DNA from: Octopus bimaculoides
Taxonomy: Eukaryota
Reading direction: 5' to 3'
Assembly (NCBI RefSeq): GCF_001194135.2
Contig: NC_068985.1
Coordinates: 31,778,658-31,842,657 of the forward strand
DNA length: 64,000 nt
Each line of letters starts with the position of its first letter. Position 1 is the stretch's first letter. Shown here piece after piece: positions 1 through 64,000 of the stretch. Position numbers and translations under genes: made by a program. The notes beneath the pieces were generated by a model. That model saw only the letters and a list, made by a program, of their open reading frames with translations. It had not been told where the DNA came from and did not search any database.

Positions 1-436
1 CGACTTCTGATCAACAGGTATACTGTCTTCTCTCTGACTTTTCTACATTTGCTATAATGGCCCTTATAGCCTGTTTCTCATAGCAGGCTGGTCTTGTGCC
101 ACTTCCACTCAAGCACTCCAAATCAACTCTTTTATCCTCCTCTCAACACTCATGCTGTGTCCAATCTCTCAGTCTAATCCCAACACTTAGTCCTGAGCCT
201 CCAGAACATTGGCTCTCTAGAATTTCTCCCTTGCAGGTATCAGCTTGGAACAATTTAAGTAAAACAAATGGCATCAATCTCACCAGTATTTGAGAGTGAA
301 TCTGCAAGGTTATGGACACAACACTTTACCAACTTTGTATTGTACTTTTTTTGTTATTTAAATAATTATTTTTATTACAAGTTGAATTCGCAAATATTAT
401 AAATTAAATTAGCTTTTTCTAAATTTTCGTTTTCAG

Positions 437-633
437 TTTTTAAATCTTTGACTCTAAAAACAGTACATGGTAGACGTATATTCCATACTTGGGAATGCTG
501 TGAAATGTTGGTGTTTAGTGGTCAAGTTGATGTTAAGCCACTGATTACACATAAGTTTCCAATGAGAGAATTTGAAGAAGCATTCAAGACTATCTTCAGT
601 GGAAAGTGTGTTAAAGCTATCATTGAACCCTAA
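437..633 (+). CDS. Terminal coding exon of a Zn-dependent medium-chain dehydrogenase, most like bacterial-type L-threonine 3-dehydrogenase; upstream exons lie outside the window
   Basis: Pyrimidine-rich acceptor ttttcgttttcAG at 435-436. Frame reads (V)FKSLTLKTVHGRRIFHTWECCEMLVFSGQVDVKPLITHKFPMREFEEAFKTIFSGKCVKAIIEP, stop TAA 631-633. The FKxLT...GRxxFxTW, PLITHKFP and SGKC pattern matches the MDR Tdh C-terminus better than sorbitol dehydrogenase (comparison from memory). Confidence 0.8.
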
Positions 634-718
634 ATTGGAATACCATTGGCCTCAATCTAAATATTTTTTAAGTTTTGGTTTTCACTAAAGATTGCTAATT
701 GTAATAAGTTGAATTTAT

Positions 719-872
719 AATAAAGCAAAAATTTCATTGGTATTTAATATTTCACTTATAAAAAACATGTTGCTTTCCTGAAAGGACCATACCTATTCCT
801 CTAAAATATGTTGATATGTTTATCACCTGGAGAGCATTCTGAAAAAAAATTGTACTACAATTGTTCAATAAA
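719..872 (+). terminator. Candidate polyadenylation signals of the dehydrogenase gene
   Basis: AATAAA at 719-724 and 867-872 downstream of the stop codon. Confidence 0.45.
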
Positions 873-1639
873 GTCTAGTTACTCTTTATCACTTGTCAAG
901 CTTGGAATATTGCTTATGATTTTATCTATGTCATTTTTACTAACACTTCACAACACATTCTCAGTTAAAATGTAAGAGAATTGGACTCAATATTGTAACC
1001 ATATGTACATGTTTGCATAAAAGTGTATATGCATGCACATATGCATGTGTGTGTCTGTTCATGTAAACAGGATTACTTCTTAACCTGTTGAAGAGTATAT
1101 TAATACTGAACTCATATGTAACCCTGCATAGTTTAAATATGGCAAATATTTATCACACTTTTGACAAAATATTCAGAGAGTGGTAGAGGAGGAGAGTGAT
1201 GAATAGTAATAGAGATAGACAATGGGAAGAATAAGCAATGTATGTCAATAAGAAGTGGTTTTGAGAAGAGGGAGTGATAACTGACAATACAGAAAGGGTG
1301 ATGGTAGGATTTATCATGTACTGCCATCCTCGGTTATGCTAGCAGAATAATAGTGACTATAAGAGAAGATGAGAGGAGAGAGGATAAATTGGTTCCTAGA
1401 ATATTAATGAATTTCTTTGCATTACTAGCAAGTATAGTGCTATTTGCTATATAGATACAGCAAATAATTTTTACAAGTAATTTTGAAGCAAATGAATTTT
1501 ACAAACGGTTTTGTAGCAAATGATATTTTTACAATAATAACATATTGAGGAAGAGAAGAGAGTAACAGCTTAAAGATATTAGAATAATGTGAAAGATAAA
1601 AAATTTGTGAATGCCCACTTCTAACTAAAGAAACTTATA

Positions 1640-3525
1640 TTGATAACAGCAATTATTGAAATTGCTTCAGTTATTCAAGGTCCAGCTCGATTCAACCATT
1701 TGTAATTTGGTAGTTGAGAAGACTGATTGACATTGTAATTTTAACAGATTTAGATTCATTAAAAGTCAACTTCAGCAGCAAACACATGTTTACAACATGT
1801 TCTGCTTGATGTCAATCACTGATTTTCCCTTAATTTTGTAAGGGAAAATGTCACGGAAGTTCTCTTCTTCCATGTGTTTATTTATAGTTCTTTAGAAGAC
1901 AGCATCAACATTGGTAACACCAAACTATATTCAGGTAAATTGATTGCTGCAAACACCATAAAAGTCTTATCACAGTCAAAATGTTCAGAAGGTCATATAC
2001 ACTTTTACGATCAAAAATTGAGAATATGTGATAAATTGTTAAACTGTTCCCCATAGTCTCCATGCTTGGTAAAGGGTATAAATGTTTATTGTAGACAAAT
2101 AATTAATGCACATTTGCTTCTTGTTATGCTTAAGAGTCATCTCTTACACTTGCACACACCATGTTCTATAATCCCTTCAGAAAATAATCACTGAATTTCT
2201 TAAGGTATGAACTCTTGATCAGCAGGACTAAACTTCCTGGACTGAGTAGCTATAGGTTCACATCTTTCTTTATGTTTGCAAATAACAATGGCTTGTACAT
2301 TTTCCTTGTGGCCACACTACATACAGAATTATTTACAAAGTTTGAAATCTTGAGCTCAGATCTATTTCCTCTGTATACTATTGTAACTGAGAACATTGTT
2401 TAAAAATCTGTTTTGAGAATCACACCACTAAAAAGATCCTTAAAAATGCCCAGACAAGTGTTTGGATATGGCGTATCATTTAAGCAAAGATCATCAGTGC
2501 ACTTGTTTGCTCATCACAGAAGCAGTAACTAAGGACTTGTCAGTGAGAAATAGGTTGAATAAGTAACCAAACTTACTGGTTACCAAAAATCTGATAAGAC
2601 ATGAACCTTACTTTCCATTAACTGTGATTTTGCAGTAAAAGAGTGTAAACACCAAGGAGCAGCAATTGAGAAGTCACAAAGAAATGACGTAAACCATAAC
2701 TTTCTTCTTCATCAGGCAAACTCTTACCCAGTGACATTTTTCCCACATGAGAAGTATTCACTTTACTCATGGATAAATATTAGAGCCACAAACCCAGCAA
2801 CATTTCTTACTTATTATCCCTGCAAGTGCTACATCTTTAAAAGGAGCATCAGCTTGCTGAAGAATACATAAAGGCTTATGAGCTTTTTCCATATACCCTG
2901 ATATACTGCTACAACCATAGAACAAAGTTGTTGAAATGTCTCAGAGTTGTACTGTACAAGAACCAAAGCTCTAGTTTGATCATAACTGTGAGAGTTTCAC
3001 AGATGTTGGCATATACATCATCATCATTTAATGTCCATTGTCCATGATGGCATGGGTTGGACGATTTGACCAGGGCTGGCAAGCTGGAAGGCTGCACCAG
3101 ACTGGAGTCTGGTGCAACCTTCCAGTCTGATATCTGTGTATGACAATTCATTTACGAAGGCACTCCTTACCAGCTACTCATGATATTGTTCAGTTGCTGC
3201 ACTTTACAATGTGCAATTTTTACTGAGATCGTACAGAAATTGAAGAAAATCATCTAAGACTTTACCAAGTACGTGACACCTTGTACCAAGTTATTACTAG
3301 CAAATAGATTTCCTTTTTTATATCACCTTTTCTGATGTTGAAATTACTGTATCAAAGTCTATAGTATCCACTGTCACTGACACATATTTTGTTTAGTAGT
3401 GTAGTTTGTCAAGTGTTCTTTCACCGCATTCAGCAATGAAATTTAATTTCCAAAAGTTCTTAACCAGTCAACAGCTACTGAGTTTGCATCTACATCAAAT
3501 TTGTCAAAGTAGACTATGCATTTTA
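1640..3525 (-). mobile_element. Heavily degraded Gypsy/Ty3 LTR retrotransposon (gag plus RT remnants)
   Basis: Minus-strand hand translation, broken by stops and frameshifts. gag: DKFDVDANS..WLRTF..FIAECGER, DFLQFL.DLSKNC, EQYHE*LVRSAFVN, and a CCHC knuckle remnant KKCCWVCG. RT: EPIATQSRKFSPADQEFI..EIQ*LFSEGIIE (~2190-2260), PLPSMETM, FSIFDRKSVY, FGVTN..AVF*RT, LTFNESKSV. Interrupted by an RTE-tail remnant at ~3017-3100. No LTRs recognised. Confidence 0.75.
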
Positions 3526-3569
3526 TGATGTTGGTTTATAAGGTGAATAAATTAATATATATATATATA

Positions 3570-3867
3570 GACTGGCTCCTGTAGGATTTTCGAGCGAGAT
3601 CGTTGCCAGCGCCCCTGGACTGGCTTGTGCGGGTAGCACATAAAAGACACCATTTCGAGCGTGGCCGTTTTCGTGCGGGTGACACGTAAAAGCACCCACT
3701 ACACTCTCTGAGTGGTTGGCGTTAGGAAGGGCATCCAGCTGTAGAAACTCTGCAAAATCAGACTGGAGCCTGGTGTTGCCATCCGGTTTCACCAGTCCTC
3801 AGTCAAATCGTCCAACCCATGCTAGCATGGAAAGCGGACGTTAAACGATGATGATGATGATGATGAT
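3570..3867 (+). mobile_element. 3' end of RTE-type LINE (young copy) with (GAT)n tail
   Basis: GGTTGGCGTTAGGAAGGGCATCCAGCTGTAGAAA...CCATGCTAGCATGGAAAGCGGACGTTAAAC(GAT)n. Near-identical copies at 34966-35287 (-) and 41110-41399 (+). The same tail is joined to RT coding sequence at 17068-18498. Confidence 0.8.
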
Positions 3868-4437
3868 AGGCGCAGGAGTGGCTATGTGGTAAGTAGCTTG
3901 CTTACCAACCACNNNNNNNNNNNNNNNNNNNNNNNNNNNNNNNNNNNNNNNNNNNNNNNNNNNNNNNNNNNNNNNNNNNNNNNNNNNNNNNNNNNNNNNN
4001 NNNNNNNNNNNNNNNNNNNNNNNNNNNNNNNNNNNNNNNNNNNNNNNNNNNNNNNNNNNNNNNNNNNNNNNNNNNNNNNNNNNNNNNNNNNNNNNNNNNN
4101 NNNNNNNNNNNNNNNNNNNNNNNNNNNNNNNNNNNNNNNNNNNNNNNNNNNNNNNNNNNNTATATATATATATATATTATAAATATATATATGTATATGT
4201 ATATATGTATGTGTGTGTGTATATGTTTGTGTGTCTGTGTTTGTCCCCACCAACATCGCTTGACAACCGATGGTGGTGTGTTTACGTCCCCGTAACTTAG
4301 CGGTTCGGCAAAAGAGACCGATAGAATAAGTACTAGGCTTACAAAGAATAAGTCCTGGGGTCGATTTGCTTGACTAAAGGCGGTGCTCCAGCATGGCCGC
4401 AGTCAACTGACTGGAACAAGTAAAAGAGTAAAAGAGT
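3868..4437 (+). mobile_element. tRNA-head SINE (family A, tail type 1)
   Basis: Head AGGCGCAGGAGTGGCTATGTGGTAAGTAGCTTGCTTACCAACC, then an N gap and (TA)n/(TG)n, then tail ...GGGGTCGATTTGCTTGACTAAAGGCGGTGCTCCAGCATGGCC...AAGTAAAAGAGTAAAAGAG. Homologous to 12064-12550, 36033-36416 and 57498-57897. Confidence 0.8.
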
Positions 4438-4487
4438 ATATAAGCTGAATAAATTGTTATAAATCAAAAACCTCTGACATCAAAGAT

Positions 4488-4493
4488 TTTATT
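4488..4493 (-). terminator. Candidate ZPR1 polyadenylation signal
   Basis: AATAAA on the minus strand about 210 nt after the ZPR1 stop codon. Confidence 0.5.
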
Positions 4494-4699
4494 CAATCCA
4501 TAACATAATGCAGTCAGCAAACAACTTACATTGGTAAAAGAAAAGGTTTGCAAATAATTAACATAAGAGATAACATAACTAAGATTTCACACTGATTGTA
4601 AGCTATGAATAAAGATAAGAACAAATATCTTTAAAACCAATAAGCAACTTTATAGTATTTTAAAATCAAAATGGATATGATTTAGTGCATTAAATCTTC

Positions 4700-7600
4700 T
4701 TAATAATTCTCAGTTTTCATATCATTTAAGCCTAGACTTTCATTCTGTTCAAAATTCCTTTCATAATATGTGATTTTAAGGTCAGGGTCTTCTTCAGGAA
4801 AACATAAATCCTGTAGGAAAGAAAAAAAAAATTATAGCCAATTTAAGTTTAAGGCACAAATGAAGCACAAATGATTTTTAAAAAACTATTTAAGGATATT
4901 GCTGATCTATGTAAAAGGATAAATATCAATACAGAGAATGACAATGTGGTTAAGTGTGTGTGTGTGTGTTTACATATTCTCTCTGAATATTAAATACCGT
5001 GAGCTACAAGAAGTGACGTTGTTGCCATTTTCCATGTTGATAAATTATTTGCTGCCTTTGTGCCTGCAAAGATGTGTGAAATAAGGCATCCTTACTTGAG
5101 AAACTGGTAAGGATTAGCAACAGGAAGGGTATGTGGCTGTAAAACTATGTGCTTCAATAATACATTCATCTAAACCATGCTTGCATGGAAAAATTGTAAA
5201 TAATTTTGTACCAGTGGTACACTTAGAGAGAGAAAGAAAAGTGACACAAGATCACTCAGCAGCTCTGAAGAGCAGAGACTGATGGAGTAGTAGTAAAAAG
5301 AAAGAATGAGAAGACAGCACATATAGGGATTAGAGGTTAGATTATGTTGGTGAGTGACATCATGCCAATCAGCAGTGAGGCCTGAAGTTGATGAAACTCA
5401 ACTAGGTTAAAATCACAACCCTTCAGACATTATACTAACATGATCCTTCTAATTACACACAATCTCAAAACTGTTTTAGATTAAGATTATAATTATTGTG
5501 ATATTTTTTTATATTCAAGTTATAGTGATTAAATACAAATTCTGTAAAAAAAAATATATATTGGGTTGTCCGGAAAGTTTGTGCCGATTTTTAAAGGAAA
5601 GAAAAAGGTCAATAAATACTTGTCATTACATTTTTAATCAACCAAATATGAACCATTTTGTTGCACAATGCATCTCCATCTTTCCTCTAACTTGAAAATA
5701 CCCTCTTCCCAGAATTGAGGTGGTTTCATGGCAAAGAATTCATCAAGGTATCTTTTTACATCATCCAAGGAATTGAAATTTTTACCATTAAGACTATTCT
5801 GCAGAGACCTGAATAAGTGGAAATCCAAAGGAGCAATATCTGGTGAATATGGAGGGTGGAGTAACACATCCCAGCCGAGCTGCAGCAATTTTTGTCTGGT
5901 TCCCAAAGAAATNNNNNNNNNNNNNNNNNNNNNNNNNNNNNNNNNNNNNNNNNNNNNNNNNNNNNNNNNNNNNNNNNNNNNNNNNNNNNNNNNNNNNNNN
6001 NNNNNNNNNNNNNNNNNNNNNNNNNNNNNNNNNNNNNNNNNNNNNNNNNNNNNNNNNNNNNNNNNNNNNNNNNNNNNNNNNNNNNNNNNNNNNNNNNNNN
6101 NNNNNNNNNNNNNNNNNNNNNNNNNNNNNNNAAAAAAGGTGCCTTTTCATTCCGTTTATAAAGTGAATCACAGATGGAAATGCGATCCAAAAGGTTCTTC
6201 TCACTCAACTCATGTGGTACCCAAACATCGTAGCGATTTGTGTACCCAAGTTTTACCAGGTGCTCATGAACAACGGATTTTGATAGGTTGAGGCTTTCTG
6301 CCAATTCTCTGGTTGTGCAATGTGGGTTATTCTCAATTAATGACTTGATTTGGTCATCATCTGTAATGGGTGGTTTGCCTGACTGCGCTTTATCAATAAG
6401 GCTACAATCTCCAGCTCGGAACCTTGCAAACCACTTCCATACAGTTTTTTCAGATAAAGAAACATCACCGTAAACTGCGCATATTTCTTTGGTTGCTTGT
6501 GAGACTTTTTTCACTTTATGGAAAAAGAAAAGCATCAAGTGCTGAAAATGAACTTTCTAGTCTTCCATTTTAAAGGGTTACAGAATTAACACAGGTTATA
6601 GGAACATAAACCTTCTTCCACGAAAAGATAGCTTAAACTGTGTTCCAAATGGAGGTGTAGACAAATCCTATTTTATGGACTCAACCATGTTCTAAAATAA
6701 GTCGAAAGGTAAGCTACTATAAATCGGCACGAACTTTCCGGACAACTCAATACTTTACATAACATTCAATGTTTTCTGTCCTAAAACCAAAATTGTGAAT
6801 CTACTGAAAGATACATTTTTTAATGTTTTTCTTGAGCCCTAAGACTCAAAAGACCAGTCACTCAGTTCCCATGGCATACAAGTGTCTGAGATCACAACAT
6901 CCCCCTTCAACAGGATGTCACTCCATTGCAGGGTTCAAGGCCAGCAATTTTAAGGGAAGGGAACAAGTCAGTTACATCAGCCCAGTACCTGACAGGTATT
7001 TTATTTTATTGACACTGAAGGAATGAAAGGCAAAATTGACTTCAGCAAGATTTGAGCTCAGAACATAAAGAGCCAGAAGAAATGCTATATAAATATTTTG
7101 TTCAACATGCTTACAATTCTGCCAGCTGCCAGATATATTAATGAAATATTTTTCTTCAAATCTTAGATTTCTAGATGCCCTAAATACAAAAGAAAAATTA
7201 ACTCTACAGCCTTCAACTTCAAATAAATAGTTTTACAAACTTATTCTGTTTTTACATTTCCTGTGAGCCAAACTTGAGTCAGGTCTATTTCAAACCCCAA
7301 CAGTCCCATTCTTCGTTTGATGTAGTTATATATATATCATTCAGAATATGTCAGTTCTTATATTATTCTGTAACATTTAACAATTATTTTAGCTCACCTG
7401 GATATAACTATTGCCTGCAGGATCATCAAGGATCAAATGGACATTAAGCTTTTCTCCTGATATAATCTGTAGAAAAGGAAAAATTTATAAGTTTCCAACT
7501 ATCAGATCATTAAGAATGAAATGTCCAATTTTCTTATGCACCAAGTTTGACAGTCGTTAACTCTAATGTTTAATCCTGACAATTCTTTGTTTTACAAAAC

Positions 7601-10600
7601 TCATTGAAGAGTTACATCACTTTACAAAATGCAATTCATTGTGTCTGATTATATTGAGTTTTCTCTTGTTAGTCAATTTTTGTGATCCCATAGATAGATC
7701 AAAAATTCGTGTTGTTTATGAATTTGAGTCCCATCATGGAACCAATGCATTCCAGACAGCTTGAAACATCAGTGAGGTGTTTGGTGAAGATGTGGCAAAT
7801 GAGCGCACTGAACATTGATGGTTTGAGAAGCTCTAGTCTGGTGACTTTACTCTTGAAAATCAGTCCCATGGTAGACTTGAGACCAAGGTGGATAATGATG
7901 AGCTGGAAACTGTAGTGAGTTAGCAGCAAGGTTTGATGTTTTGATTCCAACTGTATTGGACCATCTGAAACAAATCAGCAAGGTAAAGAAGCTGGACAAG
8001 TGGATACCACACAAACTGAACAAGCATCAAATGACACATTGTCTTGAAACTTGCTATTCTTTGCTGTTATGGCATAAAAGCAAACCATTTTTGCATCATA
8101 TTGTTATGTATAATGAAAAATAGATTCTTAGCAAGCATTCTGCACAGTGGTTTGATAGAGATGGAGTGCCAAAACACAATCTAAAAAAGAATATTCATCA
8201 AAAAAAGTTAATACTGTCTCTTTGGTGGTCCAGCACTGGTGTCATCCACTACAGCTTCATGACAATTGGTAAGTCAATTACAATAGATGTATACATCAAC
8301 CAATTGGATGAAATTTTGAGAGAACTTGCAATTAAACAACCGAGATTGGTCAATACAGACAGACCAATACTCTTGCAAGACAATGCTCAATCACATGTTG
8401 CACAAAGAATGCTATTCAAGTTACAGGAATTGAACTTGGAAGTACTCTGTCATCTAACATATTCACCAGACCTTGCACCAACTGACTATCATGTTTTCCA
8501 GGCATTAGACAACTTTTTGCAAGAAAAAAAATTCAAATCTAAAGATGCAAAAACAGCCTTTCATGATTTCATCACTGCTTTCTCACTAGAATCCTTTACT
8601 GTTGGCATAAATAAGCTACCGATAAAATGGCAAAATTGTGTTGATAATTTAGGTACATACTTCNNNNNNNNNNNNNNNNNNNNNNNNNNNNNNNNNNNNN
8701 NNNNNNNNNNNNNNNNNNNNNNNNNNNNNNNNNNNNNNNNNNNNNNNNNNNNNNNNNNNNNNNNNNNNNNNNNNNNNNNNNNAACTACATTGCTTTTTAC
8801 TGATAAAGTAAAATTTTGAACTTACAGTTCAAAATTGGACATTTCATTCTTAATGACTTGATAATATACATCAAATATCATAGAACAAATCAAGGGAAAT
8901 ATTTTACATATGAATTATTAAAATTTTTTTTCTTGTCACAAATAAATTACTTTTACTTCAATATGATACAATATAAAACTAGAGTTTTTTTCTCTGGACT
9001 ATAGCTAGATGTTAATTTTAATTTTCATTAAAATTTTTTTTAAACTGTTTTTATATTTTAGCTTACTAACAAAAAATTGAATGAAAAGTCAATAAAAAGT
9101 ACTTTTTAATTATTTTATGGTTCAAGAAAATACAATATTTCTCATCTATGAAATTTACCCAAAATGAAACCATCAAAATTTCATTTTACTCTAAAGACGA
9201 AACCCTTAAATTGCTTACAAAACTGCGCAACAGCTGCACAGGCAATAATCACCACACCTAGAGAAAAATCATCCATCTTCACCAATTGGGAAGCACTCAT
9301 ACACCTGTGTAATGTCTGCAACGTAATTATCAGGAAATAAAGGCCTACAAGTTCTCTCTCTCTCTCTCTTTCCAAATTAAACCCAAATATTTTAAGTAAC
9401 TGGCAAGAGGATCTGTATCAAGCTAGAAAATGTCTTATATCCCTTTCCTCAAGACTTCTTAACTAAAATGACTCAATAAGTAACACAACTGTAAATAAAG
9501 GCAACCACCTATCCTGGTTATATTTTGCTTCTATTTCAACACTGCAGACACAATAAAATTCTACCTTAACTCTTTTTTCCAGCCATTTCCCCTGTCCCAT
9601 GTGCCTCACCTCTAAGTGCACAAAGCTGCCAAGTACAAACACTTTTCTAGTCACTCCAATCTAAGTAGTCCAGATAGCATTCAATCCATTCCCATCAAGC
9701 AAACAGTGCACACTTGATCTAGGTCCTATCTTCTCCAAGAAAGGCAATTTCTTTGAGTCGGTCAACTAAGGTGACCTTTAACTTTGTACAATGATGCAAA
9801 CAACTGATGTTGTGAACTGACTGGGACTATCTAAACCGAGCTTCTATCACTAGAACTTAAAAGCAGATTAGACAATGAAAAAAAAACTAGACACCCAAAC
9901 TGCCACACTGTACCCTATATAATAAACTACTGGATGTTAGAGCAAACAGTATGGTTCACTTTGAAAAATCATATCTAAAACAATAAATCTGTGGTTTGGA
10001 CCTACTCATTCAATTAATAACCCATGTGCACTCTAAAAGATATGACAACTTAATCTCTTTAACAGCACCAAAACACAGTGACTGTGCATAGCAAGAAAAC
10101 AATCTCACAATACTACATGCTCCTATTCATGAACCACAATACACAGTTCACACTATCAAAGACTGGTATTGATGTAATTTACAATAAAAGGCAATGCCCC
10201 AGTTTCATGACTAAAACTAATAAAAGAATAAAAGTATCATAAGCATTAATTTAATAGCAAAGAATAACAAGTATTAGCTTTCAATTTTTATTTACTTAAA
10301 GCAAATAGTAAAACAGTCATAAAATGTTCACCATTACAAACTGCTTCTGTCTTACTTTAAAGCTAGAAACAGTTTTACTTCAAAGTTACCAGCTGTCTAG
10401 AGATAGAGACATTTCATACAATTTAACAGGAACCTAAGTTTTTTAATATGTCTTACTGAACAGAAACTTTTCATTAATGGAACATTCACAAAAATATAGG
10501 TAAATTATTAAAAATTAAAAACTTACCTCGGAAATGTTATTACTGAATTCATTCAGTTTTGCTTTTGTATCTTCCTGAGCAGAGTCACCAAAGCAAAAGG

Positions 10601-10996
10601 GATTGTTCTTTGACAGCTTCAGAATAAAAGAGAAATATTCATGAATTTATGTTTAAGTGGATAACTGCATACAATTACAAATGTGTGTGAGTGTGTACAT
10701 TAATAAAATACAGAAAAGTTATTTGCTTTATGTATTTTGTCAAATTAACTGCCAGGATTACATAATTGTTTGTTCAAAATTATATAATCCCATCAAATCA
10801 CCAACTCAGTGTTTAGCAAAAAATACAAAAAGTGGTGTTAAGTGCTTTATATATATANNNNNNNNNNNNNNNNNNNNNNNNNNNNNNNNNNNNNNNNNNN
10901 NNNNNNNNNNNNNNNNNNNNNNNNNNNNNNNNNNNNNNNNNNNNNNNNNNATGCAAATTATCAACAACATCAATAGAGTGGTGAAACTGAAGGCAT

Positions 10997-11055
<59 letters not shown>

Positions 11056-11286
11056 TCTTTTATCTTTTTCAGTCATTAGATTGTGGCTATACTGGGGCAC
11101 AGCCTTGAAGAATTTTTAGTTGAACGAATGAATCAACCTAAGTACTTATATTTTTTTTAAAGCTTGGTATTTATTCTATTGGTCGCTTTTGCTAAACCAC
11201 TAAGTTATGGAGATATAAACACACTAACACTTGTTGTCAAGCAGTAGTGGAGGACAAAGACATACACACATATAAACATATGTAAA

Positions 11287-11317
<31 letters not shown>

Positions 11318-14300
11318 GACAGGCTTCTTTCAGTTTCCATTTACCAAATCCACTCACAAGGAGAGTAGAGGACAGTTACCCAAGGTGCTACACAGTGAGA
11401 CTGAACTTGGAACCATGTGTTTGAGAAGAAAGCTTCTTACCTCATAGCCATACCTCTGCCTATATATGTATGTGTGTGTGTGTGCGTGTGTGTAAATATA
11501 TATACGTACTCACACACACATATACCGTCATCATCATTTGTGTTCCAGTTTTGGCATCACACAATAGTTGTAAATGAGCATCACCATTATACAAGCAATA
11601 CCATTTATTTCCAGTCTTCTGTGAAACCACATCTCATCACGAGAAAATATATATTACCTTGCTTGGAAACAGATGGAGTTTTACAATAGATAAGGCAACT
11701 TAGCCTTACCTGATGGCCTTATCACAGAAAATTTGCGTCAATGAATTCTGTCTAACCCATGTTAGCTTTGTGAAAAGTAATGAGGTTTTGGCAAATTCTT
11801 CTCATAAAAACTGCTTGGTTAGTGATATACATGATTACAAGAAAATCCATAAAAAAAAATTTAGATAAGAATTAAGTTAGTTTTGTTTTCTTTCTTTCTT
11901 TAAATATTCTAATATTTCCTGAAGAAAATTATGCTTATGTCCATCTAGTATAATCCACCGTAAGAAAGGTTTAAGTTTTAAAACATCACCTTTGTACAGT
12001 ACTTACATTGGCTGACATTTGATTTAGTGGTAAAAAAAAAAAAAATTTAAAAAAAAAACACTATAGGCACAGAAGTGGCTGTGTGGTAAGTAGCTTGCTT
12101 ACCAACCACATGGTTCCGGGTTCATTCCCACTGCGTGGCACCTTGGGCAAGTGTCTTCTACTATAGCCTCGCGCCGACCAAAGCCTTGTGAGTGGATTTG
12201 GTAGACGGAAACTGAAAGAAGCCCATCGTATATATGTATATATATANNNNNNNNNNNNNNNNNNNNNNNNNNNNNNNNNNNNNNNNNNNNNNNNNNNNNN
12301 NNNNNNNNNNNNNNNNTGTGTGTGTGTGTGTGTATGTTTGTGTCTGTGTTTGTCCCACTAGCATCGCTTGACAACCGATGGTGGTGTGTTTACGTCCCCG
12401 TAACTTAGCGGTTCGGCAAAAGAGATTGATAGAATAAGTACTAGGCTTCCAAAGAATAAGTCTGGGGTTGATTTGCTCGACTAAAAGGCAGTGCTCCAGC
12501 TTGGCCACAGTCAAATGACTGAAACAAGTAAAAGAGTATAAAAGAGTATACTTTCATTTCTTTCATTGTAAATCATTTTTCAGCCTACATTTGGTAAAAG
12601 TAAAACAAAATTCCTTGACTTACTGAGTCCTTTATATCAGTAAGTAAACCTTCAACTGTTGTAAACTTTCCTCCTAAAGAACCAATCGTAGCTTCAAGGT
12701 CAAGTTCTGGAATAGAAATGCTGCTGGTTTCACTCTGTAATAGACAAAAGCAATTCATCATTAGTTAAAGATGCAATAATTGGCAAACATATTTTGAATT
12801 ATCATCAAGTAAAACAATTTTATATATTTGAAAACATGTCATAACTCATTTACGTGATTAAATATTTCAATAAACTAGGATAGCTATATTAAAAGTGATG
12901 TCAGAAAATAGTTATCTAAAGAGGAAATTTCTAAATTCAGTTTCATACAAAATGTTACAACCAACGTTTTCAGAGTGTTAAAATAAAATTAAAAAACTGA
13001 TAAAGATTAATTTCAATCAATGAATGAGAATAAATTCTCAAAATTACATTAAGAAAACTAAAGAAGTAATTAAAAAACAAAGAAAATGTGTACCTTCAAG
13101 ACATCTCGAGACAGATCAGAAATTGTTCGTATTCTCAAATCCAAGTGTTTCCCTTTTGGTTCTATGGCACCACTACTTTTAACTTCATTATCACGATGGC
13201 CACATTGATCACAAGTTGTAGCCATTATAACAACTTCCTTAAAGTGAGGAATATCTAGCAGAGTTAAGGTGATGGCATTAACAAATAGCAGTTATTTATT
13301 TCAGAGAAAGATTTTTAATTTGTAAAAGTTGTAATAGCTTCTTCAACACTATCAACATGTGAGTTTCTATATATGTGTGTATATATGTATATGTGTGCAT
13401 AATTTATATTGACAGATTACAAAACTATTTTTATCAATAATCCTCTTAACTATCATTCCAAAAGAAAGTTGTAAGGCTCAGAAAAAATGTTTTGCTCTTT
13501 AGCTGTTGCTTCTATTAATGCCATATTTGTTTTACTTTTTCCTCTTTCCTTTACTTTTTCACTTTTCTCTATAATATTTTGCAATGTTTAGAAAAAATTA
13601 TTACTTTATGCATTAGCCTTTATTCTAAAATGCAACTCATCACCAGAATAAAACACAATATTTATTTAGTAAAATATATCTTACTTAATAAACTTTAGCT
13701 ATTTAGCAAATGTAGAAAAGGAAATATTTAATTAAATTTTATTAAAATAAAAGGATACTGATTAATTTCATGTTAGTAGAACACAATGCATTGCAGTTAG
13801 GACAATTTATGTCAAAGGATAACACCTGCAATAAAAGAAATATAACAGAATATATCAATTTATGTCAAGCCAGTCACAAGCTTCGTTTCCAAATATCATC
13901 ACAAGAAAATACTTCAAAATACAAACATTTCTTACAAATAATAATTTTCAAACAACATTTTAGACAATAAATATTTAGTAGAAACATCTGTTGCTCTACT
14001 CTCACACCCTAATGAACTTATCACCCACCCATCCTAATCTTCTGTCCATACTTTCTCATACTCACTTTCTTGTAAATTATAATTGTGGGTAGGAAGAATT
14101 GGCCATATCATTTAATATGAGGTTTCTGGTGTAAGCCACAGTAAGAATGACAAGAAAAGAACAGGTTGATGCATTTAAGTAGGTGTGGGCAAGAGTAATA
14201 CACAACTTGATAGCTCAGAAGAGTAGGAACTGTCACAATAACAGAAGAAAGAAAGAAAAGAGATGGTATGTTGGAAAGATGATTGGGCTTCCAATTTTTT

Positions 14301-17300
14301 TTAAATTGGTGAATTCTTTTATATATTTTAGATGCTATTAAATGAGACAAGTTCATCATGCTTCCTTTGACATAACAACCTTTGAAGTTCATTGCTCATA
14401 GAAGTGGGGCTGACGTGGATGGAGCTAACAAAGTTAAATGTGGATGATGTTTGTATAGACAAGGTTATGGAGAAGTGAAGGGTGGAATTGTGGCATCATT
14501 TGCACAGAAATATGTTTAATTAGAAGTGACAATATTCTTTGTAATTTTGGCACAAGGCCAGCAACTTTGAGGGAAGAGGGAAAGTCAATTACATCAACCC
14601 CAAATGGATGAAAGGCAAAGTTGACTTTGGTCGGATTTGAACTCAGAACCTAAAAAATTGGAAGAAATGCTACTAAGTATTGTGTCTGTCACATTAATGA
14701 TTTTGCCAGTTTGCCACCAACAATGTGGAACCCTAAAGTATGCCAGCATTCAAAGATTGTGACTTGGACAGCTTCTAGTCAATACACTCTCTGCTGGGAA
14801 AATTTAGAAATGAAAAATTGATGGAACCCAAAGGCAGAAAAATCTCATACTAAATATGGTCAATACTAAATGTGTTCATTTGATATCAAGATAATTAATA
14901 TTTTTTTTTTTTGTCAAAGTTCTCAAGAGATAACAACCACAAAGGTTAAGCATTCAAAATCAAACACTGAAGGAATTGGCAAGGCAGAAGCTGTAGGTGG
15001 TCACTAAAAAGGGAAAGACATTTAAAATAATAAAGTAGGTAAATTTAACATAATCAGGAGATGAAACTTTCACCAAAAATAGCTGCAAGTGGTAGATTTT
15101 AAATAACAAACGACACCTCCTTTCAGAAGAAAATTTGGAACTGATGTAGCCTGGATAGGAAAAGATAGGAGCTGGATGTTATATGTTTCAGAGAAAAATT
15201 GTATGTATGTGATTTGCATATTAATAGGAGGTAGTTTGCAGGGTCAAGGATGAAGGAAATTTCCTGAACACTGGTGTAAACACACACACACACATTTAGG
15301 ATCTTTGCATAAGAAATTTTATATAAAGTGTGTTGAAATTTAATTTTGTAATGAATTATTTCTATATACCTCATCTTTAAGGTTCAAAGTACTGTCAGCA
15401 GGAATTCCAGCACTTGCAACAACACTCCGATCATCTTCTTCAGGCTATAAATTATATGTAATACAAAGAAACAGAAATATTACAATGATATACAATAAAA
15501 AATTAGAGAGAAAAGTGTATCAAATAAAAGGAAACAACAACAATATCACCAATAATAATTTCTCAAACAAAAGTTTCCATATACTCAAGAAAGTATTTCC
15601 TCTAAATCATAAGACAATGAAAAGAGGTTATATTTTCTTTAAAATACACTGAAACCCTTACTGCAGCCATTGTGTCTCATGTCTCCCACCCTGCTATAAA
15701 CCTGAAGAAATTCAAGCTGAATGTAAACTTACTTGACCTTAATAGTATAAATAAGCCTGCAAAAAAGGCTTGGTCACTCCTCCTTGCAGGAAAATGTAAA
15801 GAAAAGGCTGACCAGCACAACTGAGCAATAAGTACATTGTAATATCAGTAACAAGGTTCTGAACAACTTAAGCATAACAAAAGGATCCAAAGTGTGTGGT
15901 AAGAGGTTTATTTCCCAACCACATGGTTTCAGGTTCAGTCCCACTGCATGGCACCTTGGGTGTTTTCTACTATAGCCTGGGTCAACCAAAGCTTTGTGAG
16001 TGGATTTGGTAGTCAGATACAGAAATAGCCCATCACTTGAGTGTGTGTGTTTGCAAGTGTGAATGTGTGTATTTGTATCTCCTTGTCTTAATATTGTGTG
16101 ACAGTTGTAAAGTGTTACTATCACACCAGCAATGTCATCATTTTGCAATATTCTGTGCAAACATGTCTAGCCTTAAGGTAAATAATCTTGGAAACAGGTG
16201 AGAGTTGGCAGCAGGAAGGGTATCCAGCCATAGAAAGTCTGCCTCAATAAGCTCCATTCAACCCACACAAGCATGGAAAAGTGGGCATTATGATGATGAT
16301 GATGATTATGAATATAAATATCAGTGGAAATAAAAATTACTCACTGGTATGCCAAGTGATACATTCTGTTCAGCAGACCTTTTAAAGTTGTGCACAACCA
16401 TTTCTGTATCTTTGTTTGGAGCATGAGTGGAAAAGTAGATTAAGGATCAATAAATGGAATGAAGAGAGATTTGCTTTTCATAAATACTGTACACTGTGAA
16501 AAATGTGCCATATGTATTTGAGTATATTTAATACATACTACAAAGGAAATGAGCATTAAGATGATAAAATGTTGTTTGTTTATTATACTAATCACAAAAG
16601 TGTAAAATGAACAATAGTTATTTTTTTATCCTTTCAAGAATATGACTTTCATTTCTATCTACCCAAAGTTAACAAAATTTGTACTTAGCACCTATGAACC
16701 ATGACTAGAAGAGCCTCTACAATTAGAATTAGCAATCCCATCCTACTCTTCTAAAAAATAGAAAAAAAAAGAGGACACATTGAATAATGTAATCCTAAAT
16801 ACACTATGCTTGAATAAAGATTCCAGGTTCTGAGTTCAAAGTTCTTCATGCCTGATGTCTGTTCATTCATGTGGACAATTAGTGCAGCAATATATCAGAC
16901 TATCCTCAGACAAGAGACATGGTCCAAATGCTTGCAATATAGTGGATTTGACTAAAAGCCAGCCGCTGGCATTGAAACAGGTGACATATTAAGTCTACCA
17001 CACAAAGGACGAAGCAATTAGGGTTTTATAGCATTTTGATCACTCCTGATGTAACTGTCACAAAGCTCATCATCATCATTTACCATCCATTTACTATGCT
17101 GGCATGGGTTAGACAGTTTGACTGGAACTGGTAAGCTAGGTTTCTACAGATGGATGCCCTTCCTAACACCAACCACTCCAAGGGTGTAGTGAGTGCCTTT
17201 TTTATATGTCACTGGCTCTGTCCACGACTACGATATCACTGGGCTTGACAGTCTTCTCAAGCACAGGAAATCGCCAGAGGTCTCAATCATTTGTCATCAC

Positions 17301-20300
17301 CTCCATGAAACAACAGTTCAAAATGATGATAGTGAGGGAGGCTGGGATGCATAATGTATCTATATCCACATTTGGATCTCTCATCCAATATACCCCTGTC
17401 GAGTCTACACCTGTCTCCCCATTTCTTTGATACCCTCTTATCTATCACTCTTCCTCTCTTCTATTTGCTATACTATGCTTCCTGTCTAATACTCTTTTCA
17501 CTCGGGCCAGTCACACGGTACTGGCAACATCCACGCTCAAAATGGTGGTTTTTACGTGCCACCTGCACAGGAGCCAGTCCAGCGGCACTGGCAATGACCT
17601 TGCTCGAATGATTTTCTAACGTGCCAGTAAGGCGATGCTGGTAACGATCATGCTCAAATGGTTCTATTTATATGCCACTAGCACAGAAGCCAGACAGCTG
17701 CTCTGGCAATGTTCACGCTCGGACGGTGCTGTTAGTACTCTACTGGCACAGGTGCCGGTCATCGAATATGGTTCAATTACGATTTCGATTTCACTTGTCC
17801 CAACAGGTCTTCGCAAGCAGTGTTTAGTGTCCAATGAAGGAGAGGTTGGCATGGGTGCCAGTCGTCAAATTTGGTTCAATTTCGATTTCAATTCACTTGC
17901 CTCAACAGGTCTTCGCATACGAATAAGTGAGTTGACTACACTTCTGGCAGAGGCCACAGATTATGCTCTCAATTGGCTTGCTGGGTCTTTTCACATACTG
18001 CATATTTCCAAAGGTCCCGGTCACTAGTCATTGCCTCGGTGAGGCCTAAAGTTCAAAGGTCGTGCTTCACCATCTCATCCCAGCACACTCTTCCCCGCTA
18101 CTAACTTCGTCACCTAGATAGCGGAAGCTATCAACTACTTCTAGTTTTTCTCCCTGGAATGTGGCAAAGGTTGTTTTCTGCACATTTTCAGTGTTTATTG
18201 CTCCTGAGCATCTGCCACATTCAAAAATTATCTTGCTAGTTAGCCTTCCTTTGATATTGCTGCACCTCTTATGTGTCCATAGCTTACACTGGGTACAACT
18301 TATGGAGTTTCTACCTACGCCTTTTCTGCAGATTGAGCAGCGCCATCTACCTGAAGTGGTTTGTGTTTTGTCTACCTTTCTGCTTATTAGGACTTTGGTT
18401 TTAGCTAGGTTGACTCTAAGGCCCTTTGATTCTAGTCCTTGCTTCCACTTTTAGCTAGGTTGACTCTAAGGCCCTTCGATTCTAGTCCTTGCTTCCACCA
18501 CTCGTATTCAATAATCCCTTATCATTCCCCCCTCTCACCTATCATGAGATCACTGTATAAGGGATTGCAATGGATTTGTTTGACCCCAATACATTTACCA
18601 TATCCCTTTCTATAACTGCCAGTTATCACACCCTCTCTCCCAAACCTCTTGTTATTGACAACTATCACACCCTCTTACTTTCTATCTACTTCTATTACTA
18701 TCTATCACTCTCTCATCCCCTCTACCAGACTTTCATCCCTCTCACTCAGTTTCTACCATCATATTCCAGTTCTCTTCACTTGAGTGTTTTGTTCTTCTGT
18801 CGTTACTGCTCTTCCATTCACCTTACCTCGAGTAGACAAATTCATCATAGAGTAGTGAGGACTCATTAATCTCACAGGGTACAATGCAATCTCAATAGTG
18901 CTTGTACCACGAGCTATATGCACCCAGTTCACTCTGTAAAATGGCAGTGTGGGAGTGAGAAGACATTTTTAGTACAATGGAGGACATCATAACCTCTCTA
19001 GTTTTAGTGCCATGTTAAAAGCACCGAGAACACCATGAAGTAGTTGGCATTAAGAAGGGATCTAGCATAGAAATCAAGTCAAAAATGAAAGGTACAAGTG
19101 ATACATGGCCATCAAACATATCTACAAGGGCAGTAACTTCAAACAGTAGCTAACATGGAGCATTACAACCTCTCCAACACATGTAAACATGTGAAATGGA
19201 CATAAATATATGGTTGGATATATATAGAGAGAGAGAGTGGGGAAGAGAGAGGAATGTGATTCACATCTCTTTTGAGTAAAATGCTGTATGTATAGCTTGT
19301 ACGAAAGACACAATACTAGTTAGTTGAGTATCTGGATTGAGATAGGTAGGGGAAGTAACTGCACTAACATGTGATATGAATAGATAACAAATACTGAATG
19401 GAAGGTACTTGTGACAGAGAATGACCAAAACATGGGGAATAACGGTGGTGGTGGTGGCTGTGGTAGTGGCAATTGCATAAGATTTCAGGATGTTTGGTAT
19501 CACAGGCAAGCTGACACAAGAATAATGGATATTAATATCATCTTTGCTTAATGGAAGTTATGTTTATTAGAGATTAGGTTTTTTGCAGGAAATCAAAGGA
19601 AAATAGCATTTCTGAAATGATTCCTAAGAAAATGTATCATTAGGAAAAGAGTATATCTTTAAAGGATATGGATTCTCCACAAAGCTGTTACCACTGGGAT
19701 CATCAATAATCTGAAATAAAAAATATTCATTAAATACTTGCTTAAAAAATATATAATTTTTCAGATAGCACACACAAAATATACATAAGTTCGTTATAGC
19801 TTTTAATGCTTTACAAGTACATATATGTATACATAAACACCATGACCACTTAAATATTGCATAACCAGAGCTAAGAAATGTAGTTCAGCTGTTAGGTAAA
19901 CTACACATTCTCAAACAAATTCCAATCAATGATCTACCATTAAATATATTTTTCCCTTTGTATCTTCTAATGTTCAACCCTTCTCGATTAGCTAATACTA
20001 TTCATTTCTCACTTAAACTCACTCAATGTAGTCGTCTTTGTAACCTCTATTATTATTCATATATAATTTTTTTAATACTTACAAGTGTAAATGGTTCTTC
20101 CATTTCAAGAAGTTTCTTCAACTTAATGACAAATGCATCTAATTGTTCTGCTAATTCAGGATGTTGTATCTAGAGAAAAAGAAAACAAATATGATAAAAT
20201 AAGTTTGTTTAGACAATAGTATCAAATTTGGATACAAAGCCAGTAATTTTAGAGAAGTGGTTAAATCCTTTGCATCAACTCTCCAGGGTTCAACTACAAC

Positions 20301-23300
20301 TTATTTTGTCAACTTCAAAAGGATGAAAGACAAAGTTGACCTCAGTAAGATTTGAATTCAGTACACAAAGAGGAAGAAGAAATGCCATTAAGCATTTTGT
20401 CTAATAAGTTAACAATTCTGCCTTAAGTTTGTTTTAATATGTAATATATGAAATATATCAAAACTATCTCTTTAATTTATAAGAAACTCAACAAAACACG
20501 TAACCTTGCAGTTTTCTCTTTCAACTGTCCCTTTCTGAAGATTCTTATGAAACAGATCAAGAAATATCTCACAATATCTTAGAATATTTATTCAGTTAAA
20601 CTAATTCTATATTTGAGAAGGCTGAATTAAGTATAATATCAACATGGCTAAAATAGATTAAGAAAATGAAAGGTTTTTTTTTACAACAATAATAAAATAA
20701 CATCACTTGGTATATATGGGTTAAGATTAAGTAAGAATAAGACATAATTTTTAATGTCAAAACACAAAGAAGAATTAATGACCAGATAACAAGGCAACCC
20801 TTAATGAAGATGGTGATGAATTGTGATGATGGTGGTAGGTGTCACTATTAATACTACCACTGTCATGATTATCAATTTATCAATTATCACTATCTTTCAC
20901 TTCATTATAATTTCAACCAAAGATGGAAAATATAAGAAACATCAGATAACCTTTCAAAATTAAAGAGAAAAAATTTTTTTAAAGAGTCTAAATTTGTAAT
21001 AACTTACTTTTCGGAGGGGTTGTTGGAACTCAATTCCTGTTATTGCATTTGCTATCAAACCTTCAATGTTTGTTATGCCTGCAACAGAGATTATGAGAGA
21101 TGTTTATAGAAAACCAGCTAAACATCTGAATCCAATGCATTATCTTTAATAAGAAGTTAATTTTAAAAAAAACATAAAAATTTAAAAAAAACACTATGAA
21201 CAATAATTTTAGATTCACAACCATTGTTATTATCAACACCAATCTTTTAATGTTAGTTTTTCTATATATTCAAAGATTAAACACATATGGAGTATAGCAG
21301 ATTGCCATGCCTCGCATTTCAGCACAATCTTATCTGTGAGGCCTAACATCCCAGCCTCCATTACTTATTTCCATTCCTTCAACTGTTGATATTTATAAAT
21401 ATGATATTATGTTGAGAAATATTCATTTTTATCAAACTTGCAAAATTTACTTTATAACCTCTTTGATGATATTTTAGCTGACCAACAATTTACAATGTTC
21501 TTGTAATATTTAGTGAACAATATACATTAAAAGATATTATGTGACTAAACAGAAACTATGGAGACTTATCAATACATTAAAATAATTTCTAGAATTCCAG
21601 GTATATCTTGAAATGGAGAGGAGCTGCTTTCCTTCAACATTTTAGTGGTTTTATATTTACATCTTACTTTCATTTCAATAACATACATTATCATCACCAT
21701 CTCTACATATGCTTTTGCTATGAGACATTGCTTTATGACCAGATGACCTTCCTGATAGAAATCTTTTTTAGCTACCACTTTACAAGCACATGATGTGTTT
21801 TGTTTTCTTCTAAAAACCAGGGTATACACAGTACAGGAAACATTAATTTTGTAGGCTCAGTAGGTTGTTCTTTCAATTTAAGAGTAAATTTTCCCATAGT
21901 ACAAAATCTTATGATCATGCTGTCCCAGAGAGCAGCATTTTCTTATTGAAAATGTTTCAATGTGTAATTTGCAATTTCATAAACATACTTCTTTTGTACA
22001 TGAACTTCTGAATATTGAGCATTAAACACTAACCTTGAAATGCTCAAAGCACTGAACAGACAACTGAAACACAATATTGCAGTCAGTCATAGTGGTCTAT
22101 ATATCACATACAGGTGGTTGTTCCTATGTGTTTTTAAGAAAACCCATCATATTTGTATAAAATACTTTAATACAAAGGAAGAGTATTGTTTTATAAGCTA
22201 AAACATCAGTAACATATACAGGGAAGTTTTATATAAATGAAATTTTCATACAAGTGTCCACTAGTTCATTTTGAAAGTAAATGTGCTAAAAAAATCTATT
22301 GAAGAATTTTTCAGTGTCTTTTCCTTCCCTATTCTTCATCTATCCTATTCTTTGCAGATACTATTATTAAATGTTATTAGATGATGACAAAAAGCAAAGA
22401 ATTAGAGAAAATATTGAAATTCTTAAAGAATTACTCTCAGACAGCTGGTGACATATACAAGAAGGAAGCACAACTGTCTAAATCAAACTGAAAATAAAGA
22501 TCTTGAAGAAGCTGTGAATAATTGTCTATTCATCGTCATCATCATCTAACGTCCACTCTCCATGCTAGCATGGGTTGGACGGTTTGACTGGGGACTGGTG
22601 AACCAAGTGGCTACACCAGACTACAATCTGATCTGGCAGAGTTTCTACAGCTGGATGCCCTTCCTAACGCTAACCACTCTGAGAGTGTAGTGGGTGCTTT
22701 TTACGTGCCACCGGCACGAGAGCCAGTCCAGCGGTACAGGAAATAAATACTAAAGGTAAGAAAAACCGATGAACTGATGAAGAAGGGAAATGGTTCAATA
22801 CTAAATCAACCAAGTTTCAATTCTGATTCAAGGATACTTGATTCAAATCAAGAATACTTGATTCAATCAAGAATACTTGATTCAATCAAGAATACTTGAT
22901 TCAATCAAGAATACTTGATTCAATCATGAATACTTGATTCAATGTCAACAGCTACTCACTTCCTTTCCCTGGTGGAATTTCAAAGTCTAGTTCTGGTATT
23001 CTTATTGTAGCAGAATCAGTTTGAATAACTTGCCGGTTTAAATCCTGTAACATTATATGAAAAATTAAACAATTAATATTCTTTTATAGGTGTATTTGAG
23101 AGCTTGACTAGGGATACATATCAATTGATGAAGGCAGAAAATATAATTAAAGCTGAAATTTTTTCATTGTCAGACATGTACTCTACATTTAGGTTTTTAT
23201 TGCAAGAGTGAGTGGTGATGTCAAGCTAAGTGGCAGATTAAATCTACCACTTAAGAAGCACAGTCCATTTGATAGGCTTCTGCATAGTTTCTGCCAACCC

Positions 23301-26300
23301 ATTTTGCCTCGCAAGGCTAGGATTGATTCAAAACTGTAGGAAAAGACTTGAACAGGTTGTTATATTCAGATCTAATTCAAAACCACTAAATTGCAAAGCA
23401 AACCTATTAACCAAACAGCTATGTGTTGTGACACAGTTGTCATCATCATCGACATTGTTTAACATCCGCCTTCCATACTGGCATGGTTTGACAGGAGCTG
23501 GCCAGGTAGGAGTCTGCACTATACTTTTGTGTCTGTTTCAACATGGATTTTACAGTTGGAAGTCCTTCCTAACACCAACCACCCAGCAGAATGGACTGAG
23601 TGCTTTTTACATGGCACAAGCACAGGTGAGACCAGTTTTGGCATGGTTTTTACAGCTGGATGCCCTTCCAAATGCCAACTACTTTAAAGTGTGGACTGGA
23701 TGCTTTTTCAGTGGCACCAACACTAGCAGGATTACCAAGTAACTTGAGCGGGGAAGAGGCATTGGAAGAGAGAATCTTGTGTCAGATGATGAAAGCTTAT
23801 AGTGAGACAGAGGAGACAGAAACAGGTGTCTTGCTGAAGCAGAGGTACATGGTTACCCAGCCAGAGAGAGAGAGAGAAATGAGGACAGAAACAGGTGTGC
23901 TACTGTAAAGGGAATACATGGTTACCCAACCTGAGAGAAGAGCAGGAGAAGGAGAGAGATGGTGGCAAAATACCAGGCAAACTCACAAGGGACCAGGATG
24001 AGAATATAAATGGGATGGTCAAGTAAAAGGAGAGAGAGATGGTGGCAAGTGTCAGGGTACACCCAAGAGGTATGGAGGTCATAATATAAGTGGCAGGGCA
24101 TTGCCAAAGAAGTGTGAGTCGAGAGTGGGGGAGGGGAATGTTGTGAGTGGTGAAAACTTGGGTATATAGTGGTGGGAGCACTGGATAGCAATGATACAGT
24201 TGTATTCTGTGACATTCAAAATTGAAAATATTAACCCTTTAACATTTACACTAGTTGTATCCAGCCAAAATATTCTACTTGTTTTATGTTGAAACTGGTC
24301 AAATCTGGCCTCTAACACCAACCCTTCATTATCATTTTAAAAATTAACAATTACCTCATCAAGCTCTCAAAGTTACAAGATAATGCACAATGAATTCAAA
24401 ACAATGTGAATAAATAACCATTACATTTGACAAAATAATGTGAATGCTGAAGGGCTAAATAGTAAGTGATATTGAAATGCAAACTTAAAAAAAAAAAAAC
24501 TCATAAAGAACCTATTCTAGCTGAAAACAGGCTAAAATCCCATTTGAAGCTGGAAGTGACTACTGCCAGTCAGCTCAGATATGATCACTTAATAATAGAA
24601 GCATGTTTCTTAATGTCACAAAATGCATTAAGACATGCAACATTTATGCCTGTTAATAATTCAAATCATATAAGTCACTCTAATAAAATGAAATTTTAGC
24701 TTCAAAACCAGTTTGTGCTTTTTTTTTTTTTTTTTTTTTTTTCATAAGGAAACAATCATTGAATCAAAAATTACCACAAACACTTGATTAGCTTCAAATT
24801 CTGCCACACTGAACTGTGTTCTCCTTGCTTAAGGTAATTTAATTGTATTCTCTACACTCTTGCTTCCTGATTAAGATACTTATATTAGTAAGTAATGTAT
24901 ATTTTCAAAACACTAAGATGAGGAACTTGGCAACAGAGTATAAAAAAAAAAGCAATTTTATTTGTTATTTATTTATATTTCTTAAAAATCACAATGTAGC
25001 AGAATAGCAAAGCTTACAAGTCTTCTTGCTCTACTTTGGTTTAAGGAAATATATCTTGAAAACAAAACTACGAATATGCAGTAAATATGTAGAACTATTC
25101 AGTCTTAAAGAATAAAAATGTTTACATTTTTTGTAAATGGCTGAAGTGATTTATAACATTGTAACAAAGCTACATATTTTGGTGATGAGTACAGTTAATA
25201 TAATCAACCTGGTAATTGGTTGGTGCTTTACTTTATCAACCTTAGAAAAGGATGAAAGCAAAGTTGAACTCAGTGTTTGTTGACCTTCATATTATCTGCT
25301 GAAGAGCTAAATTAGCAAGTACTTTGTAATGAAAGCCATTTATATGATAATCTGTATGGAATAATAACTAACAGGTAATGATAATAAAAATACAGTTTCT
25401 TACCTTCTTAGAAGTAATTCGAACTTTGTACTGCACACCTAGTTGTTGTATAGCTGCACCTGGCTTTAGCTCATTGTTATGAAATCCACAATGATCACAG
25501 TTAAATGACATAATAATCACTTCTTTGAAAAATGGAATTTTAGTGAGTAAGATTTTGGTTTTGCCCTGGTACAAAAGATTTTTAACATATCAATAATTAT
25601 TCAAATTGAATTTGTATACCTATCAATAAAAACTTAGTGTTAGAATAGTAGAATTATCTTCATCAACTTCTTACTATATATACAGTTACACTTCCACAAC
25701 ATTAAAAGAAGTAATACCAAGTTTGCAAGCAGATCAAAAATAAATTTACTGTAATTAACCCACTCCATTCTGAGAGAGAAAATATTTTATTACCAACAGA
25801 AGTAATAGCTCTCTGAACTTTATACAATACAATTTGTTCTTATTCTAATAACTATACTTTAAGACCACCATCACCACTGCTAATTGGGTGCCTAAGTAAC
25901 AGAAGCTATCAATTACCTTTAGAGATTCTTGTGGGCTTTTAAGAAAATCTATTTCCTGTGCACTCTTACAGTTTATTACTCTTGTGCATCTGCTACATAC
26001 AAGGTTTACATTCCCTGTCAACCTATGATATCACTGCACTTCTTGTGTATTCATTGCCTGTATTGGGTACATTGTACAGAATTTATATTTTGATAACATA
26101 GTCCATCAATTGCATGCTTTTGAAGTTGCTTCTATCCTTTGCCTTTCTAGCAATTGATGATTAATGATTAGCTATGACACCTATCTGACATGCAGATGGT
26201 TAGTACATGTCCTACTTCACTAGATATTTTCACATCTAAGAGACTAACCTTAACTGTATGTCTGTTTCCCTATCTTCATATCCTTGATTGTGCTTTTGAC

Positions 26301-26888
26301 TATATTAACTATCAACTACAATAGCTGGCACCACATGTTGTCTACTGGGTATTTTCTGAATCTTTTATACGTTATTCTAATTCAGAAATCTCTTGTAGTG
26401 AAGTTTTCACATCTCTTTCTTCTGAGCATCAGCAAGGACAAGTGTGCAGCTATCATTCCATGCACACTTTCCCAGACAATATTTTTATTCACACTGGCAC
26501 ACTGCTTTGTAATCTAACACTTCAAGCTGCTAATCCTTTCAATGTAAAATTTTGGCATCCTTCTTACTGCCAGCTTCTCTCCATAATGTGTCTACATGAT
26601 ATCTAACTTTTCTTTTAGCGACTTGATATTCTTCCTTGTTCTTCCAGAGACATGAAATTAAATTAAGCTAAGAAAATTACTTATTTAGCTATTTAAACAT
26701 TCAACTAGTTTTTCCATTGACAAATATTTCTTTAGCAATGACAATTACTCTTTAAGGAATCAAAAACTGATATTTACCTGTAATTCACAATTGACACAAT
26801 AGCTTTCAATTTCAGTGACATCAGGGTCATCTGCACTAATATTTTGAAATATCTGCACCTTGGCAGGTACTTTATTATCCGTACTCAT
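4700..26888 (-). CDS. ZPR1: Zinc finger protein ZPR1 (ZNF259), 14 coding exons, 440 aa
   Basis: Exons (minus): 26888-26778, 25565-25404, 23044-22960, 21078-21008, 20169-20083, 19710-19670, 16426-16345, 15444-15370, 13825-13759, 13254-13094, 12734-12624, 10616-10527, 7466-7398, 4810-4700; total 1323 nt, phases consistent. Translation [10 protein letters not shown]...[10 protein letters not shown]...[19 protein letters not shown]...IPELDFEIP...[17 protein letters not shown]...[30 protein letters not shown]...[11 protein letters not shown]...[11 protein letters not shown]...[11 protein letters not shown]: two C4 zinc fingers and two A/B domains typical of ZPR1. Confidence 0.97.
5561..6750 (-). 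mobile_element. Mariner DNA transposon, mellifera-like, in the last ZPR1 intron
   Basis: 30-bp TIRs 5561-5590 and 6721-6750 (2 mismatches), TA on both flanks (5559-5560, 6751-6752). Transposase ORF pieces with HTH region, WVPHEL and [20 protein letters not shown] motifs. An N gap (5913-6131) hides the first two catalytic aspartates. Confidence 0.92.
6935..7130 (-). mobile_element. Deu/Nin-domain-type SINE, degraded
   Basis: Minus strand has a B-box-like GTTCTGAGCTCAAATC followed by GTCAATTTTGCCTTTCATTCC, resembling the Deu/Nin core. Related copies at 14545-14718, 20227-20423 and ~25205-25310. Confidence 0.6.
7502..8861 (+). mobile_element. Mariner DNA transposon, cecropia/Hsmar1-like, degenerate, in a ZPR1 intron
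   Basis: Perfect 25-bp inverted repeat TCATTAAGAATGAAATGTCCAATTT (7507-7531 / 8832-8856) with TA flanks at 7500-7501 and 8862-8863. Transposase remnants [56 protein letters not shown], with stops and a deletion. Confidence 0.9.
11053..11462 (-). mobile_element. Older tRNA-head SINE (family A)
   Basis: Diverged reverse copy containing GGCTTCTTTCAGTTTCC.T.TACCAAATCCACTCACAAGG, the head region and the type-1 tail. Confidence 0.7.
12064..12550 (+). mobile_element. tRNA-head SINE (family A, tail type 1)
   Basis: Full head with B-box-like GGTTCATTCCC, core CCGACCAAAGCCTTGTGAGTGGATTTGGTAGACGGAAACTGAAAGAAGCCC, microsatellite and gap, tail ending AAAAGAGTAT repeats. Confidence 0.85.
13255..13758 (-). 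other. U12-type GT-AG intron (ZPR1 coding intron 9)
   Basis: 5' site GTATCCTTTT (13758-13749). Branch point CCTTAAC at 13269-13263 followed by TCTGCTAG at the acceptor. Phase 1 join gives ..KLI-N-IPHF. Confidence 0.92.
14545..14718 (-). mobile_element. Deu/Nin-domain-type SINE
   Basis: Minus strand GTTCTGAGTTCAAATCCGACCAAAGTCAACTTTGCCTTTCATCC. Confidence 0.6.
15890..16288 (+). mobile_element. SINE with family A head and RTE-derived 3' tail (tail type 2)
   Basis: Head TGTGTGGTAAGAG..CCCAACCACATGG..GGTTCAGTCCCACTG and core CCAAAGCTTTGTGAGTGGATTTGGTAG, followed by GGAAGGGTATCCAGCC...GCATGGAAAAGTGG..(GAT)n. Confidence 0.7.
16427..19669 (-). other. U12-type AT-AC intron (ZPR1 coding intron 6), 3243 nt
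   Basis: 5' site ATATCCTTT (19669-19661). Branch point TCCTTAAT (16446-16439) then CTACTTTTCCAC at the 3' end. Splicing joins GAG AAT CC to T CAT GCT CCA, restoring the conserved ENPHAP. No GT-AG alternative restores this frame. Confidence 0.95.
17068..18498 (-). mobile_element. 5'-truncated, internally deleted RTE LINE with PHD-finger-containing ORF piece
   Basis: (GAT)n tail at 17068, repetitive 3' UTR, ORF piece [77 protein letters not shown]. 50-bp tandem duplication at the 5' junction (18399-18498). Confidence 0.8.
20227..20423 (-). mobile_element. Deu/Nin-domain-type SINE, degraded
   Basis: Plus strand AAAAGGATGAAAGACAAAGTTGACCTCAGTAAGATTTGAATTCAG, same family as 6935 and 14545. Confidence 0.55.
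22531..22737 (-). mobile_element. RTE 3' tail copy
   Basis: (CAT)n TAACGTCCAC.CTCCATGCTAGCATGGGTTGGACGG...GGATGCCCTTCCTAACGC.AACCACTC. Confidence 0.75.
22824..22943. repeat. 19-bp minisatellite of self-complementary units, about 6 copies
   Basis: Unit AATCAAG-AATA-CTTGATT-C: 7-bp inverted arms around a 4-nt loop. Exact copies at 22865-22883, 22884-22902 and 22903-22921, with degenerate flanking copies. Confidence 0.9.
23441..23740 (-). mobile_element. Older RTE 3' tail copy
   Basis: CATCATCATCG..TTTAACATCCGCCTTCCAT.CTGGCATGG...CAGCTGGATGCCCTTCC. Confidence 0.6.
24235..24454 (-). mobile_element. Non-autonomous piggyBac-type MITE
   Basis: TTAA|CCCTTTAACATT ... AATGCTGAAGGG|CTAA. Reverse homolog of 45988-46203 and 52886-53098. 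Confidence 0.7.
25900..26650 (-). mobile_element. Old degraded RTE LINE fragment (PHD type)
   Basis: Minus strand [15 protein letters not shown] aligns with [16 protein letters not shown] of the younger copies; many stops. Confidence 0.5.
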
Positions 26889-27643
26889 TTTAACTCTCCA
26901 GCAATTTTTTTACTGAAAACCTACAAATAAATATTGTGAATTTATTAAAGAAAAATATAACATTCACTACTAATCAACAACATATTATCTCAATAATTTC
27001 ACCAGTAGACTATCTCAGATTACTTTCCACTTGGAACAATATTTAAGTTGTTAGGTGGGAAATTTTTTCTTTTGGTATAAGATTTGTTAAATAATATTAC
27101 TATACAATATAGTTAGTTATTCTCAAAATGATTCTAGCTTTCTATGCCAACCAGTTTATATTCTTGTACATTTACTTAGTGTTTCTTAGCATGAACAATG
27201 AAGTCTAAGCTTTGCTAATGGGGTCATAAAACTAAAACATGTCTGGAGTTGTCTCTTACTGAAATAAAATAATATTAGTCAATGATGAATTTAGTTTTTT
27301 TCCTATCTGCATAATTATATCTAGTTAAATACCATCCTAATTAAACAAGACAACTCTTAAATTTTTATTTAATTTAATGAAAATAGAATTTGTGCAATGC
27401 TATAGCAATTGAATGTAATTTTGGCAATACAGTGACAACTATGGGCATGTTAGTGTTTTATTAGACCTCATCTGTGAAGTATAGATTTTTGTGAATAAAC
27501 ACTTTATGGTGTGATCAATTTAAAAAGGGATAAGGGAAATATACCTTGGGACAAACTCTACATGAAAACCAAAATAATCAATGTTAACATAATCTAAAGT
27601 CAAGAAATGTTTAATCTTTTTCCTTATTAAGCATGCTAGGTAT

Positions 27644-27965
27644 AGATGTGGCTTCATGATAAGAAATTTGCTTCCCAACCACATGGTTCTGGATTCAGTC
27701 CAACTGCATGGCATCTTGGGCAAGTGTCTTCTACCACAGCTCTGAGCCAACCAAAATCTTGTGATTTGGTGGACAGAAACTGAAAGAAGCATATCGTGTA
27801 TACATATATTTATGTGTGTGTATTACTGTCTCCATCCCTTGGCATTACATGATAGTTGTAAACAAGTCACCATCATGCAAGTGGTGTCCTTCATTTCCAA
27901 CCTTCTCTGAAGACGTCTAGTCATGGGAAATATAACAATTTCCGTCTGACCCATGCGAGAAAGGA
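27644..27965 (+). mobile_element. SINE with family A head and tail type 2, degraded
   Basis: TGTGGCTTCATGATAAGAAATTTGCTTCCCAACCACATGGTTCTGGATTCAGTCC..GGCATCTTGGGCAAGTGTCTTCTAC followed by the tail-2 body. Confidence 0.6.
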
Positions 27966-29478
27966 AAACTTTACTATTTGAATTTCATGAAGGACATGTC
28001 CTAGTGTATTTTTCCTTCATCTCTATTTCAAGTTATCATGTATCATGTCCAATGGTGTTTCTATACTGCCAAAAATCACATTCACTCTCCATCACTGCAT
28101 TACTCAATTCTATTTCTCATAAAGTTTAAGTTTGGAGTTGTCTCCCCTGTCCATTTTGACCAAAATTGATCGTTAAGTTAATAGTTCTTTCTCCTTATTA
28201 AAATGTTTTGGTTCACTACATTAAGTTGTTAGCATTGACCTCATCTTCCTTTACTGACTATAACTTATACTTGCATCAAGCATAATGAAGCCTGCATCAC
28301 TCTTCCTATTCCATCACCCTTCTCCTAAATTCATCAATGGTTGAGGCACATCGGGGACTTGACCATGGTTTGAAAGGATGCCTACAGTTTATCTTTCCCT
28401 AGATCAGTTCTCAGATGATGACTTAACAGATAATGAGTTTCAGATAAACTTAGTAAGCTGTTATCTTGTTGGTTGTGTGACAACATATCCATGCCAGACA
28501 AAAGAACACTGATAAAAAGAATGAATGACATTAGATCACCAGTAACAAATTGCTTCATATTTTTAAGATGGATCTGTTATTTATTTTACCACACAAATTT
28601 CTATGGTGTGACACGACTAGCTGCATGTCACTGATTTTAATAAATTAAGAATTGGGGAAAATTTTTGTTATTTTATAAGAACAGAATTCAGTTTTCAAAA
28701 CAGGGAACTGCACAAATAAGTGGATTATTTCATCAATCAAGTTGGTAAAAACTTCAAAAAATTACATCAAGTCTTGAAACTGCATAATATCTAAAGTTAG
28801 CATTCTGGTGATGCATGAATAAGTAGACAACAGAAGAAATTATAACCATGTAACAAGTGTAATAAAATCAGAAGTAAAACAATATTTATCAACAATTCAG
28901 TCAAGAGCAGCAAATTCAAGGTACACCAAGATTTCTGATACACGAACAACTTGTTCTATTACTAGAAGTTATTTAATTTTCTAAATACAAAATTAATCTA
29001 AAGAATGAGAACAGAAGTATGGTAAATCAGTACTGAATCCTAAAACTATCGAGGAAACTAATATTCTCAGACTGTTGATATCTACACCGAGAGAAGAGGC
29101 TCTGGTTTGGATAATTCTAATACATTTTCATCTTTGGTTCTGAAGAAAATTTCTAAATTTTGGCAAATAGTGGTGACTGTTTATTTTTATGGGCCTTCAA
29201 AATTGCTCTTTATCTTTTCTATCAGTTGACAGCATTTCATACTCGGAAGGTAGGTACAATATTACCAACTGTGTACATTTTCCTTCAATAAAAGAAAAGA
29301 TGTACACACAAAAGTATTTGAAACTATTTGCTCATTAAAAAGTAATTTGTAACCTACTTTTTTTATCATGAGATTGTGAAAATGGCTTTCACAATGCACT
29401 AAACTACATTTTCAGTCAACAAATTATAATTGTCAGCTTCCTATTTCATTTGAATCAATGCAGCAAAAATCTTGTTAA

Positions 29479-29698
29479 CCCTTTCCTTACCAACCTGGCT
29501 GAAACCAGCTCTGGCTCTGAATACAAATGTCTTGTTTTCGTAAGTTTTGAATTAAAATCTTCCATCAAACGTAAGTTACAATTTATGTTCCTAACACTAG
29601 CTGAATGATAACTAAGTTATTTTACTAAATTCTTTGTTATATTTAAAGTAATTGAAAGAAACATAGAGCATCTCAAAATAAATACAGTAATGAAAGGG
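29479..29698. mobile_element. piggyBac-type MITE, second family
   Basis: TTAA|CCCTTTCCTTAC ... GTAATGAAAGGG|TTAA. TTAA at 29475-29478 and 29699-29702; interior unrelated to the 45988 family. Confidence 0.7.
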
Positions 29699-31629
29699 TT
29701 AAAGAATATCATAATGAGTAAGTATGCCTCGAGTGCAAGATACTGTTAGCCTTAGCTTTTATTCCCTACACCATACTGTTGATGCTTTTGAAGTAATTCA
29801 TATCCATCTGACAACTTTAAAGACATGAATTAGTGGACCTGTTAGCTGTAGATAGGAACATGATTTACAATACTTGTGAACTTTGTAGCTAGTTGATTCT
29901 CATAGCATTCTTCTAGGTCAACCATGCACAAAAATGCAGTTCAAGATATGGTTGGTTATGTGTAACCAACAGTTTATAAGATTGTTGAAACTACTTGTCT
30001 AAAACAATCACATACAAAGAATTTTTGTCCCATATATCAATGCTTGTGTAAGTGGAACAAAGTAACATCCTAAATGTGAGAGAACTGCAGTAGCAATTAT
30101 CACACTGGTAAGATCATATAATGAACTGGACTATGAGGATTTTATGTGAAGTATATCTTAAAATACAGAATTGTATTTTTGAGGTATTTCATGGTTATTA
30201 AGTCTCTAATAATATTCTTTTATCAGTGTCCTTGAGTAATGGTACTCTTTTGGTAATTAAATTCAGTCATATTTATTTACTCATAAACTACCTGAAAGGT
30301 ATAGTGACTGATGTGAAACTAAATAAATCAATAACATATTTCTAATATCATCACTTTTGGAACAATGTTGAAGAGGTGTTACTGTCACTTGAAATTGTTT
30401 TGATTATTTCATTTGAAGGATATAGTTTCATTCATTCTTTTGTTGGCACACTTTTGTCAAGTGCACACTACTTGGTCAAATGGAGGTCACCATAAAGTTG
30501 GTGATAGAACACTTTCTACATTCAGCTAATGCTGAGACCAACCAAAGAATTTAAGTGAAGGGATTCATTCTGGAAGTCTAAGTCTCATATTCATATAGTG
30601 TATGGAATTGATTGATAGAAGTGAAAATGGAATATCATAACATTTCCAAGTGCAAGTGATTTGGCTTCAGCAGAAAAGTAAGACAAGTTTTGTTGAAGAT
30701 ACAACAACTATATTTCTATCCTTATTACATATACTAACTTCTTAGCAAGCACCAGTCTCCAGATTAGATGGAATTAAGATAGTATAATGTTCATGGCTCA
30801 CTGAAACATTAACTTACACTTCTTCATTTGATAATAATCAGTGGAAAGGCACTAAAGTTTTTCAGTCTAATGCTCTTCCAAACATGTTACATAAAGACTT
30901 CTCTGAACAATATGAAGATTCCAGATTGGGTTTTAGGCACCTTTTCAGATGTTGAGAAAACAGAAATACAGAAAAGTAGGTGACTTGTGAGATTTGGCTG
31001 TTATTATTAGCAGATTGATTGTTCACATTTTCTTGTTGGCTTGTGCTGGATTTTGTTTTATGGATACCAGTCCTGCAATGATTATATTTAGTTGATAAGT
31101 TTAAGAGTTTTATTCATGTACATAATGTCTGCTACCTCTGTATCCTGTATGCGCATGTAAGGATAGAGAAAATGTGTCTGGTTGTTGAGAAATGTTTTAT
31201 AAAGCATATACATTGTGTTAGAAATGTACCTGGTTGTGGAGAAAAATTAGAATGGTTCAGTAACTTTTGAGTCAATATCTGTTTCTGTTTTGCCATCCTT
31301 CAAAAGTAAGTATTTATTCTAAATATAAATGCATGTCATTTATTGTTATATCCAGTTTAGATTTGTCAAAGAACAAACCCTGTCACATACTTCCTGTTTT
31401 CAACTATTGGAGCACTATGTATAATTGTTTTTACAACCATGTATAATGTATGTATAAATAATTATTCATATTTACAATGTATGTATAAATATTTCTGATC
31501 AACCGACGGTTAGCAAATCTTTCCAAAATCTCCAAAGTACCCGAAATACCAACTGACTGGGACAAGTTATTCAAAGTTCACTTTTCAGCCTAGATCTCTG
31601 CCTTGATCAACAATTCTAAATTTCTGCTG

Positions 31630-32336
31630 TGCGCTGACAACCCTGGGGGTGGGGAGGGGACTTTCGGAAAATTCACAAGATCTGATTTTTCTGCCATAAC
31701 TTCGGGTAAAATGGATATATATTGATTTTTTTTTTTACAAAATCCCACATTTTTGGTTATGGAGGATCCGATTCTGAAAAAAATTTGCTTGTAAAATTTC
31801 AATTTTTCAACAAGGAAAATATATATATATATANNNNNNNNNNNNNNNNNNNNNNNNNNNNNNNNNNNNNNNNNNNNNNNNNNNNNNNNNNNNNNNNNNN
31901 NNNNNNNNNNNNNNNNNNNNNNNNNNNNNNNNNNNNNNNNNNNNNNNNNNTTTTTTTTTTTTTTTTTTTTGCGAAATACGTAGAAAAATACGAAGATTAC
32001 GATTCTGAAAAAAATTTGCTTGTAAAATTTCAATTTTTCAACAAGGAAAATATATATATATATATATATATATATACACTCAGGCCTTCAAGCAGGCTAT
32101 CCACATGCTAGAAATAACAGCCAAATCTCACAAAACTGCGATAACTTAATGAAATTTTGAGAATGAGATTTTTGGAAATTTTTTTTCAGAATTGGATCCT
32201 CTATAATCAAAAACGTGGGGTTCCATAAAAAAAAAATCAATATATATCCATTTTACCCGAATTTATGACGGAAAAATCGGATCTTGTGAATTTTCCGAAA
32301 GTCCCATCCCCACCACCCCAGAGTCGTCAGCGAGCA
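31630..32336. mobile_element. Fold-back/MITE element with ~155-bp terminal inverted repeats
   Basis: 31630-31783 is the reverse complement, with scattered mismatches, of 32179-32336. The ORF track shows EKSDLVNFPKVPSPPP on both strands. The interior contains an N gap. Confidence 0.85.
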
Positions 32337-32492
32337 TTATTTTTTTCATATTCGTTTTCTACACACTTGTTAACACCCACCAGGCTGGTTATTTATTTAT
32401 TTTTTTGTTCCCGGGTGAGGATCTTTATATTGACCTTTTCTTTTCCGTTTTCTGAGTGCTGTTCAAATTAAAATGAAAGTAGGTTTCCTTAC

Positions 32493-32530
32493 TTTTCTAC
32501 AAGTGCTAGCTACTTCCGCGGGTGCTTCTC
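32493..32530 (-). promoter_or_regulatory. Probable ZPR1 TSS region and short non-coding first exon
   Basis: The first coding exon starts with a splice acceptor (CT at 26921-26922 on plus) 32 nt before the ATG and has an in-frame upstream stop, so an upstream exon is required. Here a CpG-containing patch has an ETS-type CGGAAGT (minus 32518-32512) followed by donor GTAAGG (32492-32487). Confidence 0.5.
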
Positions 32531-32664
32531 AAGCTCAAATTAAATTATTTCTATTTCTTTACACATCTGCCAGTGATCACCAAGAGAAAGTATTTTTCCG
32601 CGAAAAATAAATAAATAAAATGCACATGCTTCTGGGTTTGGTTCTTGTATTTCACGTAAACTTC

Positions 32665-32803
32665 GGTAATTTTTCAGATTAACACCCGCACGATCTTCAC
32701 TAGGGTGTTAGGGTTAGGGTTTTAGGGTCAGGGTTCGGGACGGAGTAACCCTAACCCTAACACTCTAGTGAAAATCGTGCCGGTGTTAATCTGAAAATTT
32801 ACC
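32665..32803. repeat. Hairpin-forming inverted repeat with telomere-type TTAGGG/CCCTAA repeats at its centre
   Basis: Left arm TTTTCAGATTAACACCCGCACGATCTTCACTAGGGTGTTAGGGTTAGGGTT pairs with right arm AACCCTAACCCTAACACTCTAGTGAAAATCGTGCCGGTGTTAATCTGAAAA (3 mismatches over ~50 bp). Confidence 0.85.
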
Positions 32804-33489
32804 TAAACTTCTTTGTACACACCATATTTTCTAGAAAATACGCCATGCTTCCCTCATTTCACGTAATTTCTATTATTCTATTTCGTTTAAAGATTTACTC
32901 CGCTGCCACCAAACAAATACCAATTTTCAGAAGAATTGTCGAGTAATCTAAAATAATATTGTTTAAAACCATTTTACTTTCTTAAATTTAATGCAATAAG
33001 CTAAAATACAAATGTATTTAAACGAATACTGAAGGGTGTAATGAAATTGATATTTCTGGAAAATTTGAAAAGAAAAAAAAATTATTTTCATAAGCTAAAA
33101 AAAGGTCACTTAAAAAGATATGAAAAATAGACTATTATAAAAGTAAAAATTCTTACTTTAAATATCAATAAATAAAAATTTAATTACTTACTAGCCACAA
33201 TCAACAGTATTTTAAAACTGTTATTAACATGTTCGTAAGTAACGGTGTTTAGTTAGAAATGAAACTGTAGAATTTACTGTCAGTTATCGGCCTTTGGAGA
33301 TAAGCTCAGCTGCATATTTTTAACTTACGCCTCAACATTTCACATTTTTAATAGATTCAATGTCTTAATAACCAAGGCACTACTGGAGTTATATTTTAAA
33401 GAATATATGAAAGTTCTCGGATCTATTTTAAAACGGGGGCGCCAGTTTTCATTTATGTTTTATGTAGTGTTTTTGGTACGGAAAGACTT

Positions 33490-33960
33490 TCAAACTTCGT
33501 ATACTTATCTATTTTGTGTTATAGAACAGAAAAAAAATTTTGTATTCGAATTTATTTCATGTAAAAAAATTGTCTTATTTCGATAATTTCTACTAATCAC
33601 TGACGTCTATTCAGTTGAAAACAGTTAGCGCTGTAACGGTGTATATCGTATTAATCCCCTAACCCTAACTAGACTGTTAACCGTAACCGTAAAACTAACC
33701 GTAACCGTAAAACTAACCCTAACTCTAAAATCCGAACTCTAAAATTGTTACACGCACAGATACGCACAGCGTAATTTATTATATAAGCAATATATGCGTA
33801 TAAATTACGATTAAACCGGATGAAATATGTCACAGGGAATAATATTTTTTATGACCGCCCAGCAGTAACTCTATTCAGCTGAATAGACGTCAGTGATTGG
33901 TTGAAATTACAGAAATACGACAACTAAGAGTAAAAGATGTTTTATATGACACATTCTACC
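33490..33960. mobile_element. Inverted-repeat element enclosing TAACCC/TAACCG arrays
   Basis: Core arms 33584-33618 and 33874-33909 (about 35 bp, 3 mismatches) with more degenerate extension outward. Interior has CCCTAACCCTAA and (TAACCG)2 AAAAC repeats at 33655-33730. Confidence 0.65.
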
Positions 33961-34965
33961 AGTGTTCCAAGTTTCAAAGTTCTCTCTTGTTTGAAGATAA
34001 CGCCAATAAAATCGAACATTTTCAGATAATATAGACCAGTTATGAGCAACATGCGGCCAGTGGGAGTTTGTGAATGACACGCCTAACAAAAAAATTACCT
34101 TTACTTTTTTAATAGTGTGGACTGCCTGATGGTGAGGCACGTGTCGTGCGACCCGCTTCTCATAAAAAGTTGTCCATACCCGGATAGACAATGCAAATTG
34201 GAGTGAGTTTGATCTCAACTACTAAATAGTGCAAGCGATAAACATGTGTCCGTTTTATTCATACTTAGTGAAAGATATTCCTCTTTAGCAATGAAAATAC
34301 AGATAGATAGATAGATAGATAAATAATATAGTGGTGCTGATATTAACAATATGAGTGAAGGAAATACTTCACGAGAGCATATGAAGTATAACTATTGTAG
34401 GCTTTTGTATATGTGACTATACTGAGTTAAAACACTGTTCAACTGAGGTTATTTTTTAAAGAGACCCCTCAGGTGTAACATTAATAAAGAAAAGCAAGGG
34501 AGGTAACAAAGTATGTCCAGGTCTTTCACCAGCAGACTGCAATAACCATTCCATTCTGCATTATCGTGTTCCAAAAAAGTTTGATCAATTAGTCATATTG
34601 TAGTTATCTCCTTTGTTATTTGAGACCGGATTTTACTGACAAATGCTCTTCCTGTCGCCAAACTTTAAATGTTTTTCAAGTAAATGATTTTATTCCACAG
34701 GTCTTTGAAAGCAGTCAGTAGCTATACTGTCAAAAGAGACTGTCAACATAAGCGCCACTTTACTCAATATATGTGGAATTTAAACATTCACACCCACATA
34801 TGACGAGTTTCTTGCCAAGTCCATTCTACCCACTTCCCTCGCCTGGCATTTGTCAACCCAGGGCTATAGCAGAACAAACTTACTTCAATGTGTCATGTGG
34901 TAAAAATTGAAGCTAAAATTACTTGGTTGCGAAGCAAACTTCTTAGCTATATAGCCCTGCACCTA

Positions 34966-36010
34966 TCATCATCATCATCATCATCGTTTAACGTCCGCTT
35001 TCCATGCTAGCATGGGTTGGACGATTTGACTGAGGACTGGTGCAACCGGATGGCTACACCAGGCTCCAATCTAATTTGGCAGAGTTTCTACAGCTGGATG
35101 CCCTTCCGAACGCCAACCACTCAGAGAGTGTAGTGGGTGCTTTTACGTGTCACCCGCACGAAAACGGCCACGCTCGAAATGGTGTCTTTTATGTGCCACC
35201 CGCACAAGAGCCAGTCCAGGGGCACTGGCAACGATCTCGCTCGAAAACCCTACAAGGCCAGTCAGGCGGTACTGGCAACGGTCACGCNNNNNNNNNNNNN
35301 NNNNNNNNNNNNNNNNNNNNNNNNNNNNNNNNNNNNNNNNNNNNNNNNNNNNNNNNNNNNNNNNNNNNNNNNNNNNNNNNNNNNNNNNNNNNNNNNNNNN
35401 NNNNNNNNNNNNNNNNNNNNNNNNNNNNNNNNNNNNNNNNNNNNNNNNNNNNNNNNNNNNNNNNNNNNNNNNNNNNNNNNNNNNNNNNNNNNNNNNNNNN
35501 NNNNNNNNNNNNNNNNNNNNNNNNNNNNNNNNNNNNNNNNNNNNNNNNNNNNNNNNNNNNNNNNNNNNNNNNNNNNNNNNNNNNNNNNNNNNNNNNNNNN
35601 NNNNNNNNNNNNNNNNNNNNNNNNNNNNNNNNNNNNNNNNNNNNNNNNNNNNNNNNNNNNNNNNNNNNNNNNNNNNNNNNNNNNNNNNNNNNNNNNNNNN
35701 NNNNNNNNNNNNNNNNNNNNNNNNNNNNNNNNNNNNNNNNNNNNNNNNNNNNNNNNNNNNNNNNNNNNNNNNNNNNNNNNNNNNNNNNNNNNNNNNNNNN
35801 NNNNNNNNNNNNNNNNNNNNNNNNNNNNNNNNNNNNNNNNNNNNNNNNNNNNNNNNNNNNNNNNNNNNNNNNNNNNNNNNNNNNNNNNNNNNNNNNNNNN
35901 NNNNNNNNNAACTACCTCTAGTTTTTCTCCCTGGAATGAGATACAAGTTGTTTCCTGTTTGTTTACAGTGTTTATTGCACCTGAACATCTGCCACATACA
36001 AAGACTAACT
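34966..36010 (-). mobile_element. 5'-truncated RTE LINE (tail, gap, ORF piece)
   Basis: Young tail 34966-35287, N gap, then an ORF piece 35910-36010 homologous to 18140-18240 (..[20 protein letters not shown]). Confidence 0.75.
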
Positions 36011-36032
36011 TTGTATATATATATATATATAT

Positions 36033-36416
36033 ACTCTTTTACTTGTTTCAGTCTTTTGACTTTGGCCATGCTGGAGCACCGCCTTTAGTCAAGCAAATCG
36101 ACCCCAGGACTTATTCTTTGTAAGCCTAGTACTTATTCTACCGGTCTCTTTTGCCGAACCACTAAGTTACGGGGACGTAAACACACCACCATCGGTTGTC
36201 AAGCGATGTTGGGGGGACAAACACATACACACACACATATACACATGTATATGATGGGCTTCTTTTCAGTTTCCGTCTACCAAATCCACTCACAAGGCTT
36301 TGGTCGGCCCGAGGCTATAGTAGAAGACACTTGCCCAAGATGCCACGCAGTGGGACTGAACCCGGAACCATGTGGTTTGTAAGCAAGCTACTTATCACAC
36401 AGCCACTCCTACGCCT
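36033..36416 (-). mobile_element. tRNA-head SINE (family A, tail type 1), complete
   Basis: Gap-free reverse copy, from tail CTCTTTTACTTGTTTCAGTC to head CAGCCACTCCTACGCCT. Confidence 0.85.
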
Positions 36417-39029
36417 ATATATATATATATATACTATCTGAAATGTATACTATTACGTATCCATCATGGCTGATCTTACCCATCAGTTTTGCACAAGGAA
36501 TACAATGGAGTGTTAGGTAAGAACCTGTAAAGACCATGCGATCAGGAGAGGTGATGAGGAATGGCCCCTTAGTACATCGCACGGTCGATACAAATAAAAA
36601 TATGAAAAGAGGATAAATGCTGTATAAGTGCCAGAAGGAAAAGAGAGACACACCCGGTAGAAAGTTTAAGAGAAGATTTTATTTCTATGTTAACTTGTGT
36701 GTCTGTGTGTGCGTCATACAAACATAATAGACAAGCCGTCATGTATACAACGTGTGTGTGCAAAACAGATGTATGCATGTGTGATATGTACAGAGCATAG
36801 AAAGAGTCTATAATATGACGTTAGAAGAAAGTCAAGACACAAGGATGATAAATGCCAGTTCATAGTCAAGATACTCTGTAGTTGAAGTGCTATATCAAGA
36901 AGTTGAGGCGGCAATGCAGAGCCAGGGAGAGGCACATGTACTATAAATCATCCTGTGTGATGTTCTCAATTATTCAAGTTGAATCCTACAAAATATTTTG
37001 CAATTATACAGTAATACCTCACTTTATGAGAACCCTCTTTACAAGACACTGGGCTTATGAGTTTTGTTTTATAATAAATATAAAAAGGTTAAACAGCCAT
37101 CTTGTGTGTGTGTGGTAACACTGGTTCTGATGCGTCTACACTGTGATCGAGTAAAATGATGGCATAAAGTTTCATTGCTACTTTGGGAAATTATTGCTCT
37201 ACGTTACAAGCTTTTGCTTTACAAGCGATCTCCAGGAACAAATTAACTCGTCTATTAAGACATTTCTGTATTTATCATTAACATGGACAATGTATGGATA
37301 CCAAGTGTATCAAATGCTAATAGACTTAGAATGATTAACAGTAAATATATTAGGAAAAATTACTTTTCAGCTTTGACATGGTTGTGGTGAGGATATGAAG
37401 CCCACTGAAGATGGTACTTCATGCAGATGGTGCCTACTTAAATGTACCAAAAGAATTTGTCGTAAGAAATTACCATTGCAAATAGACACATTGCCTCAAA
37501 GAAAACTAGGGAGTAGGGAAGAATGAGTAATTTTTGATTGCTCATCATTTTCTTTCTATCTGTTTGAAATTAGTACATTGCAAGCATAACATCATCATTT
37601 TGCTCTGTTCCATCATCCTTGTAAGTAAAATTGGTCAGTATAGTTATTGCTGAGGTTGAGAGAGTTTGAAACATAGTCAGGTGACAAGTACTTCTTTTTC
37701 AAGAAATGTTTCCTCAACTTTGACCCAATTGTAATTGTGGTTACTAATAAAATATCTGAACAATTTTTAGTGTTTAACAATCAATATTCTTTTCTCTATT
37801 GGATTTCAGGTAAATTTTTTCCCCCCAACACTAATGTCTAATTTGATCATTTTCAATCTTCAGAAAATGATGTCTAATGCGGGGCACAACGAGTAATGAC
37901 TAATTTCAATAATTTCTTCTCCTTAATTGCATAGTGTGTAAATACATCAAGAAGTAAGCCACTCCAAATTTGTCTTTTATATGCTCAAGGAGAACAGCGA
38001 TAATTTTCTGAAATAGAGTTCAGATTATGTTATAATACTTTTAATGCATTTAGGGAAGGTCATTTGCTGAGGTGATATAGTTTTTGTAAGGTAGTGAACA
38101 TTTGTAAAAAATACTTTTTGTCACAAAGTCAAAAATGCAGTAAAAACACTTCGTATCCCCCGCCAACACACACACTCAAACAGAACTGAGGTAATTTCTT
38201 AAAATAGTGTTCTGAATATGTTAAAGTGTTTTTGATATTTTTAGAGGTCATTTGCTTAGTTTTTGTAAAGTAGTGAAGATTTGTAAAAAAAAAAAAATTT
38301 TTCCTCGGTCAAAAATGCAGTAAATATTACTCATTGTGCCCCATCCCACCCCCTATATTTTATGGAAGTCATCTATCATGAATGAATTAGTGGGCGTATA
38401 AGACAGCTACCGTGAAGTTAAGCTGTTGAGTACTGACCAGAAAAAAAGCTACTTGCCGTGATATATGCGCTCAGCACTGGAAAAGAAGACACGCTGTTTT
38501 TCTTCACAGCATATTTATTTCTAGTTTGCTAATTAAAAAATAATCATACTTTGAAAGAAGTAAACAGGATAAACAAGAAGGGAATTTATACGCATCCGCC
38601 AAATCTCTTAGAAATAGTAGCCAACTTTCCTTAAAAATCACATCATTAATCTAAAAAAAGAAAGACCATGCGGATGTAATTTACTCCTAAATACAGATTC
38701 TATAATAGGCAGAATGGTTAATGTTATAACGCTTGTGATCACAGTGCTGCCTGGGGATAAACAATAACGAAAAACACCCTACATATTGTCCTATACACAT
38801 TGTACCTGATCAGGATTGCCTGGGTTAAATAACACCTTTTTGTCGAAATACATTTTAAGTGAAGTTTACTCGTTGTTTACAATTCGTATGAGCTGATGAC
38901 AATCAAATGACTTAGTCGGAAACAATTAGATTAGTTTTATATTATTGTGTGCAATACATTTGTCTTCCGTTAAATCAGAGCTTGTTGCACGCAACTGGGT
39001 TAGCTCCTGCTGATTAATAGAACTTTACA

Positions 39030-39100
39030 GTATTTAAGCGGAAGTTAATTACTGCGCATGTACGAACACATGGCTACACTCCTCTGCTCCACGTGAAGCG
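39030..39100 (+). promoter_or_regulatory. Putative TOMM40 core promoter
   Basis: Locally CpG-rich patch 85-150 nt upstream of the ATG with GCGGAAGT (ETS/GABP-type, 39038-39045), TGCGCATG (NRF1-type partial site, 39053-39060), ACATGGC (YY1-type, 39068-39074) and CACGTG (E-box, 39090-39095). Confidence 0.6.
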
Positions 39101-39182
39101 GGGCTGGAGAAGATTTAGGGGCTGTTCAATAATATAACTGTATATAAATTTTAATAGCAGTTTTCAACATATTTAGGACACT

Positions 39183-42100
39183 ATGGGTAATGTAAATGCA
39201 GCATCACAACCTCCATCAACGGCGGTACCACCGTTATTAACACCACCGCCACCTGCACCACCTAAAGAACCGGCACAAACTTCTGGGCTTTCTGGAGGTC
39301 CCCCATCAGAAATTCCCCTAACAAATTTTCCTGACAATCCTGGAACTTTTGAAGATCTCCATAAAAAATGCAAAGGTAAAAGAATTGTAAACGAAACCCG
39401 TTGGTTTTCTTGGGTTTGATTTCTATGACCGTCTCACCTTGGATATGACCCGGTGTAATTCGACCCTGTTCTTATATTAACTTGGTATTCACTCTCTAAA
39501 ACATCCTTCAGTATATCATTCACGTTCTGTAAATTGATTAATATTATTGGCTTCGTGTTAAATACTAGAATTATTTTAGTATTACCTTTTGTTTTTCATG
39601 CTAACGCCTATATAATTACTGTAGTTTATTACTATATGTAAATGTAGTGTTCTGACCTATAAACTTTTTCTATAAGGTAAAATGTAAACGGGCTTCTCCA
39701 GTTCATTGTAAAAATAGCAACTTTTAGGTTACATGCTTCTTGTTAGCTCTCGATAATTTTGTGTTTCGCTCGGTGATATTACCATCGTTAATTCAAATAA
39801 ATTTATTTTTTATGATATATTACTATTTAGTTGCACAATCCTGTTGTTTCTCTCCCTACCACTCACTTTATTTTCTCGACCTTCTTCAATGATCCCAAGT
39901 TTCGTATTTTTTAGTGCAAGAAAAAAAATCGATATTTTGTTATTTTAGCTTACTTTCTGTTATATAATTTATACATTAAAATGTGTAGTCTTTCAAAATA
40001 CCGAAAGATTTGGGGGAGAACAAATGATTTGACACTTTAAAATATTGTAGCCTTCTGCATAATGTAATTATCATCTGTTGCTCTCTTTAAAGGTAATTTG
40101 TATATATTAGTCTCAACAAAATATATATTGCCGAAGAATTATTTCTTATGAATTCCAATTAAAAAAATAAAACGTGGGATAATTTTATTGTCAAACCGTC
40201 GTTTATGGAATAAGTACTTAATTATATATTAATGCTATATATGGTGCTTATTTATACATTACGTCTCTGGATATATTTCCTGCATTTAATATAAGTTCAC
40301 CGGCTAAACATTACACTATCTTCCATTCCCAAATATTAAAGTTTAACACTTTCCGTGTAGTATAGCTGACTTTAGAATACATAATTGATTTGTTCTCTGA
40401 GAAACTTTTTTATTTCGAAGATACTCTGAATTGATTTTCCATCGGTGAATTCGAGCTCGCACATCAAGTTAATGAAATACTCCTTAGTTATGCAATATAT
40501 ATGTTGTTCTTACGGAAATGAGATATGTGTCAACATTTGGGTGGACTGGGTCAATCAAGAAATACTAACTCTAATGGGATGATAAACGTAGACTTGACGG
40601 TCACTAGGCCTATACCTAAACGACTTAGCTGCAATTCCTAGCACCTTATTGATATCAATCAACATCGTCTTTCGTCTTGTAACAAATTGAGCCCAGATAT
40701 TCTAGACTACACAGAAAGATACATCTTGCTCTTGAACAAGATATGTGGATAAGTTCGCTCCTGAAACGTGCACCAGTATTTAGTTAAGCGTGAAAGATTT
40801 TTTTAAAACTGGAATGGAAGTTAATAACTGGTGTTTTTACAATGGGTGTCTACTTGGCACAGTGAAGGTGGAAAATGTAGACNNNNNNNNNNNNNNNNNN
40901 NNNNNNNNNNNNNNNNNNNNNNNNNNNNNNNNNNNNNNNNNNNNNNNNNNNNNNNNNNNNNNNNNNNNNNNNNNNNNNNNNNNNNNNNNNNNNNNNNNNN
41001 NNNNNNNNNNNNNNNNNTAAAGAGAGCTATAATACAATTTTAGAGGCAACGCAAAATAAATAAAACCTTTGGAAATGTGCTGTGCGTGAGAAAACCTGGC
41101 AAGCCAAGTAAGATCGTTGTCAGTGCCCCTGGACTGGCTCTTGTGCGGGTGGCACATGAGATGCACCATTTTGAGCGTGGCCGTTGCCAGTATCGCCTGA
41201 CTGGCCTTCGTGCAGGTGACACGTAAAAGCACCTACTACACTCTCTGAGTGGTTGGCGTTAGGAAGAGCATCCAGCTGTAGAAACTCTGCCAAATTTAGA
41301 TTGGAGCCTGGTGTTGCCATCCGGTTTCACCAGTCCTCAGTCAAATCGTCCAACCCATGCTAGCATGGAAAGCGGACGTTAAGCGATGATGATGATGATT
41401 TAGGGCTTACCCGTAATATAACTCTCAGATCCGTTTGTCATAATCCTCATATTTCATTCATTGTGCTAATGTCTAGCATAAATATTGAATATCATTGTGG
41501 TTTACTACTATATACTATCTAGCTATTAAAATAAAAGACAGACATAGATAAAATGAAGTTTATTGCACTAGACCAGTTCAGTCAGGACAGTACTACTTTC
41601 TGTAAGAAACAAGAGTATTTACCAATTTTTGTGGAAATCATTTGGCAACACTTGAGCAAAAGGCACAACACTGAATGTTGCGAAGTTAGTCACTAATCTC
41701 CATTAAACTGGTGCATTTTAGTTCTGTTTCTTTCTAACTCTGATTTTTTAATGTTTTTATCCTGTCACCATTTAACAAGGTAAAATTGATATACGACCAC
41801 CAAGAATTATATATATGATGGCAATTAGAGTATGGGTGCAACTTTGAGATAAATATCATGGGGTGGTTTTTTGTCATTTATAAACAATGTTTAGTCTCAG
41901 TAATAATATAAGCTGTATTCAAATGTCAGTCTTTGGAAATTTGCCTCACTAAATTGAAATAAAATTAAGATTGATATTATAGAAATTAATATATGTATGT
42001 TTAGCAGCTTGCTAGGGATAAGCAGTTTTGGTTAGTAGGTGAATTCATTTAAGATAAACAGATGATGTTGATGTTACATCACATGGAAGTTTCATTGGGT

Positions 42101-45100
42101 TATAGTGATTAAAAAAAAAAAAAAACTCAAGCGAAAGTCAGACATGGTAAAGAATTTATGAAAAAATTTTGAATTTAAGAAGTTTCCTCTGATCAGGGAG
42201 AAAGTGTAATTTGTATGTTACTGTTTTCATTAAGAAATCAGTGCTCATTGAATTTAGCTTTATCTAAGTGAAATACCTACTATTAAAAGCTCACATCCAT
42301 TTTGTTGCTGTAAGGAGAGGTGATGTTCATTTATCACTTACAAGGCATGCATGTTTGTTTCAGATACGTCTCGCTGAATAAAGTGCCAATCATAAAATGT
42401 TTTTTAACATATTTTTTGTTTTTAAGAATTACTTTTGAAAAATAAAGTACAAATTATTAAATACAATTTTTGGCAGGACCTTCCTGCACATTTATATATT
42501 TAAAAAAATTTATTTGCTTGCACACAATTTTATGTGCATAGAAGTTATTTTTGTAAGGTACTATAAATGCTTTGTTTTTGTTATGCAGTTGCAATTAATC
42601 TATGATGATGCTACAGAAATAAGTTAGATGAGCATAATATGAAGTTGGCAACCATTTCCCTTGACTATATTTGTTCTCTGTAAATAACAGATGATTATTG
42701 TAGTATTTTTTGGTACTGTAGTTGCTGGCTTGTTTTTGTGAGTTGTGTTTATAATAATGAGTTTTTGGAAAAGGATATATGTCACATTGATCAGTATTTA
42801 TTGGAATGTATTTTTATGGACCTTTGAAAATGAAAGATAAATCAAGCTTCATGAAATTTGAAGTAAAAATGTGAGAGATCAAGCTAAATATCACAAGGTA
42901 TTTAGTTTATGGTTTTTAGTACACTGTTGCCTTAATAATAATAATTTGTTACATTCAATTAGAAAGGGTAATTTATTTCAGGTGATGTCTTGACTAAATT
43001 ACTTGTGTAATTAATGTATGTTTCCTCTCGATACTAATCCTTCAGTTGAATTAACATATTAAAATGTATTCCTTTTGGGCATTTTAAAGGTAATTGTATT
43101 AGGATTAGAATCTATAAGTTCTTGGAGAGGGGGCGATTTTTTTTTTTTATCCATCCATATGATCACTGTAAGTAATCAAGTTCGTAAAGTTTCTTTCTCA
43201 TTTTAATTTGTGAAAGATCAGCCATTAGTTAACAGTTTATGACCCATTATTGTTTTCTTGCATTAGTATATGTTTGTTCATTAGTACATAAATGTGTTCT
43301 TATACTTCAGATGTATTTCCTCAAGTGTTCGAAGGTGGGAAGCTGATTATTTCCAAAGGTTTAAGCAGTCATTTTCAAATCAGCCATACTTTGTCTATGA
43401 GTACATTCCAGTCAACTGGATATCGGTTTGGAGGAACATATGTTGGTACCAAAATGTACAGTGCTCAAGAGGTAAAGAGGTTACATCTATGAAGATGCTT
43501 TCTTTTCATTGTATGTATTGTATCCTAAAGATACAGTGTAAGGAGTTACATTGATGTAATATTACTACTTTACACATCAGACTGGAGATTTTGATTCAGT
43601 TTTGTTTAAGTTGCTTTAGATGGCAATTTATCTTCTTAACATTAAACCAGCCAAATATGGGGGACCATAACACAATGCTTTTTGTTCACTGACCATGAAT
43701 GGCTACATTTCCATGTTAACTTTCATAGCAGAAGACTTTTATAAATTCGTCCCTTTTGTCTTAGATTGGTTGTTTTTATGTGAATACATCTACATTTAAC
43801 ACCAGATGTTATGAATATAAATTTAAGGCATGAAACGTTTATATTCCTTTTGATTATGTTTGAACATACAAGTAATCTGTGCTAAGGTTTGTGTTGCTAT
43901 GATTTTATAGCTAGACTTTTAATCCTCCTGATATCAAAATATATCTTCCTTGGTGGAAACAGTATGATTGCTATTCCCTCTTATCATACATTTGTTTTTC
44001 CATTGCATCTTGTTAGTGCGGGGTCAATACTCTGCATGTGTACATATGTCTATATATATAAAATGTTACCCAGACTTAAGTTTTTTTTTTCGGTGAGATG
44101 CATAAGACAAAATAGTAATTTTTTTTTTAATGGAAGCATTGTATCATTTAAAACTTATTTTCAGCCTTTATAAAAGTTAAGATGGACATTTGATTCAGTG
44201 TTCTTGTTTCCTTTTATAGGCTTACCCTGTTCTTATTGGTGATACTGATGCTTCTGGTAATATGAATGCAAACATTATACATCAATTTACTGAAAGACTT
44301 CGAGGGAAATTTGTTGCCCAAGTAAGTGTCAGTTCTCAATATTTATTGTTTTAATGAAGAGTAATAGAGGTGTGCTTTCGAGGGTTTTGTTGTGCTGAAA
44401 TAAATAAATGAAATGATGCTGCTTTCTTTATTTAGATCCAGAACAGCAAGTGGCTGGCCACACAATGTGCTGTGGATTATAAAGGCAATAATTTCACTGG
44501 TTCTTGTACTCTTGGAAATATAGATATTGTTAATGAATCTGGTAAGTAACATATTTATTTTTCGTTTCTATAGATTTATGAACAATAAACAATTTTAACA
44601 AAATTATTGAAGCCAAATTTGATCATCAAGATAAGATTTTGATCTTCCGTAACTTTTCTAGTGGCTTTCTTTTCTATTGTTTTCAAATCTATCAGCTATA
44701 TTATATAGAAGTAGATTGATTTAATTTTTCAAAATATTTCATTTGGAGCTTTAGTATATAAAAACTAACTCTTATCTAATAAATGAAAGCTTTTTAGATA
44801 CAGTTGTCTTATAAATTATCCAAGGAAAAGAAACTAAAAGCCAAAATCTACAATACATTCAAAATCAGTTAGTCATAGCATGGAAGGTAGTGGCATCCAG
44901 TGATACTAATGCTAATTGTTGCTACCCTTTAGGATACATTTGAGTTGTCAGCTACCAATTTTTTGTGCTTTGTTTCATCAGAGTTTGTAGATTTGTACTT
45001 GATAAACGTTTTCACTTTTTCATTTGGATGTATCATGACAAGTTTCAAATTGGAATTGAGATATCTTTTGTTATAATTCCATTTCTGTACCCACAGATTA

Positions 45101-48100
45101 GACAAGTTTTCATTTATATTGTGTAGTTTGTGGAAATGCAATAAACTAGTAATTGTTCCAGCAAATCAGTCACTATATACAGATACAAAAAATAAGGCTG
45201 GAAGAATTTAATGTATAATCATTCACCAAAGTTTTATGCTCTACTCTTCATCATATCTTTATGTCAATAACAATCAAAGCATCAAGTGTGGAAGGCCTGT
45301 AGATAAGAGAGAAAAAAATAAGTTGTGCATGCTCCATTTGATGTGCTACTTTAACTTACACAGCAGGGCACAAATGAAATGAGAAAAAGATTATGCGTTA
45401 AAAACATTGACTGATAGTTGCTTTGCTATGAATTATATTTAATGAATGAAAGTTTTGTGTACTTGACTGTGGCAAAATAAGACCAAAGAAAACACAGGAT
45501 AAAATGATGAGATCTGATTCAGAAACATTAGGCATCACAGATGATATAATCCAAGTTTGAAACAAATTGTGACAGCCATCTTGCAAAACTGTTAAATCTA
45601 TTTTACCATGACAAAATGAGTGTCAAAATGGTGATGATAAATATATTATACACAGTAGTTTGAAAATTGTAGATATAGTACTTGCAAAGAGTCTTGGCAG
45701 TTTACATGGTGTAGCAAGATAGTTATTATATTAGACTATGTATAAATGAAATGTATTTTATAGCTGTTGTGTCTTTTTTTTCTACCTATCACTTTGTATA
45801 CGCATTTCTAATTGTTTAAAATTGTTTTACAGGTATTGCAGTTGCTCAGTATTTACAGAAAGTTAGCTCTTCATTAATGCTTGGTGCTGAGCTATTATAT
45901 CAGTATGGTAACACCGTCCCTGGGAATGAAATGGCTATACTTTCATTAGCTGGGAAATATTCAGGTAACAACAATAGTAAACTTTAACCCTTTAGCATTC
46001 AGATTCCTTTGTCAAATGTAGTGTTTATTTATTCACAATGTTTTGAATTAATCATCTACTATCTCATAGCTTTGAGATTTCAATGATGTGATTATTTTCA
46101 GAATGACATTGTAAGGTGGGTGTGAGAGGCCAGATCTGTCCTGTTTCAGTATAAAGCAAGTAGAATATTTTGGCTAGATATGTCCAGCTTAAATGCTAAA
46201 GGGTTAATATTCTCAGTATTATTTTCATTATTTACTTTGTTGTTTTTAGAATATAGCCTAATTAATTGTGTTTTGTGATGCTGGAGAAGACAATTTTTTT
46301 TCTAATATTAGTGCATGAATGCTATTTCTCTACCATCCAATTACTGTTTGTTAGATATATTCTATTTACTCATTATCACCATTTAGTTTCTCCTGCAATA
46401 ATGTGTCTAGTATATTTGGTTTGGTGACCACTCAGTATTAACCAAATTGAGGAACTGGAAAATAATTGGGTGACAGAGTAATGGTAACTTCAAATTAGGT
46501 GATATTAATTTGTTAAAAAATAAGGCAAGGATTCTTTCTAGGTACAGTTTGTCTTTCATCCTATCAAATAGGTATCAGTCATTTACTGGAATTGATTCAT
46601 TCAATTAACCATACCATTTTTCCTACAAATTGCTGCCATTCTGCTAATTTTGTTATTTTTTTGGCATAATTTACCTTTATCACAAGGATGCTGTATTCAC
46701 CATGTAACTTAAACTATATATGTCTCGAGCGTGAAAGATATACTCTGCTTAAACAAGAACTAATTCTCTCTCTCTCTAGATAAATTGAACCGGTTAGATT
46801 TAATAAGTATAACTGTTTTGGAACACAAGATGTTGCAAAATATAGAAGATATAAGAGGTTAGACTGACTATACATATTTTCCTCTTGAAATTCTATCCAA
46901 CTCATTTCTTCTCATTTTATTTCAGGAGATAAATGGCAGCTTTCTGCTAACTGTAGTCCTGCTGCTGGAGGTATTCACTTAGGCTTTCATCAGGAGGTCA
47001 TGGAAAACCTTGAAATAGCTGTTGAAATGGAATCAAGTTTACAAGAAAGTGCTACAACAGTAGGATACCAATATGAAATTCCGAATGCTGGAATGACATT
47101 TAGGGGTAAGTTTGAATTTAAATTTTTTAGTCAGAAGGTTGACTTGTTCACTAAAAATTAAAAAGAGGTTGTGCGATTATTCTAATTCGTTTTTATCTAG
47201 CAATATTTCGTGTCTGCTTGAATTAGAAAAGGTTGTTTTCTCCATCACACTCTTTTGTCCTTTAGGTCATCACTCTCTTTTATCCAACCTCTTGATCACA
47301 ATTGCCATAAAAGATTGGAGATGATGTAGAGAGCACTATCTAGTCTTGTAGATACAGCAACCTCTCTAATACTCCTACTATAATAAAATGCATCCTATAC
47401 ATGTGAATGAATAGAGACAATGTAATGTAGAGGAGACTGTTTAGTATCATAACATGCAACCGATACATTAGGAAGGGCATCCAGAAATAAAAGACATTCC
47501 AAAAACGGACTGTAGGGACAAGACATGCTGTACAGCCCATACTGGCATGGAAAGTAGACACAGAATGTTTTAGAATAGCTTTTCTGTAGCTATTCCTTAC
47601 TATGATTTAATCTAACTTACTGTATTTTGTGTTTTATGTGGCCTGTTTCTGATTTAATTTACCAACAATTCATCATATTTTTGTTTGTCTTTAACTTTAC
47701 ATCTTCTAATGTAAATACATTTATTGCATCTACATTAACTAATATCTCTTGTAAATGGCTATTTTATCAGCTCGCCTGCTTTCAAGTAATTTCAGATTCA
47801 TTTGAATCAAATCAATAATACTCATTTGACTATTCTTTTTCTAATTTCTAATGTATGTATCAACTCTAATAATGTCATTCATTTCTGTGCTCTTCAAAAT
47901 TGCAAAAATTCTATTACCTTCTACTCTTGATGCCATACTCGTTTTACTATCATGACTTCATGACTAGCCTGAAATCCAATTTCCCAACACTGACAATTTC
48001 AGCTGCATCTTGGTCAATCTCTGTTGTAATTTTCTTTCACTTTTGTTTTGAATAGATATGTTAATCATATTAGCACACAATGCTGAATTAGTGTTGGTTT

Positions 48101-49145
48101 TATAAATGAGCTAGGTTCATTACAACATAATAAGACAAGCAGAGATGCATATGTGTTGCTAGTAATATCTCACTGTTGTACTTAGAACAGAAGACTTTGT
48201 GTAACCATTTCTAAGAATGTTTTCTTCAGTTTCTATAAAAAATACACAAGAAGTCTCCAAACCTGTAGCCTAAATTAACAATAGATCAGGACACACTGCA
48301 GACTGAGGGAGAAACCAAATTGATCTCAAATTCCACTCCACAGGTAGACAGGAAGGATAGTGGTCATTATCATCATCATCATCGTTTAACGTCCGTTTTC
48401 CATGCCAGCATGGGTTGGACGGTTCGACTGGGGTCTGGGAAGCCAGGAGGCTGCACCAAGCTCCAGTCTGATCTGACAGTGTTTCTACAGCTGGATGCCC
48501 TTCTTAACACCAACCACTCCGTGAGTGTAGTGGGTGCTTTTTATGTGCCACCGGCACAGGGGCCAGAGGTGGCTGGCAATGGCCACGATCGGTTGGTGCT
48601 TTTTACATGCCACTGACACGGAAGCCAGTCCAGGTGGCGCTGGCATTGGCCACATTCAGATGGTGCTTTTTATGTGCCACCAGCACAGGTTTCACAACTA
48701 CAATTTCCATTTGATTTTCATTTTGATGTTGATGTATGGCTAGAATAACTTTGCATAATGATCTCAGAGCTCAAACAACAGACTAATTCTAGGTCTCACT
48801 TTATAACACACATCCTCCTCACATCTGCATTATGAGAAATGTGTCCTCTTCATTTTTGCAACTATAATTGGCATCAAAAGTACTTCTAATTCTGGGTCTC
48901 TTCCCTCTTGGTTATATCTTAAATGATAGCCATAGATTTACAGAAAATGTATTGATGAAATAAACTATTACTTACTAATATATTTTATACCCTTTTCTTT
49001 TCCAGGACAACTGGATACCAACTGGTGTGTAGGGGCAATGTTGGAGAAGAAACTGCTGCCATTTCCATTTACCTTTGCTTTGAGTGGATATGCTAATCAC
49101 ACTAAAGCACAATACCGATTTGGTGTTGGTCTTATTGTAGGTTAA
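39183..49145 (+). CDS. TOMM40: Mitochondrial import receptor subunit TOM40, 7 coding exons, 337 aa
   Basis: Exons: 39183-39375, 43311-43471, 44220-44321, 44436-44541, 45833-45964, 46926-47105, 49006-49145; total 1014 nt, all GT-AG, phases consistent. Translation MGNVNAASQPP..(Pro-rich)..NPGTFEDLHKKCKDVFPQVFEGGKLIISKGLSSHFQISHTLSM..YRFGGTYVG..AYPVLIGDTDASGNMNANIIHQ..DYKG..LGNIDIVNESGIAVAQYLQ..LGAELLYQ..GYQYEIP..FRGQLDTNWCVGAMLEKKLLPFPFTFALSG..HTKAQYRFGVGLIVG*. Confidence 0.97.
41110..41399 (+). mobile_element. RTE 3' tail copy (young) in TOMM40 intron 1
   Basis: Near-identical to 3570-3867, ends in (GAT)n. Confidence 0.8.
45988..46203 (+). mobile_element. piggyBac-type MITE in TOMM40 intron 5
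   Basis: TTAA (45984-45987) |CCCTTTAGCATT ... AATGCTAAAGGG| TTAA (46204-46207): perfect 12-bp TIR with TTAA target duplication. Confidence 0.8.
48365..48690 (-). mobile_element. RTE 3' tail copy in TOMM40 intron 6
   Basis: (CAT)n CGTTTAACGTCCGTTTTCCATGCCAGCATGGGTTGGACGG...CAGCTGGATGCCCTTC. Confidence 0.75.
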
Positions 49146-51315
49146 AGAATTTAGGTTATTATCACCCAACAGGAACGTACAAGCAAAGATACATATATTA
49201 TCAAAACCTTCATTAACTCATCTGTGCATGGTGAGCCATACTGATGTTCTAAGATGTTATCTTGAAGGATGTATGTTGATCTGGGTTTTTATTTAAGCTA
49301 ACCTATGTATAGGTGTTTGAGAATATACATGCATCTCTCTGTATATTTGTATGCTTATGCATATAAAAATATTTGCATACATGTGAGTTCAAATATGATG
49401 TATATCTATAATTGTGTGTGTGTTTGTCTGGATATATAAATTGTATCAGGACAATTAAGTTAAATTCAAACTTATTTTGTATGAAAATGATCCCAGATCA
49501 GAGATACTAAAAAAACCTATAATAGAAAATTTAGCTGAGTCTATGATAAGTAGACAGCGAGGGGAGTAAATTTCAGAAAATATTGTCTTTTGATTTTCAC
49601 CTTAGTATAGCTGAAAAATTTATCTTTATGGAACCTTAGGTTTTTAACAGATCTATAATAAAATATCGGCTTTAAAATTTTGATCATGGCCACTAATTGA
49701 AGTCATTAAGACTAAATCAGCCAACTATCTACAGCAACTTTTCTGTTTTAAGAATTTTATTAACAGCTGACTACTTTACTGTAACTGCTAATTAATATCC
49801 TAGCAGTTTTTGAAGTTGTTGACTTCAGCAAGAGTTATAAAAGTGTCTGTGACCTGATTTTGATCCCTAATTGAAGTCAATTCATTGAAGCCATTAATGC
49901 CTTTTAGAAAGGCTCAAACATTATACAATCTCATTTCCCTTCCCAGTAAGCATTGAGGTCTTATGCTTATGTAAGAGAGCAATATTGTTTCTGTTACACA
50001 ACTTGAAGCAAATGTTAATACATTGTCTCCATGTATTTTTAAAGCAAATTCATTTTTAATAATTATTGTAACAAGATGGAGGGAAGGTAGGATACATTTA
50101 CTTTGATTGGGTTTTGAGAACAATAGAGCTCTCAGCCAGTTAGTATTGGTGACCAGAGACAGTACATTGATTAATTTGAACCTGAAATGTTACTAAATCT
50201 GTTTGCATTCATAAGAGTTAATTTTCAAACACCTAAAATGGTTACTTAATTCAAACCCAATATTTGCTGGATGACTTTCTTTTTACCTTCATTTGTAAAC
50301 TGTTGACTTAGATAAATGTAAATTTCTTTCACTCTTCATCATTTCCCACTTTTTAAAAATCAACACATGTTTTTGTTATAAGAAACTTAATTCCTCTATT
50401 TTGTGCTTTTGACACAATCCCAAAATATTGATGCCATATCTGTGTTCCTTACTACATTCATGTTATACGCATTGCTTGATCACGACATCTCAATACTAAG
50501 GGGTTTGCCCTTTGTGGAAAAATTTGAATCAATAAATATGAACATTTCTAGATATACTAAAAGGTTTGTCGATCTTTAATTAGCAGTCAATGTAAAATAT
50601 TCAATGGGATATAAAAATATGGGGAGGGGGCAGCCTGCTGTTAATATTCTTCAAGCTTAGCTAGTTGTTTGACAAATGTTATGTTCTTTGGATGTCAATA
50701 TATCGAAGGGTCTTAATGTACTTCAACCCATTTCATTTACTTCATATTCAATTCTGGAGTTTGAAAAGTATGTTGATTACAAAGACAGTGAGACTCAAGT
50801 TATTTAAATGAATCAATCTTCGTCTGATTTCGATATTCTTTATATCATGGTTATAGAAGTATTTATTCAAAAGTAGTAAAGTGTCAAAAGCATTTCAAAT
50901 CTGTGTAAAGATAGAAATATTTCTCCCTCTCTCTCTCTGCCTTAATTTCATAATTTTTCTTACTGAATAAACTCTGTTACAAAATAAGCTTGGATTGAGT
51001 AGTAAATCCCAGTATATCCTAGTTTATTTATTTTCTCCGTTCTGCATGCCATTACCTACAAAAAGAAAATTGAATACTGGGATACTAATTTGAAACATCA
51101 AATGTTTTGAAGGGATTGTCTGTTTATAAAATGAATACTTCAGGGAATTTTGAAAAGAAAATCTATGACTATGTTTTAAGATATATAAACGACAAACATT
51201 CTTCTATTTTACAAGCTTATACTTTCATTTGTCTGATAATGCTTTGAATCAATTTTATAGACTGCTGCATCTAAAATATATTGATTTCTTATTGCTTAGC
51301 ACAACATCATAAGAA

Positions 51316-52160
51316 CGGTGACGGAGAACTACACTAGTGGTGTGCAGCTTGACGGAGAAAGCCTGTGCAATCTGAGATACACCAATGACACAACCCTCAT
51401 AAGTAACAGCAAGGACGAATTGCTGCATATGATACACAAAGTGAAAGACATGAGTGCACAGAGTGACCTATTCCTGAATGTAAAGATGACAAAGATCTTG
51501 GTGGTGGATAAGTACAGGACAGACCAAGGTGACTTCACCGTAGACGGAGAGATGATTCGGGAAGTGGATGATTTTGTGTACTTGGGATCCACAATCAGCA
51601 CCAGTGGAACAAGCACACCAGAGATATGGAGAAGGCTCGCGATAGCGAGGCAAGCGGTACAAGATATGGAGAACATCTGGAAGAGTCGTGGCGTGTCAAT
51701 GCTGCTGAAGATAAGGCTACTTCGGGCTGTCACTTTCTCTATTGCAGCGTATGGCTGCAAGTCGTTGACAATGTTGAAGGCAGACGAGAAAAGAGTGAAC
51801 GCTTTTGAAATGTGGTGTTACCGCAGAATCCTTAGTGTCATGGACGGAGAGAAGGACAAACAACTGTGTACTAGAAAAGCTCGGTTGCAAGATGACACTT
51901 CGGCGAAACATCATGAAGTGGAAGCTACGGTTCTTTGGCCACGTCATGCGCTAGGATGGACTTGAGCAAACGATCATAACTGGCAAGGTGAACGGCAGAC
52001 GTAAAAGGGGCAGTCCACCCACTTCTTGGCTGAAAGACATCGCAGCCACAGGATTGTCTTTATTCTCAGCTGTCCTTGGGGTAGAAAACAGGAGAAGGTG
52101 GCAAGATATCATGATGACCACAGCATCGCATAATGTGACACCTGACTAGAGAGAAGAAGC
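51316..52160 (+). mobile_element. 5'-truncated RTE/BovB-clade LINE, RT C-terminal half; a different family from the PHD-RTE
   Basis: ORF 51318-51965: NLRYTND (degenerate YADD), LNVKMTKIL, EVDDFVYLGS, EIWRRLAIAR, KIRLLRAVTFSIAAYGC, NAFEMWCYRRIL. Higher GC than flanks. Confidence 0.88.
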
Positions 52161-52885
52161 ACAACAGAGTTGACAGTTATTGGTTTCCAGGGAGCCAGTT
52201 GTTGCTTTGCTGCATTTTCAATGACATGGGAGTGTCTGTACAACTCAAGCAGAACAAACAACACATTTTGTTTGATGCACCAGCTTATCAGCAATTATCT
52301 CTTACCAATACACAAACTTTTATCCAAAATGCTTGGCATCAGAAATGTTTTGGATAAAATTTTTTTTTTTTTTACTGAATTATTCTACTTATGCATATAT
52401 ATATATATATATATATATAATAGGGAGACTTGGTAATGGAACCTAGCCTTAAGCATGTCCATTTACTTCATTGTACTGCTTATACATGCAGGATGTTTTA
52501 TTAAATAAGCATCACCTTCATGCAAGCCGTGTCTGTTTCCAATCTTTCATGAAAACCTGACTTATTATGAGGAAATATTTCCATACTTGGAAATCAGTGA
52601 GAGTTGGTCACAGGGAGGACAACCAGCTGAAGAATCTGCCTCAACAAATTCTGTCCAACCTATGCGAGCATGTATAAGCGGACAGTAAAACAATAATATA
52701 AATGTAGTGAAAATAATAATTTCATTTATACTGATAGTCACATTACATGCATCCAGGGCATTATAAATATAGGTGATTTCATATAAAAATGTTTTATTTT
52801 TACCCAAGATAAGTATCAGAAACAGTTGAGAAACCTGAAGTAGATACTGCAACACTGAGGTAGTACTCTGTTCAATCACTTTTAA

Positions 52886-53098
52886 CCCTTTAGCGTTCAT
52901 ATTAATCTGCCAAATGCAATGGTTATGCATTCACATTGTTTTGAATTAATCATGCATTATTTCATAGCTTTGGGATTTCAATGGTATGATTGTTTTTTAG
53001 AATTACACTGTAGGGTAGGTGTAAGAGGACAAATCTGGCTAGTTTGAACATAAGACAGAATATTTGGACTGGATATGGTTGGTTTAAATGCTAAAGGG
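52886..53098 (+). mobile_element. piggyBac-type MITE
   Basis: TTAA (52882-52885) |CCCTTTAGCG ... TGCTAAAGGG| TTAA (53099-53102). Homolog of 45988-46203. Confidence 0.8.
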
Positions 53099-56000
53099 TT
53101 AAATGATTATTCGAGTGACAGCTGCATCGTTTACAAGTGTTTTGTTGATTTTGTTTTTATATATATATATTTTGCCATGATTTCTTGTTCTGTAATGTCT
53201 GCCAGCTACTCTAGTCCTTCAATAAGTTCATCTCGCATTTTCACTATGTTATCTATGGGCACCTTTCCCTCTGTTAACCATGTTATCACCATTAAGATTG
53301 CCTTGTTTGGAAAATATTTCAGCTGTTTCACCTTCAGTTATGGAATGAGCAACTGGAGCATTGTTATTAATGAAAACTTCCTTGATATTCACTTCCTCTG
53401 ACTTGCTGATGAATTCTAACTTGATATTTTCCTGTATGTAAGGTCTGACATCTCACTTAATTTGCAGAATTCTCTAAACTCATAGCTTGTAGTTATTGGT
53501 TAGAGGTTGTGCCAGGCATGCACAAGGGTGTCTTAAGCTATTTGATCCCATACATTGGTGACTTCCTTTATGTCATCCTTTAGAATAACTCTTTTTTTGG
53601 AAGCCTTTCACAACTGCCAGTATGCTGTTCAAGAAAATGTTTGCATTGATGTAAGGACACTTTAGTTGCATGGCTGAATTAATGATATCTACATTTTGAA
53701 GAAAAGTACATTACATAAACATTATTTTTGATTAGAAGTTCAGATGGTGGATGAACTGAATATTTGTACAGAAATAAAATCTTACTCTTGACATCCAGTT
53801 TTTGTTCCTTGCAGTGGGCATAATCCACTAGTACAAAACGTTTGTTAAAATGGTATAGTGCCTGGGTAGCTATGCACTTTTGTTAGTGTAATAATCCACT
53901 GGTAATGTATTCATATATCTAAAACTTCAAGAAAGCAGGATTTTTATTATTGCAGCAAATTTACACTTATGGTTACCTGCTGCATTAGCACATTCCAGCA
54001 CAGTAAACCACAGTGAATGTTTTCCGAGAGGAAATAATACCAGAGCATTTTACACTTTTACATTTTCAGTAGTGATCTCCACAAAGCTGCTTTATAACCA
54101 ATAGGTGACTTTAAGCTTTTGAAATTTATTGCTCTTTTACTCTTTAATATTTGTCACTAAACTTGTGAATATTCATAGATGCCTTCAATATATCCAATTT
54201 GTTAGATTTTTGCTTGTTTCATAATCCATTAAACAACATACTTTGAGTTGAGCTCAGAAATGGTAATGCATGCATGCTGTTGCTATGTAGATGCTGGTAA
54301 ACTGGTGCCAGTTTAAATAGGCTAGGCAAGCCCACACTGGAGCAACTGAGATCCTTCCTTATAGCTGACACTTAATGCATCAGCTGTAAGTATGCATACA
54401 CATAATATAGGTTTTGATCAAGACTCACTGAAGTGCTGTGACATTGAACCTGAAGCCATGTGATTGCAAAGCAAATCCAACTGCATAGTTCTAGGTTCAA
54501 ACCCACTTGTAATATGCAAAGGGCCTCAAGAAATGTTATCCCCAATTTGATAGTTAACTTATAACAATACTGAATGCAAGATTTTCTTTCATAAGTTCCA
54601 CTTGAATGCTTCTAAAACATTGCTAATGTTAGAGATGACAAGCAAATTATAAGTAAAAACATTAAATGTTTTGCTAACTGTCAACATACTCTTTGTAACT
54701 GGATATAAATTAGCACTGTTCATAACCAGTGAACAAGATTGTAAAATTTTTGTCAGAGGCTAGTTTCATATCAGAACATTTTTCATCAAAGAGAAAAACA
54801 TGAAAGTTTGAAAAGCGAAATTGATAAAAATGACTTAGTTCATTTTGTAACTTATCCTTACTGAAATGTGTTGAAGTATCCTAAATATGTGGATGTGTAT
54901 AACTGACAGTGCAACATGTTGCTTGCTTACATATACAATATTTGTTGCACAAGCTTTTCAGCTTAACTTGTCCACCTATTTTTGTAATGGCTTGAAATAC
55001 TTAGCACTGGTCAAAGCCATTAGATTTTTTACTGTGAACCACTTGCGTTGATGGATATAAACAGCAAATAAGACAATGGCACTCAACTTCACTTAAACAC
55101 TAGTTAATTTTTTTTTCTACTTGTGATAGATAACTGATTAACACCATACAATTCAACACTGACAATATGCACTGCAGAATTAATTCATGTATCAAGTTCA
55201 GAAGCTGTTTGGAATCCAACAATTTCTTCATACAATATCAAATCTCAGGAGATGTGAGAGCTGTTCACTTTTTGAAATAACCTTTTTATCCACAATTAAT
55301 TTGAAAGAGTTTGTTTGTTTGTGTTTTAATAGTGATGTAATGATAATAAATTCATTCTGAATATTGTTATATAATAAACACTTGCATTTCAAGGACTCTT
55401 AATGACTGGACCCAGCATTGATATCAGGTCCATTTTTATCACACATTGCCTTAATCTTGGCTACAATGTTCATATCCTCTTTAAGTAATGTGTTGTAATA
55501 CCAATAATCAAAAGGGATGCTGAAACATAGGGTGTGCCTATTTTCATGAACTTGCTTTACATGAGCTCCATTGGCCATGGATAGCACACATATTCCTTTC
55601 CCAAAATTTTTGATAACCTTTCCATGCAGAGGCAACTGATATGAAATTGGGATCTCTGTTGAGTAGTTAAGACACCTTTTCATACAGCAGACTACTTTCA
55701 GTCACAAAAGCCTTAGAAGCAAGTTTCTGCTGTTTTACTTTATTTATACCCAAGATATTGACAAAAAACAATGTACTTCTTTTTCAAGATATTTTTGCTA
55801 AACAACTATGTCTATATATCTCTATGTATACACAGATGTGTGTGTGTAGAAGGGAAGGAAAAACGAGATGAATAAATATGTATTGTTCTCTGTCAAGTCA
55901 TGTTGAAAAGGGTGAAAGTCAAATGACCAGAGGGGATGAGATTTCATACATACAAAAACAACGGAGGCGGTTACTGTGTGTAGATTATGTATGCATGCAA

Positions 56001-57022
56001 ATATAAGTAGTTTTAGTTTAAATCATATACACACACGCAGTGTGTATTTGCATGCATATACATGTTTTTTAAAATTTATTTTCAGTATTAGATATTTATA
56101 TATATGTGTATGCATTATGAACCCAGTGAGTGGAGAAACTAGTATATACTAATGTATTATTGCAAAAAATGTATGTGAACATACATGTACACATCTGTGT
56201 GTGTGCATGTGTATATATGTTCTACATTTCTATTTTTAGAATTGTGAGGGCGATTCGGTATATCATTGCTGTGAGTGTGTCCATATTGTGGCTAGAGTTT
56301 TCACCATCCTTAGAGATTTATCTATTACAGATGCTGAATGAACCCTCCCTAATCTAGGAAAGACATTATCAAGCCTTGCCATTTGTGAAGTTTCCAGAGG
56401 AGATCCAATTCTGATGGTGGAAGATTTGGTCTTGGTCATGTATTGAAGATACAGGATTCAAAACTCTGCTTGTGCCTTTTTTCCCCTCTGCCATCTTAAT
56501 CCCAAAGAAATATTTGTCTGAAATATTGGATACTCCACTCCTCACAGCAATTTCACTGTACTATTTCTGTTGCTTTTTCCAAAGAATTCAGGCCTTGCTA
56601 TTGCAGATCCCACCACATCTAAGATATTCTGTTTCATGCTTATATGTAACTTAATGCAAGGAAGTGTTCCCTGATGATCTGCTGTGGCCAAACATCTAAA
56701 TGCACTTGAAACACTTATTGCAGGTCTCCAAACAACCATAATTGTGAACACATGTAGGAACTATATATTTAACTTGTGTAGATGAAATGCAGTTTGGTTT
56801 TGTGCAAGGGAAAAGCACCACCGATGCTATATTTCTGGTAAGGCAGCGGCAGGAGAAATACGAAGATAAACCTCTGTAATTGGCTTCTGTTAACAAGAAG
56901 AAAGCCTTTGACAGGGTCCCCCGATCCCTTATCTGGTGGTCAATGCAGAAACTAGGGATAGATGAGCAGTTGGTGAGAGCTGTACAAGGATGTCAGTAAG
57001 GTAAAGGTTGGCAACAAGTATA

Positions 57023-58080
57023 GGGCTTTCCTATAAGGTGTTATCCACCCCTGATTGGGACTCTTCCGTATGACATGTACGCATGCTCAGTGACTTGCTT
57101 TAACAGTTGCAATCAGCTGAATGCACATTGCCAGTGACATTTGAGATAATTACCCACACTCTGTGGTCAGGATTCTTTTTTTGGTTTGATGTCGGTATCG
57201 AAGGGATTACCAGACACCGGACAATACAGTGAGAGCAGCTTTCACTCACATCGTGGTATTCGATGCTGTGTACGTGTCTGTCGTGGTAAAATATGCCACT
57301 CCTTAACTGTTGCTTTGCTGTCATCCGTAGCACGAGGTAATTACAAAGATCTTTAGATCAGGCAATACTTCACCTAGAGGAGATATAAGCTGCTTATTCC
57401 TGTCTGAAGTATCGTCCGATGAATTTACTGTGTTGACATTCTTCATCGACATAATTTTTATTCCTTTCAGTCAAGTCTGCCTTTCTTCCAGTAACATACT
57501 CTTTTACTCTTACTTGTTTCAGTCATTTGACTGCGGCCATGCTGGAGCACCGCCTTTAGTCGAGAAAATCGACCCCAGGACTTATTCTTTGTAAGCCTAG
57601 TACTTATTCTATCGGTCTCTTTTGCCGAACCGCTAAGTTACGGGGACGTAAACACACCAGCATCGGTTGTCAAGCGATGGTTTTGGAACAAACACAGACA
57701 CACAAACACATATATATATATATATACATATATATGACAGGCTTCTTTCAGTTTCCGTCTACCAAATCCACTCACAAAGCTTTGGTCGGCCCGAGGCTAT
57801 AGTAGAAGACACTTGCCCAAGGTGCCACGCAATGGGACTGAACCCGGAACCATGCGGTTGGTAGGCAAGCTACTTACCACACAGCCACTCCTGTCCATAT
57901 AATCTTAAATATTTCTTTAACTCAGGCACAGTAAGTACTTCGATAGCTGAATCATCAAGCTGCTTTATATCCATGATAAGACGTAAAATAATAACAATGG
58001 CGTGGGTAGCCTCTGGAAGTTTAATTATCTACATGGAGCGCCGCCTAGCCAAGGGAGATAACCTACTTATAGGAAAGCCC
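57023..58080. mobile_element. Non-autonomous DNA transposon with 15-bp TIRs and 4-bp TATA target duplication
   Basis: TIR GGGCTTTCCTATAAG (57023-57037) / CTTATAGGAAAGCCC (58066-58080); TATA at 57019-57022 and 58081-58084. Removing the element and one TATA restores the LINE frame AAC AAG TAT AGT GAA GAA TTC. Confidence 0.8.
57498..57897 (-). mobile_element. tRNA-head SINE (family A, tail type 1) nested inside the DNA transposon
   Basis: Complete young reverse copy, highly similar to 36033-36416. Confidence 0.88.
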
Positions 58081-58689
58081 TATAGTGAAGAATTCAGGGT
58101 ACAAGTAGGGGTTCACCAAGGATCAGTCATCATAGTCCTCTGGGCAATAACAGGAATTCAAGACAGGTAGCCCCTGGGAGCTACTTTATGCTGATGACCT
58201 TGTTATAGCTGAATCACTTCCAGAACTAAAGAAGTTTCAAGTATGGAAGCAAGGTTAAGAATTGAAGGGCTTTAGAGTTAAGCTAGCAAAAACCAAAGTC
58301 TTAGTAAATAGGAAAGCAGACAAATCACAAATCCTCCAGTTCCACCAAAGGGGTTAATTTGATTTTACCCAGAAATCATGTTTTCAAAATTATTTCCCCC
58401 TCCCCACCGAAATTTCCTAATTTTTAACTGTTTTTCTAATTTTGGTTGTTATCCACATGAAAAAATAGAGATTACAAATGTGGAAAATATAATTTGTTTT
58501 TGAAAGTTTAATTTTTCTGAAAGAAATACTGAATGCCCCTTCCTTTGGGGCGAAATGCAAATGTCCTATATGGAAAACATAGGAATGTGAGTAAATTGAG
58601 GAAAGAAATAAGGTGAGGGGACTGTAACTCTGTGTGTGTATGCGTGTGTGTCAAAAGAAGTAATTTTTGCATACCTTTCTTAATTCCAA

Positions 58690-59360
58690 TTAATCAGTGG
58701 AAGTTGTGACTTGTTGACAGCATGCGGTCTCCGTACATTATAATCAGAAATTGAAAGAGAGGAATAAGGCCCAATTCTATGCATGTGTGAAACATGGGAC
58801 AAAAGTGAAAATGACCTGAAAATTTGTATGACATGACCTCGGTTCTGGGGTTCTCAGCATCCCCTTCTCTCCCACCTTCCCCCTCTCTTTGTGCTGGCTT
58901 TTTTCTCTTTCGACTATGGAACATACACCGTATGTAGCATCAGCATCTGTCTCCTACCCGCTATTTGTCTTTCAACTTCTCCTATAGAAATTTGTTTTCT
59001 GTCTCTGTTTCTTTCTGTTGTCTCTGTCTTTTTCTTATTCTGCATTTCTCTCGGTCATTCCATAAAAATTTCTTTCTTTATGCTTTGAAGAGAGCAGAAA
59101 TTGAGCGAAAAGAGGAAATGAAAAGGCAAGAGAGAGAGCAGAAAGTGAAAGATGTATCTATATGAAATGGACATGTGTGCATGTGTGCGAGAAAGAGAGA
59201 TAGAGTGAGTGACGGTGTGTTGTGATGATGAATGTCTTTTAAAGTACACACTCACAGAAAATGTGACGTCGTCGTTGTATAAAATATTTACAATAGTTGA
59301 CTTATGGAAAAGATAATTTTAAATTTTTGTAATGCTAATATGTCAATGAAAGTAAAGTAT
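58690..59360. mobile_element. Fragment related to the Helitron at 62329-63900
   Basis: 59240-59350 (GAAAATGTGA..TTTACAATAGTTGACTTATGGAAAAGAT) resembles 62750-62850. Confidence 0.45.
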
Positions 59361-59498
59361 AATTGGTACCTGAAATAGTACTGAATCTTTTGGTACCCCA
59401 TATGCCCAGGTCGGTTTTGGAATGCATAAGGAACATATGCACACACACATACAAACTCTCTTTTATAGTTATAGATATAGATCTCTTCTTGAATAGTA

Positions 59499-59538
<40 letters not shown>

Positions 59539-60724
59539 TAAAATTTACAGAAAAACAAAAGACGAAGACAGGTATATAAACAACAGGTAGGTGTATTAGT
59601 TTGATGCTTGGGAAAGTGAGAAAGTCTTTTATGTTTCGAGCCTACGCTCTTCCACAAAGGAACACAAGGAAATAAACAGAGAGAATAAAAAAAAAACTGG
59701 AGTTAGAGGTCGATCGTGGCAATATATATATATATATAATACAAAAAATAAATGAGTATATGTATATATACATACATGTATGTACATACCTACATCTACA
59801 TGCATATATAGATGCATATCTGGGTACAGGACGTTGCAAAAAAAACGTGGACAAAATGATAAACAGAGTACAGAAAACACACAGGCCACATAGAGAACAT
59901 TTCTTTCATCAGCTGCCACCATTCTAAAACTAAATGTTTCGAAGAGTTAGAGCAGGACGCATCATTAGAATGGCTCTTCCCACAGACCACAAATTAAATT
60001 TGTACCATGGAGGAATGTAGTGGCGGACAGAAAACGAAACAGTGAAAATAAACAAAAAAGGCTATACAGCCAGACGTGAAAAAATATGTGTATACTGAAC
60101 GCTGTGAAGCAACAAACTGGAAGGAAGCGAGACGAAGAATGTTCGTGTGCGAGCTTGGCGATATATATATATATATANNNNNNNNNNNNNNNNNNNNNNN
60201 NNNNNNNNNNNNNNNNNNNNNNNNNNNNNNNNNNNNNNNNNNNNNNNNNNNNNNNNNNNNNNNNNNNNNNNNNNNNNNNNNNNNNNNNNNNNNNNNNNNN
60301 NNNNNNNNNNNNNNNNNNNNNNNNNNNNNNNNNNNNNNNNNNNNNNNNNNNNNNNNNNNNNNNNNNNNNNNNNNNNNNNNNNNNNNNNNNNNNNNNNNNN
60401 NNNNNNNNNNNNNNNNNNNNNNNNNNNNNNNNNNNNNNNNNNNNNNNNNNNNNNNNNNNNNNNNNNNNNNNNNNNNNNNNNNNNNNNNNNNNNNNNNNNN
60501 NNNNNNNNNNNNNNNNNNNNNNNNNNNNNNNNNNNNNNNNNNNNNNNNNNNNNNNNNNNNNNNNNNNNNNNNNNNNNNNNNNNNNNNNNNNNNNNNNNNN
60601 NNNNNNNNNNNNNNNNNNNNNNNNNNNNNNNNNNNNNNNNNNNNNNNNNNNNNNNNNNNNNNNNNNNNNNNNNNNNNNNNNNNNNNNNNNNNNNNNNNNG
60701 CTACATAATTTTACTTCACTAATT

Positions 60725-61257
60725 CTTTTTAGAAATTGACATTTGGTGCATGAGGGAATTTGATGCTGCTGCGCTCATTTGCCCTTCTTGCTGTGAAGTT
60801 GGTTCATCTGGGACACTTGACAGTAAGAAGTCCAGTTTCATTTTGAAAACACCTATATCCACCCCATGCAGGTCTCTCAGGTCCTTCGGGAGGATATTGA
60901 AGAGCTGTGGTCCCTTAAAGCCCAGGCTGTTGCAATATCTTGTCCTATATCTTGATGGCAAATTTACAGTCCTTGGCAATTCCAGTGGCGCCCTGTTCTA
61001 GTAATTGTGTAACTCTCGATGCCAAAGTTTGGGACATGTCCCTACAGTATCTTGCAGATGTAGATTATGGCATATCTTTCTCACTTATGCTGTAATGAAT
61101 AGAGTCTCAATCTCTTGAGTCTCTCCCAGTAACTTATATGCTGCATATAGGCTATCTTTTTCGTGTATTTTTTGTTGGATTGCCTCAAGTTCTGCAATTA
61201 ATTTGACACTGGTTCTTGACCGTAGCTGGGAGCAATAGTCAAAGTGGCTTAGGACAA
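60725..61257 (-). mobile_element. CR1-like LINE 3' coding fragment
   Basis: Minus-strand peptides LSHFDYCSQL...IAELEAIQ and NSLGFKGPQLFNILPKDLR..FKMKLD.LL..VPDEP resemble the CR1-group ORF2 C-terminus. Confidence 0.65.
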
Positions 61258-62160
61258 GTGTCCTCTTCCACAGGTACCCTGAACCACTAGGCTGTGGCAC
61301 TTTTTCACACAGCTATCCTCATCCATTCTCGCCAAATGACCATACCAGTGCAATTGCCTCTCTTGCACATCACAACTGACGCTTCTTAGGTCCAACTTTT
61401 CTCTCAAGGTACTTACACTCTGTCGAGTATGCACACTGACATTTCACAGCCATCAGAGCATACTGGCTTCATTGCTTGGGAGCTTACGTATGTCCTCAGC
61501 AGTCACGGCCCACGTTTCACTGCCATGTAGCATGGCTGTTCGTACACATGCGTCATACAGTTTGCCTTTTACTCTGAGTGAGAGGCCTTTGTCACCAGCA
61601 GAGGTAAGAGCTCTCTGAACTTTGCTCAGGCTATTCTTATTCTAGCAGCTACACTTTCAGCGTACCCTCCCCCGTTACTTGTAGTTTTTCTCCCTGGAAT
61701 ATGGCAGAAGTCGTTCTCTGCACATTTTCAGTGTTTATTGCTCCTGAGCATCTGCCACATACAAAATCTATCTTGCTAGTTAGCCTTCCTTTGATATTGC
61801 TGCACCTCTTATGTGTCCATAGCTTACACTGGGTACATCTTATAGAGTTTCTATCTACGCCTTTTCTANNNNNNNNNNNNNNNNNNNNNNNNNNNNNNNN
61901 NNNNNNNNNNNNNNNNNNNNNNNNNNNNNNNNNNNNNNNNNNNNNNNNNNNNNNNNNNNNNNNNCCTGAAGGGGTTTGTGGTTTGTCTACCTTCCTACTT
62001 ATTAGGACTTCAGTTTTAGCTAGGTTGACTCTAAGGCCCTTCGATTCTAATCCTTGCTTCCACACCTGAAACTTCTCCTCTAGTTCTGATAGTGACTCAG
62101 CAATTAGAGCAAGGTCATCAGCATAGAGGAGCTCCCAGGGGCATCCTGTCTTGAATTCCT
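61258..62160 (-). mobile_element. PHD-type RTE LINE fragment
   Basis: PWELLYADDLALIAE (intact YADD, ~62095-62140), [72 protein letters not shown]. Confidence 0.85.
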
Positions 62161-62164
62161 GTGT

Positions 62165-62167
62165 TAC

Positions 62168-62199
<32 letters not shown>

Positions 62200-62231
62200 A
62201 TTTATATTATATATATATATACTATTTACAT

Positions 62232-62262
<31 letters not shown>

Positions 62263-62327
62263 TATATTATATACATTATTTATATTATACATATATATTA
62301 TTTACATTATATACATATATATATATT
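62165..62327. repeat. AT-rich microsatellite / low complexity tract
   Basis: Degenerate (TA)n/(TAT)n. Many other (TA)n/(TG)n tracts border the N gaps throughout the window. Confidence 0.9.
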
Positions 62328-62328
62328 A

Positions 62329-63900
62329 CTAGCAGCTAAACCCGGTTTCACCCGGTCTGTTTGGATGAATTGGATGTGATTGTTTTTGGTTAGGCATAAT
62401 CTATAACAGTGTTTCTCAAGCTTATCATTTCGGGTCCCCTGTTTCGATTGGAGCCTCTAGCTGTATGAAGATTTCACCACCCACCCTGTCAGAAAATGGC
62501 TTCAGGAGTTCAGGGAAATTGTATGTAAGAATTAATAGTAGACGTATCCAATTTAAGAAAAGTGAAGATAAAAGCTAAGTGAAGAAGTATGGAATAAGTA
62601 GAGAAAATTGGTGGGGGGAAGACTTTCCAAAATAACTTCTCAGAAAACAGCTTCAGGAGTTGTGAAGAAAGAATTTCTAGGTAGTCTGTTTATGAGAACT
62701 ATTCTATTGGACCTCTGTCTAATCACATCTTTTAAGTTACACACACATACATAGAAAATGTGAGGTTATGGTAGAAAATTTTTACGATAGTTGATTTATG
62801 GAAAAGATTATGTTAAATGTTTGAAATGCAAATCGGTGAATGAAAATTAAGTTCAGACCTCTACATGGTAGGTAGACCTGGTAGAAATAGCAGCCAAATC
62901 TCCCTCAAAACACCCTACAGTATTAATGCGACAATTCTGCATATTATGTAGTTTGAATGAGGAACTGTAAGGTGTGTGAGCAACTGGTTGTGTTAATGGC
63001 AGAAGAAAGGGGAATTGCATTAGAAAAAGTTTTAATCGATGTTCTCGGTAAGTATGGGGGCTAGGAAAAAATAGAAGAGGCATTAAGAAGTTGACGTTAA
63101 GAATTACTTTAACAGAAAATGAAGCTGTAAGTATTAACCGGGGAAATTGTATGTAAGAATTAATAGCAGACGTATCCAATTTAAGAAAAGTGAAGATAAA
63201 AGCTAAGTGAAGAAGTATAGAATAAGTAATTGTTATACGCTTATAGAAAAACAATTTATATTATAGAATAGATGCATACCTGTTGAAGACGAAAATGTAT
63301 GTGAGAGCTATTGTATTGGACGTGTGTATAATCATAAAGAAAGTGAAAGACATATGAAATGGACGGGAGTTTTGCAGTCAGCAGGAGGTGGTTTGTGCTT
63401 TATCTCTCGATCAATGGCCGGACAAGTGAAAATATTTTTTAATGTGTTTTGGGGAAAGGGATCTTTTGAAGTGGGCGTCAAATGAAAAGAGACATGGACA
63501 GTTTTATGACTGAACTTCTTTTGAAGCTGGCGTGAGACAGAAGAATTGATGTGCGTGCGTATGTCTGTGTGTGTGTATGTTTGATGGGGTGTGTGAGACA
63601 GAGAGAGTAATGCTGATGGTGTGTGTGTGTGTATGAGAGAGAGAGTGACAGAGAAAAACCGAGAGAGAGGGAGTGGTTATGTATGTATGAATGGCTTCAG
63701 TGACACATACACGCACGTATGTTTTAATCGCTTTTCTCAGTAACTATGGGGGCTAGGAAAAAAATACAAAGTGCGTTCCAATCTATGCACCCGTCTTCAT
63801 ATGTGTGCCATTTTTCACGCGAATCCACCCAGCTGTTTGGCTGTGAACCTCAAGACAAGAAAGAATACAACGGTCACCCATGTTCAATCTATATTATAGA
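62329..63900 (-). mobile_element. Complete non-autonomous Helitron, about 1.57 kb
   Basis: Minus strand starts A|TCTATAATATAGAT (63900) and ends with a CCGG-GTGAAA-CCGG hairpin, then TTTAGCTGCTAG|T (CTAG at 62332-62329); inserted between A and T with no TSD. Internal direct repeats (62510-62600 ~ 63140-63230; 63040-63080 ~ 63720-63770). Confidence 0.72.
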
Positions 63901-63955
63901 TTTATATTATATTATACACATATATATATATTATTTATATCACACACACACACAC

Positions 63956-64000
<45 letters not shown>

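Follow-up and report, generated by a model that had tools for sequence, protein, structure and literature searches.

Introns 6 and 9 of the octopod ZPR1 gene appear to be genuine U12-type introns that are excised by the minor spliceosome, a reading to which we assign a probability of about 0.93. Intron 6 has AT-AC termini and intron 9 has GT-AG termini. The gene lies on the minus strand of the window, that is, the whole 64,000-nt (64-kb) stretch of Octopus bimaculoides DNA analysed here. We infer the use of both junctions in octopus from the conservation of the encoded protein and from the public gene models of its relatives. The call is sound but ordinary; retention, loss and conversion of these introns are the textbook U12 pattern.

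The ZPR1 gene and the splice signals of introns 6 and 9

Two tandem modules of a zinc ribbon and a jelly-roll characterize the ZPR1 protein family, and both were present in the predicted protein according to Pfam (Zn_ribbon_ZPR1, PF03367, two copies, E = 2.3e-51; jr-ZPR1, PF22794, two copies, E = 2.3e-85). The mouse ZPR1 structure (PDB 2QKD) matched residues 26-428 of 440, near the full length (E = 3e-140). These results uphold the gene identity given in the preliminary description of this DNA. The protein was 92% identical to ZPR1 of Octopus vulgaris (O. vulgaris), and the two loci shared 88-93% nucleotide identity. The full spliced protein served as the query for homologs; a 74-aa exon peptide alone gave only four fragments. 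Under the resulting 14-exon model the numbering of the two introns as 6 and 9 is correct. The features are as follows.

26888-4700, minus strand: ZPR1 coding region, 14 exons, 440 aa
19670-19710, minus strand: exon 6, 41 nt; 13 residues and the first two bases (CC) of a split Pro codon
19669-16427, minus strand: intron 6, probable AT-AC U12-type intron, 3243 nt, phase 2, splitting the Pro codon of ENP/HAP (slash, junction)
19669-19661, minus strand: putative U12-type 5' splice site of intron 6, ATATCCTTT, exactly at the exon end
16446-16439, minus strand: putative U12-type branch-point sequence of intron 6, TCCTTAAT, 3'-most A 13 nt from the AC end
16345-16426, minus strand: exon 7, 82 nt; (P) and 27 residues
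15444-15370, minus strand: exon 8, 75 nt, located by eye
13759-13825, minus strand: exon 9, 67 nt; 22 residues
13758-13255, minus strand: intron 9, probable GT-AG U12-type intron, 504 nt, phase 1
13758-13750, minus strand: putative U12-type 5' splice site of intron 9, GTATCCTTT, exactly at the exon end
13269-13263, minus strand: putative U12-type branch-point sequence of intron 9, CCTTAAC, 3'-most A 9 nt from the AG end
13094-13254, minus strand: exon 10, 161 nt; 54 residues

Intron 6 starts with ATATCCTTTAAA and ends with ...TTGATCCTTAATCTACTTTTCCAC, and intron 9 starts with GTATCCTTTTAT and ends with ...CACCTTAACTCTGCTAG, giving the latter the overall form GTATCCTTTT...CCTTAAC-TCTGCTAG. The motifs and boundaries that had been proposed for both introns were all found on the minus strand, except for the spacing in intron 6, where TCCTTAAT is indeed followed by a terminal AC but 10 nt lie between them, so that the proposed 12 nt is reached only with the AC counted. 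Splicing yields ...NSFVENP/HAPNKD... at intron 6 and ...NMKLI/NIPHFKEV... at intron 9, both of which align without gaps to mouse ZPR1 (PDB 2QKD), in agreement with the earlier statement that the two splices restore conserved protein. Retention of intron 6 would add 15 codons before a TAG, as had also been anticipated, and retention of intron 9 would add 5 codons before a TAA.

The earlier assignment of one AT-AC and one GT-AG intron to the minor spliceosome agrees with the sequence definition of the U12 type. Both introns carry the rigid 5' splice site (A/G)TATCCTT(T) at the exon boundary and a TCCTTAAC-like branch sequence near the 3' splice site (13 and 9 nt, respectively), their termini are unmixed (AT-AC in intron 6 and GT-AG in intron 9), and at both positions distant species have orthologous introns with U12 signals. 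The remaining 11 of the 13 introns, which have GT[AG]AG-like donors and lack the branch motif, look U2-type; the donor of exon 8 is GTATAT. The pyrimidine fraction near the 3' end of these AT-rich U2-type introns ranges from 0.56 to 0.84. U12-type introns are expected to lack a distinct polypyrimidine tract ahead of the 3' splice site, whereas the corresponding region of intron 6 is fairly rich in pyrimidines, with a fraction of 0.76 and a run of 7 nt, in part contributed by the branch motif itself, which counts somewhat against its assignment. The donor of intron 6 agrees with the U1-type consensus GTAAGT at only two of six positions.

It is position at exon boundaries, not abundance of the 9-mer, that carries the statistical weight. 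The 9-mer RTATCCTTT is not enriched in the window (three found, 1.96 expected). The third copy (42770-42778, minus strand) and four other copies of RTATCCTT lie outside any exon context, and their frequency is that expected by chance. By contrast, for RTATCCTT to stand exactly at a fixed exon end and CCTTAAY to fall within the 9-nt placement window ahead of the corresponding exon start, the chance is ~5e-8 per intron, or ~6e-7 expected over the 13 introns, against two observed.

Orthologous introns and their history

The intron 6 donor, ATATCCTT, was found at the identical position and in phase 2 in five other named species (O. vulgaris, Argonauta, Haliotis, Crassostrea and Branchiostoma) and in three metagenomic ZPR1 contigs. 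The branch sequence is kept in these species and contigs as TCCTT[AG]A[CT], and intron length varies widely, from 107 to 3243 nt in the named species. One further metagenome pattern match, of four in all, was a chance match. No intron occupies this position in the vertebrates sampled, an acorn worm, a crinoid, a crab or a fungus. For the crinoid Anneissia, whose sequence could be threaded only incompletely because of N gaps, a GTATCCTTTT donor was readable and no intron was found at ENP. The legume Canavalia has a U2-type GT-AG intron with the donor GTAAGA at the identical phase-2 site.

Intron 9 is shared more broadly. GTATC[CT]TT stands at the same codon and in phase 1 in 10 species from octopus to legume, including molluscs, amphioxus, acorn worm, shark, marsupial and legume. 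In the two vertebrates among them, the shark and the marsupial, and likewise in the legume, the counterpart of intron 9 is the only U12-like ZPR1 intron. The crab and the fungus have neither intron 6 nor intron 9.

It had been suggested that AT-AC ends are often mis-modelled by annotation pipelines. For ZPR1 this was largely not the case: of the five public gene models checked, those of O. vulgaris, Argonauta, Crassostrea and Branchiostoma already place the AT-AC junction in its consensus register, and only that of Haliotis rufescens appears shifted, by 2 nt, with one residue altered.

The novelty of the finding is weakened as well, for a minor intron in ZPR1 has already been documented in human, mouse and maize, and loss of RBM48, a minor-spliceosome protein, leads to its retention in human and maize mutants. 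Neither ZPR1 nor ZNF259 was mentioned in the evolutionary U12-intron literature checked (texts and a supplement). Since codon, phase and U12 signals are the same from molluscs to legume, intron 9 very probably corresponds to the U12 intron reported for ZPR1 in human, mouse and maize.

These distributions are best read as the history of two old introns. Intron 9 is most likely an ancient U12 intron whose codon and phase have stayed unchanged in both plants and animals. Intron 6 is most likely a second old U12 intron. Its AT-AC form in molluscs as well as amphioxus dates it to the bilaterian ancestor or earlier, and precise deletions probably removed it later from vertebrates, from ambulacrarians and from one or more arthropods. 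The U2-type intron of the legume at the intron 6 site suggests a U12-to-U2 conversion, with the direction presumed from the literature, a single plant sampled and an independent history as the alternative.

We also considered the idea that the two U12 introns, or introns 6 and 13, are twins at equivalent sites of the duplicated ZPR1 halves, and rejected it. Intron 13 is U2-type and lies in phase 0 after the Q of NSYIQ. The spacing of introns 1 and 9 also differs, at 9 residues ahead of IPFF for the former and 1 residue ahead of IPHF for the latter.

Predicted dependence of ZPR1 on the minor spliceosome

If the assignment is correct, the U11/U12 di-snRNP would recognize both introns, with U11 reading the rigid 5' splice site (A/G)TATCCTTT and U12 reading the branch site TCCTTAAY. 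The U4atac/U6atac.U5 particle would join next, U6atac would displace U11 at the 5' splice site, and closeness to the branch A would select the 3' splice site (AC or AG). Because a stop would follow within 5-15 codons if either intron were retained, full-length ZPR1 would need minor splicing at two separate steps. An Rfam search found no RNA genes in the 64-kb window, including no minor snRNA gene, and the presence of the minor machinery in the octopus genome therefore rests on the literature. A pan-eukaryotic survey of minor introns includes an octopus genome and describes molluscs as relatively minor-intron-rich (PMC10639083). We infer that octopus uses the minor spliceosome at these junctions; a rate-limiting or regulatory role for the two introns would likewise be presumptive.

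The history and the double dependence may be combined into a more ambitious reading. The ZPR1 gene of the plant-animal ancestor would have had two U12 introns, a GT-AG intron that is still U12-type in plants as well as animals and an AT-AC intron at ENP/xAP that plants converted to U2-type. Selection would then keep the double dependence in molluscs, amphioxus and other marine invertebrates as a throttle that couples the level of ZPR1 to minor-spliceosome capacity, possibly in a loop via SMN. Taken as a whole, we regard this reading as quite improbable.

A narrower proposal, raised in the preliminary description, concerns the loop itself. ZPR1 binds SMN and SMN builds snRNPs, so that with two U12 introns ZPR1 output could act as a sensor or an amplifier of the capacity of the minor spliceosome. 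The retention seen in RBM48 mutants does show a dependence of human and maize ZPR1 mRNA on minor splicing, and two U12 introns in octopus, each with an early stop if retained, would double that dependence. However, when SMN was depleted from NB2a cells of mouse, the U12 intron of Zfp259 showed no clear retention and the transcript level was apparently unaffected (PMC4601534), and the main text of an RNA-seq paper on U12 introns in SMA mice is silent on Zpr1. Nor did our literature search turn up evidence of a specific requirement for ZPR1 in minor-snRNP assembly. Moreover, intron 6 has been lost in vertebrates, ambulacrarians and the crab, and both introns in the crab and the fungus, and the two-U12 arrangement is therefore dispensable. 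A loop from ZPR1-SMN through minor snRNPs back to ZPR1 is thus purely conjectural and, in our judgement, very improbable. If true, it would be relevant to spinal muscular atrophy; the only direct test found, that in mouse cells, was negative.

Intron 9 could instead be a minor-like or hybrid intron that is cut by the major spliceosome, leaving intron 6 as the only truly U12-dependent one. GT-AG termini fit both spliceosomes, and intermediate intron classes have been described (PMC11347168). The branch A of intron 9 lies 9 nt from the 3' splice site (8-14 nt in orthologs), closer than the optimum of 11-13 nt for U12 introns (PMC3584512). Nevertheless, its donor is a perfect GTATCCTTT, preceded by A rather than G at -1 and agreeing with GTAAGT at three of six positions. 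Its 3' end contains CCTTAAC, with a longest pyrimidine run of 4 nt and a pyrimidine fraction of 0.64. The same signals are kept from legume to marsupial, and the counterpart in human and maize responds to the loss of a minor-spliceosome protein. We therefore give the hybrid reading a very small probability and retain excision of both introns by the minor spliceosome as the preferred one.

That the AT-AC junction is an artefact, unused because the gene has become a pseudogene or because splicing takes place at cryptic GT-AG sites, is vanishingly improbable: the octopus junctions are predictions from genomic sequence, but the 440-aa reading frame is intact and 92% identical to O. vulgaris ZPR1, the AT-AC junction recurs in independently annotated genes of five further species (four of the five in the consensus register), and no GT-AG or GC-AG alternative within 45 nt stays in frame without the loss of 11-16 conserved residues.

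Comparison with known U12 introns

The importance of this gene is mostly one of cataloguing. It offers a well-supported case of two U12 introns in one gene and one site at which all three evolutionary outcomes are represented. Two minor-splicing steps are predicted for invertebrate ZPR1 against one for vertebrate ZPR1. For annotators, Haliotis rufescens provides a concrete example of a seemingly misplaced AT-AC junction.

The U12 intron of vertebrate ZPR1 (human ZPR1/ZNF259, mouse Zpr1/Zfp259) and of maize GRMZM2G351582 can be likened to octopus intron 9. In the shark, the marsupial and the legume, as in octopus, this intron is in phase 1, has a GTATC[CT]TT donor and is flanked, in the second zinc ribbon, by NMKxx and IP[HYF]FKEV, and through these three loci the human, mouse and maize introns are taken as its equivalents. 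Unlike the vertebrate genes, octopus ZPR1 has a second U12 intron, the probable AT-AC intron 6.

Loss of U12 introns and their conversion to U2-type have been described previously (Lin et al. 2010, PMC2831892; Basu et al. 2008, PMC2426677). The intron 6 site shows three states: AT-AC U12 in molluscs and amphioxus, U2-type in Canavalia, and no intron in vertebrates, acorn worm, crinoid, crab and fungus. A GT-AG U12 intermediate was not seen at this site in the species sampled.

Intron 6 shares its AT-AC termini with the rare U2-type AT-AC introns, such as those of sodium-channel genes, which have G at +5 and lack the TCCTT core (PMC2831892). Membership in that class is ruled out by the C at +5 and the full U12 consensus of intron 6. 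The canonical AT-AC U12 class is defined by the combination of the 5' splice site ATATCCTT and the branch sequence TCCTTAAC (PMC3584512), and octopus intron 6 has this combination. No structural difference separates it from that class, of which it would be a further instance at a site that is empty in vertebrates.

Gene model and splice signals of ZPR1

The ZPR1 gene of the window was assembled with a ZPR1 sequence serving only as a tblastn guide, and the exon boundaries were set by reading the DNA. The resulting coding sequence comprises 14 exons with a total length of 1323 nt and encodes 440 amino acids.

Exons of the window ZPR1 model and N runs of the window
26888-26778, minus strand, exon 1
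25565-25404, minus strand, exon 2
23044-22960, minus strand, exon 3
21078-21008, minus strand, exon 4
20169-20083, minus strand, exon 5
19710-19670, minus strand, exon 6
16426-16345, minus strand, exon 7
15444-15370, minus strand, exon 8
13825-13759, minus strand, exon 9
13254-13094, minus strand, exon 10
12734-12624, minus strand, exon 11
10616-10527, minus strand, exon 12
7466-7398, minus strand, exon 13
4810-4700, minus strand, exon 14
3913-4160, 5913-6131, 8664-8782, 10858-10950, 12247-12316, 31834-31950, 35288-35909, 40883-41017, 60178-60699 and 61869-61964, ten N runs (2241 bases in total)

The protein contains two copies each of the ZPR1 zinc ribbon and the ZPR1 jelly-roll domain, and its residues 26-428 align to the crystal structure of mouse ZPR1 (2QKD, E = 3e-140). 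The best database protein was Octopus vulgaris ZPR1 (92%), followed by that of Argonauta hians (82%), and the nucleotide identity between the window locus and the O. vulgaris ZPR1 locus was 88-93%, which assigns the window to an octopod distinct from O. vulgaris. The N runs represent assembly gaps or masked repeats; ZPR1 introns 11-13 contain three of them, a fourth lies immediately 3′ of the stop codon, and none of the ten overlaps any exon or the introns 6 and 9 considered below. Remnants of Mariner/Mos1-type transposases (HTH_48, E = 9e-16; Transposase_1, E = 5.5e-17), both interrupted by N runs, were observed at 5756-6538 (minus strand) and 8166-8819 (plus strand), within introns 13 and 12. 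Outside the gene, retroelement-protein-like fragments were found at 51318-51965 (plus strand) and 61649-62065 (minus strand), comprising a weak match to reverse transcriptase (E = 0.009) and a stretch similar to a PHD finger (E = 1.4e-5). A proline-rich ORF at 39183-39419 (plus strand), which opens with MGNVNAAS (N-terminal Met-Gly) and closes with ...PGTFEDLHKKCKG, showed no Pfam match and could represent exon 1 of an adjacent gene.

In the removal of U12-type introns, the intron is recognized by U11/U12, U11 is displaced by U6atac, and the 3′ splice site is chosen by its distance from the branch. [quoted passage not shown] Direct reading of the minus-strand DNA confirmed the coordinates and motifs given for introns 6 and 9 in the preliminary description. 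The exon preceding intron 6 ends with ...GTGGAGAATCC, the intron runs from ATATCCTTTAAAG at 19669 to ...TTGATCCTTAATCTACTTTTCCAC at 16427, and the next exon opens with TCATGCTCCAAAC; the spacing from TCCTTAAT to the terminal AC is 10 nt, rather than the 12 nt first described. Intron 9 opens with GTATCCTTTTAT at 13758 and closes with ...CACCTTAACTCTGCTAG at 13255. Judged by these sequence features, both introns satisfy the definition of U12-type introns. As had been proposed, the two splices restore conserved ZPR1 sequence, with no gap against mouse 2QKD at either junction (tnmkliniphfkev versus tnmklvqiphfkev at intron 9), and read-through of intron 6 reaches a stop after 15 added codons; retention of intron 9 adds five codons before a stop. 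All alternatives for intron 6 (GT-AG or GC-AG, in-frame, stop-free, <=45 nt) cost 11-16 residues of the conserved core. The donors of the remaining 11 introns resemble GTAAGT (4-6 of 6 matches) except in intron 10 (GTACAC, 3/6), and the branch motif was not found near their 3′ ends.

The 9-mer alone is not enriched in the window (3 copies vs 1.96 expected), and the seven copies of RTATCCTT lie mostly outside exon context. With a per-site frequency of 5.5e-5 for RTATCCTT and a chance of 8.4e-4 that CCTTAAY precedes a fixed acceptor within the 9-nt placement window, the joint expectation for 13 introns is about 6e-7, while two were observed. The evidence is carried by the position of the motifs at exon boundaries, not by their abundance. 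A third exact ATATCCTTT occurs at 42770-42778 (minus strand), with no ORF or exon-like context visible around it; the number of such 9-mers is at chance level.

Intron positions across species

ZPR1 loci of eleven named species were compared by threading annotated proteins exactly onto genomic DNA, enumerating junctions at nucleotide resolution and then mapping intron positions on the protein alignment. At the intron 9 position (phase 1), GTATC[CT]TT and a TCCTTAAC-like motif 8-14 nt from AG were found in the window and in eight others, namely O. vulgaris, Argonauta, Haliotis, Crassostrea, Branchiostoma, Glandiceps (acorn worm), Callorhinchus (shark) and Macrotis (marsupial). The same donor GTATCCTTTT is present in the crinoid Anneissia and the legume Canavalia; in the latter, the motif scan gave no clear branch sequence and a weaker GCTTGAC was seen by eye about 10 nt from AG. 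This position lacks an intron in the crab Scylla and the fungus Ambispora. Earlier work has described a U12 intron in human ZPR1, in mouse Zpr1/Zfp259 and in the maize homolog. Because the only U12-like ZPR1 intron among the vertebrates sampled corresponds to intron 9, we infer that intron 9 is this published intron.

The intron 6 position (phase 2) lies inside the Pro codon of ENP. An AT-AC intron with ATATCCTT and TCCTT[AG]A[CT] occupies it in the three cephalopods, Haliotis, Crassostrea and Branchiostoma, and no intron was present at this site in Glandiceps, Anneissia, Callorhinchus, Macrotis, Scylla and Ambispora. Being common to molluscs and a cephalochordate, intron 6 must date back at least to the bilaterian ancestor; it was later lost in vertebrates, ambulacrarians and a crab. 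The U12 signals of both introns are kept across lineages despite widely differing intron lengths. Canavalia gladiata has a U2-type GT-AG intron (GTAAGAGAGT...GAATAG, 3835 nt; 5499-9333 of the fetched locus) at the same Pro codon and phase, which in this single plant is a candidate for, not proof of, U12-to-U2 conversion of the animal AT-AC intron. A bias toward such conversion is known, especially in plants (PMC2426677, PMC2831892), and the legume intron agrees with it.

A search of metagenome contigs for the pattern NSFxEN-CC/ATATCCTT (slash, junction) revealed a complete AT-AC intron in three more ZPR1 genes, one bivalve-like and two metazoan-looking by protein, and the GT-AG U12 intron is also present in the two of these three contigs that are long enough to show it. 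The metazoan-looking pair, JAAUYG010308000.1 and JAAUXT010063593.1 (contig GC 0.41-0.53), encode ZPR1 proteins about 55-61% identical to mollusc and fish ZPR1 alike; both carry the AT-AC intron, and JAAUXT010063593.1 also the GT-AG one. One further match to the pattern was due to chance. In the ambulacrarians Glandiceps (locus 1-467) and Anneissia (locus 1-778), ZPR1 is immediately preceded by a Porin_3 (VDAC-like) gene in head-to-head orientation, and these two loci suggest a conserved microsynteny.

AT-AC ends had been expected to be often mis-modelled, which was not so for most relatives checked: in O. vulgaris, Argonauta, Crassostrea and Branchiostoma, the threaded public protein matched the consensus AT-AC junction exactly. 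The exception is Haliotis rufescens (10438-13440 of the fetched locus), where the annotated junction TCCAT/ATCC...CAC/ATG yields ENPYAP and the consensus register TCC/ATATCCTT...GGTAC/ACATG yields ENPHAP, as in H. asinina and H. rubra. The AT-AC junction of this public model is probably mis-placed, 2 nt out of the U12 register.

Minor splicing of ZPR1 and known minor-intron genes

The preliminary description also raised a possible feedback loop, in which the ZPR1-SMN axis would promote minor snRNPs that in turn splice ZPR1. The need of ZPR1 mRNA for minor splicing stands, as both human cells with an RBM48 knock-out and maize rbm48 mutants retain the U12 intron of ZPR1. The reverse link is not supported. 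When SMN was depleted from mouse NB2a cells, the U12 intron of Zfp259 was not clearly retained and the amount of transcript appeared unaltered (PMC4601534); an SMA-mouse RNA-seq study of U12 introns leaves the gene unmentioned in its main text. Moreover, intron 6 has been lost repeatedly, and a crab and a fungus have lost both introns, which speaks against an essential role for the two-U12-intron arrangement. Regulatory speculation attached to these introns is unsupported.

No discussion of the AT-AC intron was found in the literature searched, and its junction is already present in public gene models. ZPR1 is a known minor-intron gene. Genome-wide surveys of minor introns cover an octopus, and in these surveys the mollusc orthologs of human minor introns are themselves minor in most cases. 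The assignment of two U12 introns to the octopus gene is correct, well supported and ordinary, and the history of these introns follows the textbook course of retention, loss and, as a candidate, conversion.

Follow-up and report, generated by a model that had tools for sequence, protein, structure and literature searches.

The genes ZPR1, TOMM40 and TOMM40L are familiar chiefly as the flanks of the human gene clusters associated with lipid and Alzheimer risk, APOA5/A1, APOE and APOA2. In the human genome ZPR1 is found at 11q23.3, TOMM40 at 19q13.32 and TOMM40L at 1q23.3, each directly beside apolipoprotein genes. ZPR1 and APOA5 belong to one locus at 11q23.3, and around TOMM40 the order is NECTIN2-TOMM40-APOE (PMC10827653). 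In the mouse, 7 kb separates Tomm40l from Apoa2 (PMC2577893), and the lamprey shows linkage of its apolipoprotein gene lal1 with tom40 (Han et al. 2020, PMC7431520). Human 1q23-24, 11q23 and 19q13 are taken to be paralogons of one another (Zucchetti et al. 2009, as cited in PMC4536121). Ancient microsyntenic gene pairs have been described across the metazoa, and their conservation has been ascribed to cis-regulatory constraint (Irimia et al. 2012, PMC3514665).

The window investigated here is a stretch of 64,000 nucleotides from the Octopus bimaculoides genome (contig NC_068985.1, positions 31,778,658 to 31,842,657 of the forward strand). The original prediction for this DNA was that ZPR1 and TOMM40 are adjacent head to head with only repeats between them, and that they may be the ancestral bilaterian gene pair beside which the exchangeable apolipoprotein gene arose, with reciprocal loss after whole-genome duplication. 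Are the two genes true neighbours in the octopus, or does the assembly only make them appear so? Is their adjacency inherited and, if so, from how distant an ancestor? Does it bear on the apolipoprotein loci of vertebrates?

The minus-strand gene is ZPR1. Its coding region, at 4700..26888, comprises 14 coding exons, with the ATG at 26888, the last codon ending at 4703 and the stop codon at 4702-4700. Spliced mapping of the 440 aa RefSeq ZPR1 of O. bimaculoides (P0245) to the window recovers this protein exactly from these exons. The protein has the duplicated module of zinc ribbon and jelly roll by which the ZPR1 family is recognized, seen in Pfam as two Zn_ribbon_ZPR1 (PF03367) and two jr-ZPR1 (PF22794) domains (E 9e-51 and 2e-84), and its top database matches are the ZPR1 of Octopus and Argonauta. 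The left edge originally given for the pair, 32493, does not coincide with the start codon of ZPR1. It bounds a putative non-coding first exon of this gene (32493..32560, minus strand), which is proposed from sequence conservation. At this edge the minus strand reads ...TTGTAGAAAAG/GTAAGG, a donor of the form AAG/GTAAGG at 32493/32492, and a splice acceptor is present at about 26920, just 5' of the ATG. A block of about 150 bp, which includes the putative exon, the GTAAGG donor and a CGGAAGT motif, is near-invariant across O. bimaculoides, Octopus vulgaris and Octopus sinensis. The sequence of the putative exon has no match in Argonauta at up to 3 mismatches, and its support is therefore confined to the genus Octopus.

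The plus-strand gene is TOMM40, with a coding region at 39183..49145 (7 exons, 39183-49142, and a stop codon at 49143-49145). The 337 aa product of exact spliced mapping is identical to O. bimaculoides XP_014768426.1 (P0241). It is a full-length Porin_3 barrel, matching positions 1-271 of the 271 in PF01459 (E 8e-65), and is nearest to TOM40 rather than VDAC, every named top match being a TOM40 homologue. Upstream of the gene, 70-144 bp 5' of the ATG, is a conserved promoter-proximal block of about 75 bp (39039..39113, plus strand) that contains CGGAAG, GCGCATG and CACGTG and is near-invariant between Octopus and Argonauta.

The start codons of ZPR1 and TOMM40 are separated by a gene-free spacer of 12,294 bp (26889..39182) in which there is no protein-coding signal. 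The octopus genes are thus true divergent neighbours with no gene between them, as had been predicted. That only repeats separate them was overstated: 1,934 of the 12,294 bp of the spacer occur a second time within the window, and much of the remaining spacer DNA is single-copy and can be aligned to O. sinensis. None of the spacer ORFs of at least 40 aa matches a Pfam family at E<=0.1, and the larger ORFs of the flanks have no Pfam match but one weak RVT_1. The O. vulgaris and O. sinensis counterpart of the spacer, about 15.3 kb as a composite of the two species, is without a called gene. In O. vulgaris, ZPR1 and two TOMM40 isoforms have the consecutive accessions CAI9722530, CAI9722531 and CAI9722532.

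Ten N gaps interrupt the window, two of them within the spacer, as might be expected if unrelated contigs had been scaffolded together and the adjacency were an artefact of the assembly. The flanks of the first spacer gap (31834..31950) are collinear with O. vulgaris, which bridges it; window positions 31786 and 31951 correspond to 5054 and 4985 of the O. vulgaris locus (L001). The second (35288..35909) is in repeat-rich DNA, abutted by SINE-like copies at 34924-35287 and 35910-36426, and its flanks are collinear in the gap-free O. sinensis locus (L009), where window positions 34815 and 36936 correspond to 3473 and 7340. No reading frame crosses either gap. Neither is a concern, since O. vulgaris and O. 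sinensis have gap-free assemblies that are collinear with the window on both sides, and with the same pair also present in Argonauta the explanation of the adjacency as an artefact was rejected as having a negligible probability. A related question is whether an unannotated gene, such as an apolipoprotein-like one, is concealed between ZPR1 and TOMM40 or inside the second gap. Short, fast-evolving helical proteins escape detection easily and 622 bases of this gap are unread, yet its O. sinensis counterpart contains only a reverse-transcriptase (RVT_1) fragment, the spacer ORFs are without Pfam matches, and the spacer is without a called gene in all six species with the pair. In addition, tblastn with human APOA1, APOE and APOA2 at E<0.1 found no match in the window or in any compared locus, and amphipathic 11/22-mer repeats of the PF01442 type, which characterize the exchangeable apolipoproteins, were not found near the pair. 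A hidden gene is therefore very improbable, and the original observation that no apolipoprotein-like ORF is visible in the interval was borne out.

The same arrangement is present in animals far removed from the octopus. In Argonauta, ZPR1 (minus strand, 1-6676 of locus L002) and TOMM40 (plus strand, from 10001) have no gene between them, and the pair was confirmed by tblastn. In the gastropod Gigantopelta (CM027801.1), the 5' end of TOMM40 is at 46,966,238 on the minus strand and that of ZPR1 at 46,978,319 on the plus strand, again with none between. The annelid Owenia has ZPR1 on the minus strand at 222-7418 (L007) and the nemertean Lineus at 2354-8119 (L008), each followed by TOMM40 on the plus strand from 10001 with no intervening gene; the called gene ends of the pair are 2.6 kb apart in Owenia and 1.9 kb apart in Lineus. 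Adjacency in at least two distant phyla marks an ancient microsyntenic pair, and here it extends to Mollusca, Annelida and Nemertea. From its presence in Argonauta, Gigantopelta, Owenia and Lineus it follows that the pair predates the split of these three phyla. The ZPR1-TOMM40 pair is inherited, and the last ancestor shared by molluscs, annelids and nemerteans already had it. This ancestor is older than about 530 million years. The chance that a named gene would be an immediate neighbour is about 6x10^-5 for about 3x10^4 genes. Coincidence, which the original prediction had conceded a single genome cannot exclude, is ruled out by the recurrence of this arrangement in four further lineages.

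The pair has also been broken. In Patella caerulea, ZPR1 and TOMM40 are on separate contigs of 78.4 and 65.6 Mb, lengths that place them on different chromosomes. Aplysia has the two genes 106 kb from each other on one 274-kb scaffold, both in the same orientation. Scallop ZPR1 and TOMM40 fall on different scaffolds, judged from scaffold lengths, and the pair has probably been lost there. The outcome proposed as a refutation was that the two genes are unlinked in other invertebrates. They proved to be divergent neighbours in Argonauta, Gigantopelta, Owenia and Lineus, share a scaffold in Aplysia and are unlinked in Patella; within the animals sampled the idea of an ancestral pair was not refuted and is partly supported. 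Its depth is another matter. The homologue lists for ZPR1 and TOMM40 covered molluscs, annelids, arthropods and vertebrates. When the two least protostome-like representatives in a quick tree were sought as deuterostomes, one was a leafhopper and the other belonged to a tunicate clade. Outside Lophotrochozoa the loci compared were those of one ecdysozoan (Priapulus) and one invertebrate deuterostome (Clavelina, a tunicate), viewed through 10-kb flanks of TOMM40. Within these flanks neither species has ZPR1, the gene upstream of TOMM40 being ORC4 in Priapulus and BBS2 in Clavelina. The evidence for the pair therefore extends to molluscs, an annelid and a nemertean, and the bilaterian part of the prediction, for which presence in Ecdysozoa, Deuterostomia or an outgroup would be the mark, was not upheld in the one species of each that was sampled.

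The neighbours of the pair provide a possible connection with vertebrates. A LIPE-like gene (HSL_N, hormone-sensitive-lipase-like) adjoins ZPR1 in Lineus, and a Capicua (Cic) gene adjoins TOMM40 in Owenia. Human LIPE and CIC, the orthologues of these two genes, are both found at 19q13.2, near TOMM40. Two of the six sampled neighbours fall in about 1% of the human genome, for which we estimate a chance of roughly 2x10^-3. A spiralian block of LIPE-like, ZPR1, TOMM40 and CIC would correspond to human 19q13.2, 11q23.3, 19q13.32 (with 1q23.3 for TOMM40L) and 19q13.2. Since human ZPR1 and TOMM40 each adjoin clusters that are supposedly paralogous, the two genes would have been closely linked before duplication. 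On the simplest reading the pair, or a tight linkage, would have lasted until the vertebrate genome duplications and been split by reciprocal loss, an account towards which we lean slightly. Human gene order further suggests that an apolipoprotein gene may have arisen beside the pair. We would suggest only tentatively, with somewhat less than even confidence, that the spacer is a site homologous across animals at which the exchangeable apolipoproteins of vertebrates originated, and that the order before duplication was ZPR1 - proto-APO - TOMM40. Were this so, the APOA5/A4/C3/A1, APOE/C1/C4/C2 and APOA2 clusters would be remnants of one locus, with copies of ZPR1 and TOMM40 reciprocally lost. 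Human APOE is downstream of TOMM40, and APOA5 and APOA2 are on the spacer side, so at least one rearrangement would be required.

Cephalopod gene order is strongly scrambled. Why has this pair persisted? The most likely reason is a compact head-to-head origin. Two constitutive housekeeping genes would have begun as a compact unit with their promoter DNA closely apposed or shared, and we propose that the pair persists because a break between ZPR1 and TOMM40 would damage one of the two. The octopod spacer would later have been enlarged by SINE-, MITE- and LINE-type insertions and left unbroken. As in pairs with a bidirectional promoter, ZPR1 and TOMM40 are head to head, and this holds for each of the six species in which they are paired. 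Such promoters are defined by a distance of under about 1 kb between transcription start sites, and the distances given above for Lineus and Owenia are between called gene ends rather than start sites. In Octopus the putative first exon of ZPR1 (from 32493) and the conserved TOMM40 block would be about 6.5 kb apart, if this exon is real, and a strictly shared bidirectional promoter would therefore not apply there.

Two other explanations compete with parts of this account. It may be that a short spacer was by chance spared by rearrangements and that the pair has persisted through neutral inertia, without shared regulation. The losses in Patella, Aplysia, probably the scallop, Priapulus and Clavelina are consistent with this, as are the many kb of transposon insertions that the octopus spacer tolerates, but the pair has been kept in four deeply separated lineages, cephalopods included, and no gene has been inserted between the two in any of the six species that have it (0/6); inertia alone is thus a rather doubtful explanation. 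A similar degree of doubt attaches to the possibility that the pair is a lophotrochozoan (spiralian) invention, and that the adjacency of its members to human apolipoprotein genes reflects coincidence or loose chromosome-scale linkage. Every species found with the pair is indeed a mollusc, an annelid or a nemertean, and its absence within 10 kb in Priapulus and Clavelina fits such an invention. Yet each of these is represented by one sample, and tunicate genomes have undergone heavy rearrangement, while the mapping of the neighbours LIPE-like and CIC to human 19q13.2, beside TOMM40, and the position of human ZPR1 and TOMM40 as immediate neighbours of clusters thought to be paralogous both argue for an older linkage. 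We have good confidence in the overall account of true neighbours, an inherited pair and persistence as a compact unit, to which reciprocal loss in vertebrates is added with only the slight leaning given above.

If the genes flanking the three apolipoprotein clusters were once one divergent pair, then these clusters would have a common origin point, and ZPR1-TOMM40 would be a fixed landmark that is present in animals without apolipoproteins. The origin of the exchangeable apolipoproteins would become a question about a locus, which could be checked in amphioxus, lamprey and sharks. The pair may mark the later birthplace of the vertebrate apolipoprotein genes, in which case a proto-apolipoprotein could be sought at a single defined locus in amphioxus and other invertebrates. 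Regardless of any link with apolipoproteins, a well-documented head-to-head pair of housekeeping genes joins the few adjacencies that have survived cephalopod reshuffling. As a conserved pair, ZPR1-TOMM40 appears to be unreported in the literature searched. We found no paper reporting it, those that name both genes being GWAS or similar and without synteny; a search for TOMM40L with the term ohnolog found nothing, and neither gene is named in the supplements of Schmidbaur 2022.

The human loci ZPR1-APOA5-APOA4-APOC3-APOA1 (11q23.3), NECTIN2-TOMM40-APOE-APOC1 (19q13.32) and APOA2-TOMM40L (1q23.3) contain the same gene families as the octopus locus, with an apolipoprotein cluster adjoining each. 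At 11q23.3 and 1q23.3 the apolipoprotein genes are on the side that is occupied in invertebrates by the partner gene. ZPR1 and TOMM40 occupy different chromosomes in human, whereas in the octopus they are direct neighbours without an apolipoprotein-like gene. The lamprey order lal1-tom40-bcl (PMC7431520) shows that in a vertebrate that branched early TOMM40 already had an exchangeable apolipoprotein gene beside it. That study includes neither ZPR1 nor an invertebrate locus, and explains the three human locations by 'moving' rather than by paralogon loss. The bands of the 1q23/11q23/19q13 paralogon (Zucchetti et al. 2009, via PMC4536121), which are considered to derive from a single ancestral region through the vertebrate genome duplications, contain ZPR1, TOMM40 and TOMM40L; the published evidence is about immune-receptor signalling subunits, and ZPR1 and TOMM40 were not found as its anchors in the literature searched. 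Like the metazoan pairs of Irimia et al. 2012 (PMC3514665), ZPR1 and TOMM40 are unrelated genes whose adjacency has lasted for hundreds of millions of years in several phyla. A typical pair of that set combines a developmental gene with a bystander that contains its enhancers, whereas ZPR1-TOMM40 is a pair of two housekeeping genes, head to head.

The window is 64 kb of AT-rich animal DNA, interrupted by ten N gaps. Searches by tblastn with human ZPR1 and TOMM40 queries, used as a lead only, located ZPR1 exons at about 4.7–26.9 kb (minus strand) and TOMM40 exons at about 39.2–49.1 kb (plus strand). The assembled ZPR1 protein contains two Zn_ribbon_ZPR1 and two jr-ZPR1 stretches in Pfam, and the TOMM40 protein matches Porin_3 at full length. 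Exact-sequence look-up identified the latter as Octopus bimaculoides XP_014768426.1 and supplied the same-species RefSeq ZPR1. Both proteins were recovered exactly by spliced mapping to the window, ZPR1 as 14 coding exons on the minus strand (ATG 26888, stop 4702–4700) and TOMM40 as seven exons on the plus strand (ATG 39183, stop 49143–49145). Four of the N gaps lie within introns of ZPR1, and no gap reaches into an exon. Two ZPR1 introns, within 16427–19669 and 13255–13758 of the minus strand, are U12-type. One is an AT-AC intron with the donor ATATCCTTT and, 12 nt ahead of its terminal AC, a branch-like TCCTTAAT; it interrupts the ENP/HAP codon. Its donor has an identical codon position in O. 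vulgaris, Aplysia and Gigantopelta, and the Lineus exon is continuous across the site. The other, a GT-AG intron, carries the U12 donor GTATCCTTT, and ACCTTAAC lies close to its 3' end. Convergent with ZPR1, a zinc-dependent alcohol/sorbitol-dehydrogenase-like gene reaches into the window with its 3' end (266–1324, plus strand, last exon about 403–630), which matches, at 96% identity, a gene annotated ADH_N/ADH_zinc_N at the O. vulgaris ZPR1 locus; the short last exon by itself had no Pfam match.

Is the adjacency real, given the gaps between the genes? The gap at 31834–31950 is spanned by the gap-free O. vulgaris ZPR1 locus (L001), where window positions 31786 and 31951 correspond to 5054 and 4985. 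For the gap at 35288–35909 the N-free comparison was the O. sinensis TOMM40 locus (L009), with which the flanks are collinear (window 34815 at 3473, window 36936 at 7340); the O. sinensis equivalent of this gap holds one reverse-transcriptase fragment and otherwise nothing recognisable. The O. vulgaris ZPR1 upstream flank overlaps the O. sinensis locus (L001 1–1246 to L009 4725–3478), so that the two form an uninterrupted composite spacer of about 15.3 kb in which no gene is called. In the O. vulgaris annotation, ZPR1 and two TOMM40 isoforms carry consecutive protein accessions. The adjacency is therefore real, the gap concealing repeat sequence at most, and spliced mapping together with these collinear loci confirms the head-to-head order, ZPR1 (-) and TOMM40 (+), of the original prediction.

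The interval first proposed, 32493–39183, ends at the TOMM40 ATG, but 32493 is not the ZPR1 start codon, which lies at 26888 with a splice acceptor directly upstream; the ATG-to-ATG spacer in O. bimaculoides is 12,294 bp. At 32493 the minus strand reads TTGTAGAAAAG followed by GTAAGG, a putative donor. Around it about 150 bp are near-invariant in O. bimaculoides, O. vulgaris and O. sinensis, with flanks 82–90% identical, and a non-coding first exon of ZPR1 ending at 32493 is therefore plausible. This putative exon contains a CGGAAGT motif and lies about 6.5 kb from the TOMM40 promoter block; no counterpart was found in Argonauta.

The spacer had been described as holding only repeats. It holds no gene, yet only 16% of it has a second copy inside the window. 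The duplicated parts are two palindromic MITE-like elements and SINE-like elements at 27637–27829, 34924–35287 and 35910–36426. Further copies of the family of 34924–35287 occur at 3589–3867, 41107–41399 and 48364–48686, and a second family comprises 27637–27829, 36014–36426 and 57499–57906. The MITE-like elements were read directly in the spacer, at 32666–32803 and 33570–33923, and the inverted copies of the second were also detected computationally. Telomere-like TTAGGG/CCCTAA runs are present in their arms or cores. Degenerate reverse-transcriptase fragments lie 3' of TOMM40 at 51300–51962 (+) and 60722–61641 (-), with a weak RVT_1 match (E 0.007). No spacer ORF of at least 40 aa had a Pfam match at E<=0.1, and human APOA1, APOE and APOA2 matched neither the window nor any of the fetched loci, which bears out the earlier statement that no apolipoprotein-like ORF is visible between the genes.

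Are the two genes neighbours elsewhere? Unlinked genes in other invertebrates had been named as the refutation, and this was examined by contig look-ups, which did not refute the idea. The pair is divergent in Argonauta hians (ZPR1 (-) ending at 6676, TOMM40 (+) starting at 10001), the gastropod Gigantopelta aegis (CM027801.1; TOMM40 5' end 46,966,238 (-), ZPR1 5' end 46,978,319 (+), 12.1 kb apart without called genes between), the annelid Owenia fusiformis (ZPR1 (-) 222–7418, TOMM40 (+) from 10001) and the nemertean Lineus longissimus (ZPR1 (-) 2354–8119, TOMM40 (+) from 10001). In Aplysia the genes are 106 kb apart in the same orientation on one 274-kb scaffold. They are on different chromosomes in Patella caerulea (contigs of 78.4 and 65.6 Mb) and on different scaffolds in scallop. 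The gene upstream of TOMM40 is ORC4 in Priapulus and BBS2 in the tunicate Clavelina. Gene calls agree with tblastn of the octopus proteins against all fetched loci. The four divergent cases therefore make the pair at least as old as the mollusc-annelid-nemertean common ancestor, and it has since been lost repeatedly. The Argonauta ZPR1 model, 464 aa and labelled partial, reaches about 2.2 kb (4504–6676) upstream of the Octopus-aligned start. This N-terminal extension looks like a prediction artefact, and therefore the true ATG-ATG spacer is nearer 5.5 kb, as measured from the conserved start near 4504 found by tblastn, than 3.3 kb.

The pair's orientation, the lack of any gene in between, its deep conservation and its repeated loss are thus established. 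What has kept it together? A block of about 75 bp at 39039–39113, 70–144 bp upstream of the TOMM40 ATG, is near-invariant between Octopus and Argonauta and contains CGGAAG (ETS/GABP-like), GCGCATG (NRF1-like) and CACGTG (E-box) motifs. In Owenia, as the palindrome GCGCATGCGC, and in Lineus, GCGCATG is again present no more than about 330 bp upstream of TOMM40. These motif matches would be in keeping with a nuclear-encoded mitochondrial gene driven by an NRF1-type promoter. The spacer between called gene ends is 1.9–2.6 kb in the compact Lineus and Owenia genomes and 12–15 kb in octopods. The genes may have begun as a compact head-to-head housekeeping pair with promoters too near for safe separation, the octopod spacer having been enlarged to its present length by transposon insertion. 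Neutral persistence of the pair is a serious alternative to such a promoter constraint.

The outward neighbour of the pair is a hormone-sensitive-lipase-like gene (HSL_N, 1–89 of the fetched locus) in Lineus and Capicua (Cic, 23924–26119) in Owenia. The human orthologues of these two genes, LIPE and CIC, are neighbours of each other at 19q13.2, roughly 2.5 Mb away from TOMM40. Thus the spiralian block corresponds to human 19q13, with the exception of ZPR1 at 11q23.3. Downstream of TOMM40, Lineus further carries a UBA52-like gene. In Argonauta, a subtilisin/proprotein-convertase gene (Peptidase_S8 and P_proprotein, 32345–32866) lies 9.5 kb 3' of TOMM40 on the opposite strand; the window showed no counterpart over the 15 kb that follow TOMM40. 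Human PCSK7 is near the APOA1 cluster at 11q23.3. In human, APOA5 faces the promoter side of ZPR1, as APOA2 does that of TOMM40L; on these orientations both occupy the position of the invertebrate spacer. APOE, unlike these, is located downstream of TOMM40, which requires the assumption of at least one rearrangement.

Among searchable papers, none was found that brings ZPR1 and TOMM40 together except as GWAS loci. For the three human apolipoprotein locations the original description holds (PMC6854765), and the regions 1q23-24, 11q23 and 19q13 are considered paralogons (PMC4536121). The gene order NECTIN2-TOMM40-APOE is found in human, where ZPR1 and APOA5 share a single locus at 11q23.3 (PMC10827653). 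Mouse Tomm40l is 7 kb from Apoa2 (PMC2577893), and lamprey tom40 is linked to the apolipoprotein gene lal1 (PMC7431520). If the 11q23.3 and 19q13.32 clusters came from one locus, their neighbours ZPR1 and TOMM40 were close before duplication, which is exactly what the spiralian arrangement predicts. As indirect evidence, human gene order and the spiralian neighbours make it slightly more likely than not that the pair extends back to a pre-vertebrate ancestor. As an object it is of an ordinary class, the conserved microsyntenic head-to-head pair. What makes it valuable is its use as a landmark: it narrows the origin of the exchangeable apolipoprotein clusters to a question about a single locus, one open to checking in a few public genomes.
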